A DNA stretch of 61,110 bases, the filler included, from a bacterium (GTDB lineage Bacteria > JAJRZV01), in the NCBI GenBank assembly GCA_024275095.1. It is 5 parts of 5 records of this genome, joined end to end, with 100 filler letters (N's around TTAATTAATTAA, not from the genome) between each part and the next. Parts side by side here need not be neighbours in the genome. Positions count along the whole stretch, not along the records: positions 1 to 29,049 come from JAJRZV010000028.1; 4 more parts are not named here. One strand, written 5' to 3'. Shown here in pieces: positions 1 through 61,110 of the stretch. The notes beneath the pieces were generated by a model that worked only from the letters and a program-made list of their open reading frames with translations, searched no databases and was not told the origin of the DNA. Position numbers and translations under genes: made by a program. How positions within the stretch are numbered: the first letter of the stretch is position 1; every line of letters begins with the position of its first letter.

Positions 1-1
1 A

Positions 2-1000
2 GAAATACGCACCATCATTTCTGCCCTCGGTACGGGCATTCGAGAGGAGTTTAACATTGATAAAATTCGGTATCATCGAATCATCATCATGACCGATGCC
101 GACGTTGATGGGGCTCATATTCGCACGTTGCTCCTTACTTTCTTCTTCCGGCAGATGCCGGAGGTTATAGATAGAGGATATCTCTACATCGCCCAACCGC
201 CCCTTTACCGCGTTAAAAAGGGAAAGATGGAGAAGTACCTCAAGGACGACGAGGAACTCAGCGAGTTTTTGCTTGCGGAAGGCATACGCAAGCTGAAGCT
301 TTATTCAGGTTCTAAAATCTTGAGAGAAAAAGAAATCAGAGAACTGGTTGATGCAGCGCTCATGTGGGAGAAGGCAATGGATGTGCTCACGGGACGGGGT
401 TACGACCCACTGCTGATACAGAAAATTCTGGATGAGGGTTCTATCACCCAGGACCTCCTGAGCAGACAAAATGAGAAGAAACTGCTCGCAAGCCTTAAAG
501 CACTGGGTGAGAAATTGAAAGAAAGAAACACGCGCGTGGAGTTCTTTGTCACGTTTGACGAAATTACAGATGCCAACAAGGTGAGGATTGTTACTGCAAG
601 AGAGGGCAGACGGTACGAGCAGGAGATTGATGTGGAATTTTTGAGATCACCGGAATTTCGCAGTTTACACAAAAATGCGGACCGTATGAAATCCGCCTCA
701 TTTCCTATGAGGGATGATGGCGGGCACGAGTTCAAAAACGCTTTTGAACTCAAAGATTTTATTATGGAATCCGCACGCAAGGGCATGTTCATTCAACGTT
801 ACAAAGGTCTCGGTGAAATGAACCCTGAACAGCTCTGGGAAACGACACTTAATCCTGAGTCAAGAGTACTTGTGCGTGTAAGCGTTGAGGACGCGGCGGA
901 AGCAGATGAACTCTTCACCATACTCATGGGTGACAAGGTGGAGCCCCGCAGGAAGTTTATTGAGGAACATGCCCTTGAGGTTACCAACCTGGACGTGTGA
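2..1000 (+). CDS. gyrB: DNA gyrase subunit B, C-terminal part (5' truncated by window edge)
   Basis: Frame open from position 2 ([12 protein letters not shown]...[20 protein letters not shown] motif); [18 protein letters not shown] and [11 protein letters not shown]-terminal motifs; long insertion present. Confidence 0.97.
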
Positions 1001-1007
1001 CGGGTCG

Positions 1008-3650
1008 GTGAAGAGTAAAGACATCAGGGAGAGCTTTCTTGCATATTTTGAAAGGCAGGGACACGCGCGTGTGCCCAGTTCACCTCTCATTCCCGCAGAT
1101 GACGAAACGCTCCTTTTTACCAATGCAGGTATGGTCCAGTTCAAGAAGGTGTTTGTGGGGGAGGAGTCCAGACCCTACACTCGCGCCACTTCCTGCCAGA
1201 AATGCATGAGGGCTGGTGGCAAGCACAATGACTTGGAGAACGTGGGGCGTACAGCTAGGCATCACACGTTTTTCGAGATGCTGGGCAACTTTTCTTTTGG
1301 TGATTATTTCAAGGAAGAGGCCATTTCTTTTGCCTGGGAGCTTATGACGCGTGAATTTGGTATCCCTGCAAATAGGCTTTACGTCACTGTTTATAAGGAA
1401 GACGATGAAGCGAGAACACTGTGGAAAAAAATCGCAGGGCTTCCGGACGAGCGAATCGTCGGACTGGGAGAGAAAGACAACTTCTGGGCCATGGGAGAAA
1501 CCGGCCCATGCGGTCCATGTTCTGAAATTATCTACGATCAGGGTGAGGAGATGGGGTGCGGCAGGCCCAACTGTGGAGTTGACTGCGATTGCGACCGGTA
1601 TCTCGAAGTGTGGAATCTGGTGTTCATGCAGTACAACAGGCAGGATGATGGAACACTGGAGCCACTCCCTCGTCCCAGCATTGACACGGGCATGGGATTG
1701 GAAAGGATTACCGCTGTGCTCCAGGGTGTGAAAACCAACTACGATACAGACCTTTTTCTCGGATTGATGGAGGAAGGCAGGCGGTTGCTTGGTTGTGGAG
1801 ACAGTGATGAAGACACTGTAACTCTCCGGGTTGTTTCAGACCATGCAAGAGCCACCGCTTTCCTTATAGCAGATGGTGTTTATCCCACCAATGAGGGGCG
1901 GGGATATGTGCTGAGGCGCATTATCAGGCGGGCGGTGCGTTTTGGCTGGAAGGCCGGTGCAAGAGAGCCTTTTCTGAATCGGTTGTGCACCAGAGTGATA
2001 GAGGAGATGAGTGATGTTTACCCTGAGTTGCGCGACCGCTGTGATACCATCGTTCGACTGGTAGAGATAGAGGAAAATCGCTTTTTGTCCACCATTGAAC
2101 GCGGGCTTGAAACATTCGAGGAAGAAGTAAAAAAAGTGCTATCCACCGGGGGAAAGATTGTTCCTGGAGAGGCTGTTTTTCGGCTTTATGACACATTTGG
2201 TTTCCCTCCAGACCTTACGCGTCTGATGGCGGAGGAAAAAGGGCTTTCCATTGATGAGGAGGGATTCCAAAGAGAGATGGCCCGGCAAAAGGAACGAGCC
2301 CGCAGCGTGTGGAAAAGCCGTACGGGAGACACGGTTTCAGAGGGGCCGTTTCAGGAGTTTATCACAAAGGACAACTTCGTGGGCTACACGTGTATTGACG
2401 TAAGCACGCAGGTGCTTGCCCTGGCAAAAGAAGGAGCACTGGTGGATTGTTTGAGGGAGGGTGAAGAAGGTCAGGTGCTGCTCGAAGAATGCCCGTTTTA
2501 TGGAGAGTCCGGGGGGCAGGTGGGTGATACGGGAATTATAGAAAACAGCAATATGAAAGCAGAAGTTACAGATGCGAAAAAAGCGGGCTCTGCTGTCGTG
2601 TGCCACATAAAAATAGTGAGGGGTAAGCTGGAAACAGGAGATGGAGTAGAAGCACGCGTGGATGAGGCGAGGCGACGGGCTATCATGCGCAATCATACAG
2701 CAACCCATTTGTTGCACGCGGCTCTCAGGAAGGTGCTCGGTGAACATGTGCAGCAGGCGGGTTCACTGGTGGAGCCGGAACGTTTGCGTTTTGATTTTTC
2801 TCACTATCAGGCCCTTACGGATGAAGAGTTGCAAAAGGTGGAACGTCTTGTGAGGCAGTGGATTATGGACAACCGGCATGTGCGCGTTGAATGGATGAGT
2901 CTGGAGGAGGCTCGAAGTAAGGGAGCAATGGCCCTTTTCGATGAAAAATACGGAGACCGCGTCAGGGTGGTAAGTGTAGAAGGTGTCAGTGCAGAACTGT
3001 GCGGAGGTACTCATTTGAGTGCTACGGGTGAGGCAGGCCCGTTTATCATTGTGGCTGAGTCATCAGTGGCTTCAGGTGTCAGGAGAATAACAGCCCTTAC
3101 AGGTGATGGAGCATACAGGTATATAACCGAAAAGGAAGGTGAAATCAGGCTTTTGGTCAATGCACTCGGGGCTTCTTCTTCGAAGGAGGCTTTGAAGCGG
3201 GCGGAGAATCTTAAACAGCGCATCCGCCGGTTAGAACAGGAGATTGAGCGATTGAAAGAAATGTTGACCCGGGGTGAAGGTGCTTCCTCAAAAGTGTCTG
3301 AAGAGGTTGTGGACGGAATCAGGGTCATTACCGGGGCGTATGAGGATCTCGACAGGAACACCCTTGGGCGAATGGTGGATGAATTCAGGGACAAGAAGGC
3401 TCCAGCTGCGGTTCTTCTCATGTCCTCCACAGACGGCCTTGTGGTGACCGTGTGCGGAGTATCGCGTGACATCGCATCTCGACTCAATGCCTCTGAGCTT
3501 ATCAAGCGGGTAGCACCTGTGGTGAAGGGAAGCGGGGGTGGTCGTCCCGATTTTGCGCAGGGTGGTGGAAAAGATCCTTCCGGGATTCCCGAGGCATTAA
3601 AAGCGTTTGTTTCCGCGGTGAAGGATTTTCTCAGGCGAGAGAACGCCTGA
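1008..3650 (+). CDS. alaS: Alanine--tRNA ligase
   Basis: LLFTNAGMVQFK, RHHTFFEMLGNFSFGDYFK, editing-domain HTATHLL and ELCGGTH, C-terminal GGGRPDFAQGGG; likely start GTG at 1008. Confidence 0.98.
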   Translation: MKSKDIRESFLAYFERQGHARVPSSPLIPADDETLLFTNAGMVQFKKVFVGEESRPYTRATSCQKCMRAGGKHNDLENVGRTARHHTFFEMLGNFSFGDYFKEEAISFAWELMTREFGIPANRLYVTVYKEDDEARTLWKKIAGLPDERIVGLGEKDNFWAMGETGPCGPCSEIIYDQGEEMGCGRPNCGVDCDCDRYLEVWNLVFMQYNRQDDGTLEPLPRPSIDTGMGLERITAVLQGVKTNYDTDLFLGLMEEGRRLLGCGDSDEDTVTLRVVSDHARATAFLIADGVYPTNEGRGYVLRRIIRRAVRFGWKAGAREPFLNRLCTRVIEEMSDVYPELRDRCDTIVRLVEIEENRFLSTIERGLETFEEEVKKVLSTGGKIVPGEAVFRLYDTFGFPPDLTRLMAEEKGLSIDEEGFQREMARQKERARSVWKSRTGDTVSEGPFQEFITKDNFVGYTCIDVSTQVLALAKEGALVDCLREGEEGQVLLEECPFYGESGGQVGDTGIIENSNMKAEVTDAKKAGSAVVCHIKIVRGKLETGDGVEARVDEARRRAIMRNHTATHLLHAALRKVLGEHVQQAGSLVEPERLRFDFSHYQALTDEELQKVERLVRQWIMDNRHVRVEWMSLEEARSKGAMALFDEKYGDRVRVVSVEGVSAELCGGTHLSATGEAGPFIIVAESSVASGVRRITALTGDGAYRYITEKEGEIRLLVNALGASSSKEALKRAENLKQRIRRLEQEIERLKEMLTRGEGASSKVSEEVVDGIRVITGAYEDLDRNTLGRMVDEFRDKKAPAAVLLMSSTDGLVVTVCGVSRDIASRLNASELIKRVAPVVKGSGGGRPDFAQGGGKDPSGIPEALKAFVSAVKDFLRRENA

Positions 3651-4281
3651 GAAGGCACTGTCTGCTTTCGTCAATTTCAAAATCCTGAAAACAGGAAGGA
3701 GCGTGCTTTTGGAGGATGCGGAATATCTCGAGTGCAACGCGGCGAATTTCCCACTGGGCGTCAGGCGCTCCCCTCAGTGCCAGTATGTGCCTCCACTCCC
3801 GGAAATTGGCGGTAACCACAATTTCAGTTGTAACAGCATTGGGCAGTACGTAGCGGGCATCCTGTTTGGGAATGCCTTTTTCCTGGAGAAGTGCGTACAC
3901 CTCTCGGGCGTGTTCCATGAATTCCCGAAAGATAGCAGCGGTTTCCGTACTGCCGGAAATTGAAGGTGGGGTCACGAAGGTGAATTTTTTTTCGTCCACG
4001 TACCGCTGTGATTTTTGGGTATAAGACGCAAGCCTGTGTCTGACGAGCTGGTGTGTGAGGGCACGGGATACACCCTGAATGAGGAATGAAGCCCATGCGT
4101 GCTCCAGCACCGATTCATGTCCCCGGCGTATGAGCATTGCAATAAAGGATTTTTCGGAGCCCTCTTTCATTCGTTCGAATGACTGGTAGGCAGTACGCCC
4201 GGCGCGTTCGATAATTTTTTCTGCTTCGGGTGTAATGGAGAGGAGGGTGACTGCAGGGGTGATGTTGGCTGTATTTTTCAC
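3631..4281 (-). CDS. thyX: FAD-dependent thymidylate synthase
   Basis: GHESVLEH, HQLVRHR...SQRYV ThyX motif, ARYVLPNA, AQWEIR. Confidence 0.96.
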   Translation of the reverse strand: MKNTANITPAVTLLSITPEAEKIIERAGRTAYQSFERMKEGSEKSFIAMLIRRGHESVLEHAWASFLIQGVSRALTHQLVRHRLASYTQKSQRYVDEKKFTFVTPPSISGSTETAAIFREFMEHAREVYALLQEKGIPKQDARYVLPNAVTTEIVVTANFREWRHILALRGAPDAQWEIRRVALEIFRILQKHAPSCFQDFEIDESRQCLLRRSLA

Positions 4282-4291
4282 GTCTGAACGG

Positions 4292-5704
4292 TCAAGGTTC
4301 TTTGATGCCGTGGTATTTGAGCTTGTACCTGAGGGTGCTTCGTGCGATGTTGAGCATGGCTGCTGCGAGAGTCTGATTGCCTCGCGCTTTTTTCAATGTG
4401 TAGAGCAGAAGGTTGCGTTCAAATTCGTCCACCAGGTCTTTGAGGTTCTGCCCGGGGCCTTCCCCGCGTGCTGAACGCTCGAGTTGTGTGTCAACGTAAT
4501 ACTCCATGGGAAGATCCAGCATTTCAATGTAACCTGTTTCGTTAAGGGCGACCAGACGCTCGATGAGATTCTGGAGTTCGCGGATGTTACCCGGCCAGGA
4601 ATATTCCATAAGAATTTTGAGTACACTTTCGTCAATTCCCCGGATTTCTTTCCCCATCATGCGGGAATATCTGGTGATAAAGTAATTGATGAAGTCCGGT
4701 ATATCTTCCTTGCGTTCACGCAGTGGTGGAAGATGAAGAGGAATCACGTTGAGGCGATAGTAAAGGTCTTCTCGAAATTTTCCTTCCCTGACCAGTCGTT
4801 TGAGATTCTTGTTTGTGGCGGCGATAATGCGTGTTCGCACCTTGACCGTGCGCTCTCCGCCAACACGTTCAAACTCTCCGGTTTGAAGCACCCGGAGCAG
4901 CTTTCCCTGAAGAGCCACGGGTGTATCACCGATCTCGTCCAGAAAGATGGTTCCTCCGTCAGCGAGTTCAAATTTTCCAAAATGTCGCTGGGTGGCCCCT
5001 GTAAAGGCTCCCTTTTCATGCCCGAAGAGAACGGACTCAGCAAGCTCGGGCGTGAGGTTGTTTACGTTTACGGTCACAAACGGTCCATCTGAAAATGGCG
5101 ATTTGTTGTGAATGTATCGGGCCAGGATTTCTTTTCCTGTGCCGCTCTCTCCGGTTATGAGTATGGTTGAGGGAAGGCGCGCTATCTTTTCTGCCACTTC
5201 AAAGATTTTCTGAACGTGACGATTGCGACCGATAATAAGGGTTTTGAGCTCTTCCTCTTCTTCGGTACCTTCAGCTACTAACTGAATTTGTTTTCTCACC
5301 TGGATGCGTTCAAATGCTCTTTCCACCCGTGTACACAGCTCTTCTCTGGAAAATCCCTTGACAAGGTAATCAAACGCTCCTTTCTGCATGGCTTCCACAA
5401 CCAGGGGAATATCCTTGAGTACCGAGATCATGATGATTTCCACGTTGAAGAAGTGGTTTTTAATTTTTTCCAGGAGTTCGAGTCCGTCTTCCTCTCCCAG
5501 GCGGATGTCCAGGAGAATGACGTCTATGTTGACACGGTTGAGTACGGCCAGAGCTTCTCCGCCCCCGGAAGCTTCGTATACCTCATATTCATCGCTCAAG
5601 AATTCCCGCACGGTGTTGCGGTCGGATTCTTTGTCGTCAATGACAAGTACACGTCGAACAGGCTGTAGAGGTATCTCAATGATCCGTGATGGCTCTACTG
5701 GCAT
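4292..5704 (-). CDS. Sigma54-dependent response regulator (NtrC family: receiver + AAA+ + Fis HTH)
   Basis: Receiver (VIDD, LLDI), GESGTGKE Walker A, GAFTGA, FLDEIG, WPGNIREL, C-terminal GNQTLAAAMLNIARSTLRYKL HTH. Confidence 0.95.
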   Translation of the reverse strand: MPVEPSRIIEIPLQPVRRVLVIDDKESDRNTVREFLSDEYEVYEASGGGEALAVLNRVNIDVILLDIRLGEEDGLELLEKIKNHFFNVEIIMISVLKDIPLVVEAMQKGAFDYLVKGFSREELCTRVERAFERIQVRKQIQLVAEGTEEEEELKTLIIGRNRHVQKIFEVAEKIARLPSTILITGESGTGKEILARYIHNKSPFSDGPFVTVNVNNLTPELAESVLFGHEKGAFTGATQRHFGKFELADGGTIFLDEIGDTPVALQGKLLRVLQTGEFERVGGERTVKVRTRIIAATNKNLKRLVREGKFREDLYYRLNVIPLHLPPLRERKEDIPDFINYFITRYSRMMGKEIRGIDESVLKILMEYSWPGNIRELQNLIERLVALNETGYIEMLDLPMEYYVDTQLERSARGEGPGQNLKDLVDEFERNLLLYTLKKARGNQTLAAAMLNIARSTLRYKLKYHGIKEP

Positions 5705-6063
5705 TAAATGTACCTCGTAACGATGTTGAGAAGCTCGCGGAAATGAAAGGGTTTGCGTATAAACTCATCGCATCCGGCGCGGCGACAGCGTTCTTCTGTA
5801 TCTGGGTCGCTTTTTGCAGTGATAATAATAACCCGGGTTGATGAAAGCTCTGGGTGGGATTTTACAAAGCGACATATGGTATCACCCGTCATCCCGGGCA
5901 TTGCATAGTCTATTAAAGCCACCTGAGGCCGTTCTGATTGAATTTTCTTGAGGGCCTCTGTCCCGTCCGTGGCGGTAATAATGGTACATCCTGTCCGCCG
6001 CAAAAGCACCTCTTCTAACTTCACCACACTGACCGCATCATCCGCGATAAGTATCTTTTTCAT
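5704..6063 (-). CDS. Single-domain response regulator (CheY-like receiver)
   Basis: ILIADD, LIDYAMPGMTG, IITA, KPF motifs; stop overlaps start of the NtrC-type gene. Confidence 0.92.
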   Translation of the reverse strand: MKKILIADDAVSVVKLEEVLLRRTGCTIITATDGTEALKKIQSERPQVALIDYAMPGMTGDTICRFVKSHPELSSTRVIIITAKSDPDTEERCRRAGCDEFIRKPFHFRELLNIVTRYI

Positions 6064-6289
6064 GATATTTAAACAATATAAGCAAAGGTTCGTCCCTTTT
6101 CAATGAAAAATCTGGAGTCTCGCCCGTGAGATGGGACTTTCCGTGCATGTGTCAGAATTTCGCGTCAAAAGTTTTAGGTGTTTCTGAAACCTGAATGTGT
6201 TTTAAGAGGTTAGAACACTCGAAAAAGGAGGAAGTTCGGCTTAACAGGAAGTAAAATAAAAGACATTTCATGGGCCGAGGGGGTTAAGG

Positions 6290-8281
6290 GTGAATGTTTT
6301 GGTGACACTTGCACTCATTCAGCAAATTGCTATGGAACGAATGTTGTTCAGACCCGTAACGTCTCCTGCATCCTGGGTTGAAGCGATTAGTACTGCCCAG
6401 ATGGAAAAGTGGGGCAAACTTCACACAGATGGGAGCCTTTCACTTGTTCCGGGAGTGTATTCCACGGGTTCCATGCATCCGGGAACACCCGTGAACGTGC
6501 TTGTTCGCGGTGGCGTGCCGTACGGGGTACAGGTGTATCTCGAGGGTGTATTGCTCAGGTCTGTTCTCAATGCCGGTCAGTTCAATCTGACAGGGTTCGT
6601 TCCCGAGGGCATTGGAGGACTTGAGGTTTTCAGCGGGCCGTCGGCCACGCTCCTTGGAGCTGAATCATCGTCTGGAGGAATAAACGTACTTTTCCCGCCA
6701 CATGTTCAGGGACTGAATTCTTACGTTCAGGTAACAGAGGGCGGCTACGTGAGAGCTGGAGCTGGATACGGTGGCAGGGCCGGAGATGCTCTGCGGTATT
6801 CTTTGCTTGCAGGAGGAGAGCTCACCCTCAGGGACCGGTACGGAAGGGATGCCGATGGAAGCTACGGGATCCTGAACGTCCAGGGTAAGCTCGGCCGGTG
6901 GACGCTCAGGCTGAAGGGATATTTTCTGGAAAAAAGGTGGGAGGTGGGATTCAAGTTTTCCCAGGTGCTCACTGTTCAACGATTCATTCAAGATCAACAG
7001 CAAAATCCTGACATCCAGATGTTCATGCCGGTGGGTGTGATTGATCCCAACCAGCGTTACAGGCAGGGACTTGCGTATTTGCTCGCGGAGGGAACTTCCA
7101 GCTGGAACGGGGACAGCGTGAACCTGCAGGTTTACGTGGCACGCACTGGAGAGTCTTTACTGGATATGCCTGATGACCACGATAGTTCCCTGAGCTTTGG
7201 ATTGACAGGAGAGGAGGTTCTCCATCGTGTGCGTTCATGGAGATACGGCGGCAGAGTTCACTGGACTTCTCAGACCCGGTGGGGACTGTGGGCCTCACGT
7301 GCTGGTATTGAAGGGGAGAGCCTGGAAACGTTTTGCCTTTCTCCCGTGGGATTTTGTGGTGCGGAGGTGTCACAGGATTTTTCAGACGAAAGAGTCGATG
7401 GCTGGGTAGGATTGGAATACTTTAATCGGTTTAGTGTTATGGGGGTGTCGGCGGCGGGACGCATTGATTACATCAGTCGTTACAGTACAGTGGAGAACCT
7501 TTCCGGGCGCGTGTTTCTTTATATTCCGCCTGTTGTAAGAGATCTGAAAATTACACTTTCAGGAGCAATATCCAGGGGAGTAAGGGTACCGCGAATGGAT
7601 GAACTTTACTTTGGTGACAGGGCGAACCCGGCATTGCGTCCTGAAAAGGGTCTCATGAAGGAACTCGCGGTCCTTGCTTCGTGGCAGGGGACTCCTCTGG
7701 CGATTCAGTTCAGAACCATGTATTTCAAAAACAATTTCAAAGACCTCATTACGCGCGGCATAGATCCTTCTCGCCCCGGGGCTCTCGTGTACGTGAACCT
7801 GGACAACGGAGTGAGCGAGGGTGTGGAAGGAGTGTTCAATCTTGAAGCTTTTAAAAAAGTTTTTCTGAAACTGGTGGCAACGCGGATGAGCATGAGAAGG
7901 CAGACACCCCTGTCCGGCTGGAAGGATCTGCTCGTACACCTTAAGCCCAGATACATCGTTAACGCATACACGGGAGTAGAAGACGGCTTGTGGAGCGTGG
8001 TTGCTCAGTGGGAATCGGTGGGGCCGTGGAAGGAACCCTTGCCCTATGTGGATGAAAATGGCGAAGTCCATGGAGACCCCGTTGCTCGGGCTCCCTTCGA
8101 GCAGAAAGGTTACAACTTGCTGCATATCTATGCCCGGCTGAATCTGAAGAAAATAAGGAGTATTGAAAGACTTTCTGTGTTTGTGAAGGTATACAATCTT
8201 TTGAACAGGAAATACCGCCTTCCTGGCGGTTTCCCGGGGATTCCTCGAACGGTTACTTCAGGCATTGAGCTTTCCATGTAA
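6290..8281 (+). CDS. TonB-dependent receptor (plug + beta-barrel)
   Basis: Plug-like LVPGV...VRGG...VYLEGV...LEVFSGPSATLLGAESSSGGINV; barrel motifs P...ELY...NPALRPEKG, NLLNRKY...G.PRT, amphipathic C-terminal strand. Confidence 0.85.
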   Translation: MNVLVTLALIQQIAMERMLFRPVTSPASWVEAISTAQMEKWGKLHTDGSLSLVPGVYSTGSMHPGTPVNVLVRGGVPYGVQVYLEGVLLRSVLNAGQFNLTGFVPEGIGGLEVFSGPSATLLGAESSSGGINVLFPPHVQGLNSYVQVTEGGYVRAGAGYGGRAGDALRYSLLAGGELTLRDRYGRDADGSYGILNVQGKLGRWTLRLKGYFLEKRWEVGFKFSQVLTVQRFIQDQQQNPDIQMFMPVGVIDPNQRYRQGLAYLLAEGTSSWNGDSVNLQVYVARTGESLLDMPDDHDSSLSFGLTGEEVLHRVRSWRYGGRVHWTSQTRWGLWASRAGIEGESLETFCLSPVGFCGAEVSQDFSDERVDGWVGLEYFNRFSVMGVSAAGRIDYISRYSTVENLSGRVFLYIPPVVRDLKITLSGAISRGVRVPRMDELYFGDRANPALRPEKGLMKELAVLASWQGTPLAIQFRTMYFKNNFKDLITRGIDPSRPGALVYVNLDNGVSEGVEGVFNLEAFKKVFLKLVATRMSMRRQTPLSGWKDLLVHLKPRYIVNAYTGVEDGLWSVVAQWESVGPWKEPLPYVDENGEVHGDPVARAPFEQKGYNLLHIYARLNLKKIRSIERLSVFVKVYNLLNRKYRLPGGFPGIPRTVTSGIELSM

Positions 8282-8377
8282 AAAACATTTCCTGGCCCGG
8301 GGTTACTTGGTATCAAGATTCAAAAAAGAAAAGAACAGCAAGTCCTTCAGGCGATATTCCGCTTCGAAGAGAAAGTG

Positions 8378-8481
8378 TGGCGAAAAGTTGCCTTTTGACA
8401 AAATTCAGCCATTTGGTTTTGACAGTGGCATAGAGGTCACTCTGCCTGGTGTGTAAATTTTTATCTGGCCGAAATTGGTCA
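8378..8481. promoter_or_regulatory. Three TGRC-N8-GYCA palindromic sites (candidate enhancer-binding-protein UAS)
   Basis: TGGC-GAAAAGTT-GCCT (8378-8393, one mismatch), TGAC-AAAATTCA-GCCA (8396-8411), TGGC-CGAAATTG-GTCA (8466-8481), upstream of the rSAM gene. Confidence 0.5.
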
Positions 8482-8534
8482 GGCACGGCTCGATCGCTTC
8501 GCTGCTAAGTTCCTGAGAATTCGGCAGAAACATG

Positions 8535-8551
8535 TTGGCACAAACCTTCCC
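8535..8551 (+). promoter_or_regulatory. Candidate sigma54 (-24/-12) promoter
   Basis: TTGGCAC-AAACC-TTCCC versus consensus TGGCAC-N5-TTGCW; perfect -24 box, G at -13 replaced by C. Confidence 0.45.
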
Positions 8552-8564
8552 TTTGTAGTGTGGC

Positions 8565-9824
8565 GTGCGATGGTCAACCTACAACGTGGAAATACCCCTT
8601 ACAGAAAAACTGAAAATGATCTACAACCCATTCACGGGTGGAGAGGTCATTGTTGAAGATTCGGGTGGAGATTTGGATGCAGACACCGCAGAGGTGCTGG
8701 CAGAAGCGGGTTTGGTGGTGGATGGGGATGAGGAAGCCGAATATTCGCGCGTTAGAGAGTCAATTTTTGCTGATTCCACCATGGGCCATGCCACGCTTCT
8801 CCTCACAACTGCCTGTAACTTCAGGTGTGTTTATTGTTTCCAGGAAGGTGAACGTCCACGCTACATGGATGACTTCACGGCAGAGGCAACAGCATGTTTT
8901 CTCGTAAACAGAGTGAAGGAGAGAGGGCTCGAGGGCCTGAGGCTCGTGTTTTACGGGGGCGAGCCCCTGATGAATTTGCGCGCTCTGCGCATCATTGCAC
9001 GCTATTGCAGGCACGGGTTAAACGGGCGGTTCGAGGCTGGTGTGATTACCAACGGATACTATCTCACTCCCGAGGTTATCCGCGAGCTGTGGGATCTGGG
9101 CGTCCAGTGGGTCAAGGTTACCATTGATGGAGTTCCGCCTTTTCACGAGAAGATGAGACCGGCGAGGCACGGCAGGCCCACCTTTGAAAGGCTTTTTTCC
9201 AACATGGTGAAAGCGGGCGAAAAACTCCGCGTCATCCTGGCAGCCAATTACACGGCTGAAACAGTGGAAGGTGTTTACCGGCTTGTTGATTACGTTGCAG
9301 CTCGAGGTGGACAGCAGTTTATAGACAAGTTTTTTGCTCGTCCGGTATTTGGAAAGCTTCTGTGCGACTCGGGGGCAGATATTTATTCATATGCACACAG
9401 CGATATCGAAGAGCTTTTCCGCGTGAACATGCATGCGGCCAAGCGCGGGTTCCCCATCAAGGACTTTTTCCACCTGGGCCCATGCAATTTTTACGATGCC
9501 TCGAGCCTGGCAGTGGATCCTGTGGGCAATGTGTACCCCTGCGAGGGTCTCGTGCATTTCCCGGAGTTTAAGGCTGGCAATGTAAGTCGAAGTGTTGATG
9601 AAACCGCTCTCGTGGACGTGAAAAAGGTGGAGCGTTTTCGCCCGTGCCGGCGCTGCCCGTATCTTCCCGCGTGCGGGGGTGGATGCGCTGTTTCCGCGCT
9701 TGTTGCCCGGGGCTCGCACGAGAAGGTGATGTGCGAGAAAACCTTTTTTGAGCGGGCGGGCGTAAGGTTTCTGAAAGAAAGGGCCCTTTCTGAAATAACA
9801 CAACAAAAGGAGGTGGCAATATGA
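8565..9824 (+). CDS. Radical SAM/SPASM-domain peptide maturase
   Basis: CNFRCVYC (CxxxCxxC), FYGGEPL, ITNGY, VTIDG; SPASM region GPC...GNVYPC...CRRCPYLPACGGGC...C (Cx2Cx5Cx3C plus 3 more Cys); ~70-aa N-terminal extension. Confidence 0.93.
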   Translation: MRWSTYNVEIPLTEKLKMIYNPFTGGEVIVEDSGGDLDADTAEVLAEAGLVVDGDEEAEYSRVRESIFADSTMGHATLLLTTACNFRCVYCFQEGERPRYMDDFTAEATACFLVNRVKERGLEGLRLVFYGGEPLMNLRALRIIARYCRHGLNGRFEAGVITNGYYLTPEVIRELWDLGVQWVKVTIDGVPPFHEKMRPARHGRPTFERLFSNMVKAGEKLRVILAANYTAETVEGVYRLVDYVAARGGQQFIDKFFARPVFGKLLCDSGADIYSYAHSDIEELFRVNMHAAKRGFPIKDFFHLGPCNFYDASSLAVDPVGNVYPCEGLVHFPEFKAGNVSRSVDETALVDVKKVERFRPCRRCPYLPACGGGCAVSALVARGSHEKVMCEKTFFERAGVRFLKERALSEITQQKEVAI

Positions 9825-9886
9825 AGGTACTGAAAATCAAAAAAGTGGTCCGCCAGAAAGCTGTTTGTTCATGGTACCTCTACTGA
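9821..9886 (+). CDS. Putative RiPP precursor peptide, 21 aa (MKVLKIKKVVRQKAVCSWYLY)
   Basis: ATG overlaps the rSAM stop (ATGA); strong SD AAGGAGGT 6 nt upstream; basic leader-like N-terminus and Cys/aromatic C-terminus; below the ORF-track size cut-off. Confidence 0.8.
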   Translation: MKVLKIKKVVRQKAVCSWYLY

Positions 9887-9927
9887 TTTTCCTGGAAAAG
9901 GGGGAGCAAAGCCCGTAACATAACCCC

Positions 9928-11376
9928 GTGGTGGGGTTGAGAAATTCAAAGGGGCAGGGGGTAGGGTTCTACCTGCTCCCCTTTTTCTTGTTTGTTTTTG
10001 TGTTGGGTGGTGTTTCAAGTTGTAGAGTCCATGAAAAGCGCCAAGAGTTAAGAGTAGGAGTAGTAGATTACGTTCAGCTTTATATTCCTGCACAACAGGA
10101 AATTGCGACGATAGGACCCTTTAGTACTGCCATCAATGAGCTTCGGAGAGAGAAAGTATGGACGGAACGCTATTGGGAAGCTAAGGATAATGGCAGAAAA
10201 ATTGTGTGTGGTGAAATGAAAAAATTAAATAAAAAAATCAACATGGAAAAACTTATTGATAGTTTAAATACAGCAGCAAAACGTTCTTTTTATATAACGG
10301 GTCACAATGGCTTTGTATTTTCAAGACTGCGTTTTGAAAAAGGCTCTTCCGAATGTCCTCTTAAGGTTTTGTTTCCTTCATACATATCTCCTTTAGAAGT
10401 GATGGCAATATTAAAAAGAAGAGCTTTTGTTATTTCACAGGAAAAGAAGAAAAGATTGTTTGTGATTGACCACCTGAATTCCGCGGAGGTTGTTTTAAAG
10501 AGAAACCCTTTGGCTGAACAGAAAAATAATTTTTCACAAATATTCCTCAAGGCCTATCCCCGTCCGGAAAAGGCTTTTGCAGCACTTCTCAACGGAGACG
10601 TGGACCTGGCCTTTCCTGTTCCATATTTTTTGTACAGCGCATACAAAAGTGTCAGCGGCCTCGAGTTTAAACTGTATAACATCGAGAACTTCGTTTACAT
10701 TATTGCCTTCAACCACAAACATCTTGGAACCGGTGAAAACGATGTGCTCCACAAGGTGCTGGACCTCGCTGCTGACAGGGAAAGAATCAACAGGGATGTG
10801 TTCGGCGGCCTGGCAAACCTCGAAGGCTTCTGGCCCTGGAGGTACGATCCTGTTGAAGCCATGAAGATGCTCGACGAGCACGGGTGGCACTATGCTCCCC
10901 ATTCTTCCATCAGGGAAAAGAACGGTAAGAAGTTAATGCTGAAGGCAGCCTTTCCCGAATGGTGGCCCGAGGGGCGACGTATTCTGTTTCTCTTGAAAAG
11001 AGATTTTTATCGAATAGGCATCGGGCTTGATGTAAAATCCATAAGCTTCGAAGAAATGAGGAAAATTTTTGTCGAACAAAAAGACGATTTTGACCTCGTT
11101 TTTATCATGGGTGTGGTGGGTTATCCTCACACCCCGCTTGCGCTCTGGTGCAGGAAACTGGCAGGCCGGTTCAACCCGTTTGCATACGATGACCCTGACT
11201 TCTGCCGGGCTTCTGCAAAAGGTGACGCAGAAGGAGTCATTCGGGCTGCGTTAAAGAACCCGCCTTTTGTGTTCATCGCGGAAGCCCCCGTGGTTGTGGC
11301 TGCGGATGAACTGCTGGAGATTCCCCGGGAGAGCTACCTTTTTGAGAATATCCAGCAGTGGAGGTTCCGCCATTAA
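9928..11376 (+). CDS. Extracytoplasmic solute-binding lipoprotein, family 5 (OppA/DppA-like)
   Basis: Hydrophobic signal ending VSSC; ALLNGDVDL, IAFNH, DRERINRDVFGG, YDPVEAMKMLDEHGW...REKNGKKL, RIGIGLDV, DFDLV motifs; exact start uncertain. Confidence 0.8.
   Translation: MVGLRNSKGQGVGFYLLPFFLFVFVLGGVSSCRVHEKRQELRVGVVDYVQLYIPAQQEIATIGPFSTAINELRREKVWTERYWEAKDNGRKIVCGEMKKLNKKINMEKLIDSLNTAAKRSFYITGHNGFVFSRLRFEKGSSECPLKVLFPSYISPLEVMAILKRRAFVISQEKKKRLFVIDHLNSAEVVLKRNPLAEQKNNFSQIFLKAYPRPEKAFAALLNGDVDLAFPVPYFLYSAYKSVSGLEFKLYNIENFVYIIAFNHKHLGTGENDVLHKVLDLAADRERINRDVFGGLANLEGFWPWRYDPVEAMKMLDEHGWHYAPHSSIREKNGKKLMLKAAFPEWWPEGRRILFLLKRDFYRIGIGLDVKSISFEEMRKIFVEQKDDFDLVFIMGVVGYPHTPLALWCRKLAGRFNPFAYDDPDFCRASAKGDAEGVIRAALKNPPFVFIAEAPVVVAADELLEIPRESYLFENIQQWRFRH
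9951..9986 (+). terminator. Terminator-like hairpin with U-tract downstream of the peptide gene
   Basis: GGGGCA(GGG)GGTAG-ggtt-CTACC-TGCTCC followed by CC-TTTTT; overlaps the predicted N-terminus of the next ORF. Confidence 0.45.
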
Positions 11377-13057
11377 AACCTCTGTGCGAACACGGTTGTG
11401 GAAACTTGTGCTCGCGGCAGCCATTGTGCCCGTGATATTTTATGGCCTTCTTAACGCAGCAACCTTTCTCAGGATGACGGCAGAGTCCACACGCGAAAGG
11501 CTCAAACGCGTGGGCAGCAGGGTCTCCGAGGAAATTACTTCTTATATAAAGCACAACTTTGACATCATGGAAACTCTTGTTGAATCTTTCTCCGGAGCGA
11601 TGATGACACCTGAGCAGGTGGATGTGCTCCTTAAAAACTATGTTGTTAATTTTTCCCGGATCAGGGACATGCAAATCCGGGTGGGTCGGCACTGGTATTA
11701 CGCAATATTACAAAAGCCCATGGTCACTCCTCCCCTTTTTTCGATTTCAGCAGAAAAAGCTGTCTCCTCGATTGCTTTTGAAAAGGAAACGGGGCTTCCT
11801 GTGATTTTTTTGCAGTTGAAAAAGAAGGATTCTATTCTCGGTGACGTTGAGGTGACGGCAAGAGTGAGCATTATTGACCTCTGGAAACGCCTTATGAATG
11901 CAGAAGCTGATACCGGCATTACGTTTATCCTGACCGACGGGCAGGCTCGCATCATCGCTCACAGTCGCAAAACGCGGAAAGCCCAGGCCCTGGTATTTAA
12001 TGACACGAGGGTCAGGGATTTCCTGGCGCACAGCTCGGATAACCTTTTCGTTCGGGAACCTGACGAAACTTATTCCATGGTGGTGACGCAGGAAGTTAAG
12101 GGTCCCGGGTGGTTTCTCGCTGCTGCCCAACCTGTTGGCATGTGGGGGAGCAAGGCATTTTATACTGCACTGCGAATATTTGCCTTTATTCTTTCCTTTG
12201 TGTCTTTTGCGACCCTCGTATCTTATTATCAGGGTGGATACATAACCGGTGCTGTAGAGGAACTCGTGAAAGGCACAAGGGAGACAGCGGCAGAGAATTT
12301 CTCGTATCGGATCAGGTTGAGAACCGGAGATGAGCTGGAAGAACTCGCAGATGCCTTCAACGAAATGAACACTCGGATAAGAGAACTGCTCGAAGAGGTA
12401 AAAGAAAAGGAAAGAAAGCTGACGTTTGTAAGGCTCATTCGAGGTGTGCTGCACGACCTCAAGCATCCTTTTGCTGGCATGAAAACTGCACTTTCTTTTC
12501 GCGATGCAGAAAAGATGAAGGAGCAAATCTCACGGCATATTGAAGAGACAGAACAGCTTTTTGAGGACCTCCAGGCTCTCGGGCAGGAAAAACTGGAAAT
12601 CCCTCTTTTAAAGACTCCAGTGCATGAGGTGGTGAAAGAAGCGGTGGACATGTATAGCGACGCCGCGAAACGAAAAGGGATTGCCATAAGTTTTCAAACA
12701 CCTGAAAAAATTTACGCTCATGCTCATCCACAGTATTTGCTGCGTGTGCTGTGCAATCTGGTAGAAAACGCTGTTCAGGCCACGTCCCACGGAAAAATCG
12801 AAGTTATTGCAAAAGATGAGGGTGAGAAGATTAAAATAGTAGTGGTGGATACAGGAAAAGGCATTCCTCCGGAGAACCTTCCGCGAATTTTTCAATGGGA
12901 GTTTTCCACCAAGCATCGTGGTCTGGGATTGGGATTGGCGTTGTGCAAGCGTTTTGTAGAAGCAATGGATGGAAGCATAACAGTGGAAAGTGAGGTGGGG
13001 AGGGGAACGACCTTTACCATTGTGCTAAAAAAGCACAGGGAGGAGAAAAATGCCTGA
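11372..13057 (+). CDS. Membrane sensor histidine kinase (2 TM, periplasmic Cache-like, HAMP, HisKA, HATPase)
   Basis: Two TM segments, HAMP (TGDELEELADAFNEM), H-box LHDLKHP, NLVENAVQA, DTGKGI, FSTK, GLGLGL; start ATT 11372 or GTG 11384. Confidence 0.93.
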   Translation: MKTSVRTRLWKLVLAAAIVPVIFYGLLNAATFLRMTAESTRERLKRVGSRVSEEITSYIKHNFDIMETLVESFSGAMMTPEQVDVLLKNYVVNFSRIRDMQIRVGRHWYYAILQKPMVTPPLFSISAEKAVSSIAFEKETGLPVIFLQLKKKDSILGDVEVTARVSIIDLWKRLMNAEADTGITFILTDGQARIIAHSRKTRKAQALVFNDTRVRDFLAHSSDNLFVREPDETYSMVVTQEVKGPGWFLAAAQPVGMWGSKAFYTALRIFAFILSFVSFATLVSYYQGGYITGAVEELVKGTRETAAENFSYRIRLRTGDELEELADAFNEMNTRIRELLEEVKEKERKLTFVRLIRGVLHDLKHPFAGMKTALSFRDAEKMKEQISRHIEETEQLFEDLQALGQEKLEIPLLKTPVHEVVKEAVDMYSDAAKRKGIAISFQTPEKIYAHAHPQYLLRVLCNLVENAVQATSHGKIEVIAKDEGEKIKIVVVDTGKGIPPENLPRIFQWEFSTKHRGLGLGLALCKRFVEAMDGSITVESEVGRGTTFTIVLKKHREEKNA

Positions 13058-13286
13058 CAAACTGGAAAGGGTGGATATAAGAGAAGATTTCCACGATGAA
13101 TATGTGGAAGTGAGGTATTATCGTTCCTTGAGTATAGATGGCTCCGTCTCGTATTATGCGCATGTGATATTCGGCTCAGGGGACAGCTTCATTATCGACG
13201 ATGCGGATATAGACAGTGTCGCGGCAAAGGTGGAACGCATCCTTCCAGTATCGTATTATGTAAGGCAAATGGGTAACCATACCTGA
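13050..13286 (+). CDS. Hypothetical protein, 78 aa
   Basis: SD GGAGGAG before the ATG; overlaps the kinase stop; no recognised motif. Confidence 0.65.
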   Translation: MPDKLERVDIREDFHDEYVEVRYYRSLSIDGSVSYYAHVIFGSGDSFIIDDADIDSVAAKVERILPVSYYVRQMGNHT

Positions 13287-13295
13287 GTTGACCAG

Positions 13296-14282
13296 ATGAG
13301 CGAGATCGTATGGCAGAAAGATAATGTACGGATTGTACGATTTGGCACCCGTACACCCTGGCCGCCAAGCCATGCCAACGCGTATCTCATTGATGATGAA
13401 GTGGTCACGCTTGTGGATACGGGTTTGTGCCTGGACGAAAGCATTCAGATGATCGAAGATTATTTGAACTCGCGCAAACTTCGCATCCACAGAATTGTTA
13501 TCACTCACGGTCACATAGACCACTATGGTGCCGTCGGCGCTTTTCGGGAACGTTATCCTTCCGCTGTTGTTTTATGTCATAAAGCCGACGCGGACAAGTT
13601 GACCCGAAAGGTCTCGGAAGGAATAGAAGAAGCCTCTGAAACAATGCGGGAGTTTTTTACTTCTCAGGGAGTCCCTGAAACAGCCGTTCACATGAGCGGT
13701 GAAATGCTGCGCATACTGGATGGCGTGGTGTGTCCTGTGTATGATATTGAGTTTTTGAAGGGTGGAGAGGTTCTTGAGTCAGGAGCCATCAAGTTAAAAG
13801 TTGTGCACGTACCAGGACATTCTCCGGGTCAGGTGGTATTGTACGATGAGAAACACGGGATTCTTTTTTCCGGAGATCACGTGCTTTCCAAGAAACCTCC
13901 AACCCCGCTGATTGAAATGACGGGGGAAGGCAAGTTTTTTAACAATATCATTCATTATGTTGACTCTCTTCATTACGTGAGAAATTTTAAAGTTCAACTT
14001 GTATTGCCCGGGCACTGGCGTACCTTTGAAGACCTCAGTACAAAAGTGGATGCCCTGTTGAAGTATTACGAGATGAAAAAATGGGAAACCAAAAACGTCC
14101 TTGAAAAAGCCGGTCGCCCCATGAATGCGTATGAGATCGCCAGAGCCCTGTTTCCCGAAATGCCTGAAGGGGTGTTTTTCATAGGGGTTTCAGAAGCAAT
14201 TGGTTACCTGTCCCTTCTTGAAAAGGATGGCGAAGTTGTGGCCGACAAAACTTCTCATCCCGTTCTTTACCATCTGGTCTGA
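13296..14282 (+). CDS. MBL-fold metallo-hydrolase with C-terminal winged helix
   Basis: LVDTG, THGHIDHYG, PGHSPG, FSGDH, LPGH. Confidence 0.9.
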   Translation: MSEIVWQKDNVRIVRFGTRTPWPPSHANAYLIDDEVVTLVDTGLCLDESIQMIEDYLNSRKLRIHRIVITHGHIDHYGAVGAFRERYPSAVVLCHKADADKLTRKVSEGIEEASETMREFFTSQGVPETAVHMSGEMLRILDGVVCPVYDIEFLKGGEVLESGAIKLKVVHVPGHSPGQVVLYDEKHGILFSGDHVLSKKPPTPLIEMTGEGKFFNNIIHYVDSLHYVRNFKVQLVLPGHWRTFEDLSTKVDALLKYYEMKKWETKNVLEKAGRPMNAYEIARALFPEMPEGVFFIGVSEAIGYLSLLEKDGEVVADKTSHPVLYHLV

Positions 14283-14326
14283 TTCCTTACAAGCAGAATC
14301 GGTCCTCTGGTCGCACAGCGAAATAC

Positions 14327-14356
14327 TTGACATCTGTTCCGCGGGTTGTTTATTAT
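14327..14356 (+). promoter_or_regulatory. Sigma70-type promoter of the SCP2 gene
   Basis: TTGACA-18 nt-TATTAT, then SD AGGAGG before ATG 14399. Confidence 0.5.
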
Positions 14357-14398
14357 CGTTAACACAATGAACACTATATTACGAAAAGGAGGGATAGC

Positions 14399-14860
14399 AT
14401 GGTAGAGGAAGCATTTGTGAAGGAAATTCAGGGTTTGTCAGACGAAGAGTTGGCAGCAAGGGTAAAGGAGGCTGTGGAGAAAAATGACCGCAAGGCCCTT
14501 GCTCAGATTTCTGCTGCTGCCACAGCGCGTCAGACTTACGAGGTCATCATTCCCACTGCTTCAGCTGCTCGTCCGGACCTTGGTGAGAAACTCAAGGGCA
14601 CCAAGGCTGTGTTCAAATTCGTTATCGAAGGCGAAGGCGGTGGAGTGTGGTGTCTCGTGATTGATGACGGTAACATCAGCGTGAAAGCCGAAGACGATCC
14701 CAATGCCAATGTGACCATTACCATGGCCGAAGCTGACCGCCAGGCAATGGCCCGAAGAGAGCTGGATCCTCAGATGGCTTTCATGCAGGGCAAGGTGAAA
14801 ATTGCCGGAGATATGGCTCTGGCCATGAAACTTCGTACATTGCTCCGGCCGCCCCAGTAA
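14399..14860 (+). CDS. SCP2 sterol/lipid-binding domain protein
   Basis: FVIEGEGGGVW...LDPQMAFMQGKVKIAGDMALAMKL. Confidence 0.9.
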   Translation: MVEEAFVKEIQGLSDEELAARVKEAVEKNDRKALAQISAAATARQTYEVIIPTASAARPDLGEKLKGTKAVFKFVIEGEGGGVWCLVIDDGNISVKAEDDPNANVTITMAEADRQAMARRELDPQMAFMQGKVKIAGDMALAMKLRTLLRPPQ

Positions 14861-14894
14861 TCTTAGCTGGTATCAGGTAACAAGAGCGGTAACT

Positions 14895-14928
14895 TAAAAA
14901 GAGGGGGATGTACATCCCCCTCTTTTTA
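14895..14928 (+). terminator. Rho-independent (bidirectional) terminator
   Basis: Perfect 34-bp palindrome TAAAAAGAGGGGGATGT-ACATCCCCCTCTTTTTA followed by T-rich tract. Confidence 0.85.
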
Positions 14929-14965
14929 TTTTTATTCTTTTCTTACTTTTTCTATAATAACAAAA

Positions 14966-15964
14966 ATGAATATGGATATGGGCTGGAGGATGTTTCTCAA
15001 AATTGAGAGATGGATAGTTATTTTTGCAAGCGTTATTATTCTATTTTCGTGCTCTCGTGAAAAAGTAGAAGTTCCAAAAACGAAGAAGCCAAAGACAGTT
15101 CCGGTCCAAAAAAAAGGCGAGCCCGAAAATCTTCCTCCCGAGATAAGGGATATAGAAATTACCCCTCGTGAGCCTGTGACCGGTGAAAACGTAAAACTCA
15201 GTTTTAAATGTGTGGACCCCGATGCCCGACGTTGCAAATCCAGCATTACGTGGATTCTTAACAACGAGCCGGTGAAAGACATCAAGGGATTTATGTTTCC
15301 TGGATCGAGGCTCCATAAGGGTGATGTACTTTATGCAAAAATTACCGCAACAGATGATAAAGGTGGAGAAGTGAGTGTCAGCAGTCCGGAGGTTTATGTT
15401 CTCAACGCGCCTCCCCGCATTGTTAGATATGTAATTACTCCCCCCAATCCTTCCGCGGATGATTCCATCAAAGTCGAGCTCGAGTTCGAAGATCCTGATG
15501 GTGATTCTGTAAGCGCAGAATTCGTGTGGTACGTGGATGGAGAGGTGGTGGATGGAGTGAATGATAATGTATTGCCCCCAGGTCATGCCCGTTCCGGACA
15601 GTCGGTGGAAGCAGATGTGACGCCTTTTGATGGTGACTCGAGAGGAGAAACCGTACACATAGGACCCATCGAAATCGCCAACAGGCCTCCCAGGTTCGTG
15701 TCGCCACCCCCCACAAACATGCAGGTTTTTGGAACGTTTCAATGGCAATTCAAGGCAGTTGATCCAGACGGCGATCCCCTCTCTTTTTCCCTGGAGGGTG
15801 ATGTCCCTCCCGGGATGAGAATAGACCCTTCTTCCGGCGTTCTTTCGTGGCAGGTGGACAGCGAAGTTCTGAAGCAAGGATTGTCCTTCGTGGTGGTTGT
15901 CAGGGACTCCCACGGTGCAGAAACGAAAATGCCCATTACGTTGGGTCCAGCAAAAGTCAAATAA
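14966..15964 (+). CDS. Lipoprotein with three Ig/cadherin-like domains
   Basis: Lipobox-like LFSC; repeated N.PP...DPDGD motifs; PPGMRIDPSSGVLSW (He_PIG-like). Confidence 0.75.
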   Translation: MNMDMGWRMFLKIERWIVIFASVIILFSCSREKVEVPKTKKPKTVPVQKKGEPENLPPEIRDIEITPREPVTGENVKLSFKCVDPDARRCKSSITWILNNEPVKDIKGFMFPGSRLHKGDVLYAKITATDDKGGEVSVSSPEVYVLNAPPRIVRYVITPPNPSADDSIKVELEFEDPDGDSVSAEFVWYVDGEVVDGVNDNVLPPGHARSGQSVEADVTPFDGDSRGETVHIGPIEIANRPPRFVSPPPTNMQVFGTFQWQFKAVDPDGDPLSFSLEGDVPPGMRIDPSSGVLSWQVDSEVLKQGLSFVVVVRDSHGAETKMPITLGPAKVK

Positions 15965-16021
15965 TGTTCGACTATTCTGTCCATTTGTTCACAAAGAGGT
16001 TAAAAAAAATTATAAAAGTTC

Positions 16022-16050
16022 TTGACAAGTGTAGTAATTTTTGTCATTTT
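16022..16050 (+). promoter_or_regulatory. Promoter/operator upstream of pilM
   Basis: TTGACA -35 box that is also the left arm of inverted repeat TGACAA-N12-TTGTCA. Confidence 0.4.
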
Positions 16051-16076
16051 TTAAATGAAAAAGTTGGGGGGAAGGA

Positions 16077-17126
16077 ATGAGCCTTTTCAGCAGTGCGTAC
16101 TCCCTGGGCCTTGACATCGGGTCAAGTGCCCTGAAATTAGTAGAACTTAAAGAAACAAAGGGAGGATATGTCGTTACCAGGTGTGATTTTCAGGAGATTC
16201 CTCCTGATTCCATCGTAGATGGTCAGATCATAAACTATCAGTCAGTTAGTGCTGCACTGGAAGAACTGCTCAAACGTGCAAAGCCTCACACAAAACGGGT
16301 TACAACTTCCATTGCTGGCACGTCGGTGATTGTAAAAACGGTGAATCTTCCCATGATGACGCAAGATGAACTGGAACAATCTATTACCTGGGAAGCAGAG
16401 CAGTACCTTACTGTAGACATTAACGAAGTTAATCTGGATTTCCAGATTCTGGAGACACGACCTGAAGAAAATCAGATGAGTGTGTTACTGGTAGCAGCAA
16501 AAAAAGATATTATCAACGATTACGTTTCTGTGCTCAGTGAGCTCAAATATCAGCTTGTTGTGATGGACGTAGATTGCTTCGCGGTACAAAACATTTTTGA
16601 ATTTAACTATCCTACAGAGCCGGGCGAGATGGTGGTGCTTGTCAACATCGGAAGTCACATAACAAACGTGGAGCTTTACAGAGAAGGCAAGCCTGTGATT
16701 ACACGCGATATTTCCATTGGAGGCAACAGTATTACTGATGAGATGCAGAAGGTTCTGGGCTTTTCGTATGAAGAGGCTGAAGAAGTGAAAAAGAAGGTTT
16801 CAGAAGGAGAAGAAACGTCTGATCAGATCCTCGGCGTAATGAAAGCAGGAGTGGACAATCTTGTTGGTGAAATTCAGCGTACCGTCGATTTTCTGATGGG
16901 TTCTGTTGGAGAGTCAGATATCGCCCGCATTGTCATTTCTGGGGGGGCGAGCAAGACCTATGGGTTGCGTGAAGAACTCAGTAATGCTTATGGAAAGGAA
17001 GTGGAAGTACTTGATCCGTTCAAAAGTTTTCAACTGGATACTAAGGTGGTAGACCCTGCATTGATAAACTTTCTGGGTTCTGCAGCGACGGTAGCAGCGG
17101 GGCTGGCGTTGAGAAGAGGAGAGTGA
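16077..17126 (+). CDS. pilM: Type IV pilus assembly protein PilM
   Basis: GLDIGSSALKLVEL, WEAEQY, LDFQIL, VNIG, ISGG, GLALR; first gene of MNOPQ operon. Confidence 0.96.
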   Translation: MSLFSSAYSLGLDIGSSALKLVELKETKGGYVVTRCDFQEIPPDSIVDGQIINYQSVSAALEELLKRAKPHTKRVTTSIAGTSVIVKTVNLPMMTQDELEQSITWEAEQYLTVDINEVNLDFQILETRPEENQMSVLLVAAKKDIINDYVSVLSELKYQLVVMDVDCFAVQNIFEFNYPTEPGEMVVLVNIGSHITNVELYREGKPVITRDISIGGNSITDEMQKVLGFSYEEAEEVKKKVSEGEETSDQILGVMKAGVDNLVGEIQRTVDFLMGSVGESDIARIVISGGASKTYGLREELSNAYGKEVEVLDPFKSFQLDTKVVDPALINFLGSAATVAAGLALRRGE

Positions 17127-17135
17127 GGGATACCC

Positions 17136-17720
17136 ATGATTAAGATCAATTTATTACCCGTAAGGGAAGTCAAAAAACGTGAGGAGCTGAGGAATCACTT
17201 CATCATTGTAGGTATTATGGCATTGGTGGTTGTAATTATTATTGCGTATTTGAAAATTTCCATATCATCGTCCATAAAAAAAGTTCAAAGGGATATTGCA
17301 CAGACAAGGGCCGAAATTCAGAGGCTGGAGAAAGTTATTGGAGAAGTCAATAAGATCAAACAAATCAAAAAAGAACTGGAAGATAAATTAAGGGTGATTG
17401 ATCAGTTGAGCTCCGATAGAGATTATGTTGTGCACCTGCTCGATGAGCTTGCGATGGCTATTCCTGTCGATTACGCACGTAAAATACCTCGAAAAATCCA
17501 GCTGACTTCATTTGAGAAAAAAGGAAATGCTGTGACGATTAAAGGTGTTTCCCTGGATAATGATTCCGTTTCTGTGTTTGTCAACAACCTGGAGAAGTCT
17601 CCGTACTATCAGGCCGTGAGCATAAAGAAACTGACTAAAAAGATGAGGCAGAGAATTCGGACGTACGAGTTTGAAGTGCTGGCTACGGTGGAAAAGCCGA
17701 GAGGAGGAGGTAATCCGTGA
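17136..17720 (+). CDS. pilN: Type IV pilus assembly protein PilN
   Basis: MIKINLLP motif, TM, coiled coil, NLEKSPY. Confidence 0.95.
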   Translation: MIKINLLPVREVKKREELRNHFIIVGIMALVVVIIIAYLKISISSSIKKVQRDIAQTRAEIQRLEKVIGEVNKIKQIKKELEDKLRVIDQLSSDRDYVVHLLDELAMAIPVDYARKIPRKIQLTSFEKKGNAVTIKGVSLDNDSVSVFVNNLEKSPYYQAVSIKKLTKKMRQRIRTYEFEVLATVEKPRGGGNP

Positions 17721-18373
17721 ATCCTCAGGAGCTGCTTGATCGATATTTGAAACTCCCCCAGGCACAGAGATTTCTGGTTGTAGGGGGAGTGCTGGGTTTC
17801 ATTCTTCTGCTGTTTATTTATTTTTCGTACCTGCCTTCAAGAACACAACTGAATGCTCTTAAAGGGCAGTTGAACACTCTCACGGCTCAAATGATGGAGA
17901 AAAAAAGAATTGCAGCTGAACTGGACCGGTTTAAACAGGAAGTGGAAAATTTGAAAAAGGAATTGGCAGAAGCCCAGAAGGTTCTACCGGAGAAGGCTGA
18001 TATTCCCAACCTTCTTCTGGAACTTTCATCGCGGGGGTCGGAGGCAGGAATTACAATTGACTCTTTTCAACCCAAGGGAGAGAAGGCACTGGGTTTCTAC
18101 TCCGAACTGAATTTTGAACTTAAAATAGAAGGTGGATATCACGATATTGCTACTTATCTGGACATCATTTCAAAACTCAAACGAATTGTGAAAGTTACAG
18201 ATCTCAACATAAAACCCGCCTCCAAAGGCCAGAGCAAAGGTAAAAAAAAGGAGCAAAAAGGCACTCTCCTGGTTTCTTCTATGAAGCTCGTGACCTACCG
18301 CTTTAATCCAGAATCTTCAAAAAAACCTGGAAAGAAACCAGGTGGCGCCTCGCGCGTTCGGTCCCGGAGGTAA
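17717..18373 (+). CDS. pilO: Type IV pilus assembly protein PilO
   Basis: TM + coiled coil, LPEKADIPNLL, FYSE...GGYHDIATY...LKRIV. Confidence 0.94.
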   Translation: MNPQELLDRYLKLPQAQRFLVVGGVLGFILLLFIYFSYLPSRTQLNALKGQLNTLTAQMMEKKRIAAELDRFKQEVENLKKELAEAQKVLPEKADIPNLLLELSSRGSEAGITIDSFQPKGEKALGFYSELNFELKIEGGYHDIATYLDIISKLKRIVKVTDLNIKPASKGQSKGKKKEQKGTLLVSSMKLVTYRFNPESSKKPGKKPGGASRVRSRR

Positions 18374-18376
18374 GCG

Positions 18377-18904
18377 GTGAAAAGTGAGCGTGTAGTAATA
18401 TTGGCGATTTTTTCAGTGATTCTAACCGCAGGTGCGGTGTCCGTTGGAGGCTGTGGTGGTTCTGCCGAGGTTAAACGAGTACAACCCCCCAAGAAACCCG
18501 TACCTGCTCCGGCCGTTTCGAAGAAGCAGACTCCAGCGGGTGCCGTAAAGAAAGAACCTGAAAAACCTTTATACAGATATGACCGGTTTAACAAGGTTGA
18601 CCCATTTGAACCCATCCTGAGGATTGGTCCTTCTGAAGAGAAAATCCCAACCAATCCTCTGGAGAAGTTCGACATTCACGAATTAAAGGTAAAGGCTATT
18701 GTGTATGACCCTCGCAATCCAATGGCGGTGATAGAAGATCCTGAAGGGCAAACTTACATTGTAAAAAGAGGGATGAAGATAGGAAGGGCTGATGGAACGA
18801 TCACTCGCATTTCGCGGGATAAAATTTATGTGCTTGAAAAGTATGAAGATATTTTTGGAAATGTGAGAACAAATGAAGTGGTGTTATCCATAGAGGAAGA
18901 ATAA
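18377..18904 (+). CDS. pilP: Type IV pilus lipoprotein PilP
   Basis: Lipobox GGC, DPF, PLEKFDI, AVIEDPEG...VKRG.KIG. Confidence 0.93.
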   Translation: MKSERVVILAIFSVILTAGAVSVGGCGGSAEVKRVQPPKKPVPAPAVSKKQTPAGAVKKEPEKPLYRYDRFNKVDPFEPILRIGPSEEKIPTNPLEKFDIHELKVKAIVYDPRNPMAVIEDPEGQTYIVKRGMKIGRADGTITRISRDKIYVLEKYEDIFGNVRTNEVVLSIEEE

Positions 18905-18906
18905 AT

Positions 18907-21684
18907 ATGAAGAGGATTAAAGGAGGCAGAACCATGATAAATGCCGTGATAAAAAAAGCACTGGTGGCAGGTGCTGTTATTTGTATAATCTTGACAGGAG
19001 GAAACCTCGTTTTCGCCAAGGACAACGGTTTCCCTCTTGAGGTTCGCTTCAGCATGAAAAAATCGCCTTCTTTTTTCATTAAATCTTCAAAACCGGTTCC
19101 ATATACAGCATACAGGCTGCTTCAACCAGCAAGTGTGGTTATTGATTTGACGGATGGATATTTCACAAAAGAGGGACGTTTTAAGGTGAGGTCTCAGGGT
19201 ATTCAGTACGTGGAACTGAAGAACATAAAGCGTAACACGTATTTTTCTGCACAGATGATTATTGTAATGAGTACCCCCCTCGACTATGTCATCGATCGCA
19301 AGGGGAATATTCTGGTGGTGAAGTTGAGACGGATTCCCCCTGCTGTTACGCTCGACGGTGGTCCTGGCCTGGCCCAGGAGGAAGAAGTAATTGAAATCGC
19401 CGAGGCAGAAGATGTTGAAGAAGAATTTGAAGAGGCTGAAACACTGGGTGAGGAGATTCCGGAGAGTCCGGAAGAAGTAACTGAAGAAGCAGCTCCCGTG
19501 GCAGGTGAAGAGGTGGGTGAGGAAGGGGTTGCTGCAGAAGAAGTGACCGAGGAGGCTGTGCAAGAGGTGACAGAAGAAGTGCCTGCGGAGGAGGTAAAGG
19601 AAAAAGTCACTGCTCCTGAGGAAGCGCCTGCACTGGCGCGTGCAACAAAAATACTCGATGTGAAAACTTCTGTGGAGGGTGGCTTGACGGTGATTGAAAT
19701 AATCGGGAACGGTCCTATCGGCGATTACAATGCCTTTAAATTAGAGGGGCCCACCCGCATCGTGGTTGATATTCGAGACGTGGGCAATCTTTTCCCCTCA
19801 AACGAAATTCCTGTAAATACACCCGTAATCAGTAAAGTCAGGATCGGGCAGCATCCCGACAAGCTTCGTCTTGTAATGGATGTACAGGAAGGCGTTGAGC
19901 CGGCTTTTGAGGTGCAACGCATTGATAACAAGCTGGTATTACGAGTGGGTGAAGGCATTAAGGAGGAGAAAACCATAGAGGTCGCACAGGCACCTCCGGC
20001 AGAGGAAGAAGTTCCTGCGGAGGCGGTTACTGAAGAAGCAGCCCTCCCTGAAACTGCCCCCGAGGCAGTTACAAAAGCCCCTGAAGAGGTTACGGAAGAA
20101 CTGGCGGAAGAGGTGCCACCTGAGGTTGAAGAAACAACTGCTGAGGCAAAACCTGAAGTGGTAGAAGAAAAAGCAGCGCCTGCTGCTCCTGTGGCAGTTC
20201 CGCCAAAGGCTGAAGCAAAAGCGCAGGTGGCTCCCCAACCTGCGCCTGCACCGGCTGCGGCAGCAACTTTACCCACATCAACTCTGAAAAAACGTTCAAA
20301 ACTTATTCGCAGAGGAGAAAAACCCTATTTTGTATTTGAGCCAGAAGAACTGGGAATGCAAAAGGTGTACAAGGGACGCAAAATTTCTCTCGTGTTTAAG
20401 GACGCTGATATACGGGACGTGTTGAGGGTTATTGCAGAAGTAAGCAATATGAATATCATAGCAGGTGATGATGTAAAAGGTACCATCACCATCCGACTTA
20501 TTAATGTACCATGGGATCAGGCGCTCGATATTATTCTTCAGTCGCAGGGTCTTGGTATGGTGAAAATTGGTAATATTATCCGCATCGCCCCACTGGATAG
20601 ACTCCAGAAGGAGCGCGAACGGATATCTGAAGCCAAACGAAGCCTCGAGAAGGTTCAGGACCTTATAACCAAGTTGATTCCCGTCAACTATGCATCTGCC
20701 AAGGAGATGGAAGCAAAAGTCAAAAAGCTTCTTTCTGACCGCGGAAGTTTGGAGGTAGATGAACGCACCAACACTGTCATTATTAAAGATGTGCCCGCAG
20801 TAGTGGCTGAAGCCGAAAAACTTATCGAGTCCCTGGACCTGCAAACGCCACAAGTACTTATCAGCGCCCGCATCGTGGAGGTTCAGGATCGCTATACCAG
20901 AGAGCTTGGAATCCAGTGGGGCGGAGGTTTTGAGTCTTCCCCCCGGTATGGCAATTCCACAGGTCTCTTCTTCCCCAACACGATTAACATGTTTGGCACA
21001 GTGCCTCAAGGAGCTGGTGGTGGCGGCGGCGGTGGCGGCGGCGGTGCCGGTGGCGGCGGTGCCGGTGCCATGGCAGTGGGAGTACCTCAGAATCTTTTCG
21101 CGGTTAATTTGCCAGCGGCTGTAGGTATGGGCACCGGTGGAGCCATTGGGTTTGTTTTGGGAAGCATTAATAATTCGGCCATACTTGATTTGAGGCTTTC
21201 TGCACTGGAAAGCACGGGTAAAGGAAAGGTTATTTCCAGTCCTAAGATTTTGACCCTTGACAACCGTGAAGCGGAGATTAAACAAGGTATCTCCATACCT
21301 TATGAAACAGTTTCCCAGTCGGGAACTCAAACACAGTTTGTGGACGCAACGCTTTCACTTAAAGTGACACCCCATATAACAGCCGATCGCTCTGTAATCA
21401 TGAAGATCAAAATAGCAAAAAATGCACCTAATGAAGCGTTGAGAAGTGCCGGTGGTGTTCCCAGCATTGATAAAAAGGAAGCCCGCACAGAAATTCTTGT
21501 CAGGGATGGAGAAACCGCGGTTATCGGGGGAATTTACAAGATCGACAAATCCGAATCCCTTAGCGGAGTTCCACTACTTTCGCGGATACCTCTTATTGGA
21601 TGGTTGTTCAGAAAGAAAGCCCGCGCTGACAGCAAGACAGAATTGCTTGTGTTTATTACACCCAAGATTGTGGTAAGGCGCTGA
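18907..21684 (+). CDS. pilQ: Type IV pilus secretin PilQ (AMIN domains + secretin)
   Basis: AMIN domains (P.RIVVD, VRIGQH), YKGRKISLVFKDADIRDVL, VPWDQALD, VDERTN, LSALES, GVPLLSRIPLIGWLFR, ELLVFITPKIV; start may be ATG 18934. Confidence 0.96.
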   Translation: MKRIKGGRTMINAVIKKALVAGAVICIILTGGNLVFAKDNGFPLEVRFSMKKSPSFFIKSSKPVPYTAYRLLQPASVVIDLTDGYFTKEGRFKVRSQGIQYVELKNIKRNTYFSAQMIIVMSTPLDYVIDRKGNILVVKLRRIPPAVTLDGGPGLAQEEEVIEIAEAEDVEEEFEEAETLGEEIPESPEEVTEEAAPVAGEEVGEEGVAAEEVTEEAVQEVTEEVPAEEVKEKVTAPEEAPALARATKILDVKTSVEGGLTVIEIIGNGPIGDYNAFKLEGPTRIVVDIRDVGNLFPSNEIPVNTPVISKVRIGQHPDKLRLVMDVQEGVEPAFEVQRIDNKLVLRVGEGIKEEKTIEVAQAPPAEEEVPAEAVTEEAALPETAPEAVTKAPEEVTEELAEEVPPEVEETTAEAKPEVVEEKAAPAAPVAVPPKAEAKAQVAPQPAPAPAAAATLPTSTLKKRSKLIRRGEKPYFVFEPEELGMQKVYKGRKISLVFKDADIRDVLRVIAEVSNMNIIAGDDVKGTITIRLINVPWDQALDIILQSQGLGMVKIGNIIRIAPLDRLQKERERISEAKRSLEKVQDLITKLIPVNYASAKEMEAKVKKLLSDRGSLEVDERTNTVIIKDVPAVVAEAEKLIESLDLQTPQVLISARIVEVQDRYTRELGIQWGGGFESSPRYGNSTGLFFPNTINMFGTVPQGAGGGGGGGGGGAGGGGAGAMAVGVPQNLFAVNLPAAVGMGTGGAIGFVLGSINNSAILDLRLSALESTGKGKVISSPKILTLDNREAEIKQGISIPYETVSQSGTQTQFVDATLSLKVTPHITADRSVIMKIKIAKNAPNEALRSAGGVPSIDKKEARTEILVRDGETAVIGGIYKIDKSESLSGVPLLSRIPLIGWLFRKKARADSKTELLVFITPKIVVRR
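21016..21069 (+). repeat. GGT/GGC triplet tract encoding poly-Gly inside pilQ
   Basis: Encodes GGGGGGGGGGAGGGGAGA. Confidence 0.9.
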
Positions 21685-21695
21685 ACTGAAGAGGA

Positions 21696-22913
21696 GTGGA
21701 AATTTCGCCATTTTTTTTTGTGACAGCAGGTGAGTCACACGGGCAGGGAATTTGTGTAATTGTTTCAGGGGTGCCATCAGGTATACCCGTGGCTGAAGAG
21801 TACTTACGAAAAGCTCTGACAAGACGACGTCTGGGGTATGGACGGGGCCCCCGGATGAGACTGGAAGCTGATGAATTTACCATTACGGGTGGTTTGAGAG
21901 GTGGGGTGACTACTGGAAATCCTTTTTCCGTGATTGTATGGAATACGGAAAGAGAAAAATGGTCAAAGCTCATGTCTCCTTTTGTCCCGGACGAAAGTGA
22001 AAGAATTACTCGTCCCCGACCTGGACATGCAGACCTGGCGGGTTTTTTGAAATTCGGATACAGAAGTATTCGGGATGTAATTGAACGTGCGTCCGCGCGG
22101 GAAACAGCAGCACGTGCAGTCGCTGCTGTTATTTGTTCGAATTTTCTCCAGCTTTTTGGAGTGAAAGTGATAGGTTTTGTCACCTCAATTGGTAATGTTA
22201 AAGCAGATGACATTCCGACTTCTGTGGAAGAGCTGGAAAAGCGGGTTGTAGCTTCTGAACTTTTCTGTCCTGACCCTGCTATAGAAGAAGATATGAAAAG
22301 AGAAATTGATGCTGCTGCAGAGGCAGGTGATACAATAGGAGGTACGATCAAAGTAAAAGCGTATAATGTACCCCCTGGTCTGGGCTCTTACGACCAGTGG
22401 TTTAAGCGGCTGGATGCTCGACTGGCTATGGCGGTAATGAGTATCCCGGGCATTAAAGGAGTTGAAATCGGAGCTGGTTTTCAGTATGCAACTGTGCGGG
22501 GGTCTCAAATCCACGACGAAATACAGCCCCGTGGACCTATCAGAAGTTATGGTGAAGAAGAAACCCTGCTGTGGAATGATGTAAAGTGGTTTGAGAGACT
22601 TTCTAATAACGCAGGCGGAATCGAAGGTGGAGTAAGCAACGGGGAAATCATTGAACTTTCTGCTGTAATGAAACCCATTCCCACGCTTAAAAAATCCTTG
22701 AGAACTGTTGATTTAAGTACAGGTGAAGCTGCGCTTGCTCATTATGAACGCTCCGACGTATGTGTGGTACCTGCTGCAGCATATGTGTGCGAATGCATGG
22801 TAAAAATTGTGCTCGCGGCAGCATTTCTCGAAAAATTTGGTGGCGATTCGGTTCGGGACGTGAGAGCGGCTTACCATGCTTATCTTTCCAGGTTAAAAGA
22901 GGTGCGGTTTTGA
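21696..22913 (+). CDS. aroC: Chorismate synthase
   Basis: TAGESHG, RPRPGHADL, ERASARETA, NNAGGIEGG, MKPIPTL, ERSDVC. Confidence 0.97.
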   Translation: MEISPFFFVTAGESHGQGICVIVSGVPSGIPVAEEYLRKALTRRRLGYGRGPRMRLEADEFTITGGLRGGVTTGNPFSVIVWNTEREKWSKLMSPFVPDESERITRPRPGHADLAGFLKFGYRSIRDVIERASARETAARAVAAVICSNFLQLFGVKVIGFVTSIGNVKADDIPTSVEELEKRVVASELFCPDPAIEEDMKREIDAAAEAGDTIGGTIKVKAYNVPPGLGSYDQWFKRLDARLAMAVMSIPGIKGVEIGAGFQYATVRGSQIHDEIQPRGPIRSYGEEETLLWNDVKWFERLSNNAGGIEGGVSNGEIIELSAVMKPIPTLKKSLRTVDLSTGEAALAHYERSDVCVVPAAAYVCECMVKIVLAAAFLEKFGGDSVRDVRAAYHAYLSRLKEVRF

Positions 22914-24470
22914 ATATAGTATTCGTCGGCATTTCAGGTTCGGGCAAAAGCACAGTGGGCAGGTTTCTCGCTCGCCGCAGAGGTGTGAAATTCGTTGATA
23001 CCGACCGGCTTGTTGAACGACGGGAAGGCAGGAAGATTCACGAAATTTTTAAAACGAAAGGAGAAAAATATTTCCGAAAAGTGGAAAAAGAGATTGTGAT
23101 AAGGGCTCTTGAAAAAGCCAACGTGGTGGTCTCCTTGGGTGGTGGTGCAGTAGAAGATAGGGATGTTCGAAATATGCTCAAAAAAAAAACACGATATGGT
23201 TGAGGGTGGAAGTGGATAGGGCTATAGAGAGATTGCAAAAAACACGGGAAGTTCGCCCACTTCTGAGAAACAATCCTCGTGAACAGCTCGAGAACCTTTT
23301 AAACAAGCGCCGGCCACTTTACCGGGAGGTTGCGAGGTATGAGGTTTTTTCCAAAGATGATATTGAACGCACAGTCCTGGAAATAGAAGGGCTTCTTTCT
23401 GGTGAGATATATTCCAGAATTCTTTTAAACCATGCAAACGGAGTTACGTGCATTGACGTGGCAGATAATTATTACAAAGCATTAAGGTCTTCACCTGTGA
23501 AAGGAAAGGGTGCTTTCGTGGTGATTTCTCGACGTGTCGCCCGTCTTTACCCTTCGATCGCAAAACATCTGCAAAGTGTTTTCAGTATTAAGGGTGTATA
23601 TCAACTTCCTGATGGTGAACGATATAAGAACCTTCGTTCCCTATCGCTCATCTATAACGCGATGGCAAATGCAGGAGTGGACAGGTCGGATGTTCTCATT
23701 GCTGTGGGTGGGGGCGTGGTTGGAGATACCGCTGGGTTTGCCGCCTCTACTTATATGCGGGGCATCAGATGGACGGTTGTTCCCACAACCCTGCTTGCTC
23801 AGGTTGATTCCAGTATCGGCGGTAAGACCGGAATTAATACTTCCCGGGCCAAGAACATAATCGGTGCTTTCTGGCAGCCGGAACACGTTGTCGCAGGTAT
23901 TGATTTTCTTGGCACCCTCCACCACGGGTATACCGTTCCGGTCTTGCAGAGGTGGTGAAATACGGGGCCATTCGTAATGCAGAGTTCTTCAGGTTTCTCG
24001 AAGATCATACCGAAGAACTCTTAAATCGAGAGAAGGAGTTGCTACTTCACGCTGTGGCTGTTTCTGCAAAAATTAAAGCATCGGTGGTAGAAGAAGATGA
24101 ACGGGAAGAAAGCGGTCTCAGGCGCATTCTCAATTTTGGACACACTCTGGGCCACGTGATAGAGAGCGTTTACGGGTATCGCCATTTTTATCATGGAGAG
24201 GCGGTGGCTGAAGGGATGAAGGTCGCTTCTCGTGTGTCTGAAAAAATTGGTCTTGCACAAAAAGGTACGTCCGAACGCGTGGAAACTCTTTTAAGGGCTT
24301 TTAAATTTAACCGATCATTTGAACTGAAAGACATAGAGAAACACCTGTGGCTCGACAAGAAGGTGGAAGGAAGTAAAATTCATTTTGTGGGTCTCAGGCG
24401 TGTAGGGGAAGCCCAAATTGTTTCCATACCCGTTAATGAGCTGATAAAATTAATGCGGGAGGTGTGGTGA
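22910..24470 (+). pseudogene. aroKB: Fused shikimate kinase/3-dehydroquinate synthase (AroK-AroB) split by two single-base frameshifts (probably sequencing errors)
   Basis: TTG 22910 GISGSGKST...GEKYFR...SLGGG; shift at A10 run 23180-23189; RPLL, then AroB GGGVVGD, PTTLLAQVDSSIGGKTGIN; shift near 23920; SGLAEVVKYG, LNFGHTLGH, HGEAV, DKK. Confidence 0.88.
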
Positions 24471-24471
24471 A

Positions 24472-24948
24472 ATGAAGAAGATAATATTGAGCTTGGTTGT
24501 CACAATTTTTATTTTTGCAGGATGTGGTAGTACAAATCCTAATGTTTCATTGGTTGTAGAACCAGACAGTTATACTTTTAATAAAGTAAGCAATTTAAGT
24601 AATATTAGCGCACCCTTTGTACTTAGAGTGCTTGATAAGACCCAGGAAGAACCGCTCCCTTTAGAGAATTATAAAATTATTGCAGAAAGTCCTTTTGTAT
24701 ATGGAACGGGAGAAGGTTGTACAAATGACAAGAATAATGCGTGGGGAGAATTTCATTATCCTGACGGGACAACTGCTGACTGTCCGGCAGAACTTTATAC
24801 TGATTCACATGGAGAAGCCCGAATTGTTTTTGTATTTTACCCTCGAACTATAACAGAACAGATAGAGTTTGATATTTCTTTTTACATCAAGGGAGGTGTA
24901 ACACAGGACTTTTATAAAATTGTGGAGATTTCTGCATCACCAGATTAA
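24472..24948 (+). CDS. Hypothetical lipoprotein
   Basis: MKKIILSLVVTIFIFAGC lipobox; SD GGAGGT; visibly AT-rich. Confidence 0.8.
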   Translation: MKKIILSLVVTIFIFAGCGSTNPNVSLVVEPDSYTFNKVSNLSNISAPFVLRVLDKTQEEPLPLENYKIIAESPFVYGTGEGCTNDKNNAWGEFHYPDGTTADCPAELYTDSHGEARIVFVFYPRTITEQIEFDISFYIKGGVTQDFYKIVEISASPD

Positions 24949-24973
24949 TTGAGGTAAGGACAGAGCTGAGGCC

Positions 24974-25330
24974 ATGTTCAAAGAAATACTTAATGAAATT
25001 TTCAAAAATGTCGAAGGTGTGCTTTCCGTTGTGATTGCGGGTAACGATGGCATACCTGTTGAGACAGTAGAAAAAGAGAGTATTCCCTTGGGCTCGGAAG
25101 TGGTAACTGCGGAGATGACCAATATTATTCGCAGTGTCAGTGATTTTCTGAATGCCACCCAGGGAGGAGCGCCCGAGGAGGTGGTTATTAAAACAGAACG
25201 CTACATTATTGTTGTTCGCGTTATTAACGAAGACTATTTTGCCCTTGTGCTTCTTGATTACAGGGGCAACCTGGGAAAATCGAGGTATCTCCTCAGGCGA
25301 GCCGTGGACAGGCTCCAGAAGGAGTTTTGA
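24974..25330 (+). CDS. Roadblock/LC7 domain protein
   Basis: VEGVLSVVIAGNDGIPVE...GNLGKSRYLL; 118 aa. Confidence 0.85.
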   Translation: MFKEILNEIFKNVEGVLSVVIAGNDGIPVETVEKESIPLGSEVVTAEMTNIIRSVSDFLNATQGGAPEEVVIKTERYIIVVRVINEDYFALVLLDYRGNLGKSRYLLRRAVDRLQKEF

Positions 25331-25339
25331 TGGGGCAAT

Positions 25340-26437
25340 ATGCCCGTTGCTTCATCTTTCATTTATGAACGCATAGCTCCTTTTCTGTCTGAAAGCAGGC
25401 GCGTAAGGGCTTTTGTATGTTTTTCTCCTGTCAACGTGTACTGGGCGTCCCGCTTCCGCAGTACGTCGTGTGTTTTGTTGGTGGAGAGAGGAAGCAATGT
25501 TTATGTGTTTACTGATTCCCGCTACGAAGAAAGGGCATGTTCCCACTTCTTGGATGCTCGTGTGATGGTGGGCAAGCATGGTGCATTGCAGGAATTTTTG
25601 AATTTTTTGAAGAAAAGGAACAGGTGGCATATCGCACTGGACTCCGATGAGCTTACGGGTAGTGAACTGCTTGCGGTACAGGAAGCGTTAAGAGAACGAA
25701 TGCATATTCAAAAGGGACTGTGGCGTAAAATGAGAGCATTTAAAACCGACGAAGAAATCTTTATGCTCGAAAAAGCCTATAAAAAGCACAAGCCAGTAAT
25801 TAATGCTCTTCTCGAGTTTCTTTCTTGTGGCCCTGTACCCCGTTCTGAACATGAAATATCTCTGTTCTTGAAGAGGAAACTGCTGGAAGCAGGATTTGAC
25901 AACTGGTCATTCGAGCCGATGGTTCTTTCAGGAAAACGCACGTCATGTCCTCACGGAGAGAATTCGCGCAATTCTATATCCCGGAAAGGTCCTTTCTTGA
26001 TTGATTTCGGCGGTGTTTTCAGTGGATGGTGTAGTGATGAAACCATTATGATTTATTCGGATGAAACAGGAGCACGGCGTTTTAAGGATTACCATCTGGC
26101 ACTTAAAGAAGCGATGGATACTGCAATTGATATGATAAAGCCGGGGGTGCGATGCAGTGATGTTGACGCTGTGGCACGGGCGGTTTTAAAAAAGTACAAA
26201 CTGGCGGACCACTTCACACACGGCCTTGGACACGGTGTCGGTCTTGAAGTACACGAGGAGCCGATTGTGAATTCACGGTCGGAGATCGTTCTGGAGAGAG
26301 GGATGGTTTTTACAATAGAACCGGGCGTTTATTTCTCCGGGCGCTTCGGATTGAGGCTGGAAAGTACGGTGGTTGTGGAGAGAAACGGTGCTCGGGTAAT
26401 ATCTACCATTTCCAAGAATCCTTTGATGTTGAGGTGA
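25340..26437 (+). CDS. Xaa-Pro aminopeptidase (M24 family)
   Basis: TDSRY, IDFG...CSD, HGLGHGVGLEVHEEP, FTIEPGVY, GLRLE. Confidence 0.92.
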   Translation: MPVASSFIYERIAPFLSESRRVRAFVCFSPVNVYWASRFRSTSCVLLVERGSNVYVFTDSRYEERACSHFLDARVMVGKHGALQEFLNFLKKRNRWHIALDSDELTGSELLAVQEALRERMHIQKGLWRKMRAFKTDEEIFMLEKAYKKHKPVINALLEFLSCGPVPRSEHEISLFLKRKLLEAGFDNWSFEPMVLSGKRTSCPHGENSRNSISRKGPFLIDFGGVFSGWCSDETIMIYSDETGARRFKDYHLALKEAMDTAIDMIKPGVRCSDVDAVARAVLKKYKLADHFTHGLGHGVGLEVHEEPIVNSRSEIVLERGMVFTIEPGVYFSGRFGLRLESTVVVERNGARVISTISKNPLMLR

Positions 26438-26440
26438 ACC

Positions 26441-26899
26441 ATGGACAGGGAAAAAATTCGAGAGATTATAACCGGGCTTCTCGAAACCATCAGAGGGACG
26501 GACGTGGAGGAAGTTGAGGTGGAAAGTGAAGGAATGCGGGTGCGCATAAAACGCAGAGAAAGAGGTAAAAAGGTGGTTCGTGACGTTGAGAAAGCACCTC
26601 AGGAAAGTGCCTTGGAAGAGGCTGAAGTACAGGATATGGAGGAGGAATGGGAAAATTGCCATATTGTCAGATCGCCTTTTGTCGGCACTTTTTACCGGGC
26701 ACCATCCCCTGGAGCACAGCCGTTTGTGGAAGTAGGCGATTCGGTCAAAAAGGGACAGGTGCTTTGCATTGTAGAAGCAATGAAAATTATGAATGAGGTT
26801 GAGTGTGATGTAAGTGGTCGAGTGGTGCATGTCTTCGTGAAGAATGGGGAGCCCGTAGAATACAACCAGCCGCTCTTTGCCATCGAAGCGGGGGAGTGA
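26441..26899 (+). CDS. accB: Acetyl-CoA carboxylase biotin carboxyl carrier protein
   Basis: [21 protein letters not shown] biotinylation motif. Confidence 0.96.
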
Positions 26900-28239
26900 T
26901 GTTTGAGAAAGTTCTTATCGCCAATCGCGGTGAAATCGCGGTGCGTATTATTCGATCGCTTCGAGACATGGGAATTACATCTGTTGCAGTTTATGCTGTA
27001 AACGAGAAGAACGCCCTTCACGTTGCTCTTGCAGATGAAGCAGTGTGTATCGGGCCCGAGCCTCTGTCAGAGAGTTATCTCAAAGTGCCCAACATTCTCT
27101 CTGCAGCTGAAATCACAGGCGCGGATGCGGTGCATCCGGGTTACGGCTTGCTGGCAGAAAATCCGGACTTTGCAGAGGCATGCATTCAATCCGGCTTCGT
27201 GTTTATAGGGCCCCAACCGGAAATCATCGCAAGCCTGGGTGATAAAATCAAAGCGCGTCACGTGGCAAAAAAAGTGGGTGTGCCGGTTGTCCCTGGAAGT
27301 GAGGGACCTGTTAAAGATGAAAGAGAGGTCAGGAATATTGCCGATGAGCTGGGTTATCCATTGATCCTCAAGGCTGCCCATGGTGGTGGTGGAAGGGGAA
27401 TGAAGCTGGTAACATCCCCGGGCTCTCTTTCGTCAGCCTTTCAACTTGCCCAGGTCGAGGCGGAGGCTGCATTTGGAAGTGGTGAAATTTTTGTTGAAAA
27501 GTACTTCGAACCGGCCAGGCACATTGAGGTTCAGGTGTTTGGTGATGGAAAGGGAGGAGTTATATGCTTGGGAGACCGTGATTGTTCTGTGCAGAGGCGG
27601 AATCAGAAAATTGTGGAAGAAGCTCCTGCTCCCTTTCTTTCGTGGGAGGTGAGAAAGCGGATCTGGAATGATGCGGTTAAGCTCGCCGCTCACTTGAAAT
27701 ATCTCAATGCCGGAACGGTTGAATTTCTCGTGGATGAAGAAGGAAACCATTATTTTCTGGAGATGAACACGCGCATTCAGGTAGAACACCCCGTAACGGA
27801 AATAATCACCGGTACAGATATTGTAAAAGCTCAGGTACTTATTGCGGCAAACGAAGATCCCGGAATATCAAGCCTTGATGAGCCGCCAAATGTTCACGCT
27901 CTTGAATGTCGCATCAATGCAGAGGACCCTTATTCATTTGCCCCTTCTCCCGGTGTGGTTGAAGATTTTCATTTTCCGGGAGGACCTTACGTGCGTGTTG
28001 ACACCGCTCTGCTCAGAAACCAGATGGTGTCGCCGGTATATGACCCTCTTCTTGCAAAAGTCATCACGTGGGGAGAGAATCGTGAACAAGCGATTGAGCG
28101 TATGAAGCGGGCCCTCGCAGAAACACGGGTTTCAGGTGTAAAGATTAATGTCCCCTTTTTGCTGAAGTTGCTTGAGTTTCAGGATTTTGTTCGCGGCCCT
28201 CTTTCCACACGCATGGTGGAGAAAGTGCTGGTGTCTTGA
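26899..28239 (+). CDS. accC: Biotin carboxylase
   Basis: [45 protein letters not shown]; follows accB. Confidence 0.95.
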   Translation: MFEKVLIANRGEIAVRIIRSLRDMGITSVAVYAVNEKNALHVALADEAVCIGPEPLSESYLKVPNILSAAEITGADAVHPGYGLLAENPDFAEACIQSGFVFIGPQPEIIASLGDKIKARHVAKKVGVPVVPGSEGPVKDEREVRNIADELGYPLILKAAHGGGGRGMKLVTSPGSLSSAFQLAQVEAEAAFGSGEIFVEKYFEPARHIEVQVFGDGKGGVICLGDRDCSVQRRNQKIVEEAPAPFLSWEVRKRIWNDAVKLAAHLKYLNAGTVEFLVDEEGNHYFLEMNTRIQVEHPVTEIITGTDIVKAQVLIAANEDPGISSLDEPPNVHALECRINAEDPYSFAPSPGVVEDFHFPGGPYVRVDTALLRNQMVSPVYDPLLAKVITWGENREQAIERMKRALAETRVSGVKINVPFLLKLLEFQDFVRGPLSTRMVEKVLVS

Positions 28240-28889
28240 GCGTTCAAAAAATCCATTATCAGCGCATATTGTGGCAGGATTATCTTTATCTGAAGCGTTA
28301 CATTTACAACAGCCGAGCATTTGTACTTCCATCCGGCTTTGTGAGTGTCGGATTTGTAATGGGCCGGCGCGTAAAGATACCAGAGGAACTTTCTGACCAG
28401 AACGTGCTTGTTCGACCTACAGGGGGGGGGCTTGTAATCCACGGATGCGATGTTTGTTTTGGTTTTTCTGTTCCCGGTGTTGTTCATAATAAACTTGACA
28501 GGAGAGAGGTTTATAAAACGATTGCCGAAGTAATATCAAAATTTTTGGAATTAGAGTTTGCAATTTCAGCAGAAATGACCACGGAGGTTCGGCAGGAGGG
28601 CCTGTTTTGTCAGGACATGCACAGCTACGGGGAACTTATGGTAAAAGGCCGGAAAATATGCGGTATGGCTTTGAGAATATGGCGGAAGGGGTTTGTGTTG
28701 CAGGGCACGCTCAACGTGTTACCCTGGACGTCCCATCCACTTTCGGACAGGACAGCGCTTCAGAACGTATTTATAAAATCAATTTCTATTTCTGAAATTT
28801 GTATGAACAACACATCTGTTCTGCAGGTGTCACGTATGCTTGAGCAGTATTTAAACACAAAAAAGTTTTCATTTTTGAAGTATACTTGA
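28236..28889 (+). CDS. Lipoate-protein ligase/octanoyltransferase family protein
   Basis: VRPTGGGLVIHG and GRKICGMA motifs; TTG start overlapping accC stop. Confidence 0.75.
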   Translation: MSVQKIHYQRILWQDYLYLKRYIYNSRAFVLPSGFVSVGFVMGRRVKIPEELSDQNVLVRPTGGGLVIHGCDVCFGFSVPGVVHNKLDRREVYKTIAEVISKFLELEFAISAEMTTEVRQEGLFCQDMHSYGELMVKGRKICGMALRIWRKGFVLQGTLNVLPWTSHPLSDRTALQNVFIKSISISEICMNNTSVLQVSRMLEQYLNTKKFSFLKYT

Positions 28890-28898
28890 CAAAAAAAA

Positions 28899-28927
28899 TT
28901 GACCTGAATTAACTTTTTGGTCATAAT
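28899..28927 (+). promoter_or_regulatory. Sigma70-type promoter with overlapping inverted repeat
   Basis: TTGACC-17 nt-CATAAT; TGACC-N14-GGTCA dyad. Confidence 0.55.
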
Positions 28928-29006
28928 TACATCCTCAATCATGAAGAAGGGAGAGTATAGCTATGATTTTGATGGACTTTAAGTGTGGTTGTTGATGTTT
29001 CTTTTG

Positions 29007-29040
29007 AATAAAAAACCCCCAATATTGGGGGTTTTTTATT
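29007..29040 (+). terminator. Rho-independent (bidirectional) terminator
   Basis: Perfect 34-bp palindrome AATAAAAAACCCCCAAT-ATTGGGGGTTTTTTATT. Confidence 0.85.
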
Positions 29041-29049
29041 TTTACAAAA

Positions 29050-29149
29050 NNNNNNNNNNNNNNNNNNNNNNNNNNNNNNNNNNNNNNNNNNNNTTAATTA
29101 ATTAANNNNNNNNNNNNNNNNNNNNNNNNNNNNNNNNNNNNNNNNNNNN
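29050..29149. other. Artificial contig spacer
   Basis: N-run with TTAATTAATTAA (stops in all frames). Confidence 0.99.
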
Positions 29150-29893
29150 GCACAGGCCAACGGTGATATTGAGCACATTGACATGGCCGCGGCACTGATG
29201 CGTGCTAATGCAGCGAAAAACCCGTACGCACATCTGCAACATCCGGGTTGTACCAAAGAGGATATTGCGAAGACACCCATCATCTCGTATCCGTTGAGAT
29301 ACTGACATACGTGTCCCACATCGTGTGGCGCCTGTGTCATGATTCTTGTTTCTGAGGATGTGGTGAAGAAATTCGCAGATACTGACAGGGTTGCATGGGT
29401 AAAAGGCGTAGCATGCGGTACATCCGATGCGACTATCGGAAATGTGATCGACGGGCAGATTACAGATCCGGCAGACCAGGAAGTGGCGAAAATCGTGGCA
29501 AAAAAGGCTTACGAAATGGCAGGAATTTCTGATCCCAAAAAGGAAATTCAGGTTGCAGAAGTGTACGATGGATTTGCACATCAGGTGTTACTGTGGCCTG
29601 AAAAATTATTCCTTGTGGAAGAGGGCGGAGGTTCTTGTCGAATGATTGAAAAGGGTGAATTTGAAATTGAAGGTGAAATGCCTGTAAATCCTTCCGGGGG
29701 TGTAACCAGCACAAATGCGATCGGTGCATCAGCTATGGTTCGAGTGGCTGAGGTTGCTCTCCAGGTGATGGGCCTCGCAGAAGGAGGACATCAGGTGCCC
29801 CGGCGTGTGAAAAATGGCCTTGCACACGGCTGGGGCGGCTTGTTTCAGTTCGTTACAGTTACCATTCTTGGTGATGAACCTGCTACACATTAA
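29150..29893 (+). CDS. Thiolase-like protein (SCP-x/Ltp type), 5' truncated, with in-frame TGA at 29303
   Basis: NAAKNPYAHL...YPLRY*HTCPTSCGAC, AEVYDGF, PVNPSGG, GLAHGWGG. Confidence 0.85.
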
Positions 29894-29905
29894 AGGAGGT
29901 CACCC

Positions 29906-30367
29906 ATGGCTGAAGAAAGAGAACAAACAAAAGTTTTCAAATCCAATTGGGATTTACCGCTTTATTCCTGGCGGATAGAGGCAGACGCTCTTAATCTGTT
30001 TATAAAAGGATTGAAAGAGAAAAAAATACTCGGCCGCAAATGCTCTAAATGTGGTACGGTTTATGTTCCAGGCCCCACATATTGTCGCAAGTGCATGGTT
30101 GACATAGAAGAAGTGGTAGAGGTGGGCCAGGAGGGTGTGATAGGAGCCTTCACCGTGAACCTCGCAGACATACGAGGCAACCCCCTGCCAGAGATTTCTA
30201 TTGTCGTGTGCGTGAAGCTGGATGGGGCAGATTCCTGGTTGATGAGCCGACTCGAAGGATGGACGGACTGGAAAGAAGTAAAATCAGGAATGCGGGTTCG
30301 CATTGTGTGGAAGGATGAAGTGAAAGGAGCGCTCGCTGATTTAGATCATTTCGAACTAATTAAGTAA
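29906..30367 (+). CDS. DUF35 Zn-ribbon/OB-fold protein
   Basis: CSKC...VYVP...CRKC; GMRVRIVW; follows thiolase-like gene. Confidence 0.9.
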   Translation: MAEEREQTKVFKSNWDLPLYSWRIEADALNLFIKGLKEKKILGRKCSKCGTVYVPGPTYCRKCMVDIEEVVEVGQEGVIGAFTVNLADIRGNPLPEISIVVCVKLDGADSWLMSRLEGWTDWKEVKSGMRVRIVWKDEVKGALADLDHFELIK

Positions 30368-31627
30368 GGCACGCGATTTAACCATGGAATAAGCTTCACC
30401 GGCAAGATAGAAAGATCCGGTTAAGAGTATATTTTTCTTTTCCTTTTGCCATTTTTTCCAGGGAAGTTTTTTTACACCGGGATATGTATAGATATTATCG
30501 AAATTGGCTTTTGAGGCTTCTTCTTTGAGAGTATCAAGTGGGGCATTTCGAGATGTTACATGTATCGGTACAAGAAAAACCTCACCGGCGATTTTGCGGA
30601 GAATTTTCAACTGATGGGAGGCCTTGTCCTGTAAACGCGAATATACGAGCGTAAAATTCTTGTTGAATCCTTGAAGCCAGGTTACAAGCCGTTCAGTAGC
30701 TGCCGGGTTGTGTGCTCCGTCAAAAATCCATAGGGGATTAGTGCTGACAATGTGACATCGTGCCGGTATGGAGAGGGTAATCTTCTGCAGGCTTTTTTGA
30801 AGCAGTTTATATTGGAGTCCGAAGAGAAACGCTGCAATTACGGCCATGGCCAGATTTTCAACGAGATGGGAGGGGAGGTATGATGAAAATTTTGAACATG
30901 TAAATATACGTTTTTGAAACGTCACGTCTATCTGGTCTTTTCTTTCGTGTACAGTGAAGTCACGATGAAGCACATAAGGTGTGGCTCCAGTATTGCTGCA
31001 CTGCTTCTTTACCACGTCCAGGGCTTCTCCTTCACACCCGGTAACAACAGCATAAGGTCCTTTGATAATGCACACTTTTTCACATGCTATTGCAGCAATG
31101 GTGGTGCCCAGGATATGAGTGTGGTCCAGGTGCACATTGGTTAATATAGCCACTTGTGGCTGGACAATATTCGTGGCGTCCCACCTGCCACCAAGGCCTA
31201 CTTCTATAACTGCAACGTCGATGTGACTTTCAGCAAAGTAACTGAAGGCTGCGAGCGTGGCAAATTCAAAATAGGTGGGTCGACAACCCGCCCGGGGCGC
31301 AAGTGTGGAAATATTCTTCGAAAAATTTATTATATAGTGTTCAGGGATTTCGTGTGTTCCTTGAGGGGATAAAATTTTGATACGTTCTGTGAATCTCATG
31401 AGATGCGGTGACGTATAGAGTCCAACCCGATATCCGGCATGAGCAAATATCCGGGCCAGGTAAGTTGCGGTACTTCCCTTGCCGTTCGTTCCTCCGATTA
31501 ATATTGAAGGGAACGTTTTTTCTGGATGATTTAAAAGTTCCGCATAGGTGAGAACCCGTTCCAGGCCTGGCTGAGGCTGCTCTCTCCCCCATAATTTTTC
31601 TATGTAAAGGTGGACCTGGTCTTTCAT
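30356..31627 (-). CDS. folC: Folylpolyglutamate synthase/dihydrofolate synthase
   Basis: GTNGKGS, YTSPHL, EVGLGGRWDATN, DGAHNP, TGSFYLAG. Confidence 0.95.
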   Translation of the reverse strand: MKDQVHLYIEKLWGREQPQPGLERVLTYAELLNHPEKTFPSILIGGTNGKGSTATYLARIFAHAGYRVGLYTSPHLMRFTERIKILSPQGTHEIPEHYIINFSKNISTLAPRAGCRPTYFEFATLAAFSYFAESHIDVAVIEVGLGGRWDATNIVQPQVAILTNVHLDHTHILGTTIAAIACEKVCIIKGPYAVVTGCEGEALDVVKKQCSNTGATPYVLHRDFTVHERKDQIDVTFQKRIFTCSKFSSYLPSHLVENLAMAVIAAFLFGLQYKLLQKSLQKITLSIPARCHIVSTNPLWIFDGAHNPAATERLVTWLQGFNKNFTLVYSRLQDKASHQLKILRKIAGEVFLVPIHVTSRNAPLDTLKEEASKANFDNIYTYPGVKKLPWKKWQKEKKNILLTGSFYLAGEAYSMVKSRALLN

Positions 31628-31632
31628 GAAGA

Positions 31633-32469
31633 TCAGAGAAGATTTAAAAGACTGACCAATGTGGCTTTAAGATTACCCCTGTGTACAATCATGTCCACGA
31701 AACCTTTTTCCATTACCATTTCTGCTCGCTGGAAACCTTCAGGCAGTTCCTGTCGAATAGTTTCTCTTATCACTCTTGGACCGGCGAAACCGACAAGTGC
31801 TCGAGGTTCTGCAATAATAATATCTCCCAGTGAGGCAAAACTTGCTGCGACCCCTCCACTTGTGGGATCACTCAGGATGGAAATAAAAGGTCGCGAAGAA
31901 GAAGATTTGAATTCTCTTACCGCAGCGATAGTCTTGGTCATCTGCATCAATGACACAATCCCTTCTTGCATTCTGGCACCACCAGAAGACGTGATTGTAA
32001 TAACTGGTATATTATCTTTACCACATGTCTGAAAAAGAAGATGCAAACGTTCACCTACAACTGATCCCATACTGCCGCCCATGAACCGGAAGTCAAACAC
32101 ACCCAATCCCACCCTGTGGGAAACAAGCTTTCCTATCACACACGTGACTGCTTCGGATATACCTGTTTTCTCGTGTGTTTCTTTTAACCTGTCCTCGTAT
32201 TTTTTCGTATCCTTAAACCCTAAGAAGTCCGTAGGTAGCACATTGTCGCCGACCGTTTCTTCTCTTTCATCCACCAGGAGTTTTAGCCATTCATCCGCAG
32301 AAAGACGAAAGTGATAGTTACAGCGTGGACACGTTTTGAAATTACGTTCTACTTCGGCACGATAGATAATTTATCCGCAGAAAGGACATTTGACCCACAG
32401 GCCTTCGGGCGTTTTTTTTCGTGGTATTGATGAAGGTGACTTTTTCCTTGATCCGAAAAGAAATGCCAT
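31633..32469 (-). CDS. accD: Acetyl-CoA carboxylase carboxyltransferase beta subunit, with internal in-frame TAA at 32371-32373
   Basis: ATG 32469 ...PEGLWVKCPFCG*IIYRAEVERNFKTCPRCNYHFRL zinc finger, then FMGGSMGSVVGE, SGGARMQEG, PTSGGV.ASFA, GFAGPRVI. Confidence 0.92.
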
Positions 32470-32478
32470 GATGACGTA

Positions 32479-33252
32479 TTAAATGGAAATGGTAGAACCC
32501 TGTTCCAGTAACTGTATTCTATTGTCGTGGAGTTGTCTGAGCTCTTTTTTTATTTGATTTATAAATCGTGGCTTGAGGTGATACACGTAGACAGGTACAT
32601 CTTTTTTCAATTTATGAAGATCTTTCTGGAGAGTGGCAGGAGTGTAGTGGAAGCTTGCATCTGCCACGCTCTGAAGCGAGTTGGGAAATGACGTTTAAAC
32701 AAAGAGGGCTCTCAGATTTCGCGATTGATTGGCTATTTCCCACAGCATTTCAGTTGGGCCGGTATCACTGCTTATAATAAAGGATGAACCATCACCTGAA
32801 ACCTTTACCCCTACCGTATCAATGGCATGAGATACAGGAAACACATTGAATTTTAATCCGTTGCATTGGAATCCATTAACACTTTTTACCACCCGATATT
32901 TCATTACAGGCTTGTTAGCTGTAGGTAGTTTTGAAAAGTCAGGCCACACGATGTTGTTAAATACGTGTTTTTTCAGGGTGTCAATTACGCTTTCCAACCC
33001 CACAATAGTTACAGGTGATGTCCTCAGACCGAAAATGTTATCAATGAGAAATGGAACGTCTTTAATATGGTCGAAATGACAGTGGGTGATAAGAATTGCA
33101 TCGATACGCGCCTGTTCGTCAATACTGAGACTGGAGGTGAGTGCGCCTGCATCTATGGAGACCCTATCGTTAATCAGAAAACAGGTTGTTTTATATTTAA
33201 GGGTTTCGCTTCCGTAACACCCGAGAATACGAATCTTCACTGAGGGCCTCAA
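32479..33252 (-). CDS. Class II-like cyclic-nucleotide phosphodiesterase (MBL fold), with internal in-frame TAA at 32695-32697
   Basis: ILGCYG, IDAG, THCHFDHI, FNNIVWPDF, SSDTGPT, LFV*TSFPN...HYTP...YHLKP; both ORF pieces are in one frame. Confidence 0.85.
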
Positions 33253-33899
33253 ATGTCTCCAAATTGTTCTTTCATGGTGAGATATTCAAGGAACTTATCC
33301 AGTTTTTCTATAGACTCCACCACAAATCCACCGTCAGCATCGCTGATAATTCGCGCTTTCCGCAGTTTGTCGATCACATCACGAGTCTCGTCTTCACTGA
33401 GGCCGCAGAGCGTGGCCACTTCTGATACTCCCGCATTAATCTTCAGTCCTCCTGCAATTTGTTCGCCTTTTTCATTGGCCAATCGTTTGAGAATGTGAAC
33501 CACCTTTCTATTTTTGTCTTTGATTAAGAGACTTTCTATTTGTGCGTTTGTTTCTCTGAGACGTTGAGAAAGTTTTTTTATAATTCGATAGGCAATTTCT
33601 GGATTGCTTTTAATCATGGCTTCAAATGTCCCCTCATCTACCTCGAGCATTTTTGCATCTTCTATCACTTCTGCTGAGGCAGAGCGGGGTTTATCATCGA
33701 GAATTGCCATTTCTCCAAAAAATTCTCCCGGCCCCAGTACAGCCAGTGTTTTATCTACGTCACCGATTTGTTTGAAGATTCTGACTTTTCCCGACTGAAT
33801 AATGTACATCGTTTTTCCTGTATCCCCCTCGCGAAAAATCACGGTGCCTTTTGACATCTCGCGTCCAAATCGTTGAAAAAGTTTGTCTTGAACAGACAT
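33249..33899 (-). CDS. Crp/Fnr family cNMP-binding transcriptional regulator
   Basis: IFREGD, GEFFGEMA, PRSA, C-terminal HTH-like region; start MSVQDK with SD GAGG. Confidence 0.9.
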   Translation of the reverse strand: MSVQDKLFQRFGREMSKGTVIFREGDTGKTMYIIQSGKVRIFKQIGDVDKTLAVLGPGEFFGEMAILDDKPRSASAEVIEDAKMLEVDEGTFEAMIKSNPEIAYRIIKKLSQRLRETNAQIESLLIKDKNRKVVHILKRLANEKGEQIAGGLKINAGVSEVATLCGLSEDETRDVIDKLRKARIISDADGGFVVESIEKLDKFLEYLTMKEQFGDI

Positions 33900-34037
33900 T
33901 TTTTTCACCTCTCTTGATGAAATAAATCCAATTTTGACATACTTTATCATCTATGACTATCAAAGTCAAATTAAGCACGGTATTTTGTATTGCAAAGAGC
34001 TTGCAAAGGCAGGGTAATTTTAATAATATAAAAAACA

Positions 34038-34565
34038 ATGTGTAAGCAAGGGATAAAAATCATCTCAGTAGCATGTTTACTCGTTTTTGCACTTATAACT
34101 TCCGTAAATGCAGAAATACCCCGTGTGAGCCTCAGCGGCTCCAGCGGATTAATTTTTAACAGAACCGCTGCTACTCTCCCAGGTGGAGAGTTCAGCACAA
34201 TGTTTTTTTTCGGCATGCGCAAGTTCCTTACTCCCAAAGAGCATTTTTATTCCGAACCGCGGAACTTTAATCTTGATGCAGAGCTCAGTGCAGCTTTTGG
34301 AGTCGCTGCGGGAGTGGAAACAGGCCTTGCTGTACCGGTGGCTTTTTACGGCGGCGTGGAAGGAAAAACTGGTGTGGGGGCCCCGGAAGTGTTTTTTAAA
34401 TATTCGCCTCTGCATGTAAACGGCCGGCCGATAGGTCTTGCATTTACCCTGTACGGGCGTTTCCCGCCGGGTACCAACACGACAGAAATTGCAAGCGGGA
34501 AGTTTAACGGTGGAGGTGATGTGAGCTTTACATGGACTCCCGTGGAAAGTCGAACGCTATTCTTA
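34038..34565 (+). CDS. Exported/outer-membrane hypothetical protein (3' truncated)
   Basis: Signal peptide ending VNA; amphipathic beta-strand pattern; runs into the gap. Confidence 0.65.
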
Positions 34566-34665
34566 NNNNNNNNNNNNNNNNNNNNNNNNNNNNNNNNNNN
34601 NNNNNNNNNTTAATTAATTAANNNNNNNNNNNNNNNNNNNNNNNNNNNNNNNNNNNNNNNNNNNN
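34566..34665. other. Artificial contig spacer
   Basis: N-run with TTAATTAATTAA. Confidence 0.99.
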
Positions 34666-35216
34666 CCGAGAGCTCCAGGTATAATCCACGCGTGAAGCGT
34701 AAAAAACCGCTGGTTGAGTGGCAGACCCCCAGCATCTGTGAAAGCAGATTTGATAATTTTACCCACCAGGGGTACCTGTGAGGCAATATTGAGGCCCACA
34801 ACAGAAGCCCAGAGACTTCTCTCGTCCCCTGCAAGACTGTAACCTGTAAAGCACAACCCCAGCGTAAGAATCATCAGGAAACAACCTGTGTACCATCTGA
34901 AAGTACCACGCGAAGCAAAATCCGCGGTCAGTGAAGTCCTGAACACATGCAGTAAAAGAAGCGCCACTATAAAATCTGCGGTCCAGCGATGCAGTCCTCT
35001 TATCCACCACCCGAATGGTATGGACTCGGTGATGTTTCTTACACTCGCAAATGGTTGAGCGGGATTGTAATAAAAAAGCATGAGAACACCGGTGATCACC
35101 TGGACTGCGAAAAGGGCCAGAACCACTCCACCGCCTGTATAGGCCAGTCCAGAGTGTGAATCAGGGATTTCTTCGCTGATAACAGTTTCCCAGATGCGCC
35201 GTATTTCCGCCTTCAT
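34666..35216 (-). CDS. Cytochrome b/b6 N-terminal subunit (3' truncated)
   Basis: QVITGV.M..YY.P, GWWIRGLHRW, LHVFR, W.TG, FTGYSL, RFFTLH heme-ligand motifs. Confidence 0.93.
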
Positions 35217-35623
35217 CCAGCTTCCTCAATCATGAATACTACGCCCTCTTCCACCTTTACATGTTTCCGCCTCAAAGGCAGAGGCGGAGGACCTTCAAGC
35301 ACTTTGCCTGTGAGGTCAAATTTGCCTCTGTGGCATGGGCAGAAGAAAATTTTCTCCGCTTTACGAAACACCACCCGACATCCAAGGTGCGTGCACGTGG
35401 TGCTCAAAGCAATAATTTTTCCACCGGCTTTTACCAGGGCCAGCTCTTCACCGTTAACCTCCACAAGCATCACCTCACCCTCTTCTATCGCATCTGCCAT
35501 ACCCAGAAAAACCTTCCTTCGTTTCGACCTTTTCCATCGTTGAAGGAAAAGAGCTGAATATCCTGCAGCAAGTAAAACTGCTGCAGCACCAGGCAGTGCC
35601 AGGATCAGGTTCCGCCGCTTCAT
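35213..35623 (-). CDS. Rieske [2Fe-2S] protein
   Basis: CTHLGC and CPCHRG boxes, GPPPLPL, twin-Arg N-terminus. Confidence 0.95.
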   Translation of the reverse strand: MKRRNLILALPGAAAVLLAAGYSALFLQRWKRSKRRKVFLGMADAIEEGEVMLVEVNGEELALVKAGGKIIALSTTCTHLGCRVVFRKAEKIFFCPCHRGKFDLTGKVLEGPPPLPLRRKHVKVEEGVVFMIEEAG

Positions 35624-36777
35624 GGGCCACTGCTCCAGCCCCAGGCTTTACCCTCCCCAACATGGGCGGTGGCGAAAATCCGCACCAGATATACGGCTGC
35701 GTCCTTTATTTGAGCCTGTTGATAAACAAGAAGGTCGGGCACCCCCACCACCCGTGGAGGCACAGTCTTCAAAAAGTCATTCATTGCCGTATCTATGTCT
35801 TTCTCCATCCTCTCCAGCCGCTCCTTTACAAAAAACGGCGCATGACACAAACTGCATCGTTCACTGAGAGATTTTTTTCTTTTGTTGTATTCCGCGTCTT
35901 CAACCCAGGTAACGGCAATAAATGAGTAAAGGTTCCCGGAAAGGTTCTCTTTTAAAAGCGTGCGCAATCTGTCTGCAGCTTTCGACCTCAACCCAGCAAA
36001 CATGAAACCATAAGGGCTCAGACGCTTGTGATGACAGTAGGCACATGCAGGCGCTCCCGGAGCACCCGGAGCCCTGGGCCTCTCGTACACATCCACAAGG
36101 CGAAAGGCAGTCCAGTCCTCCTGGCGGGACTCAAACAAACCATGGTGGGCGGAAGCACGATAGGTTTCTATTTGAGGATGCATCCTTCCCGAGTGACATG
36201 AGGTGCATGCGGTGGAACGCCGCGCTTCACTGGCACGAAAAGCATGGGGCCTGTGGCACACTCCGCACTGTCCCTGCCACCGCGAAACGCGATGGCAATC
36301 TGCACAGGGAGATGCGCCCGCCTTCTCTGCTCCAAGAGACACCACAACAGCTTCCCAGGAGCGGTGGTGGTCACCGGAATGGAGCCCCTGTTCAAAATCC
36401 TTTCCCTCTCCGGCATGACACAGTTTGCAGTTCGCTCCACTGACAATTCTTTTTGCCTCTTTTACTTCACAGCGTGACGGCGCCTTCACGACCTCTTCCG
36501 GAGCCCCCTTCACAGGCACGTGGCATTCTGCACAACCTACAGCCACACGTGCGTGAAGAGATGACTCCCACAAAGCAATATCAGCAAGAGCGATGCCCTT
36601 GCGCAAATGACAATCAACACATCGGCGCGATGATGGAGGAACTGCAGGTTTGACCTCTTCGTAAAAAAAATGTTTCTTTCTCGACTCAACATATCCGACA
36701 ACAATGAGCACTGCGAGCAGGAAGAGTGAGAAAAAAACAATCAGTCTTTTTTTCTCTTCGACATCCAGCACGGTCAC
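35620..36777 (-). CDS. Octaheme c-type cytochrome, HAO-like, with N-terminal membrane anchor
   Basis: Eight CxxCH: CVDCH, CAECH, CKLCH, CADCH, CGVCH, CTSCH, CAYCH, CSLCH; HAO-family-like CHRPHAF...AR...CTSCHSG..HPQ.E.Y..S.H. Confidence 0.88.
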   Translation of the reverse strand: MTVLDVEEKKRLIVFFSLFLLAVLIVVGYVESRKKHFFYEEVKPAVPPSSRRCVDCHLRKGIALADIALWESSLHARVAVGCAECHVPVKGAPEEVVKAPSRCEVKEAKRIVSGANCKLCHAGEGKDFEQGLHSGDHHRSWEAVVVSLGAEKAGASPCADCHRVSRWQGQCGVCHRPHAFRASEARRSTACTSCHSGRMHPQIETYRASAHHGLFESRQEDWTAFRLVDVYERPRAPGAPGAPACAYCHHKRLSPYGFMFAGLRSKAADRLRTLLKENLSGNLYSFIAVTWVEDAEYNKRKKSLSERCSLCHAPFFVKERLERMEKDIDTAMNDFLKTVPPRVVGVPDLLVYQQAQIKDAAVYLVRIFATAHVGEGKAWGWSSGP

Positions 36778-36780
36778 CTC

Positions 36781-38259
36781 CTATATGAGATGGAGCTCCA
36801 GTTCCTTTCTAATCTGATAAAAACATTCTATGGCGCTTCTCGCTGCCAGTTCCGTACCAACCCCTCTGGCACCGGCACAATCACCTGCCAGGTAAAGCCC
36901 CTTCACCGGGGTTCTGTGAGGTAATCTATCCCCTCCTACCTGGCCGACCACCTGACCTGTACTGATAGCAGGTGCTCCTGTTTTCCCGATCCATCGTTCG
37001 GTAAATTTCACGTCGAACCTGTCCACCCAGAGAATATTATTTCTCAAACCTGGGACCATCTCGTCGAGAGCGTCCAGCAGTGCATCAAGCCACTTTTCAG
37101 GCGGGTCTTTCAGCGGCACATTCGTGGTTGGTGCAACGGCACAGGCTGTGATGAGCTGGGTACCTGCCGGGGCCAGCGAAGGGTCAAAATTGGTGGGAAT
37201 CGGTGCGTAAACAGGAAGTATGGCGGGTATGCGACCATCTTCAACATCCGCGTAAATCCGTCGAAAGTCATCAACGGAGAGCCGGCGAAAATCAATGCTC
37301 CGGTCTCTCGCAACTCCCCCTACCAGACACCCGCACTTGAGAAGTTTCTTTTCCAAGGCCACCTTGACCTGAACAGCGATAAAGGACCCCGCTGTTTCAT
37401 TCACAGCTTTAATGTACTCCTGTGGGAAATGTTCGTGGCCCACCATTTTTACCGTGTCTTTTGCTGAAGTAGTACTCACAACAATGTCCGCCTCTATTTC
37501 ACGCCCACTTTCCAGAATGACACTTTTGACTTTTCCGTTATCAACTCCTATCGACCTCACTCCATCATTCACAATCACTTCCGCCCCGCACTCCTCTGCT
37601 CTTTCAACAAATGTGCCCGGCACCCGCCAGGCACCGCCTGCAGGGTAGCTCAATCGCATGTCGTTAAACATGCGACGGTAACAGTAAAGAGCTTCACCTG
37701 CGGAAACCCTCCACATGGGGAGAACAAAGTACAGACCCAGGAGAAACCCGAAAAATCCCATCAACCCAGGGTTCTGTACATAATCGAATATGAATTCTTC
37801 TATCGTGCGTCTGTCATTCATTTCGCACTCTTCATCGCTGATCGTGGCCATCTTCCACAACAATTTGATTGCAGGAGGGATCTCTCCCGGCCTCAGCCTC
37901 ATCTGATAAAACAACTTTGCAAAAAACATGGGGAGTTTCCACTTCTCAGCAGGAAGTACAATATTAAAACCCAGGCCCCGAGCCTCGGACAGGCGGGAGA
38001 TCTGCCTGAATTCTATTTTCTTTTCCACGCCGCACAACCACTGGGCCAGGCCTATGGGACCTTTATCGCCTCTCGAAAACATATGGGTGCCGATGTCCAC
38101 TGTGAATCCATCCCTTGTGTAGTAAGAACACGAGCCCCCAATGCGCGGGTTTTTCTCGACCAGCGTCACCGGAAATCCGTGTGAAGCAAACAGGGCAGCA
38201 GCCACGCTGCCGCCAATTCCTGAACCAATAACGACAACCTGACTACTTTTCTCCTTCAT
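36781..38259 (-). CDS. Phytoene desaturase-like FAD-dependent oxidoreductase
   Basis: VIGSGIGG, EKNPRIGG, DPSLAP.G, TPVKGLYLAGD; start MKEKSS. Confidence 0.88.
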   Translation of the reverse strand: MKEKSSQVVVIGSGIGGSVAAALFASHGFPVTLVEKNPRIGGSCSYYTRDGFTVDIGTHMFSRGDKGPIGLAQWLCGVEKKIEFRQISRLSEARGLGFNIVLPAEKWKLPMFFAKLFYQMRLRPGEIPPAIKLLWKMATISDEECEMNDRRTIEEFIFDYVQNPGLMGFFGFLLGLYFVLPMWRVSAGEALYCYRRMFNDMRLSYPAGGAWRVPGTFVERAEECGAEVIVNDGVRSIGVDNGKVKSVILESGREIEADIVVSTTSAKDTVKMVGHEHFPQEYIKAVNETAGSFIAVQVKVALEKKLLKCGCLVGGVARDRSIDFRRLSVDDFRRIYADVEDGRIPAILPVYAPIPTNFDPSLAPAGTQLITACAVAPTTNVPLKDPPEKWLDALLDALDEMVPGLRNNILWVDRFDVKFTERWIGKTGAPAISTGQVVGQVGGDRLPHRTPVKGLYLAGDCAGARGVGTELAARSAIECFYQIRKELELHLI

Positions 38260-38866
38260 TCTGTTGAAGACCGTACAGAAGGATATCCAGCACAATATCC
38301 TTGTGTTTATCCACTACTTCCCTTGAATAGAGGTCCTTCCCTCCAAAAATCATTTTCCCCAATTCACCGGAGATAAAATGAAACGCACACATGCCGAGTA
38401 CTATCTGGATAATGTATTCAGCGGGAAAATCCTTGAGCCTTCCCGTGCGCACACCCAGTTCTATAAAAACCTTGAGGGAATCAAGCAAAATCTTCCCCTC
38501 GCTGCGAATCATGTCCATTAAAATGCGGTCCTTATCCACCAGCCCTCTGTGGGCGAGTTCGACCAGTTCCCTGTTGGACGCAAAAAAATCAATAATGTAT
38601 GAAATGAGCTCTTTTGCCCTTTCAATATAATCCGTCTCTTTGGCCATGGAAGATGAAAAAGATTCACTTACTCTCATGTAGATACTTTTCAACACTTCCC
38701 TGTAAAGTTCGCGTTTGGATGGGAAATAATAGTAAAGCGATGCCTTGTTCATTCCACAGGCTTTTGCTATCGCCTCCATGGTGGTGGCCCTGTAACCCTT
38801 TCTGGCAAACATGCGGCTGGCCACTGTGAGGATATGGTCTTTGTTTTTAAAGGAAACCTTGGGCAT
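38243..38866 (-). CDS. TetR/AcrR family regulator
   Basis: FARKGYRATTMEAIAKACGMNKASLYYYFPSKRELY. Confidence 0.95.
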   Translation of the reverse strand: MPKVSFKNKDHILTVASRMFARKGYRATTMEAIAKACGMNKASLYYYFPSKRELYREVLKSIYMRVSESFSSSMAKETDYIERAKELISYIIDFFASNRELVELAHRGLVDKDRILMDMIRSEGKILLDSLKVFIELGVRTGRLKDFPAEYIIQIVLGMCAFHFISGELGKMIFGGKDLYSREVVDKHKDIVLDILLYGLQQNEGEK

Positions 38867-38876
38867 ACCACTTTTC

Positions 38877-38892
38877 TACCAAACGGACGGTA
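38877..38892. promoter_or_regulatory. Candidate TetR operator
   Basis: Imperfect palindrome TACC-AAACGGAC-GGTA 10 nt upstream of the TetR start. Confidence 0.35.
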
Positions 38893-39164
38893 AAAAAACA
38901 AGCAAAAAATTTCAGAAATACACATATTTATCTTTCGACCCATTGAAACAAAAATTGTTCGTCAATTGCGCCTGTGTGTCTTCGATCAAAAAGCATTCCA
39001 TCCTGCCATCCTTTCGAGGAACAACACAAAAACACGCCTTTTTCCGCTGAAAACTCATCATCTCACTTTCCAAAGAAGGGGGCGCATCGTTTTCAAAAAT
39101 TGTTTACTTTGTTTTCAAAAGGCGTTACTAAAGTAACAATACATTCCTATTGGGGAGGAGAGAA

Positions 39165-40301
39165 ATGAGGGTAGTTATCACAGGAAGCACTGGATTCTTA
39201 GGCAGTCACATAGTGGACTATTTTGCCCGCGACGGGTTTGAGTGCATTGCCACCGACCGGCCCGGTTCAGATTTTTCAGTAAACGAGCGTGCAGGAGCCA
39301 TAATCAAGCCGCTCGACCTCATCAAAGAAGACCCCACTCCGCTCCTCGAAAACACTGACGTTGTCGTCCATGTCGCAGGTGTGTTTGACCTGAAGGCTCC
39401 CAAAGAGCTCTTATGGGCCGTGAATGTGGAAGGCGCACGGAAAATGGCGGACGCTGCGCTTAACGTTGGAGTGAAAAAATTCATCCACATCTCGTCCACG
39501 GGGGTGTACGGGAAGCCGGCACGCATCCCGTGCCATGAAGAGGACCGGAAAAAACCCCGCAACAATTACGAACTTACAAAATGGGAAGGAGCAAAGGCAG
39601 TGGTTGAATACTACGAGAAAAAAGGGCTCCCGGTGGTGGTGTTCAGACCCACCCTCATCTACGGCCCCCGCAGTCGCTACGGCCACGCCATGGCCATAGG
39701 TGCACTCGCGCTTATCAAAGCGCTGGGAAGAAAACTGGACTACATGCTCAACGGCGGTCCCATGGAGCACAGCGTCCACGTGGAAGACGTGGCACGTGCA
39801 GCACTTTACGCGGCAAAAAACGACTCCATGGTCGGTAACGCCTACAACGTGGCAGATGAAACCCCGGTGCCTCTTGGAGAAATGATGAAAGCCATCATGG
39901 ACGCCCTCGGCGTTGAAGCCAGAAAATCCATCAAGTACATACCATTCCTGTGGAAAATCATGGTTACCCTGGTGTTGATGCTTCCGTCTGCACTTGAACG
40001 ACGCCTGAACCGCGACCTGGAAAAGCTGTGGAGAAAGGTGATGAAAAAACTGGACATGGAATCCCCCTTTATTCCACGCATTGACAAGGGCTGGCTCAAG
40101 TACGTGGGTGTCAGCAACGTGTATTCCAACGAGAAGTTGAAAAAGACAGGCTTCGAATTCAAGTTCCCCGACTATCGCAAAGGCATGGAAGAAACCATTC
40201 GGTGGTATATCAATCACGGGTGGATACCGGACAGGATCATCCCGCGCGAAAAACCATCAAAAGGCCAAGCACAAATAAAAGAAGAGCAAAAAAACGCCTG
40301 A
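39165..40301 (+). CDS. NAD-dependent epimerase/dehydratase (extended SDR, 3beta-HSD-like)
   Basis: TGSTGFLG, HISSTGVYG, YELTK (YxxxK), RPTLIYGP, VHVEDVA. Confidence 0.9.
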   Translation: MRVVITGSTGFLGSHIVDYFARDGFECIATDRPGSDFSVNERAGAIIKPLDLIKEDPTPLLENTDVVVHVAGVFDLKAPKELLWAVNVEGARKMADAALNVGVKKFIHISSTGVYGKPARIPCHEEDRKKPRNNYELTKWEGAKAVVEYYEKKGLPVVVFRPTLIYGPRSRYGHAMAIGALALIKALGRKLDYMLNGGPMEHSVHVEDVARAALYAAKNDSMVGNAYNVADETPVPLGEMMKAIMDALGVEARKSIKYIPFLWKIMVTLVLMLPSALERRLNRDLEKLWRKVMKKLDMESPFIPRIDKGWLKYVGVSNVYSNEKLKKTGFEFKFPDYRKGMEETIRWYINHGWIPDRIIPREKPSKGQAQIKEEQKNA

Positions 40302-41016
40302 GCCACACGGCACGGCTGATAGCAGCGAGGCGTGCTCCAGCTACCGAGAAAAACAGGCTGAAGGCCGCCACAGCAATCCCGGCACGAAAGTCAACCCAGC
40401 CTTTCCAGATATACCCGCCCGTGCCCACCACAGCGTTGATAAACACAATGAAAGAAGATGTCCCGACCGCACTGTGAATGCCCGCGCGGAGAAAAAACAC
40501 CTGAAGGGGCACCGCCACAACACCTCCACCGACCCCGAAGTAACTGGAAATAACCCCTGCTGCAAAACCCACAAGCAGGTTCCTGAACAGCGTATCCGTG
40601 CCACCACCGCCCTCTTCAAACACGCCGGCCCTTCTGGAAAACATGTACACCGCCACGGCAATCTCAAAAAAACCAAAGAGCTTCATCACCACAGAAGCAC
40701 CGGAATGAACATTCAGGTTGACTCCAAGCACAACTCCAGCCAGGCCTCCTGCAGCAATCTGCAGGCCCCTTCGCATGTCCACATTTTTGTGGTAAAGGTG
40801 TGTCACAAAAGCTGCGAAAGAATTTACCACAATCACGAATAATGATGTGGCCACAGCAACGTGACCAAGTATCTCCGATGAATATCTACCCTGCAACACA
40901 AAGTAAAAAAAGGGCACAAGTATAACACCGCCGCCTATTCCAAGATGCCCGGCCAAAAAAGCTGCTGCTCCTCCAGCAGCGCCCCACCACAGATACGTGA
41001 TAAAAAAATTACTCAC
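40237..41016 (-). CDS. TauE/SafE (DUF81) family permease
   Basis: GHLGIGGGVILVP and FGVGGGVVAVP duplicated motifs, AVATS/AVGTS, multiple TMs. Confidence 0.9.
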   Translation of the reverse strand: MSNFFITYLWWGAAGGAAAFLAGHLGIGGGVILVPFFYFVLQGRYSSEILGHVAVATSLFVIVVNSFAAFVTHLYHKNVDMRRGLQIAAGGLAGVVLGVNLNVHSGASVVMKLFGFFEIAVAVYMFSRRAGVFEEGGGGTDTLFRNLLVGFAAGVISSYFGVGGGVVAVPLQVFFLRAGIHSAVGTSSFIVFINAVVGTGGYIWKGWVDFRAGIAVAAFSLFFSVAGARLAAISRAVWLRRFFALLLFVLGLLMVFRAG

Positions 41017-42861
41017 TCACTTCTATGGATACTAAAGTTTCATCCGGCTGTACATTATCGCCGGGATTTACAAATACCTCTTTTACCATACCCCTGACAG
41101 GTGCGCGAATTTCGTTCTCCATCTTCATGGCTTCCACGATGAGCAGCACATCGCCTTTTTCAACCACGTCGCCCACGTTCACATTTACCTTCACCACCGT
41201 CCCCGGCACAAGTGTAACCACGTCTCCGGGACCCTTCGGTCTCGGCCGGCCGAGTTTCCTTTTATCCTCAACGGCAACAATTTCTCCAATTTCCGTGGGG
41301 AGCACCTCTACCAGCGGTTCAATGATCACTTCTTCCACTATTCCATCTATTTTCAGGAAATACGTTCTCCTTCCCGAGGCTCTGGGTGAAACACCGGACA
41401 CCTTCACATGGTATGTGTCACCGTGAACCGTCATGTGAAACTCGCTTGGTGCATACCGAATGTGCGGGACTTCTTCTTCCGCTTCTTCTTCGGGAATCTC
41501 TTCCTCGTGAGGGTGTTCCTTGTAATCCAAGAATTCAAGAAACACGGCGGGAAAAAGCGTGTACGAAAGTACATCCTCAATTGACCTGGCACGGTCTCCC
41601 AGTTCCTTCGTGCTTTTTTCCAGTTCGGGCTCCAGGAGATCCGCCGGCCTCACGTCCACAACATCCTCATCACCGAGAATTTTCCGCCTCAGTTCCTCAT
41701 CGACCGTTCCAGGAGGCCTTCCGTAAAGCCCTTTCAGGTAGTTGCGCGTTTCATTGGTGACCACCCTGTAACGCTCGCCGGTGAGAACATTCAGTGTTGC
41801 CTGAGTACCAACAATCTGGCTGGTGGGAGTCACCAGCGGCGGATATCCGAAGTCACGGCGTACGTTCGGCACCTCGCGAAGAACCTCATTCATCCGGTCC
41901 AGAGCATTCTGTTCCTTCAACTGGTTGGCCAGGTTGGAAATCATACCGCCGGGTATCTGCCACACGAGCACGGAAGGGTTTACAGTGTTGAATTCGCTCT
42001 CGTATTCTTTGTACTTCTTTCTCACCTTTCGAAAATAATGAGCGATTTCCTCAAGTAATTTCAAATCAAGGCCCGTATCATACTCCGTACCTTTCAATGC
42101 AGCCACGATGGTCTCTGTGGGAGGTTGAGATGTACCTGATGCAAATGGCGAAACAGCGGTGTCAAGTATGCGCACTCCACTCTCTACGGCCTTGAGATAA
42201 GTGGCGGTACCCATACCACTCGTTTCATGAGTATGCAGGTGAACAGGAACACGCAGGCGCTCCGTCATCCGACCTATCAGTTCTTCCGCCGCATAAGGTG
42301 AAAGCAATCCTGCCATATCCTTGATGCAGATAATATCCGCTCCCATCTCCACCAGCCGTTCACCCAGTTCCACAAAATACTCCGGGCTGTGTACAGGTGA
42401 AATCGTGTAGCACACAGCGGCTTCGACAATCTTTCCGTGCTTCTTGACGGCGCGTATTGAAGATTCCATATTTCTTATATCGTTGAGAGCATCAAAAATT
42501 CGGAAGATATCAATACCATTTTCCGCAGCCTTTTCCACGAACACCTCTACGACATCGTCTGCATAATGCCTGTAACCAACGAGGTTCTGGCCTCTCAAAA
42601 GCATCTGGAGCTGCGTGTCCTTCACCTTTCCCGGATAGCGCGCAAACGCTCCCAGGGATCCTCCTTCAGGTACCTCAAGCACGAATCAAAAGTGGCTCCT
42701 CCCCAGACCTCCAGAGACCAGTATCCCACCTGATCCAGCTTTTCACAAATAGGGAGCATATCTTCCGTGCGCATGCGGGTGGCAATGAGAGATTGATGAC
42801 CATCTCTTAACACGGTTTCGGTAATAAGCACTTTTTTCCCTTTAAACTTCTCCTTCAGCAT
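41009..42861 (-). CDS. pycB: Pyruvate carboxylase subunit B (carboxyltransferase + biotin carrier), single frameshift near 42627
   Basis: [26 protein letters not shown]; one missing A restores [42 protein letters not shown]. Confidence 0.88.
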
Positions 42862-42880
42862 GCAACTCCTCCTGTAATTT

Positions 42881-44299
42881 TCAAAATCCTTCGTAAGCGG
42901 CAATGGCCGCCGCTATGGCAATAACACGGTGGTAAGGGTCTTCATCGTAATGATAATCGAGAAGTTCTGGATGCTCCTCAATATAACCGACATAGAATTC
43001 TCCTCTCTCAAACGCTTCTGTACTCGCCAGCGCCAGGTGGAAAGGAATGGTCGTTTTCACGCCTTTTATGACGAACTCCTCGAGTGCACGGCGGGCACGC
43101 ATAACCGCATCCTTCCAGGTGCGAGCCCACACGGTCAGCTTGGCGATGAGCGAATCGAAATGCGGAGGGACGATGTAATCCTTGTAAACCGCGCCGTCAA
43201 TGCGCACTCCTGTACCACCCGGCGAATAATAAGCAGTTATACGGCCGGAGCTCGGTGCAAAGTTGCGCTTGGGGTCTTCAGCATTTACACGAAATTCAAT
43301 CGCGTTTCCGTAAATCGAAACATCCCTCTGCTCAAAAGAAATGCGTTCTCCTGAAGCAATGCGAAGCTGCTCCTTTACTATGTCAATACCGGTAATACTT
43401 TCGGTTACAGGGTGCTCTACCTGCAGGCGTGGGTTAACCTCCATGAAATAATACTTCCCGCTGGAATCAACCAGAAACTCCACTGTACCTGCGTTCACAT
43501 AACCAGTGTACCGTGCGATTCCCATGGCTGCTTCAGCCATCTCCTGACGTGTCGGCTCGTCGAGTATCAGTGACGGAGCGATCTCCACGAGCTTCTGGTT
43601 CTTTCTCTGCAGGCTGCAATCGCGTTCAAAAAGATGGCGTATGTTACCGTGTGAATCGGTGATAATCTGCACCTCCACGTGATGTGGACGTTCGATGAAC
43701 TTCTCGATAAACACTTCCCCGCTTCCGAAAAACTTTTCTGCCTGGGACGAAGCACTGGCGAGCTCTGAAGCGAGGTCCTCAGGAGACTCCACCTTCCTGA
43801 TCCCCCGACCTCCACCACCGTAAGAGGCCTTTATCAGCACGGGATAGCCCACCTCCGCCGCCACGGCTTCTGCCTCTTCTGCACTCTGAACAGGCCCTTC
43901 CGAGCCCGGAATAACGGGAACTCCGAGCTTCTTCGCAATGGCCTTCGACCGCTGCTTGTCACCCAAAAGGCGCAGCGTTTCTGGATTGGGACCGACAAAA
44001 ATGAGCCCCTTTTTTCTGCAAAGTTCAGCAAACTCTGCTTTCTCAGATATAAATCCATATCCCGGGTGCACAGCGTCCGCGCCACAACTCACAGCGATGT
44101 GAACAATGACTTCGGGATCAAGGAATGAAGCCACAGGATCACCTTCGAGCAGGTGTGCTTCATCTGCTTTTTTTATGTAAAGTGCTGTGGAATCCACTTC
44201 AGGGTAGATAACCGCTGTCTTGATGCCGAGTTCTTTACAGGCCCTGATAATTCGGCTCGCAACTTCACCCCTGTTGGCTATCAGTACCTTCCTGATCAC
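42881..44299 (-). CDS. pycA: Pyruvate carboxylase subunit A (biotin carboxylase)
   Basis: [30 protein letters not shown]-terminal AIAAAIAAY; directly upstream of pycB. Confidence 0.88.
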
Positions 44300-44497
44300 G
44301 GAATCTCTCCTTAACTGAATGGTAATTCAACTAAGTATACCGAATAAGCAGCCCGGCGGGCAAGTATTACGGGTCAAACATGTCCAGGCTGGAGTTGCTT
44401 TTGTTCGCCTTCCTCTTCCCTGGTAAATGGTAACACACAACCTCAGTATCCACTGCGTTCTTCTTCAACATGCACGGGTAATCCCCTTGGTTCTGGT

Positions 44498-44526
44498 TTG
44501 ACATCATCTGTATCCACATATAACAT
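44498..44526 (+). promoter_or_regulatory. Sigma70-type promoter, probably giving a leaderless transcript
   Basis: TTGACA-17 nt-TAACAT with ATG only 8 nt downstream and no SD. Confidence 0.5.
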
Positions 44527-44534
44527 GTTGATAA

Positions 44535-44743
44535 ATGAAGAAAATTCTGCTCAGGTTTCTAATTCTTTTTTTCCTGTCACCCGGAGGGTGCGGTAAAAGC
44601 ACTTTTTATTTTCCAGATGGTTTCATGTGGGGTGCGGGTTCCTCTGCCTACCAGACTGAGGGCAACAATTTCAACTGTGACTGGTACGTGTGGGAAAGAA
44701 AAAGCCCGTTCTTCATAGAGGTGCCTGCTGGAAAAGCAACAAA
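44535..44743 (+). CDS. Glycoside hydrolase family 1 protein with signal/lipoprotein peptide (3' truncated)
   Basis: FPDGFMWGAGSSAYQTEG GH1 N-terminal signature. Confidence 0.85.
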
Positions 44744-44843
44744 NNNNNNNNNNNNNNNNNNNNNNNNNNNNNNNNNNNNNNNNNNNNTTAATTAATTAAN
44801 NNNNNNNNNNNNNNNNNNNNNNNNNNNNNNNNNNNNNNNNNNN
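44744..44843. other. Artificial contig spacer
   Basis: N-run with TTAATTAATTAA. Confidence 0.99.
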
Positions 44844-45029
44844 CGCATCTGCGGCACCCTCAAGATGAGAGTACCTCAAGAGATTGGAAGAAGTCTTGCT
44901 CACCTGTACCGCCATCGAAGAAAACAGCACCGCAAGAATGAAAATAAGAGCAATTGTCACCATGGCTTCCGTAAGGGTAAAACCCTTCTGAAAATGGATA
45001 TTTTTATTATTCAACAACACCTTCTTCAT
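44844..45029 (-). CDS. Prepilin-type (minor pilin) protein, 3' truncated
   Basis: QKG/FTLTEAMVTI class III signal. Confidence 0.85.
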
Positions 45030-45571
45030 CGTATGATCAACCTCCCCGTGTAAGGATACAAAACAATGTGATACTCAGAATTTTGATTTGAAAGTTCTAT
45101 ATCAACACTGCCCACATCCTGTGGATATAACCCATCAACTATGGCCTGCCCATTGGAGATAAAAATGATTGTATGCGGTGGGCTCGTCGTTGAAGAAGTA
45201 TTGTTTATCTGAAAATCAGTTAACACGAGAGGAGTAAATTCATATTCATTTATCTGCTCAAAATTAGCCGTGTTTAACCCCGTTATCGGATCATACCCTG
45301 CTCCAGGCGTTAGCTCCCGAAGTACAGTAACCCGATCCGTGTAGATCTCAACCACAAACGTCCTCGTCTGCCCCATCGCTTTCGCTCTGGAACTGAGAAT
45401 AAGCCCAAAAACATTGTTTGCTTTTTGATCAGCACGCGTGCGCGCCACCATCGTGTTAAAGGAAAACCCGGCAATCGTCGCTATTGCCACCACCACCGCT
45501 ATTACTACCATAAGCTCTACAAGCGTAAACCCTTTTGCCCCGTTGTGTATAACTTTCTCTTTTATCAGCAT
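45026..45571 (-). CDS. Minor pilin/pseudopilin (FimT/GspH-like)
   Basis: KG/FTLVELMVVIA, ..R.KA motif, C-terminal TGR. Confidence 0.88.
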   Translation of the reverse strand: MLIKEKVIHNGAKGFTLVELMVVIAVVVAIATIAGFSFNTMVARTRADQKANNVFGLILSSRAKAMGQTRTFVVEIYTDRVTVLRELTPGAGYDPITGLNTANFEQINEYEFTPLVLTDFQINNTSSTTSPPHTIIFISNGQAIVDGLYPQDVGSVDIELSNQNSEYHIVLYPYTGRLIIR

Positions 45572-45819
45572 TTTTGCCTCCCCTTGGTATAGTTAGCAAT
45601 TTCCATTCCACTGGTAGTAACCAAAAAGTTCTCATTTTTCAAGAGATTACAAGACGGACCTGTGGCTTCACTCACACTATCTGACACAAACTTGCTCATT
45701 TTTCTCTTTATTGTGCAACTTTTTCATAGAAAAGTAAATACGCGAAAGAAAAAGAAAAATAGATTTTGTAATCCTAAAAAGAATCTCTGAAAAGTTGTCC
45801 GAAAGGACGCGCCTAATGT

Positions 45820-46299
45820 TCAGACTTTCAGCTCAAAATAGAGAATGTCACCGAGTTCACCGGATCTTTCAGCCGGAGGCTTCAGCACGGCTTTCACTTC
45901 GGCGCCCGTTAAAGATTCTTTTGAAAAATCCTTCGCAACGATTTTGTGAATTATGCCTCCGTCGGTATTGTAGATATTGATAAACCCAATGAGCTCGGGT
46001 TTCTCTAACAGCGAACCGCGACTGTCGCGGGTTACTTCTGTCCAGGTAACCACCCTTCCCTCTGGTTGCACTTCTACGAATTCCTCCACGTCTTCCATGC
46101 ATACCTCACAGTAAATACGAGGTGGCAAATATACCTTTCCACATTGTCTGCACCTTACTGCCACAAAAACACCTTTCTCTTTCAAAGCCGTGAAAAACTT
46201 CTCTCCTGCAGGACCTACAGTGTAGGAGAAGTAAATGGGAATGTCCCCTTCCCATGCATGTGCCTTCTTGTTTACATGGACTTTACGCCAGATGCTCAT
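45820..46299 (-). CDS. DUF35 Zn-ribbon/OB-fold protein
   Basis: CRQC..VYLPPRIYCEVC; start MSIWRK with SD GGAGG. Confidence 0.9.
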   Translation of the reverse strand: MSIWRKVHVNKKAHAWEGDIPIYFSYTVGPAGEKFFTALKEKGVFVAVRCRQCGKVYLPPRIYCEVCMEDVEEFVEVQPEGRVVTWTEVTRDSRGSLLEKPELIGFINIYNTDGGIIHKIVAKDFSKESLTGAEVKAVLKPPAERSGELGDILYFELKV

Positions 46300-46300
46300 T

Positions 46301-46804
46301 TCACTCCTCCAGTGGTTTGAAATAAAGAATATCGGTGATGGCACCGGTTCTTTCCTTTTCGGGTTTCCATACCGCTTTGACCTTCATTCCAATCTTTACA
46401 TTCTTTGGATCATCCACTTCACCAAGTTTGTGAAGTATTCCCACTCCAGGGGAAGCCCCGTCTATCTCAATGACAGCAGGAATTTCTGGCTCTTCGAGAC
46501 GTTTTACGTCCATGGATACGTAGGAAATACTGAACGTGTTCACTGTGCCTGTATCTTTGAGTTCCAACCATTCATCTATGGGGACAAAACAAAGTTCGCA
46601 AAAAGCTCTCGGTGGGACCAGAATACGCCTGCAACGCCTGCACCTGACTCCCAGGATCTTCCCCTGTTTGAGCCCTTCCAGAAATTTACCTACAGCATAT
46701 CCCGCATCCCATGCGTATCTGGCTTCAGGGTGATATTCAACTTTGAGGGCCTTTTCGAATTCGTCTCTTTTTAAATCCCTGCCTCTGATGACCTTCGGTT
46801 CCAT
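46301..46804 (-). CDS. DUF35 Zn-ribbon/OB-fold protein
   Basis: CRRC..ILVPPRAFCELC, GMKVKAVW, RTGAITDILYF. Confidence 0.92.
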   Translation of the reverse strand: MEPKVIRGRDLKRDEFEKALKVEYHPEARYAWDAGYAVGKFLEGLKQGKILGVRCRRCRRILVPPRAFCELCFVPIDEWLELKDTGTVNTFSISYVSMDVKRLEEPEIPAVIEIDGASPGVGILHKLGEVDDPKNVKIGMKVKAVWKPEKERTGAITDILYFKPLEE

Positions 46805-46816
46805 GGTCTCCTCCTC

Positions 46817-47992
46817 TTAATTGACACTGAGAATAACGACAGTACCCACCTGCATGAGGTCTCCCCATGCCTGGGCAAGCCCTGTTTTGGGATTATTCTT
46901 GACCTGACGTTTCCCAGCTTCACCACGGAGTTGCCAGAAAATTTCACATACCTTCATCAATCCAGCAGCAGCAATAGGATTCCCAACGCCCAGGAGACCA
47001 CCTGATGGACATGAAGGCAGTTCCCCATCACGATCGAATACACCTTTTTTCAAAAGTTCAGGGGCTTTCCCCCTGTCTGCGAGCAAAAGACCTTCAAGAT
47101 GATGAAGTTCCTTGTACGCAAAGGGGTCGTATGGTTCAACCACGTGAATTTCTTTTCTCGGGTTGGTGATTCCGGCCATTTCGTATGCCATCCGAGCAGC
47201 CTTTTCAACGTAGTCAGGGTAATAGAGGTCCCGGTTGGTCCAGAAGGCAGTATCAAGATTCCAGCCCACACCCTTAATCCATACAGGCTGTTCGGATACC
47301 CTTCGGGCGATATCGTCCCTGGCGATTACTATAGCTGCAGCAGCATCTGATGTAGGCGAAACCATCAGGCGGTGTACGGGCCAGGCCATGATTTCTGATT
47401 CAAGCACTTCTTTGACGGTTACTTCCGCGCCCACCTGAGTACACGGATGATCAAGGCCGTTTCGCTTGTTTTTTACGCTGACAAGAGCAATGTCTTCAAG
47501 TGGTATTTTGTGTACGCTCATGTACCGGTTCATCTCAAGGGCGAAAATCCACAAAAGGTTAACGCCGAGGGGACGTTCCAGAGTATGGTCATAAATAGAG
47601 TTAAACGCAGCCTGTGGATGTGGCTGAGCGCTCGACATTTTCTCTTCTGCAACGACCAGACACGTTTTGAACATTCCCGAGGCTACCATATACCATCCGT
47701 GAATGATGGCAAAAACACCGGAACCACCACCCACGTAAGAGCGCATGTAAGGTTTACGAAATGCTCCTGCGCCGTCGGCGAGATATTCCCCTTTCATGTG
47801 TACACCGTCAAAAGCATCCGGCGCTGTGGCCATAACCACGCACTCTACGTCTTCGATGGTAAGACCTGAATTTTTGAGCGCTTCCTTAACTGCGTAGAAA
47901 CTCAGTTCCCTTCCTGTTTCCTCGGCACGACGCATCACATTGCTCATTCCTGCGCCTACCACGGCAACCTTATGTTTAATATTCAGCCCCAT
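46817..47992 (-). CDS. Thiolase-like protein (SCP-x/Ltp type)
   Basis: VVAEEKMS, VKNKRNG..HP, SPTSDAAAA, EPYDPF, PSGGLLGVGNPIAAAG; no catalytic Cys (VGGGSG). Confidence 0.9.
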   Translation of the reverse strand: MGLNIKHKVAVVGAGMSNVMRRAEETGRELSFYAVKEALKNSGLTIEDVECVVMATAPDAFDGVHMKGEYLADGAGAFRKPYMRSYVGGGSGVFAIIHGWYMVASGMFKTCLVVAEEKMSSAQPHPQAAFNSIYDHTLERPLGVNLLWIFALEMNRYMSVHKIPLEDIALVSVKNKRNGLDHPCTQVGAEVTVKEVLESEIMAWPVHRLMVSPTSDAAAAIVIARDDIARRVSEQPVWIKGVGWNLDTAFWTNRDLYYPDYVEKAARMAYEMAGITNPRKEIHVVEPYDPFAYKELHHLEGLLLADRGKAPELLKKGVFDRDGELPSCPSGGLLGVGNPIAAAGLMKVCEIFWQLRGEAGKRQVKNNPKTGLAQAWGDLMQVGTVVILSVN

Positions 47993-48004
47993 GATTCTCC
48001 CTCC

Positions 48005-49156
48005 TTAATCCCGTGAAAGAATGCAGGTAGCGCCACTCCGCGTGGGGAGACCGCGCCACGACTGAATAATACACCTGTAAGGATCCGAAAGTTGCATACG
48101 CCCTGCCCTGCCCAGCAACTGATCCGCTGCAAAAGCCAGCTGATACAAAGCCGTTGCTTCCTCCATCATACCAATACCCATGTGAGCGCCGGAGAGATTC
48201 ACCGGCAGGGTACCTTCCTTGGAAAAGAAACCGTCCCGAAGCAGTTGTGCAGGATTGCGCCCATCAGTTAACGCGCACGCTTCAATGTGTTGAAGCATTT
48301 TATATGCATAACGTGAATCTACTTCTGCGAAAGAGATTTCCTTAGATGGACATGATATACCGGCCATTTCATATGCTTTCCTGGCAGAAAGTTCAGCATA
48401 GGTGGCCCTTTCCCACACCCAGGTATCAAAAGAGGGTTCAGATGTGTAAAAACCCATCCCTTCTATCCATACAGCCTGGTTCTTTTTTTGCGACCGGATG
48501 ACATCTTCACTGGCAAGAACCACAACGACCGCTCCATCCGCCGGCTGAGCCACCATCCCTTCGGTAAGGGGTTCCGCCACGACCTCCGTGAGCAATACGT
48601 CATCCGGAGAAAATTTGCCAGGGTATGCAGCAAGAGGATTCCAGATCGCATTGGTTCGCTGATGTGTAGCTGCCCGGGCTACACTTTCCGCGTCAATACC
48701 GGAAGCCTCCATGTATGCTCTCATCTCCAACCCTGCGAGAAATCTCGGATCCACTCCTGTGTGTCGCAGGTAAACCGGATCAAGGGCCAGCTCCAGAATT
48801 TTTAGATGATTGAGTACATTGGAGGCTTTACTATGAGCTTCAACCACACCAATGCGGAACATGCCGGTCATAATCTGCATGGCAACAGAAATTACTCCAT
48901 AAAGCCCGTCTCCTGATATGGTGTGTACAGGCTTGAGCACCGCCCCCAGCTGATCCGGTACATACTCATCGAAAATGCTCACTCCTTCGTTGAAGTCCTC
49001 GGATACAGACACAAAGGTGTCCACATCAAAGGGCTCTATACCCGCATCTTCGTATGCCTTAACAGCTGCTTCAAAGATAAGTTCTCTGTAGGAAACATCG
49101 CTGCTGAGGGCTCTCGCAGGTACGATTCCGATTCCAAGAATGCCGACCTTGCTCAT
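48005..49156 (-). CDS. Thiolase-like protein (degenerate partner subunit)
   Basis: NAIWNPLA, DGAVVVVL, KAYEMAGI, LPVNLSG, QLLGRAG; catalytic residues absent. Confidence 0.85.
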   Translation of the reverse strand: MSKVGILGIGIVPARALSSDVSYRELIFEAAVKAYEDAGIEPFDVDTFVSVSEDFNEGVSIFDEYVPDQLGAVLKPVHTISGDGLYGVISVAMQIMTGMFRIGVVEAHSKASNVLNHLKILELALDPVYLRHTGVDPRFLAGLEMRAYMEASGIDAESVARAATHQRTNAIWNPLAAYPGKFSPDDVLLTEVVAEPLTEGMVAQPADGAVVVVLASEDVIRSQKKNQAVWIEGMGFYTSEPSFDTWVWERATYAELSARKAYEMAGISCPSKEISFAEVDSRYAYKMLQHIEACALTDGRNPAQLLRDGFFSKEGTLPVNLSGAHMGIGMMEEATALYQLAFAADQLLGRAGRMQLSDPYRCIIQSWRGLPTRSGATCILSRD

Positions 49157-49289
49157 GATCCCTCCTCTATTTAATTATTACCATCTTTATTACCGCGCAA
49201 CGTGTTCTGATTCAGGTTCTTTTATTTATGTAAACTTCCACCCCTTGCGTCAATAAAAATCATCCTGTAGCAGACCGGTATTGCCGGTG

Positions 49290-50696
49290 TCAAAAAAGGA
49301 GCAGAAAGAGAAGACTGTAACCCAGCTGGTTTTCTTCTGTGAAGTATCTGATAGCGGTAACGCCAATGCCCACTCTATCCTCGCAAGATGCAGCCCTGGG
49401 GTTGATTCCCGCTATTCCTCTCGTGTACAGGCGTTGAACTACAGGCGGCTCTTCGCCTTCATTGATGGTATAGGCGACAAGGTCTTCATGGGTGGTGTCT
49501 CTGTAAAAAATGTGTACAAGGTCCGCTTTATCTACAGCCAGAGCAATCGGACTGGTTTCGAAACCCGGAAGGTCTAAATCCTTAATAACCCATTCTCCGT
49601 TATTAAATGAAGCGACCACAGGTACTCCTCTGGATTCGTCAGTATAGACCACATAGGTAACTCCCTCAGGTGATGACTTTGCAGAAATGTAGCGCCCGTG
49701 TTTTCTTATTTGAGATACACGGGGTTTTTCATAATCGACTGTATAAAGTGATAAAGGAGAATACACAGACGCTGAAATAAACAATTGGTTTTCATTGATA
49801 ATTTGGTACGTATCAGAAGATTGGGGTATGCCGTCGCGGTAGAGCACAACGTTTTCTACTCCTGGAGCTGTCTCGTCTATGGTGGCAATAAACCCGTTAG
49901 CCGTGGCAGTAAATGAGAGGCGCCTGGCATAAACTTTTTCCCATTCTGGACGTTCGTCTGTAATTACTCGATCGGAATTTTCATCTATCACAATGTGGCG
50001 AAGGCTCTGAAGTACAAGGTCGGTGAAAAATAAATGGTGAAATCCATCTCGATCTACAACAGCGGCAAGCGAGCGTGACAGGCCCGAAAATGTACCGGTG
50101 TCCCCTGAAATCGTGTAAACGGCCCGGGAAGACGTTGTTCCTCCTCTCCAGGCGGGTATCACATGAATTATGCGCTGATGGGAGTCAGTAACTGCGTGAA
50201 GGTAGATATGAGGACGGCCATTATCAAAAACCAGAGCCACGTCAGGGATGTATTCCTGGTTGGTTGAATAAACTTCCTCTTCTGTCCAGTTGCCGCTTTT
50301 GTCGCGAGTGTAAAAGGTGACTGTGTAACGATTTTTGCAGGCATTTGCTGAGACAGCGTATACATTTGGCCCCTCTATGGCTGCATCTATATCCACACCC
50401 TTGAAACAATCTATGTCAAAGTTTGAGACCTGTTCCTGCGCCCAGGTGTTATTTGCTGGATACGCGTACATTACCACCCCAGCCATGTCGTCGCTGTATA
50501 CTACATGGGGAGTGCAATCCGCATCGAACACGATAGATTTCATAAGACCCACGTTAATATTTGCATCCACAAAAATTGAATTCACGTTCCACTGCCATCC
50601 TTTTTCAATTTCCGATTTTTCAGGGGATGAACACGAACACAAAAAAATCGCCCAGACCACCCCCCCAAAAAACATTTTCTTTTTTAAATTTCCCAT
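49290..50696 (-). CDS. Hypothetical lipoprotein, beta-propeller-like
   Basis: Lipobox-like LCSC; repeated lavD.dG.pHi.y blades. Confidence 0.7.
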   Translation of the reverse strand: MGNLKKKMFFGGVVWAIFLCSCSSPEKSEIEKGWQWNVNSIFVDANINVGLMKSIVFDADCTPHVVYSDDMAGVVMYAYPANNTWAQEQVSNFDIDCFKGVDIDAAIEGPNVYAVSANACKNRYTVTFYTRDKSGNWTEEEVYSTNQEYIPDVALVFDNGRPHIYLHAVTDSHQRIIHVIPAWRGGTTSSRAVYTISGDTGTFSGLSRSLAAVVDRDGFHHLFFTDLVLQSLRHIVIDENSDRVITDERPEWEKVYARRLSFTATANGFIATIDETAPGVENVVLYRDGIPQSSDTYQIINENQLFISASVYSPLSLYTVDYEKPRVSQIRKHGRYISAKSSPEGVTYVVYTDESRGVPVVASFNNGEWVIKDLDLPGFETSPIALAVDKADLVHIFYRDTTHEDLVAYTINEGEEPPVVQRLYTRGIAGINPRAASCEDRVGIGVTAIRYFTEENQLGYSLLFLLLF

Positions 50697-50702
50697 GTAA
50701 AA

Positions 50703-51671
50703 CTATTCTACCCTTCCACAGTCTGAGTTGGAAGACTTTGATTCGTGTGGATGTACTGATGCACTTTTCTTTTTATTAAAAACAAGGGCGGAGGAGAAAA
50801 TGTTATACATGTTCAAAAAAGCGGAAAACAGTGAAAGGCTTACCATCTTTATGCATGCAAATGGATGGGTTGAGTACAATCTTAAAGATTTCAAGATTCG
50901 ACCGCCGGGTAATGCCAGGACTCCATAGTAAATCGTGGATGCCAGGGGACGAGAGGTGGGATATTGCGGCCAACCTGTAAAACCGTACAACCTGGCCGTT
51001 CTCAACACAAGCTTCCAGGTCCGTGCTTCAAATAGAACCCGCTGAAAAGTAAAAGCCCGCGGTTCATGATACACCTTCAATCGAGGGGCAAAGGTACTAT
51101 CCCCAAACCCGCGCACTCGAGATGCAAAGTCAACATCCTCATACGCCGGGTACGGGAAGGTTTCGTCAAATCCCCCTGCCTGAAGAAACACCTTCTTTTT
51201 GACCAGCAAATTCGCCGTGAGGAAAACCCCCCCGGACTCATTTCGCGGACCTACTGTAAGCGGCCCGTAACGGTAAGGCTCGAGCAATGTCACATTCCCT
51301 TCAATAACACCAACCTGAGTAGTGATATTGTCCAGCACACTCTCCAGTTCTCGAATATAGTAGGGAGCAGGAATAACATCATCGTCGAGAAATAGTATCC
51401 ATTCAGTTGTTGCGTGCAGGGCTCCCTGGTTGCGTGCAGAGGCCGGACCCTTCCGTTCTCCCGTCGCGACAAAATTGATCCAGTGTGGCCAGGTGATGTT
51501 TTGAAACGTGTGTCCGGATTGGGTGCTGGAGCCTCCGTCCAGAACAACAGAGACTTCTTGAGGACGTAACTTGTACCGCTTGGCCTGGTGTACCAGGATG
51601 GTCAATAATTTTATGACTCTTCCTGACTCAGGGAGTGCAGGAATTACGATGGTCACTGGAAGGATTTTCAT
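50703..51671 (-). CDS. Glycosyltransferase family 2
   Basis: TIVIP, VLDG, GPASARNQG, LFLDDD, GGFDETF...YEDVDF. Confidence 0.92.
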   Translation of the reverse strand: MKILPVTIVIPALPESGRVIKLLTILVHQAKRYKLRPQEVSVVLDGGSSTQSGHTFQNITWPHWINFVATGERKGPASARNQGALHATTEWILFLDDDVIPAPYYIRELESVLDNITTQVGVIEGNVTLLEPYRYGPLTVGPRNESGGVFLTANLLVKKKVFLQAGGFDETFPYPAYEDVDFASRVRGFGDSTFAPRLKVYHEPRAFTFQRVLFEARTWKLVLRTARLYGFTGWPQYPTSRPLASTIYYGVLALPGGRILKSLRLYSTHPFACIKMVSLSLFSAFLNMYNIFSSALVFNKKKSASVHPHESKSSNSDCGRVE

Positions 51672-51955
51672 AACCGAGCTATGTTAAATATGTTCAATTT
51701 TATGCTCAAGACAATACGGACAATCCAAGGTGGATGCTCTCATGCTCGGAAGGAGCAGCATCAATATTTCACAAAAAACAGTTTCACAGGGCATTGGGTG
51801 AAATGGAGGAAATATAGAAAGTTCGACACAAGAAAAGTCTAAAAAGGATCATCCGGGTAACGTTGAGAATGTGTTGTTGATGAATTATTATAAATAAGTT
51901 GTTTTTTGAAATACCTGTGATAACCAAGGAAAGCTGATCATATCTTGATACCGTT

Positions 51956-52906
51956 ATGGATTTTAAGATAAAAATTTATCATGGATATTTTCGGTTCTGT
52001 ATCGGAGTTGTTTTATTTCTAATCTGCGGTTTAATTCCTTCCTGTAAAAGTGATCGTGGTGTCTCATGTCAAGACAGAACTACCCGGCGTTTGCAAGGTT
52101 TGAGCCTTAACCGTTCAGAAACGAAAACTTCGAACAAATGTGATCGTCGTTTCCACATAATAAATTTGAGTTTACCGAGAACGGGTTCCACCTCTCTCGC
52201 CGCCATGTTCCAGAATTACCGCTCCAAACACGAATTTATGCAGAGGGAACTCGTTAACACGATTTCCTATTATTTTAACGGGAAAATCAGTGAGAACGAA
52301 CTCGACGCATTTCTGATACTACGCGACAAAAAAGGCTCTCTCGAGGTTGACGCAAGTACCTCACTGCAGTTTGTGGCAGAACGGGTTGTGTCTCTTTTCC
52401 CGGATGCCAAATTCATATTTATCGTTAGAGACGGAGCTTCCTGGATTTTGTCTTCCCTGGCGATGTTGAGATGGCTTGGCAGAACCGGGAAAGAGGAGGA
52501 TCCCGCCTACGTTGATTGGATTGAAAGATATGGGAAACTGTTTATTTCGTCTTTCAAGTTCCCTCTTTTCGCAACTGATGTTTACCTCAGGAATCATTCG
52601 AAGCACATAATCTCCGGGCTCGCCGATTTCTGGGGAAAACAAACATTGAATGTTCTCGAATTGTTGAGAGGGTTGCCTGAGGACAGAAGGCTCGTACTCC
52701 AATTGAAAGACTTGGATTATTCCATTCAGCGTTTGGCTCAATTTGCCGGTGTAGATCCCGGAACCCTGGTGAAAGCACATCTGAACAGAGCCAGGACTCA
52801 TGACAAGGAACAGATTAAAAGGCTTGTAGGAGGAAAGAAGGTGCTGGAAGCGGCTGCGAAGGATTACCAGAGAAAGATCAACATGGTTCTGAAAGAATTC
52901 GAGTAA
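51956..52906 (+). CDS. Sulfotransferase-like P-loop protein with N-terminal lipoprotein-like signal
   Basis: LPRTGSTSL (5'-PSB-like), FPDAKFIFIVRD...W..S (3'-PB-like). Confidence 0.75.
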   Translation: MDFKIKIYHGYFRFCIGVVLFLICGLIPSCKSDRGVSCQDRTTRRLQGLSLNRSETKTSNKCDRRFHIINLSLPRTGSTSLAAMFQNYRSKHEFMQRELVNTISYYFNGKISENELDAFLILRDKKGSLEVDASTSLQFVAERVVSLFPDAKFIFIVRDGASWILSSLAMLRWLGRTGKEEDPAYVDWIERYGKLFISSFKFPLFATDVYLRNHSKHIISGLADFWGKQTLNVLELLRGLPEDRRLVLQLKDLDYSIQRLAQFAGVDPGTLVKAHLNRARTHDKEQIKRLVGGKKVLEAAAKDYQRKINMVLKEFE

Positions 52907-52912
52907 ATTTTT

Positions 52913-53509
52913 ATGAATAAGCATACTTTATCTCGCGGGAATTTACGCCTATTGGAATTGTTTGATATTTTTCTTGTTTTTCTAAAGATAGGCGTTATGA
53001 GTTTCGGTTCTGGAACAAGCGAAGTGATGTTTGAAATGATTGTCGAAAAACAGAAATGGCTCTCCATCGACGAGTTTCAGGATCAGATGGCAATAGCCGG
53101 AATGTTACCAGGCCCGTTCCATATCAATCTTGCCATAGCCTGCGGATATAAATATGCAGGTTTTCATGGTTCCATTGTGGGTGCCCTGGGGTTTGTACTT
53201 CCTGGCTTTCTGTTTGCTGTCTTGTTGGCATTGAGCATTCGGAGTGATTTCGTCGTGAACTTTCTGTCAACTCACCTCAACATCATTTCTGGAATACTCC
53301 TGGCTGTTGCCGGATTGCTTCTCAGTATAATATTAAAATTGGGCAGGCAGGTGGTGGGGAATCTGTACCTGTGGGCATTTGTTATTTTGCTCTCGCTTAT
53401 GATTGTTTTATTTAAGGTTTCTCTTGTGCTCGTCCTTCTTCTATCCGGGGTGACCGTCATGGTCGTATCAGGCATGGGTGACAATAAAAAAGGACATAAC
53501 AAATGTTGA
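52913..53509 (+). CDS. Short-chain chromate transporter (CHR) subunit
   Basis: FLKIGVMSFG, VEKQKWL, LPGP, GFVLPG. Confidence 0.9.
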   Translation: MNKHTLSRGNLRLLELFDIFLVFLKIGVMSFGSGTSEVMFEMIVEKQKWLSIDEFQDQMAIAGMLPGPFHINLAIACGYKYAGFHGSIVGALGFVLPGFLFAVLLALSIRSDFVVNFLSTHLNIISGILLAVAGLLLSIILKLGRQVVGNLYLWAFVILLSLMIVLFKVSLVLVLLLSGVTVMVVSGMGDNKKGHNKC

Positions 53510-54069
53510 CAAGGTCATTGTTGTTATACCTGAGTATTCTTCAATTATCTTTTTTGAGCTTCGGTGGAATTTACCCCCTATGGGCGTTCATCGAGGATGA
53601 GATGGTTGTTGAATGCCATCAAGCCGGGGCAAAACCTGCGGAAAGGGATAAAATATGCCGGCAGGATTTCAACACAATATTTACCCTGTCATATCTTGTT
53701 CCTGGTCCAAGACTCAACGGAGCATCTATTGTGGGATACGAAATTCAGGGTTTTACCGGAATGGTTTTGTTCATTTTGGCAGGGATGACTCCCGGATTGG
53801 TTTTAATACCCATCTTGATGAATTTATATGTGAAATATCAGGGTAATCCCTGGGTGAAAAATTTTTTCAGGGGGACAAAATTTGGTATAATCCTTGTTCT
53901 TACTGGATTTTTAGCAAACATTCTTGTTGCATTTATACACGGTGCTTTTGTGAAACAGGTGATGGCAGCAGGTATTTTTGCCCTTACATTCTCTATGTCA
54001 TATTTTTTCAGGATCAATCCCCTGATTATAGTTATGGTGGGGGCGGCATGGGGATACATATTTCTATAA
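53503..54069 (+). CDS. Short-chain chromate transporter (CHR) subunit
   Basis: LSFGG, VPGP, G....G..G, INP; overlaps partner gene. Confidence 0.85.
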   Translation: MLTRSLLLYLSILQLSFLSFGGIYPLWAFIEDEMVVECHQAGAKPAERDKICRQDFNTIFTLSYLVPGPRLNGASIVGYEIQGFTGMVLFILAGMTPGLVLIPILMNLYVKYQGNPWVKNFFRGTKFGIILVLTGFLANILVAFIHGAFVKQVMAAGIFALTFSMSYFFRINPLIIVMVGAAWGYIFL

Positions 54070-54314
54070 CGGGCTCAAAAACGTCTCCTCAATTGACCCA
54101 AAACCAAAGCTACTTATGGTCGGCTTTGAAGATGCACTGTAAGTATTAGTTCAAGCGGCTGTTATCAGCTCTGGACCTTTATCTCTTGTTCTGGGTCCGT
54201 TCCATATAAGTGATCCTCCCTTTCTTTATCCCATGATACATTACCCTACACACCAGCTCGATTGTCATGATCTCGTATTAGAGATACAATTTTATAATCT
54301 TTAATGATTTATCC

Positions 54315-54387
54315 GGGGCTGTAGCTCAGGTGGGAGAGCGCAGCTTTCGCACGGCTGAGGTCGGGGGTTCGAGTCCCCCCAGCTCCA
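54315..54387 (+). tRNA. tRNA-Ala (anticodon CGC)
   Basis: Cloverleaf: GGGGCTG/CAGCTCC acceptor with G3-U70, D-arm GCTC/GAGC, anticodon arm CAGCT-TTCGCAC-GGCTG, T-arm GGGGG-TTCGAGT-CCCCC; CCA not encoded. Confidence 0.97.
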
Positions 54388-54453
54388 TATTTTATATTAC
54401 CCACCCGCCCTATCCCTGATGATGGTTTGGCGCGCAGGCAGCACGCGCGCCAG

Positions 54454-54553
54454 NNNNNNNNNNNNNNNNNNNNNNNNNNNNNNNNNNNNNNNNNNNNTTA
54501 ATTAATTAANNNNNNNNNNNNNNNNNNNNNNNNNNNNNNNNNNNNNNNNNNNN
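54454..54553. other. Artificial contig spacer
   Basis: N-run with TTAATTAATTAA. Confidence 0.99.
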
Positions 54554-54555
54554 GG

Positions 54556-56157
54556 AGCCTTCCCGTTTCCCTCGGGCCTCCTGACCTTGCTCCCCTTGCA
54601 ACGCAGTGCCCTTCAGGATACTACGATGTGCCCGGTCTTATTAATTTTGTAGGCCTTGATTTTGAGCGCATCAGCGAACTGCTTTCAGATATAGATTCTC
54701 AGGTAGCCCAAATTGAAGAGCTCACCAATAACGGCGAGACATTCCAGTTCATACTCGACGGGGTTAACGATTACCTGCCCATACAGATCAAGGCAAAGGC
54801 AAGTGCCCCCATTGAAATTGACGTTGATATTGATCTTCGCATAAAGGGCGAGTTCGACAAGGTGGAACTTGAAGGTGTCGGTGCTGTGGCTTCCGGGGCC
54901 AATGCACTGATCAAGCTGGTGCTTTCGCATAACATATGTATTAATCTCAGCGGAATTATTTTCCAGGGTGGACTTGATGAACTCATGACCCTTATGGATA
55001 ATGATATTGTCAAACTTGTCAGGGTGCTTCCCAAGTATCTGGATGAGAACTTCCTCAAGCTGGAAGATCCCGATATGTTCATGGAAATTCCCACGGATCT
55101 GTTTAACCTTGCATCACGTATCCCGGCAGTCCTTGATGTTTTCAGTGAATGTGAAAATGCAACACCCGAAGATCCCTGCGACGATGATGTCTTCTACTTT
55201 GAGGATAATCCTGGGTCAGCTACCGATTACATTGTAGTAAACATGGATTACGCAAACTCAAAATTGTGCACCAGCAATTGCGCTTCCGCAGGCAACATGA
55301 CCAAGGATGATGCAAAAATAGAAGTAATCCCCGGCCTGGTGGATGCTGTTCCTGTGATTAAAGATACGGTAAACAAGCTTGCAGATGAGTTGAGCACGGC
55401 GCTCAACGGTGGCGAGGCTTATATTGACATCGGGAAGCACATTAACCCTGTTCTCGGACCCCTCAACTTAGACCTGTGCACGCACTGCCCTCCGGAATAC
55501 CAGCATGTTATCCCACCGGTTGCACGCATTGCGCTTCACAAGATCTTTCCTGTGAACGATCCCGCTTCCGCTGTGGGCCTTGGTGCTTTACGGATTGCCG
55601 TGGATCCTTCCAGCAACGAGTGGATAGTGGAAGCAGAAGCCCCTGAAGGAACAACCTTTCCAACACTTTCTACCGGACCTGCTGATCCCAATTATTCCAC
55701 CCCGCCTGAATACATCACTCTCGGGGACACCTCTCACTTTGGAGCTTCCATTGCAAACGATTGCGTTGCACCTGTGTTCTTTACTTCTCCTGCACCTGCG
55801 ACCAATGCGCGTCCCTACATGAGCGTGGTACACCTCGCCACGGCAAGCATGATCCTGTATGTGCAGTCAGAGCTCCCGGACCTCGGAGGAATTATTGAAT
55901 ACAATCCTGCCGAGATTCAGAAGGTTCTCGATGCCTGGTACGGTGTGCCCGCCAATCAGAAATTGTATCTGGACACCTATCCTTCACAGAGCACCGTGCC
56001 CACCTGTCAGCTGCCGGCAGAATATCCCACCAGTGATACCACGGCCTGGGTGTCGGCTGATCAGTATTTGAACTCCACGGTTCTTGGCGGGGCTCAGCTC
56101 TTTTATTTGGTCGAACTGTTGGGTCTTGCGGAGGAAGCTCAACAGCAGGCTCCCTGA
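54556..56157 (+). CDS. Large acidic hypothetical protein (5' truncated)
   Basis: Frame open from the gap; Asp/Glu/Pro-rich with paired Cys; no recognised family. Confidence 0.75.
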   Translation, partial: SLPVSLGPPDLAPLATQCPSGYYDVPGLINFVGLDFERISELLSDIDSQVAQIEELTNNGETFQFILDGVNDYLPIQIKAKASAPIEIDVDIDLRIKGEFDKVELEGVGAVASGANALIKLVLSHNICINLSGIIFQGGLDELMTLMDNDIVKLVRVLPKYLDENFLKLEDPDMFMEIPTDLFNLASRIPAVLDVFSECENATPEDPCDDDVFYFEDNPGSATDYIVVNMDYANSKLCTSNCASAGNMTKDDAKIEVIPGLVDAVPVIKDTVNKLADELSTALNGGEAYIDIGKHINPVLGPLNLDLCTHCPPEYQHVIPPVARIALHKIFPVNDPASAVGLGALRIAVDPSSNEWIVEAEAPEGTTFPTLSTGPADPNYSTPPEYITLGDTSHFGASIANDCVAPVFFTSPAPATNARPYMSVVHLATASMILYVQSELPDLGGIIEYNPAEIQKVLDAWYGVPANQKLYLDTYPSQSTVPTCQLPAEYPTSDTTAWVSADQYLNSTVLGGAQLFYLVELLGLAEEAQQQAP

Positions 56158-56167
56158 AGTGAGTGAG

Positions 56168-56206
56168 TAAAATCGGGGTGCTCTGGGTAAGAGCGCCCCG
56201 ATTTTA
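56168..56206 (+). terminator. Hairpin/terminator
   Basis: TAAAATCGGGGTGCTCT...AGAGCGCCCCGATTTTA. Confidence 0.7.
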
Positions 56207-56226
56207 AATATCATGGAGGTGGAGAA

Positions 56227-56652
56227 ATGGGTATTCCGTTTCCGTCTGAAGAATGGGTGGCGAAATACAAAGAAGCTGTGAACAGCAATCCCGCGTATAA
56301 AGAAGCAGCGAAGGACTGGGTTCACGGTCCTGTATCCCTTATTGTAAAGGCAGAACCTTCCATTGGATTAAATGAAGATATTGGTGTGTGGCTGGATCTG
56401 GAAAAAGGTGTGTGCAAGGATGCGCGTGTTGTGAGTGCTGAAGAGGCGGAGAAAGCACCTTTTTGCATTACCGGTGAGTATGCCCGGTGGAAGCAGGTGT
56501 TGAAAAAAGAACTGGAGCCCGTGCAGGGAATGATGCAGGGTAAACTCAAGCTCAAGGGAGATCTGCCCACCATCGTTCGGTTTGTGAGGGCGGCTCAGGA
56601 GCTGGTGAACAGTGCGACTTTTGTTGATACTGAATTTCTTGATGAGAAATGA
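56227..56652 (+). CDS. SCP2 sterol/lipid-binding domain protein
   Basis: FPSEEW...Y..AAKDW, WLDLEKG.C, GMMQGKLKLKGDL. Confidence 0.88.
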   Translation: MGIPFPSEEWVAKYKEAVNSNPAYKEAAKDWVHGPVSLIVKAEPSIGLNEDIGVWLDLEKGVCKDARVVSAEEAEKAPFCITGEYARWKQVLKKELEPVQGMMQGKLKLKGDLPTIVRFVRAAQELVNSATFVDTEFLDEK

Positions 56653-56665
56653 GGAGGTATGACCG

Positions 56666-57838
56666 TTGAAATACTCTGACAGTTTGAACTTTATCTTTCG
56701 TATGCCAACGAAGGTGGTGTTTGGCAAAGGGACTGCCAAAGAGGTTCCTCTCGAGATGAAGGAACTTGGTGTAAGCAGGGCACTGGTGGTGACTGACCGT
56801 TTCCTGTACGAAAAGACCGAAATTGTTAATGATATTGTAAAGGCTCTTGGAGAGGCCTGCGTCGGTGTTTTTGCAGATGTGGAGCCGGATACAGGTGTGG
56901 ATATTGTGGATTCGGCTTACGCGTTGTTCCAGGAAAAAGGGGCTGATGTCATTGTAAGTGTCGGAGGGGGAAGTTCCATTGATACTGCCAAGGGCGTACA
57001 GATTGCTGCGGGATTGGGTAAAACGCTGAAAGAGATTGGTAGTGGTGGAGTGAATTTGCTCAACGCGCCGACTGTACCTCATATTTCGGTACCAACCACA
57101 GCTGGTACAGGTAGTGAAGTTACCTACGCAGCAGTCATCAAAGACAGAGAGAAAAAACAGAAATTGATATTTGCTGACAACTTCATCATTCCGTCTGTTG
57201 CTATTCTGGACCCGCTTGTAACTGTGGGTATGCCCAAGTCTCTTACTGCCCACACAGGACTCGATGCTTTCACACATGCAGTTGAAGCTGTTCATTCCAA
57301 CATGCGGGAGCCCGTTGCAGATGCGCTTGCACTTCACGCCGTCCGATTGATATACGAGTATTTACCTGCGGCACTCAAGGACGGTAATGACATTGTAGCA
57401 AGGGGCCAGATGCTCATTGCTGCATGTATTGCTGGTGCAGCTTTTTCCAATGCGCAGGTGGGCGTGGTACATGCACTCGCGCATTCGGTAGGAGCAAAAT
57501 TTGGTGTGCCTCATGGGCTTGCGAACGCTATTCTCCTTCCCCATTGCATGCGGTTTAACGCGAAAAAAGTTGCTGATAGATATGCAGAAATTGGTAAAGC
57601 AATGGGGCTGGACCTTCACGGCAAGAGTGATGAGGATGCCTGCGAAGAGACCGTTAAGGCGATTGAGGATTTTATCCGGAGTACCGGCATTCCCACACGG
57701 TTGCGCGATGTGAACGTCCCTCAAGAAAGACTTTCAGAAGCGGCAGAAACAGCGATTTATGATGGTTCCATAGTAAATAATCCGCGGTTTGCCATGGACC
57801 CAAAAATACTGGAGGAGATTTTACAAAATGCCTGGTGA
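56666..57838 (+). CDS. Iron-containing alcohol dehydrogenase
   Basis: GGGSSIDTAK, PTTAGTGSE, GLDAFTHAVE, HALAH, HGLANA. Confidence 0.95.
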   Translation: MKYSDSLNFIFRMPTKVVFGKGTAKEVPLEMKELGVSRALVVTDRFLYEKTEIVNDIVKALGEACVGVFADVEPDTGVDIVDSAYALFQEKGADVIVSVGGGSSIDTAKGVQIAAGLGKTLKEIGSGGVNLLNAPTVPHISVPTTAGTGSEVTYAAVIKDREKKQKLIFADNFIIPSVAILDPLVTVGMPKSLTAHTGLDAFTHAVEAVHSNMREPVADALALHAVRLIYEYLPAALKDGNDIVARGQMLIAACIAGAAFSNAQVGVVHALAHSVGAKFGVPHGLANAILLPHCMRFNAKKVADRYAEIGKAMGLDLHGKSDEDACEETVKAIEDFIRSTGIPTRLRDVNVPQERLSEAAETAIYDGSIVNNPRFAMDPKILEEILQNAW

Positions 57839-58265
57839 GAATGGTTTTGTAAAGATTGACGAAGGGGCCAAGGAAAACGGCCTCGCGCAGATGCTGGGAG
57901 ATTTAATTTCCCAGAATCTCGAAAGGGTGCCTGCTAAAAAGGGTGTGGCGGAAAAGATGAACGGGAGTGTTTACATCAATGCATCAGATATCGGTGTCGC
58001 TGTTACCATTGAGTTTCGCGGTAGAGACGGGATTTACATTTTTGATGGGAAACAGGGGCGTCCTCTTCTGGAAGTGGAGGCTGACAGCATCACTGTAGTG
58101 GATATGAGTCGCCTTACATTTGTGGGCGGACTTCTTCCGAACTTTTTCGACGATGTGGGACGAAGCATCGTGATTAAAATGCTCAAGAGACACCTCAAGG
58201 TAAAGGGGATGATTATTCATCTACCGTTTACCGTTAAGTTACTGAATGTCTTTTCGGTTATGTAA
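57828..58265 (+). CDS. Hypothetical protein (SCP2-like fold possible)
   Basis: SD GGAGGAG before ATG 57828; C-terminal HLKVKG resembles SCP2 motif. Confidence 0.65.
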   Translation: MPGENGFVKIDEGAKENGLAQMLGDLISQNLERVPAKKGVAEKMNGSVYINASDIGVAVTIEFRGRDGIYIFDGKQGRPLLEVEADSITVVDMSRLTFVGGLLPNFFDDVGRSIVIKMLKRHLKVKGMIIHLPFTVKLLNVFSVM

Positions 58266-58291
58266 CATTTTCTTGCTCGGAAGAGGGAGCC

Positions 58292-58519
58292 GTGTGGGCC
58301 CCCCTTGAAAACTTCGGCAAAACCCTTATCATTATCGGGTTTGCTATTGCATTTTTCGGGGTGATACTTTACTTAACAGGGAAAATTCCCTACGTAGGGA
58401 GATTACCCGGTGATATTCTCATAAAGAAAAAGAACATGGTGATCTACATTCCCATAGCAACATCTCTTCTTATCAGTATTGTTTTGAGTTTGATACTAAC
58501 ACTCTTTTCACGGCGATGA
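58292..58519 (+). CDS. DUF2905 family small membrane protein
   Basis: GRLPGDI...YIPIATSLLISIVLSL. Confidence 0.9.
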   Translation: MWAPLENFGKTLIIIGFAIAFFGVILYLTGKIPYVGRLPGDILIKKKNMVIYIPIATSLLISIVLSLILTLFSRR

Positions 58520-60885
58520 ATAATTTACTCCCGTATTTTTATCAGGCCCTTGACATGGTGAAAGAACTTGTTAAGACTGTGGATCCACTTTTCCTTGTCG
58601 CAGGAGCCGCGGGCTTTGCAGGGTTCATAGCAGTTCTTGTTGCGGGAGGTAGAGGAAAAGGGTCAATCCCACCTGAGGTAGAAGACCTTTACAATGCATA
58701 CCTGAAAGTGGGAGACCAGGTGAAAGCAGCGGAAGTGCTTGTAAAGTATGGCTTTGCTGCTCTCGCTTTTGAAATTCTTGAAAGTGCAGGGGCCAGATAC
58801 GCTATGGCAGACCTGCTCGTGAAAATGGAACGCTTCGAAGAGGCAGGAGCCATTTATGAAGATCTGGGCAGGATTACAGAGGCTGCTTCCATGTATCTTA
58901 AGGCTGGCAAACCCATGCGCGCGGAAGCGGTGATGAGAGAGGGGGGCAATTATCTGGGTGCTGCAATTGTCGCGGAGAAAAGTAACGAACATTATGCCGC
59001 TGCACGCAATTATGAAGAAATTGAGCTCTATGCAGCAGCTGCTGAAGCATATTTTCGCGTAGCAGATAATCTTAAAGCAGCAGAGAACTTCGAGAAAGCA
59101 TGGGAACGAGCAAGGAGACGGGGAGGAGGAGGATCCTTCACAGGCAGATATTTTGCCAGAAGAGCTGCTGAAGCTTACGAAAAGGCTGGGGAATTTCGAA
59201 GAGCCGCGGAAATGGCCTTGGCAGCAGGTGCAATGGATTTGGCTGCTCGTTTGAACGAAAAGGCCGGTGAACGAATTCAAGCGGCCAGGTGTTACCTTGA
59301 AGCGGGTATGATTGATGATGCTTATCGCATTGCCTCGACGATAAAGGCTGCTGGTCCGGATGCTCTTGTGCTAATGGGTAGGATATACGAAAGGCATGGA
59401 GATTCAAGTGTGGCCGCCTCTTTTTACAAGGAAGCAGGCGACTATGCAAATGCAGCACGTTTGTACGAACTTTCAGGTGAAAAGTCACTTGCTGCTCAGA
59501 TGTATGAGAAGCTGGGGCGACTGGACAAGGCCTTTGAGCTGTATGCGCAGGTGCCTGAGCATGGAAAGGCTGCAGAGGTTGCTGAAAAGTTGGGTCGTTT
59601 TGAAGAAGCAGCAGAACATTACGGACGCGCTGGTAACATTATCAAGCAGGCTGCAAGTCTCGTAAAAGCCGGTCAACTTACGAAAGCGGGCCACCTTCTG
59701 GTAGAACAGGGACTCTATGATCGTGCCCTGGCGATACTACAAAAGGTGCCGAAAGATGACCCTGAATATCCACACGTTCTCGCTGATATGACCCGCATTT
59801 TGAAAACCAAAGGAATGGACGAAGCTGCTCGCGAGAAGCTGGAAGATTATATCTCCACGGCCGGCGTTACAGAGGAAAACGTGACACTTTTTTATTCGTT
59901 AGCCTCTATATATGAGGATGTGGAAGATTACAATAAGGCTGCTGAGGTATATCGAACGATTATTGCCTCGGGTATAAATGCAGATCGTGCGGTGGAGAGG
60001 TTGAAAAGCATAGAAGAAATGAGCATGCGGAGGACGGAGCCAGCTCCCAGTGATACAAAATCGCTTGAAGTTACTGATACAGAGGAGTTCAAAAAGAAAT
60101 ATCAAATTATAGAAGAGGTGGGAATAGGTGGGATGGGAGTGGTGTATAAAGCACGCGATCTTTTCCTCGATCGTCTCGTGGCACTTAAAATTTTGCCCAA
60201 GTCGGTAAGAGATAACCCAAAGGCTCAGCGCAATCTTATGAAAGAAGCGAAGGCCGCGGCTTCGCTCAATCATCCCAACATTGTCACGGTGTATGAAGCG
60301 GGGTTTTTGAACAATATCCTTTATATTGCAATGGAATACATTGACGGCGTTACTCTCGCCCAATTAAAGGAAGAAGATGGGGTTCTTGAAGGTAAGTTGT
60401 TTCTGTACGTATTTGGTCAAGTAACACGGGCCCTTGCATACGCTCATAAAAATGGTATTGTCCACGGAGACGTGAAACCGGGAAATATCATGTGGACGGA
60501 AAATAAAATCGTCAAAATTACAGATTTTGGTCTTGCGAGAGCACTGGAAGAACTCAAGGGCGGCGTAACAACTGTTGCTGGTGGTACGCCTTATTACATG
60601 AGCCCCGAGCAGGTGCTGGGTTCCGGGCTGGATCAGAGAAGTGATATATATTCCCTCGGCGCGACCATGTACGAAATGATAGCGGGCCGGCCTCCTTTTA
60701 CAGAAGGAGATGTGGGATATCACCACATTCACACCCCTCCAGAGCCGGTGTCGAAGGTAAAACCTGGTGTCCATCCCGAAATAGAAAGAATTATTATGAA
60801 ATGTCTTGAGAAGGATCCTGCAAAGCGTTATCAGAATATGGAAGAAATTTTTGAAGATTTAAAGAAGGTCGTTAAAGGGAAATAG
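58516..60885 (+). CDS. Membrane-anchored Ser/Thr protein kinase with TPR-like helical repeats
   Basis: N-terminal TM; many AA..Y..aG repeats; GIGGMGVVY, VALK, HPNIV, HGDVKPGN, DFG, GTPYYMSPE, SDIYSLG. Confidence 0.93.
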   Translation: MNNLLPYFYQALDMVKELVKTVDPLFLVAGAAGFAGFIAVLVAGGRGKGSIPPEVEDLYNAYLKVGDQVKAAEVLVKYGFAALAFEILESAGARYAMADLLVKMERFEEAGAIYEDLGRITEAASMYLKAGKPMRAEAVMREGGNYLGAAIVAEKSNEHYAAARNYEEIELYAAAAEAYFRVADNLKAAENFEKAWERARRRGGGGSFTGRYFARRAAEAYEKAGEFRRAAEMALAAGAMDLAARLNEKAGERIQAARCYLEAGMIDDAYRIASTIKAAGPDALVLMGRIYERHGDSSVAASFYKEAGDYANAARLYELSGEKSLAAQMYEKLGRLDKAFELYAQVPEHGKAAEVAEKLGRFEEAAEHYGRAGNIIKQAASLVKAGQLTKAGHLLVEQGLYDRALAILQKVPKDDPEYPHVLADMTRILKTKGMDEAAREKLEDYISTAGVTEENVTLFYSLASIYEDVEDYNKAAEVYRTIIASGINADRAVERLKSIEEMSMRRTEPAPSDTKSLEVTDTEEFKKKYQIIEEVGIGGMGVVYKARDLFLDRLVALKILPKSVRDNPKAQRNLMKEAKAAASLNHPNIVTVYEAGFLNNILYIAMEYIDGVTLAQLKEEDGVLEGKLFLYVFGQVTRALAYAHKNGIVHGDVKPGNIMWTENKIVKITDFGLARALEELKGGVTTVAGGTPYYMSPEQVLGSGLDQRSDIYSLGATMYEMIAGRPPFTEGDVGYHHIHTPPEPVSKVKPGVHPEIERIIMKCLEKDPAKRYQNMEEIFEDLKKVVKGK

Positions 60886-61110
60886 GAAATATTTGGGTTG
60901 TGTCTCAGTAATTGTGTCTGCGAAGAAAGCATAAAGGTAAAGGGTGTAAGTAATATATTGACGGAAAGTCCCTATATAGAAAATAAAATAACCTCCTGGG
61001 TGAAAAAATCAAAAACCTGAGTAATATACACACTTTCGAGAGTAAGGGTATGTGACAGGGCTAAAGTGAGTTTTATGCTGAGGAGAATTTATCGTGCAGA
61101 AAGCAAAGAA

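Follow-up and report, generated by a model that had tools for sequence, protein, structure and literature searches.

A radical SAM-peptide module under apparent sigma54/two-component control that may sense its own product

The region at positions 4292-13057 of the window (the whole stretch of DNA analysed here, 61,110 nt including filler, in which parts of five records of GCA_024275095.1 are joined) is best read, from sequence comparison, as a divergent representative of a module that is conserved but undescribed, in which a radical SAM (rSAM)/SPASM peptide maturase and a very short precursor gene are accompanied by an orphan solute-binding lipoprotein, a membrane histidine kinase and an NtrC-type activator (Table 1). 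It is very likely that the enzyme and the 21-aa peptide constitute a real RiPP pair, and a functional link between this pair and the two-component system is likely as well; the fuller interpretation, that of a RiPP under sigma54/two-component control that senses its own product, has in our estimate an even chance of being right. Each of the seven genes named in the preliminary description proved to be an intact open reading frame at the position listed in Table 1. A literature search covering the main texts of openly accessible papers returned none that describes the module.

Table 1 Features of the analysed region (positions counted from the first letter of the window)
Feature	Position	Strand	Basis or remark
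NtrC-type sigma54-dependent response regulator (activator)	4292-5704	-	Pfam: receiver + Sigma54_activat + HTH_8 (AAA+ sigma54-interaction domain, Fis-type HTH)
Stand-alone receiver domain protein	5704-6063	-	Pfam Response_reg
TonB-dependent receptor (TBDR)	6290-8281	+	Plug and barrel domains
Sigma54-like -24/-12 element, TGGCAC-N5-TTCC	8536-8550	+	15 nt 5' of the rSAM start
rSAM/SPASM peptide maturase	8565-9824	+	CxxxCxxC, SPASM; N-terminal extension of ~75 residues
21-aa precursor peptide gene (P0001)	9821-9886	+	Homologous peptides in module loci
Terminator-like/attenuator hairpin + T-run	9957-9999	+	Hairpin 9957-9980; 9 pairs, 6 G-C
Orphan family-5 (AppA/OppA/NikA-type) solute-binding lipoprotein	9928-11376	+	SBP_bac_5
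Membrane histidine kinase	11384-13057	+	TM1, periplasmic sensor of ~240 residues, TM2, HAMP, HisKA, HATPase_c

The maturase scored 69 bits against Radical_SAM (cut-off 29.5) and 52 bits against the SPASM model TIGR04085 (cut-off 27), and 19.9 against the Pfam SPASM model, below the cut-off of 21.5. Its CxxxCxxC cysteines (C84/C88/C91) are invariant in 22 aligned sequences, and the SPASM-region cysteines C307, C326, C361, C364, C370, C374 and C390 are invariant in the aligned rSAMs. The GTG at 8565 was taken as the start codon because M1, S4 and N7 are likewise invariant in 22 aligned sequences. No close orthologue was found, the best identity being 31%, and the best curated family, TIGR04280, gave 174 bits, below its cut-off of 400; the module relatives, for which this is also the best-scoring curated family, gave 252-323 bits. 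The score against the PapB family model NF047865 was 101.8 bits, below the cut-off of 340.

The ATG of the peptide gene overlaps the rSAM stop codon and is preceded by a strong ribosome-binding site. The encoded peptide has a leader of the form MK[IV]..IKK, a single Cys at residue 16 and a C-terminal Tyr21, i.e., at position Cys+5; neither it nor nine of its relatives matched an NCBIfam model with the threshold relaxed to E <= 10. In 46 of the 58 module loci, the rSAM gene is followed by a homologue of this short gene, and in 7 further loci no sequence is left 3' of the rSAM gene. The family has one conserved Cys, and the residue at Cys+5 is D in 34, E in 5 and another residue in 3 of the 42 long peptides; in the 4 short peptides it is the aromatic C-terminus, and these four come from exactly the loci, the window included, that carry a TBDR gene, the match between peptide type and TBDR presence being exact for both types (4/4 short and 42/42 long). 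A metagenome scan contributed 80 more loci, none with more than 37% identity over the best segment, and added 12 long-type and no short-type peptide loci. A redox-cofactor precursor similar to those of PQQ or mycofactocin was considered and rejected, as no other tailoring enzymes are conserved and the conserved partners are envelope sensors.

An earlier contig scan with the window rSAM alone gave no relative among 77 pattern matches; the scan with the rSAM alignment A1 as the query yielded 80 distant rSAM loci. In 33 of these 80, an SBP_bac_5 protein and a full-length kinase homologue are both encoded within 6 kb of the rSAM gene, and the NtrC-type activator is also present in 28 of the 33. 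The preliminary description had proposed a test of whether homologous rSAM loci carry the same partners. They do as regards the peptide and the three proteins just named, but the TBDR is not a general part: it is located between the activator and rSAM genes in only 3 of the 33 complete loci, apart from the window. Its absence from the other 30 means that outer-membrane import would not be a general property of the module. In the rSAM tree (FastTree), a split with 97% support places on one side the 33 module rows together with 7 rows from contigs that were too short for the module to be assessed and the loci L024 and L080, and on the other side 38 rows, none of which has the module. The window rSAM is located on a long branch (1.82), with its exact place unsure. 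According to the labels in the sequence records, the hosts of module loci include Acidobacteriota, Myxococcota and Spirochaetota, and most members are Vicinamibacterales. Judged from sequence, the window's own lineage is distinct from these, the highest identity recorded for its AlaRS being 57%.

Diderm genomes commonly contain two-component genes, binding proteins and receptors. It is nevertheless extremely improbable that the region is a chance neighbourhood of unrelated genes, since the same set in the same order is present in 33 of the 80 distant loci, within one rSAM clade, and both the sensor domains (as orthologues) and the peptide (as a homologue) are shared. The only families that recur across the loci are the binding protein, the kinase, the rSAM and the activator. 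No exporter or leader peptidase, and likewise no inner-membrane importer, is conserved across the module loci; an MFS gene occurs in L006 and L016 only, and no dedicated exporter or processing protein was found in the window between 1 and 22 kb.

The signal peptide of the binding protein ends in V-S-S-C, the Cys being nearly invariant in the family, and SBP_bac_5 was matched by 30 of 30 aligned family members. The earlier assertion that this protein comes without ABC transporter genes was borne out, as no permease or ATPase gene was found between 1 and 22 kb; an orphan binding-protein gene beside a kinase gene is the arrangement of the LuxPQ/TorTS type. The best match of the family profile was the oligopeptide-binding protein AppA (1xoc, E 1e-89). 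The window protein is 17-21% identical to its relatives and weakly matches NikA and the metallophore binder CntA; among 7995 scored candidates, only the protein itself was recovered at E <= 1e-5.

The kinase gene most likely starts with the GTG at 11384, 8 nt past the binding-protein stop codon; the two genes are thus close but non-overlapping, which revises the preliminary description. The Cache domain also attributed to this kinase was not detected by Pfam in the window, whereas dCache_1 was detected in 21 of 22 aligned kinases, the window being the exception, and from this alignment we infer that the window sensor is dCache-like. The H-box and G-boxes correspond to invariant columns, and the tblastn matches span both the sensor and the kinase core (residues 21-585, ~27% identity) in ~30 loci. 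When residues 33-482 of the binding protein were co-folded with residues 26-262 of the kinase, i.e., its sensor, the score was 0.50, against 0.00 for the best of three controls. The mark applied is one that 58 of 80 solved complexes attain, as do 2 of 110 mismatched pairs; with a score of <=0.60, it is attained by only 7 of those 80 and by both of the mismatches. The runs had at least 54% shared contacts and a partner pLDDT of at least 76. The model gives a slight indication that the binding protein could dock on the sensor domain.

As to the ligand, the chances that it is the cell's own peptide appear evenly divided. The binding protein and kinase could instead respond to a foreign signal, e.g., oligopeptides from the environment or a compound made by a competitor, with the peptide being output only, e.g., antimicrobial or protective, with no autoinduction. 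The resemblance of the binding-protein family to general oligopeptide, dipeptide and nickel binders and the lack of a conserved dedicated exporter or peptidase agree with such an external trigger, as does the combination of sigma54 control with a hairpin between the peptide and sensor genes, which fits a sensor-to-output layout. This hairpin is positioned 3' of the peptide gene, inside the part of the binding-protein gene coding for the signal peptide, and a comparable hairpin is located after the last peptide gene of L035 and of L016, L006 being without one. We nevertheless consider the external trigger rather unlikely, since the sensor and peptide genes stay together in very distant hosts while their surroundings change, and the type of peptide tracks the presence of the TBDR exactly (4/4, 42/42), a correlation to be anticipated if the peptide itself is what the envelope proteins handle.

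The TBDR of the window scored 35.7 bits for the Plug (cut-off 23.9), which is weak, and 69.6 bits for the barrel (cut-off 27), and over its whole length it can be aligned with the receptors that occupy this position in L006, L016, L035 and L024. TBDRs normally have a signal peptide with a charged start and an aromatic C-terminal residue. The window protein has an N-terminus without the positively charged start of a signal peptide and ends in Met (Phe in 4/4 aligned relatives), so the window copy may be impaired.

A receptor of this type is also part of methanobactin operons, whose regulation is of the ECF type. These operons combine a TBDR (MbnT) with an OppA/AppA-like periplasmic binder (MbnE) for the mature peptide (PMC7558416), but they differ from the present module in their maturation enzymes, in the metal-chelating product and in having no kinase or sigma54 activator. 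Analogous scavenging, in which a secreted peptide captures a metal or nutrient and is re-imported by the TBDR, after which the binding protein holds it and the kinase reports the loaded form, would accord with the weak matches of the binding protein to NikA and CntA. It is decidedly improbable: the single Cys is the only conserved potential metal ligand and would probably be tied up in a thioether, an inner-membrane importer is not among the conserved genes, the TBDR is missing in 30 of the 33 complete loci, and neither MbnB/MbnC-type enzymes nor an ECF sigma/anti-sigma pair were found around the locus.

The activator keeps the GAFTGA motif (at residue 231). In ~30 relatives, an activator with which the window protein shares 44-47% full-length identity is encoded immediately upstream of the rSAM gene. 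A sigma54-type motif, GG-N8-TTGC, is present within 260 nt upstream of the rSAM gene in 31 of the 33 module loci, with ~2.4 expected. A motif for the sigma54 promoter earlier postulated ahead of the rSAM-peptide genes is thus found in the relatives, whereas the window has only a non-canonical candidate: the canonical GG-N10-GC is absent from 8282-8564, and in the element TGGCAC-N5-TTCC the -12 part is without the G of GC. The relaxed form of the latter, TGGCAC-N5-TT[GC]C, which was chosen after the site had been seen, has a single match on both strands of the 61-kb window (0.31 expected), the window promoter being judged by simple motifs. Transcription from this near-match would start ~4 nt before the GTG, leaving no room for a ribosome-binding site. 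Inverted repeats for activator binding were not found in 8282-8564 or in L035, and those in L006 and L016 are A/T-rich or terminator-like only.

All of the window components are far more divergent than those of the relatives (rSAM bit score, binding-protein identity, no Cache match). The family could therefore be real and the window copy decaying or rewired, with loss of the working circuit; the non-canonical -12 element very near the start codon, the atypical ends of the TBDR, the long branches or weak scores of all parts and the lack of another binding-protein homologue at E <= 1e-5 among the 7995 scored candidates would then be explained. We regard this as improbable, because the seven open reading frames are intact and CxxxCxxC, the SPASM cysteines, the H-box, the G-boxes and GAFTGA are all kept. 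Moreover, the lineage is deep and poorly sampled, as its AlaRS indicates, so divergence need not mean decay.

In the self-sensing circuit that we favour, the rSAM/SPASM enzyme would bind the MK[IV]..IKK leader of the precursor and probably form one thioether ring, from Cys16 to the residue five positions on. The mature peptide, as the most likely ligand, would be exported and would cross the outer membrane via the adjacent TBDR; the lipoprotein binding protein would dock on the kinase's periplasmic dCache-like domain, the NtrC-type activator would receive a phosphoryl group from this kinase, and the activator would open the sigma54 promoter ahead of the rSAM-peptide genes. With the peptide as the ligand, the autoinduction loop would be closed.

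Since Cys+5 in the window is the C-terminal Tyr21, the acceptor would there be the carbon adjacent to the free alpha-carboxylate; in relatives with long peptides, an Asp/Glu side chain would take this role, with carboxylate-directed chemistry as for PapB. The module resembles the PapB/freyrasin system in the rSAM/SPASM enzyme and in a Cys followed by a carboxylate acceptor at fixed spacing, a likeness that fits the split between Asp/Glu and the C-terminus, and differs from it in that freyrasin has six Cys-X3-Asp rings, whereas one six-residue ring is predicted here. We know of no sensor genes beside papB. PapB is described as linking Cys to the carbon next to the Asp/Glu carboxylate and as also using a C-terminal carboxylate, an amidated C-terminus being left unprocessed; processing was likewise absent with C-terminal L-Ala, Lys, Phe, Asn, Ile or Gln, L-residues other than Gly being rejected (PMC12373016). 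For L-Tyr to serve as a C-terminal acceptor, the geometry of the active site would thus have to differ. If the prediction is true, the ring closed onto the peptide's own C-terminus in the TBDR branch would be a natural C-terminal macrocyclisation, so far confined to engineered PapB substrates, and the enzyme family may close thioether rings on either a side-chain or a C-terminal carboxylate, which is of interest for the production of stable cyclic peptides (PMC12373016).

The Agr, Com and nisin NisRK systems are similar to the module in that a ribosomal peptide gene is located beside a modifying enzyme and a kinase/regulator, with proposed self-induction. They differ from it in the diderm host, the separate periplasmic binding protein, the sigma54 enhancer-binding protein, the outer-membrane receptor in some loci and the absence of an AgrB- or ComA-type processing exporter in the module. 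Vibrio LuxP-LuxQ-LuxO likewise combines a periplasmic binding protein with a kinase in the membrane and an NtrC-type regulator that depends on sigma54. However, that system has a non-peptide ligand, AI-2, its kinase LuxQ is of the hybrid type and acts through LuxU, and the window activator scored 329 bits against the LuxO model (cut-off 800). Peptide autoinducers have been presented as a Gram-positive trait, and LuxQ as working in a complex with LuxP (PMC8895600). A diderm module of peptide, maturase, binding protein, kinase and activator, if true, would change this Gram-positive view of peptide quorum sensing. It is conceivable, though we hold it to be somewhat doubtful, that these are the first rSAM-cyclised ribosomal peptide autoinducers in diderms, with a Cys+5 carboxylate ring, a periplasmic binding-protein/dCache-kinase readout and sigma54 feedback, in Acidobacteriota (common soil Vicinamibacterales), Myxococcota, Spirochaetota and a deep thermophile-like lineage. 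Vicinamibacterales are abundant, rarely cultured soil bacteria, and to our knowledge their signalling is essentially unknown.

The best-scoring curated family is that of the geopeptide maturases, TIGR04280 (a "hypothetical equivalog", uncharacterised), which the tree split does not separate from the module rSAMs. L024 is a true member of it (477 bits), and its rSAM gene adjoins those of a TBDR, an orphan binding protein of the ABC_sub_bind type, a kinase and two receivers; in both the family of its binding protein and its type of regulator, L024 departs from the window. In addition, the peptides of L024, L046 and L001 are encoded upstream of the rSAM and have a Cys-Cys pair, whereas that of the window is encoded downstream and has one Cys.

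Finally, the lone receiver is not conserved in the related loci. In the window, its gene and that of the activator are divergent from the TBDR gene; its stop codon overlaps the activator start, so the two genes would form one operon, and a sigma70-like promoter (10/12 matches) is present ahead of it on the minus strand, at 6103-6075.

The window carries a very divergent member of a conserved gene module, which comprises a radical SAM (rSAM)/SPASM enzyme, a short Cys-containing peptide, a family-5 binding protein, a histidine kinase and an NtrC-type activator. The closest non-self match of the window rSAM in a collection of 5.8 billion proteins had 31% identity, and a pattern scan using this rSAM alone recovered no relatives. 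Scanning species genomes with a 22-sequence rSAM alignment (A1) yielded 80 loci, in which tblastn with the window proteins matched the activator in 37, the kinase in 35, the binding protein in 9, the lone receiver in 2, the receptor and the MBL-fold gene in 1 each, and the SCP2 gene and the peptide in none; neither the MBL nor the SCP2 gene is kept beside the module in other loci. The activator homologues were typically full length and 44–47% identical, with the gene directly upstream of that for the rSAM, and the kinase matches typically spanned residues 21–585, including the sensor. According to a more sensitive iterated profile search of all ORFs in the loci, a family-5 binding protein and a kinase were both located within 6 kb of the rSAM in 33 of the 80 loci, 28 of which also contained the activator; in 7 further loci the contigs end too early for the presence of the module to be judged. 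Clustering of all ORFs gave only four families recurring across the module loci (binding protein, kinase, rSAM and activator), with no conserved exporter or leader peptidase.

One split with 97% local support in the FastTree tree of the 80 rSAM rows separated 38 rows, none of them with the module, from a group that contains every one of the 33 module rows (32 loci plus the window), together with the 7 rows from short contigs and loci L024 and L080. The long branch of the window (1.82) makes its exact placement uncertain. The module hosts belong to Acidobacteriota (mostly Vicinamibacterales), Myxococcota (locus L016), Spirochaetota (L001) and Thermodesulfobacteriota (L046, partial). None of 8000 scored proteins was more than 57% identical to the window AlaRS (1011–3650), which places the window in a deep, poorly sampled lineage; the named best matches of this AlaRS (Thermodesulfatator, Thermosulfurimonas and Desulfurobacterium, 53–55% identity) are from thermophiles of hydrothermal settings.

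All genes named in the preliminary description, and the absence of ABC transporter genes from the locus and its flanks, were confirmed by the ORF list and domain scans of the window. The translational coupling proposed for the kinase and the binding protein was not upheld, given the start assigned to the kinase gene. The window activator retains the GAFTGA loop, which makes the contact with sigma54.

Features of the module locus in the window and its flanks
Feature	Position	Strand	Remarks
NtrC-type activator	4292–5704	minus	receiver, sigma54-interaction and Fis-type HTH domains
Stand-alone receiver	5704–6063	minus	stop overlaps activator start
Sigma70-like promoter facing receiver and activator genes	6103–6075	minus	10/12 matches
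TonB-dependent receptor	6290–8281	plus	domain scan
Radical SAM/SPASM enzyme	8565–9824	plus	domain scan
21-codon ORF, protein P0001	9821–9886	plus	ATG overlaps rSAM stop; strong ribosome-binding site upstream
SBP_bac_5 protein	9928–11376	plus	domain scan
Terminator-like hairpin with T-run, 3′ of peptide gene	9957–9980		
HAMP histidine kinase	start GTG 11384	plus	8 nt past binding-protein stop; alignment with 21 relatives
gyrB, alaS, thyX	one flank		
MBL-fold gene, SCP2 gene, Ig-domain protein, pilMNOPQ	other flank		

The region 3′ of the kinase gene (13050–14860) contains a 78-aa ORF without a Pfam match, the MBL-fold hydrolase gene and the SCP2 gene. The type IV pilus assembly operon pilM-pilN-pilO-pilP-pilQ is complete and spans 16077–21684, with a secretin of 925 aa that has AMIN and STN domains. 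This operon and the TonB-dependent receptor together show that an outer membrane is present in the organism. A single tRNA gene (54315–54387) was all that matched Rfam at the gathering threshold across the window.

The expected co-occurrence of the rSAM with the sensory genes held for the kinase, the binding protein and the activator, but not for the TonB-dependent receptor, which was absent from 30 of the 33 complete module loci. In the other three (L006, L016 and L035), a gene of 680–720 aa between the activator and the rSAM was assigned to this receptor class by Pfam, and L035 has the gene set of the window in the order activator, receptor, rSAM, peptide, binding protein, kinase. Between the binding protein and kinase genes of L006 (12940–14226, minus) and L016 (13148–14575, minus), two of the three receptor-bearing relatives, an MFS transporter gene runs in the opposite direction. 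This gene is missing from the window and L035; its product is a candidate peptide exporter. The window receptor itself has an odd N-terminus, and its last residue is Met versus Phe in its four relatives.

Precursor genes were surveyed in 58 loci with at least one module gene, obtained from genome and metagenome scans. A gene within 700 nt 3′ of the rSAM, with an MK[IV] start and a basic, β-strand-like leader, was present in 46 of them; in 7 the sequence ends at the rSAM, and in 5 the pattern was unmatched 3′ of the rSAM. One of these five (L025) has a peptide with a slightly different start, and two others (L001 and L046) carry a Cys-Cys peptide upstream of the rSAM, as in the geopeptide locus L024. 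No curated model covers the module peptides. Judging from this conservation, the 21-codon ORF of the window is a real gene of a precursor family. A single conserved Cys is found in every peptide, and the residue five positions after it (Cys+5) is Asp (34) or Glu (5) in 39 of 42 long peptides, the exceptions being Ala, Cys and one truncated sequence; in the four short peptides (window, L006, L016 and L035) it is Tyr or Phe and the final residue, so a carboxylate, either side-chain or C-terminal, is the common denominator. The short-peptide loci coincide exactly with the receptor-bearing loci (4/4), and the receptor was found in 0 of the 42 long-peptide loci. Precursor genes occur as three tandem near-identical copies in L016 (11204–11527) and as two copies in L009 (11631–11847). 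In addition, six Acidobacteriota loci, L005 (11450–11536), L009, L010, L012, L020 and L071, contain a second small ORF of about 25–29 aa between the rSAM and the Cys peptide, with a conserved G-T-L-R-P-W-L-V-D-V core, an L-R end and no Cys; it may act as another precursor or as a small regulator.

The best curated family for all module rSAMs was the uncharacterised geopeptide family TIGR04280, yet they scored under its cut-off of 400 bits (window 174, relatives 252–323); L024, with 477 bits, is by this score a true member. A study of the rSAM/SPASM enzyme PapB describes joining of Cys to the carbon adjoining an Asp or Glu carboxylate, use of the C-terminal carboxylate as an alternative acceptor and no processing of an amidated C-terminus (PMC12373016). 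The carboxylate at Cys+5 across the peptide family fits such chemistry, with the caveat that the peptides of the window, L006, L016 and L035 end in Tyr or Phe, whereas PapB, according to the same study, took C-terminal Gly and D-residues and rejected six L-residues, including Phe (PMC12373016).

On the sensor side, SBP_bac_5 was matched by all 30 aligned binding proteins, and the Cys after the signal peptide is nearly invariant, so the binding proteins are lipoproteins, as previously proposed. Their family profile matched best the oligopeptide-binding AppA (1xoc, E 1e-89), followed by peptide, nickel and opine binders. The Cache sensor attributed to the kinase was found as dCache_1 in 21 of 22 aligned kinases; the exception was the window kinase itself, though it aligns through the sensor. 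Co-folding of the window binding protein (33–482) with the kinase sensor (26–262), each with its own alignment, gave a score of 0.50 versus 0.00 for the best of three controls; the runs shared at least 54% of contacts, with partner pLDDT of at least 76. Of 80 solved complexes, 58 reached the mark, as did 2 of 110 mismatched pairs; with scores of 0.60 or below, just 7 of those 80 complexes and both mismatches did so. The model thus slightly raises the odds, already lifted by gene adjacency, that the binding protein may dock on the kinase sensor.

The proposed sigma54 promoter of the rSAM and peptide genes was supported in the relatives but not as a canonical site in the window. Among the 33 loci with an activator match above 200 bits, 31 carry the GG-N8-TTGC motif, with the spacing of sigma54 −24/−12 elements, no more than 260 nt upstream of the rSAM start, against 2.4 of 33 expected by chance from the motif frequency in the same loci, so sigma54 control of these genes is a family trait; the neighbouring activator would be the obvious driver. 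The motif is absent from the plus strand of the 283-nt window gap between the receptor and rSAM genes (8282–8564), and no GG-N10-GC site between 4000 and 13500 reached 8/11 consensus matches. The TGGCAC-N5-TTCC element at 8536–8550 was the sole match to TGGCAC-N5-TT[GC]C in the 61-kb window (0.31 expected), a relaxed motif picked after the site had been seen. Transcription from this element would begin about 4 nt ahead of GTG 8565, a start codon backed by invariant M1, S4 and N7 in the rSAM alignment; such spacing is awkward for initiating translation. In another sigma54-like near-match the spacer falls one base short, and a repeat search of the window promoter region found no candidate activator-binding repeats.

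The hairpin 3′ of the peptide gene, shared with L035 and L016 and absent from L006, lies within the signal-peptide coding region of the window binding protein. Since no in-frame start beyond it leaves a signal peptide, expression of the binding protein and kinase must occur by read-through. This arrangement suggests an attenuator that would set a high precursor-to-sensor ratio.

The interpretation of the locus as a diderm autoinduction loop, in which the modified peptide is taken up and sensed so as to activate its own promoter, gained partial support, and at the level of the family it is considerably strengthened. The closed loop is put forward as a hypothesis, because no exporter or leader peptidase is conserved, most module loci lack the receptor and the window receptor has odd ends; the window copy is possibly partly impaired. 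A sensor for an external cue, instead of for the module's own peptide, is the less favoured model, since the sensor and peptide genes are co-inherited across very distant hosts and the C-terminal form of the peptide tracks the presence of the outer-membrane receptor. In LuxPQ sensing, the downstream sigma54 regulator is LuxO. The closed loop would join this type of sensing, in which a binding protein assists the kinase, with Gram-positive peptide autoinduction (both described in PMC8895600), with RiPP re-uptake of the methanobactin kind (PMC7558416), which relies on a TonB-dependent transporter together with an OppA-like binder, and with PapB-type thioether chemistry. By curated cut-offs, the window module is a member of none of the four. 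It would represent known kinds of system in a combination undescribed in the full-text literature searched, a scope outside which subscription journals and the supplementary tables of large rSAM-RiPP surveys may list the family.

The geopeptide locus L024 (3670–11206) repeats this theme with other components: one strand carries two receivers, a kinase and an orphan binding protein of the ABC_sub_bind type, and the other carries the rSAM, a Cys-Cys peptide and a TonB-dependent receptor. Receptors also adjoin related rSAMs in the metagenome loci L097, L103 and L108.

Follow-up and report, generated by a model that had tools for sequence, protein, structure and literature searches.

A probable 21-residue precursor peptide gene coupled to a radical SAM/SPASM enzyme gene, beside genes for a binding protein, a histidine kinase and a sigma-54-dependent regulator

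Among the radical SAM (rSAM)/SPASM systems with which the locus analyzed here can be compared, the precursors of CteB-type enzymes (SCIFF) have about 45 aa and six Cys, PapB forms links between Cys and acidic residues, and the PqqA/PqqE pair combines a very short precursor and a SPASM enzyme with a Glu-Tyr chemistry. The surroundings of the locus can also be compared with those of other systems: (i) staphylococcal agr, where the genes of a short precursor and of the enzyme that processes it accompany those of a sensor kinase and a response regulator, (ii) Vibrio LuxPQ, which pairs a periplasmic binding protein with a kinase, and LuxO, an NtrC-type sigma-54 activator, and (iii) methanobactin operons, in which the gene of a short precursor is found with those of a TonB transporter, a periplasmic binding protein of family 5 and a MATE exporter. 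The locus belongs to assembly GCA_024275095.1 (GTDB lineage Bacteria; JAJRZV01) and was analyzed within a stretch of 61,110 nucleotides, filler included, that is called here the window. From the sequence of this stretch, the initial annotation had proposed that a 21-aa ORF located downstream of an rSAM gene encodes the precursor of this enzyme, and had tentatively likened it to the geopeptide families TIGR04229/TIGR04280.

The candidate precursor, MKVLKIKKVVRQKAVCSWYLY, has 21 aa and is encoded on the plus strand at 9821..9886 (ATG at 9821-9823, TGA at 9884-9886), with leader-like residues 1-15 and a core C16-S-W-Y-L-Y21; both its sequence and comparative data support it. The features initially described for this unannotated ORF are present in the sequence: its start shares an ATGA with the stop of the rSAM ORF 8565..9824 (TGA at 9822-9824) and is preceded by the Shine-Dalgarno sequence AAGGAGGT (9807..9814, plus strand), located 6 nt before the ATG in the non-conserved 3′ tail of the rSAM gene. 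Since no start codon lies between the preceding stop in this frame and 9821, the peptide cannot exceed 21 aa. The exact peptide was not found in a collection of 15 billion proteins in which the adjacent rSAM protein is present, which is consistent with a peptide gene that has never been called. It matches no NCBIfam family (hmmscan, E up to 10) and no Pfam family. Furthermore, no RNA family from Rfam (E up to 0.1) was detected between 5900 and 10300, and none of the ORFs inspected in the interval separating the TonB receptor gene from the rSAM gene (8282-8564) resembles a precursor.

A ribosome-binding site followed by a start codon is by itself weak evidence for a peptide gene. The sequence AAGGAGGT occurs 158 times in the genome, and 97 of these occurrences have a start codon 4-10 nt past GGAGG; the ORFs opened at these 97 sites reach 60 aa or more in 79 cases and are shorter in the 18 others, which is close to chance expectation. 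The composition of the peptide is more unusual. Among 27,402 mechanical ORFs of 15-40 aa, nine, including ORF 9821-9886, combine the patterns ^M[KR][IVL] and C[PSTV][WFY][LMIVFYCA], both derived from the related peptide family, and ORF 9821-9886 is the only one that has both 12 first residues rich in Lys/Arg and Ile/Leu/Val and a C-x-[WFY] motif; these patterns and composition criteria were, however, defined post hoc, once the peptides had been seen. It is the comparative evidence given below that we regard as decisive in favor of a genuine peptide gene.

The adjacent gene (8565..9824, plus strand, GTG start) encodes a predicted rSAM/SPASM peptide maturase of 419 aa. This protein belongs to the radical SAM superfamily (PF04055, 69 bits for a cut-off of 29.5) and to the SPASM subgroup according to TIGR04085 (52 bits for a cut-off of 27), one of the models suggested by the initial annotation, and its score with PF13186 is marginally under the cut-off (19.9 for 21.5). 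Its CX3CX2C motif (C84/C88/C91) and its seven SPASM cysteines (C307, C326, C361, C364, C370, C374 and C390) are invariant across 30 aligned relatives, as is the whole SPASM spacing, C307-x13-G321-x4-C326, C361-x2-C364-x5-C370-x3-C374 and C390. The N-terminal part (residues ~8-69) adopts a beta-beta-beta-alpha-alpha organization that looks like a peptide-recognition element. The named NCBIfam models nearest to the enzyme, which all correspond to enzymes maturing peptides with Cys, are TIGR04280 (174 bits, the best match), CefB (156 bits), TIGR04463 (136 bits) and PapB (102 bits). No relative exceeding 31% identity was found in the 15-billion-protein collection and no second rSAM copy was found in the genome. 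A search of genome contigs with the single rSAM protein retrieved no related locus, and the related loci were gathered with two tighter sub-family alignments of rSAM relatives. The 40 other genomes compared share with that of the window no taxonomic rank below the domain, and three of them have rSAM matches at an E-value of 1e-20 or better.

The suggested likeness with geopeptide systems holds for the enzyme as a lead, since TIGR04280 (geopeptide radical SAM maturase, a hypothetical equivalog) is the top NCBIfam model not only for the window enzyme but also for all four relatives that were scanned (P0020, P0004, P0002 and P0021), and in both cases a SPASM enzyme is found beside a very short peptide. 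It does not extend to membership: the scores (174 bits for the window enzyme and 208-290 bits for the relatives) are far under the cut-off of 400, and the peptide does not match TIGR04229. The latter model (22 positions, cut-off of 30 bits), run against all six frames of the complete genome, detected nothing at 9821-9886 and just three weak matches elsewhere (about 13 bits); furthermore, 17 related peptides have no match with TIGR04229 or any other NCBIfam model (E up to 1). The peptide is therefore not considered as a member of the TIGR04229/TIGR04280 system. No paper dealing with "geopeptide" or TIGR04280 was found in the literature searched, from which subscription journals were largely absent.

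The closest solved structure is that of a CteB-type enzyme (5WGG/5WHY; SCIFF, TIGR03974; sactipeptide/ranthipeptide), whose title describes a thioether-forming sactipeptide enzyme (sequence E-value of 2.9e-16; fold TM of 0.70 over the full length). The two enzymes share a seven-Cys SPASM domain and a Cys-bearing substrate, but their identity is about 21-22%, TIGR03974 gives 85 bits for a cut-off of 425, and the window peptide has 21 aa and one Cys. A thioether in this peptide would be suggested by the likeness of the enzymes. PapB-type ranthipeptide maturases (NF047865), the fourth-best NCBIfam match, also have a SPASM domain and act on short Cys-containing motifs; many cores of the related peptides described below carry an acidic residue five places past the Cys, which is reminiscent of the links formed by PapB. 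However, the PapB score (102 bits) is lower than the cut-off of 340, the window core CSWYLY has no acidic residue and its precursor is not a repeat. The triplets W-Y-L and Y-L-Y of this core recall three-residue cyclophane peptides (YhhB, NF041707), but YhhB gives only 59 bits for a cut-off of 445, and the related peptides can do without the aromatic residue whereas their Cys is invariant; neither a cyclophane maturase nor a conserved aromatic-x-x motif was thus found. Finally, PqqA/PqqE is an example of an rSAM/SPASM enzyme whose precursor barely exceeds 20 residues, although PqqE is a distant match (TM of 0.48) and its chemistry and pathway context are unlike those of the window.

The search for related loci yielded 80 metagenome loci whose rSAM proteins are 27-31% identical to the window enzyme; this group, which is not a curated family, is called here family B. 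As suggested initially, the short ORFs located near these rSAM genes were extracted and aligned. Among the 71 loci having at least 130 nt past the rSAM stop, 70 carry just downstream a comparable gene of 29-36 aa, with a leader MK[IV]x[VI][LIV]K and an invariant Cys, mostly in a C-P-W context. In 57 of the 71, it is an ATG-initiated ORF encoding this leader and a C-x-[WFY] motif; in 13 others, the same leader and Cys are found without the aromatic residue (cores such as CSSIV, CMSMV or CEILV). The alignment of 56 distinct family-B peptides has a single invariant column, the Cys, and the ATGA overlap between the rSAM and peptide genes is found again in 20 of 53 loci. Outside family B, a 20-aa peptide with its Cys at position 16, as in the window, is kept in the three genomes of another genus (represented by G024); its gene has a strong ribosome-binding site, lies 62 nt upstream of the homologue-supported start of the rSAM gene (1345), and differs between genomes mostly by synonymous changes, with cores CVILR or CIMFR. 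The rSAM relatives with the best scores among the 163 fetched loci (tblastn) are those of the spirochaete loci L009, L013 and L017 (190-196 bits); another spirochaete locus, L012, gives 165 bits. The L017 locus begins within its rSAM gene, and the three others carry upstream peptides ending in CCSWI (L009), CCMWI (L012) and CCYWI (L013), to be compared with CSWY in the window peptide; L023 has CCDWSY. The remark that the peptide is unusually short is thus correct, yet it is not isolated, its relatives having 20-36 aa.

The window peptide has the general design of these relatives, with a weak direct similarity in sequence. Like the family-B peptides, it is encoded by a short gene adjoining an rSAM/SPASM gene on the same strand, here downstream and coupled by the ATGA, and it has a Cys located 15-21 residues from the N-terminus and followed by hydrophobic or aromatic residues (Cys16, then S-W-Y-L-Y). 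Its residue 5 is nevertheless a Lys instead of Val or Ile, and it lacks the 6-9 extra residues and the acidic residue found past the core in most family-B peptides. Its alignment with the family-B peptides by hhalign (VRQKAVCSWYL on xxxxxxCPWxI, P of 0.001, probability of 21%) concerns the Cys core only, and an HMM built from the 56 peptides gives it 3.9 bits (E-value of 95 for a set of 44,589 genome ORFs), a score exceeded by numerous ORFs unrelated to it. The two top matches of this HMM in the genome, C21:4136-4201 and C8:17397-17462, were considered as possible paralogues and rejected, being unrelated ORFs that merely contain C-P/S-W. The 56 family-B peptides have only chance-level matches in Pfam; an AgrD model reached by two of them at an E-value of 0.035 was dismissed as noise.

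The mode of interaction was modeled for a family-B pair, the L086 rSAM protein and its 30-aa peptide, and not for the pair of the window. The docking score is 0.76, versus 0.00 for the best control, a mark reached by 116 of 157 solved complexes and by two of 215 mismatched pairs; the contact agreement between runs is at least 48% and the pLDDT of the partner at least 54. In this model, residues 1-12 of the peptide would contact residues 24-31 and 54-66 of the enzyme, whereas residues 18-21 (C-P-W-M) would contact residues 358-363 and 431-435, beside the SPASM cysteines. The leader would thus lie on the N-terminal domain and the Cys near the SPASM cysteines, as in CteB-type enzymes. This success may, however, reflect a memory by the model of solved complexes of the superfamily (e.g., 5V1T).

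The genes surrounding the rSAM-peptide pair are also of interest. Downstream, on the plus strand, 9928..11376 encodes a solute-binding protein of the SBP_bac_5 family (PF00496, 53 bits for a cut-off of 32.4), whose start is either GTG at 9928 or TTG at 9937 and whose N-terminus, a hydrophobic stretch followed by V-S-S-C, indicates that it is probably a lipoprotein. A GC-rich hairpin followed by a T-run (9957..9990, plus strand), which resembles a terminator, lies inside the part of this gene coding for the signal peptide and may be an attenuator or a coincidence. The next gene (11267..13057, plus strand) encodes a membrane histidine kinase (HAMP, HisKA and HATPase_c domains) that probably starts in fact around 11375, its gene abutting the stop of the binding-protein gene; its residues 39-137 align with the kinase encoded 3′ of the binding-protein gene of locus L084 (27% identity, E-value of 8e-13). 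Upstream, a TonB-dependent outer-membrane receptor (Plug and beta-barrel domains; 6290..8281, plus strand) is encoded directly 5′ of the rSAM gene. On the minus strand, an NtrC-type sigma-54-dependent response regulator (REC, Sigma54_activat and HTH_8 domains; 4292..5704) is encoded in an operon with a response regulator reduced to a REC domain (5704..6063). A candidate sigma-54 promoter, TGGCACAAACCTTCC, with one mismatch in the -12 GC, is found at 8536..8550 on the plus strand, and rpoN is present in the genome; this site is located 14 nt upstream of the rSAM GTG, which leaves almost no 5′ leader, and it constitutes a lead rather than a finding.

All five kinds of genes found in the window (peptide, rSAM, SBP_bac_5, histidine kinase and sigma-54 regulator) recur together in family B. 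A sigma-54 regulator is encoded 5′ of the rSAM gene in 43 of the 44 loci with enough room, an SBP_bac_5 protein downstream in 40 of 40, and the N-terminus of a kinase thereafter in 28 of 28; the domains were confirmed with Pfam in sampled loci and in the window. Furthermore, TGGxAC-N5-TTGC sites (at most one mismatch) are strongly enriched 5′ of family-B rSAM genes and look real: 33 were found in 24,773 positions (32 loci), versus four in 311,302 other plus-strand positions. The window differs from family B by the divergent orientation of its regulator and by the insertion of the TonB receptor gene. In L010, L015 and L023 too, the module is bordered by TonB receptors; the one of the window, a divergent query, matches none of the 80 family-B loci by tblastn. 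The L009 locus encodes a MATE exporter and the L010 locus one of the ABC type, while no protease or exporter gene was found in the module of the window; no ABC permease or ATPase uptake genes were found beside the binding-protein gene, either in the window or in the family-B loci examined. Judged from these sequences, the module is found across many bacterial lineages. We found no description of these five genes as a module in the literature searched, in which subscription journals were poorly covered; the papers retrieved on neighboring subjects were unrelated, general, or mostly genome and metagenome surveys. The peptide would be of an rSAM-modified type that is already known, in a gene set that is apparently undescribed.

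Could ORF 9821-9886 be a chance frame preceded by an accidental octamer, the substrate of the enzyme being a peptide encoded elsewhere or the binding protein? The non-significant family-B HMM match, the lack of any match with a database family and the near-chance frequency of short ORFs behind AAGGAGGT are consistent with this explanation. We nevertheless consider it very unlikely, since a short peptide gene of the same general design adjoins the rSAM gene in 70 of 71 family-B loci and in 3/3 genomes of the genus represented by G024, a single ORF of this kind exists in the window, where it is coupled as in 20 of 53 family-B loci, its leader-like composition together with C-x-aromatic is found once in 27,402 short ORFs, and neither another rSAM copy in the genome nor another precursor-like ORF upstream was detected. 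As the initial annotation had proposed, ORF 9821-9886 is thus, very probably, the genuine precursor gene of the adjacent enzyme: related rSAM genes carry adjacent and often ATGA-coupled peptides with a similar Lys/Val/Ile leader and a Cys core. In our proposal, residues ~2-8, rich in Lys, Val and Ile, would dock as an extra beta-strand on the small N-terminal recognition domain of the enzyme, so that the core C16-S-W-Y-L-Y would enter the active site, next to auxiliary Fe-S cluster 1, and be modified there at or through Cys16. The initial annotation had left open a Cys thioether and a crosslink by aromatic residues; in the latter case, the enzyme would join Trp18 or Tyr19/Tyr21 by a C-C or C-O bond (e.g., a W-Y-L or Y-L-Y cyclophane), Cys16 being only a handle binding the auxiliary cluster, or later a ligand of a metal or of a disulfide. 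The second place past the Cys is indeed often aromatic (57 of 71 family-B loci, CC[SYM]WI in spirochaetes and CCDWSY in L023), and the weaker NCBIfam matches include maturases that form cyclophanes (YhhB, 59 bits). However, this aromatic residue is absent in 13 of the 70 family-B loci with a peptide and in the 20-aa relatives, whereas the Cys is the sole invariant column of the 56 aligned peptides, which favors Cys over Trp/Tyr; moreover, thioether-type maturases and a thioether-forming solved structure match better than cyclophane enzymes. An aromatic crosslink is thus improbable, and a modification centered on Cys16 appears more likely than not. The most likely product would be an intramolecular thioether that joins the sulfur of the Cys to a carbon atom in a residue located a few places downstream, forming a small ring, and the chances that the modification is of this type seem nearly even. 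Taken as a whole, the explanation that best fits the data, and which we hold as probable, is that of a coupled gene encoding a 21-residue precursor, modified by an rSAM/SPASM enzyme and belonging to a conserved module.

The role of this module can be addressed from its gene content. In the most economical reading, the periplasmic ligand of the binding protein would be the peptide in its modified form or in a complex, and the binding protein would act through the kinase and the regulator on a sigma-54 promoter located ahead of the rSAM-peptide operon. The association of a precursor, an enzyme, a binding protein, a kinase and an NtrC-type regulator recalls agr, LuxPQ and LuxO, and a sigma-54 promoter ahead of the family-B rSAM-peptide genes would permit a positive feedback; these systems are, however, unrelated in sequence to the module, whose modifying enzyme is an rSAM protein. 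Sensing of the product by the binding protein and the kinase is plausible but somewhat short of an even chance. A more elaborate proposal, which by analogy treats the peptide as the pro-form of a self-made periplasmic signal, is rather unlikely: a Cys ring of five or six residues, cyclised by the rSAM enzyme, would be released and taken up again through the TonB-dependent receptor, the family-5 lipoprotein bound to the ring would switch the adjoining kinase, and the NtrC-type regulator would fire the sigma-54 promoter that precedes the rSAM-peptide genes in the relatives. If true, double-membraned bacteria would possess an autoinduction cassette resembling agr or LuxPQ/LuxO and based on an rSAM-modified peptide, not yet described and spanning, according to record titles, Acidobacteriota, Spirochaetota, Myxococcota, Omnitrophota, Planctomycetota and others. 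The same genes could also make and recover a metal-binding peptide instead of a signal. After its export, the Cys product would bind a metal and come back through the TonB receptor, to be captured by the family-5 protein, while the kinase and the regulator would tune its production to the metal supply. This gene combination recalls methanobactin operons, with a TonB receptor adjoining the rSAM gene in the window, L010, L015 and L023 and exporters in L009 (MATE) and L010 (ABC), and the window binding protein weakly matches models of nickel (NikA, 50 bits) and opine-metal (CntA, 25 bits) binding proteins, both far under the cut-offs. Such a metallophore nevertheless seems unlikely, because a histidine kinase gene, rather than ABC permease or ATPase genes, abuts the binding-protein gene in the window and in the family-B loci examined, a single Cys alone is a poor metal site, and 0/80 family-B loci match the TonB receptor of the window, a divergent query.

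Overall, if the reading of ORF 9821-9886 as a precursor gene holds, this peptide would be among the shortest substrates of SPASM-type radical SAM enzymes and would belong to a large family that NCBIfam and Pfam do not cover and that gene callers label as "hypothetical protein" or skip. Of greater importance than the single peptide is its company, which recurs across distant lineages and comprises a binding protein, a kinase acting as sensor, a sigma-54 activator and, ahead of the enzyme gene, sigma-54 promoters. Circuits for the sensing or recovery of modified peptides are known mainly from Gram-positive bacteria, and this recurrent gene set suggests that such a circuit may exist in double-membraned bacteria.

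The reading frame proposed by the initial annotation proved to be correctly located: on the + strand, it starts at an ATG at 9821, ends at a TGA at 9884-9886 and encodes a 21-aa peptide, MKVLKIKKVVRQKAVCSWYLY. The preceding gene (8565-9824, + strand) encodes a radical SAM (rSAM)/SPASM enzyme, and the two genes share an ATGA in which the peptide ATG begins at 9821 and the rSAM stop TGA occupies 9822-9824. Since 9821 is the first start codon past the preceding in-frame stop, the peptide cannot be longer than 21 aa. The sequence AAGGAGGT is found at 9807-9814, 6 bases 5′ of the ATG. This ribosome-binding site is not decisive as evidence: genome-wide, 18 of the 97 such sites accompanied by a start codon open ORFs of <60 aa, approximately the number expected by chance. 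A collection of 15 billion proteins includes the adjoining enzyme (P0001) but no exact copy of the peptide, as would be expected if gene calling had overlooked it. The region before the enzyme gene yielded no alternative precursor-like ORF.

The enzyme (419 aa) matches the radical SAM domain PF04055 (69 bits) and the SPASM domain TIGR04085 (52 bits versus a cut-off of 27). In an alignment with 29 relatives, each sharing 26-31% identity with it, the three cysteines of the CX3CX2C motif (C84, C88 and C91) and seven SPASM cysteines (C307, C326, C361, C364, C370, C374 and C390) are invariant. Its best non-self match among 5.8 billion cluster representatives reaches 31% identity, and no second copy was found in its own genome. 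On the basis of these sequence comparisons, the enzyme is an orphan. The 40 other genomes that were compared with this one are all related to it at domain level only, and none of them appears to share a phylum with the organism.

The main evidence that the peptide is a putative precursor comes from the peptides that adjoin related enzymes. One of the sub-families found among the relatives, called here family B (80 metagenome loci fetched), includes rSAM proteins that share 49-75% identity with each other and 27-31% with the enzyme of the window. In the 71 loci with at least 130 nt beyond the rSAM stop, we searched for ATG-initiated ORFs of 20-45 aa located at most 450 nt downstream of the rSAM gene, beginning with M-[KRTQ]-[IVL] and containing C-x-[WFY]. 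Such an ORF is present in 57 loci (for example MKIKVLKSAQKAPSREMCPWMICVPPENSK and MKITVIKKATSTRKPQNFCPWLIDEAADKKD). Among the 14 others, 13 have the same leader and a Cys followed by other residues (such as GCSSIVDD or YCMSMVDE), so that 70 of the 71 loci carry a downstream Cys peptide, L101 being the only one without. The peptide start overlaps the rSAM stop by ATGA, as in the window, in 20 of 53 family-B loci. Alignment of 56 distinct family-B peptides shows that Cys is the only invariant column and that conservation reaches 90% or more for the Pro directly behind it. Five loci (L111, L124, L146, L152 and L153) carry a tandem pair of peptide genes, whose copies are identical or differ by 1-3 residues.

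Short peptides were also found beside more distant enzymes. The best match of the window enzyme among the 40 other genomes (32% identity, E 4.6e-56) is encoded by genome G024, where a strong ribosome-binding site introduces a 20-aa ORF, MKLTVIRVGKPGPLGCVILR, located 62 nt before the rSAM start supported by homologues (1345). This ORF is present in all three genomes examined from the same phylum, with the variants MKLTVIRTGKPGPLGCVILR and MKLTVIRVGKPGILGCIMFR; several changes are synonymous, and start, stop and length are constant. Like the window peptide, it has its Cys at position 16, and its leader aligns with that of family B (hhalign, E 3.4e-5). In tblastn against the 163 fetched loci, the window enzyme scored highest (190-196 bits) with the spirochaete loci L009, L013 and L017; another spirochaete locus, L012, scored 165 bits. 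L017 begins within the rSAM gene, and the upstream peptide was therefore assessed for the three others, in which it ends with GSCCSWIRGGFA (L009), RCCYWIAGAYG (L013) or GCCMWIVSDYIF (L012). The CSWI core of L009 resembles the CSWY of the window. Peptides combining a leader and CC are also found upstream of the rSAM gene in L008, L010, L011, L014, L015, L021, L023 and L024. Around this enzyme clade, the rule is thus a very short precursor, encoded before or after the enzyme gene, whose leader is of the Lys/Val/Ile type and whose core contains Cys. The rSAM gene of L035, a more remote relative from a record titled Deferrimicrobium, is followed by three tandem ORFs of 44-47 aa (3879-4374) of a different design, e.g., MKKGLNEIFCPIELIEPIAF...CNTGMVCTTGEKEE, which look like a separate multi-copy precursor family.

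It should be emphasized that the tie of the window peptide itself to these peptides is weaker than synteny implies; a chance reading frame is an alternative, though an unlikely one. Against an HMM of the 56 family-B peptides, it scores only 3.9 bits (E 95 among 44,589 genome ORFs), and unrelated genome ORFs that have no more than C-P-W in common with the family score higher. By hhalign, its VRQKAVCSWYL segment aligns with the C-P-W core of family B (P 0.001, probability 21%). Its leader differs from that of family B at residue 5, and it lacks the 6-9 residues present after the core in that family. The start and core patterns derived from family B, chosen post hoc, occur together in nine of the 27,402 short ORFs of the genome; a leader-like composition with C-x-aromatic, likewise a post hoc criterion, retrieves the window peptide alone from this set. 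The proposal of the initial annotation that the peptide is the precursor of the adjoining enzyme is nevertheless well supported by its genomic context.

This context extends well beyond the enzyme. The window carries a sigma-54-dependent NtrC-type regulator (4292-5704, - strand), a REC-only regulator (5704-6063, - strand), a TonB-dependent receptor (6290-8281), an SBP_bac_5 protein (9928-11376; PF00496, 53 bits) whose signal resembles that of a lipoprotein and ends in V-S-S-C, and a HAMP/HisKA/HATPase kinase whose gene ends at 13057. Where 1,500 nt or more of room was available, 43 of 44 family-B loci encode a sigma-54 regulator upstream of the rSAM gene; all 40 loci with 900 nt or more have a same-strand SBP_bac_5 gene downstream, and in all 28 with 2,200 nt or more this gene is followed by a membrane-kinase N-terminus. 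Pfam confirmed the domains in sampled loci. The kinases of the window and of the family-B locus L084 share 27% identity (E 8e-13) in a stretch that spans the first membrane helix and reaches into the sensor domain. A binding-protein gene directly follows the rSAM gene in G024. In L009, L012 and L013, the rSAM gene has a binding-protein match upstream, the peptide gene just before it and a kinase N-terminus match downstream. L010 combines TonB receptor, binding protein, peptide, rSAM and ABC exporter; L009 encodes a MATE exporter, and L015 and L023 TonB receptors. Elsewhere in the window, metallo-beta-lactamase-fold and SCP2-domain proteins are encoded directly after the kinase gene (13296-14860), followed past the module by a type IV pilus assembly run (16077-21684) with, as read from translations, pilM-, pilN-, pilO- and pilP-like genes and a secretin-like pilQ carrying a long acidic Glu/Ala/Pro-rich insert. 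Upstream lie thyX (PF02511) and, judged by their translations alone, an alaS-like gene and a gyrB-like 3′ end. The contig that carries the peptide gene makes up only positions 1-29049 of the window: pairs of 44-N runs, the two runs of each pair separated by 12 bases, begin at 29050, 34566, 44744 and 54454 and mark the joins to other sequence.

Sites resembling sigma-54 promoters (TGGxAC-N5-TTGC with no more than one mismatch) are concentrated upstream of the family-B rSAM genes, with 33 in 24,773 positions (32 loci) versus four in 311,302 positions elsewhere on the same strand. The window's genome contains rpoN, and TGGCACAAACCTTCC (8536-8550) matches this pattern with one mismatch, 14 nt before the GTG start of the rSAM gene; since the mismatch affects the -12 GC and the gap is of 14 nt, this site is a lead only. 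A second sigma-54-like site, TGGGACTTTCCGTGC (6132-6146), occupies the divergent region that precedes the TonB receptor gene; it has two mismatches and keeps GG-N10-GC. A strong, terminator-like hairpin with a T-run lies at 9957-9990, about 70 nt past the peptide stop, inside the region coding for the signal peptide of the binding protein, where the T-run encodes Phe-rich residues. The 127-nt stretch containing it folds modestly better than shuffled sequences (z -1.9). The hairpin could attenuate read-through, yielding more rSAM-peptide message than sensor-gene message, or could be a coincidence.

The best NCBIfam matches of the enzyme, TIGR04280 "geopeptide radical SAM maturase" (174 bits), CefB (156), TIGR04463 (136) and PapB (102), are all maturases of short Cys-containing peptides, and all fall below their own cut-offs. 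The geopeptide affiliation suggested by the initial annotation was thus close without being exact: TIGR04280 is the best enzyme match, but far from its cut-off of 400 bits, and the peptide does not match TIGR04229. No Pfam or NCBIfam peptide family is matched by this peptide or by the related ones scanned, which are labelled "hypothetical protein" where they were called. Searches of a literature that includes few subscription journals and supplements yielded no account of either the peptides or the module. The closest solved structure is 5WGG/5WHY (sequence E 2.9e-16; Foldseek E 1.7e-21, TM 0.70), whose title refers to thioether formation in sactipeptides. In an AlphaFold2 model of the enzyme (mean pLDDT 85.1, pTM 0.85), residues 8-69, ahead of the radical SAM barrel, form three short strands and two helices. 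Docking was done on a relative, the family-B L086 enzyme with its own 30-aa peptide, each with its family alignment. The pair scored 0.76 (best of three controls, 0.00), a mark attained by 116 of 157 solved complexes and by two of 215 mismatched pairs; contacts agree by at least 48% between runs and partner pLDDT is at least 54. Peptide residues 1-12 are placed against enzyme residues 24-31 (third N-terminal strand) and 54-66, and residues 18-21 (C-P-W-M) contact 358-363 and 431-435, beside SPASM cysteines. This model supports peptide binding by the L086 enzyme; since enzyme-peptide complexes of the superfamily have been solved (e.g., 5V1T), the docking result may reflect likeness to known complexes.

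The window system would work like leader-guided SPASM maturase systems of the sactipeptide/ranthipeptide kind: the leader (about residues 2-8) would add a strand to the N-terminal domain of the enzyme, the core C16-S-W-Y-L-Y would reach the active site, and the enzyme would modify it at or through Cys16. An aromatic crosslink could be formed instead of a sulfur link. However, Cys is favoured over the aromatic residues as the modification centre, and a thioether from Cys16 to a residue a few places downstream is favoured because Cys is the only universal residue, because the named and the solved enzymes nearest to this one are thioether-forming, and because seven, not eight, conserved SPASM cysteines would leave one cluster site free for the substrate Cys, as in the 5WGG enzyme. 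A metal-carrier role for the product is a less likely alternative, suggested by the likeness to methanobactin operons of a TonB receptor and a family-5 binding protein accompanied, in some relatives, by exporters. Beyond the initial annotation, this work reveals a conserved five-gene module of sensing type, in which the modified product would be returned across the outer membrane by the TonB receptor and would be the ligand of the binding lipoprotein, which would in turn govern the kinase and the sigma-54 regulator.
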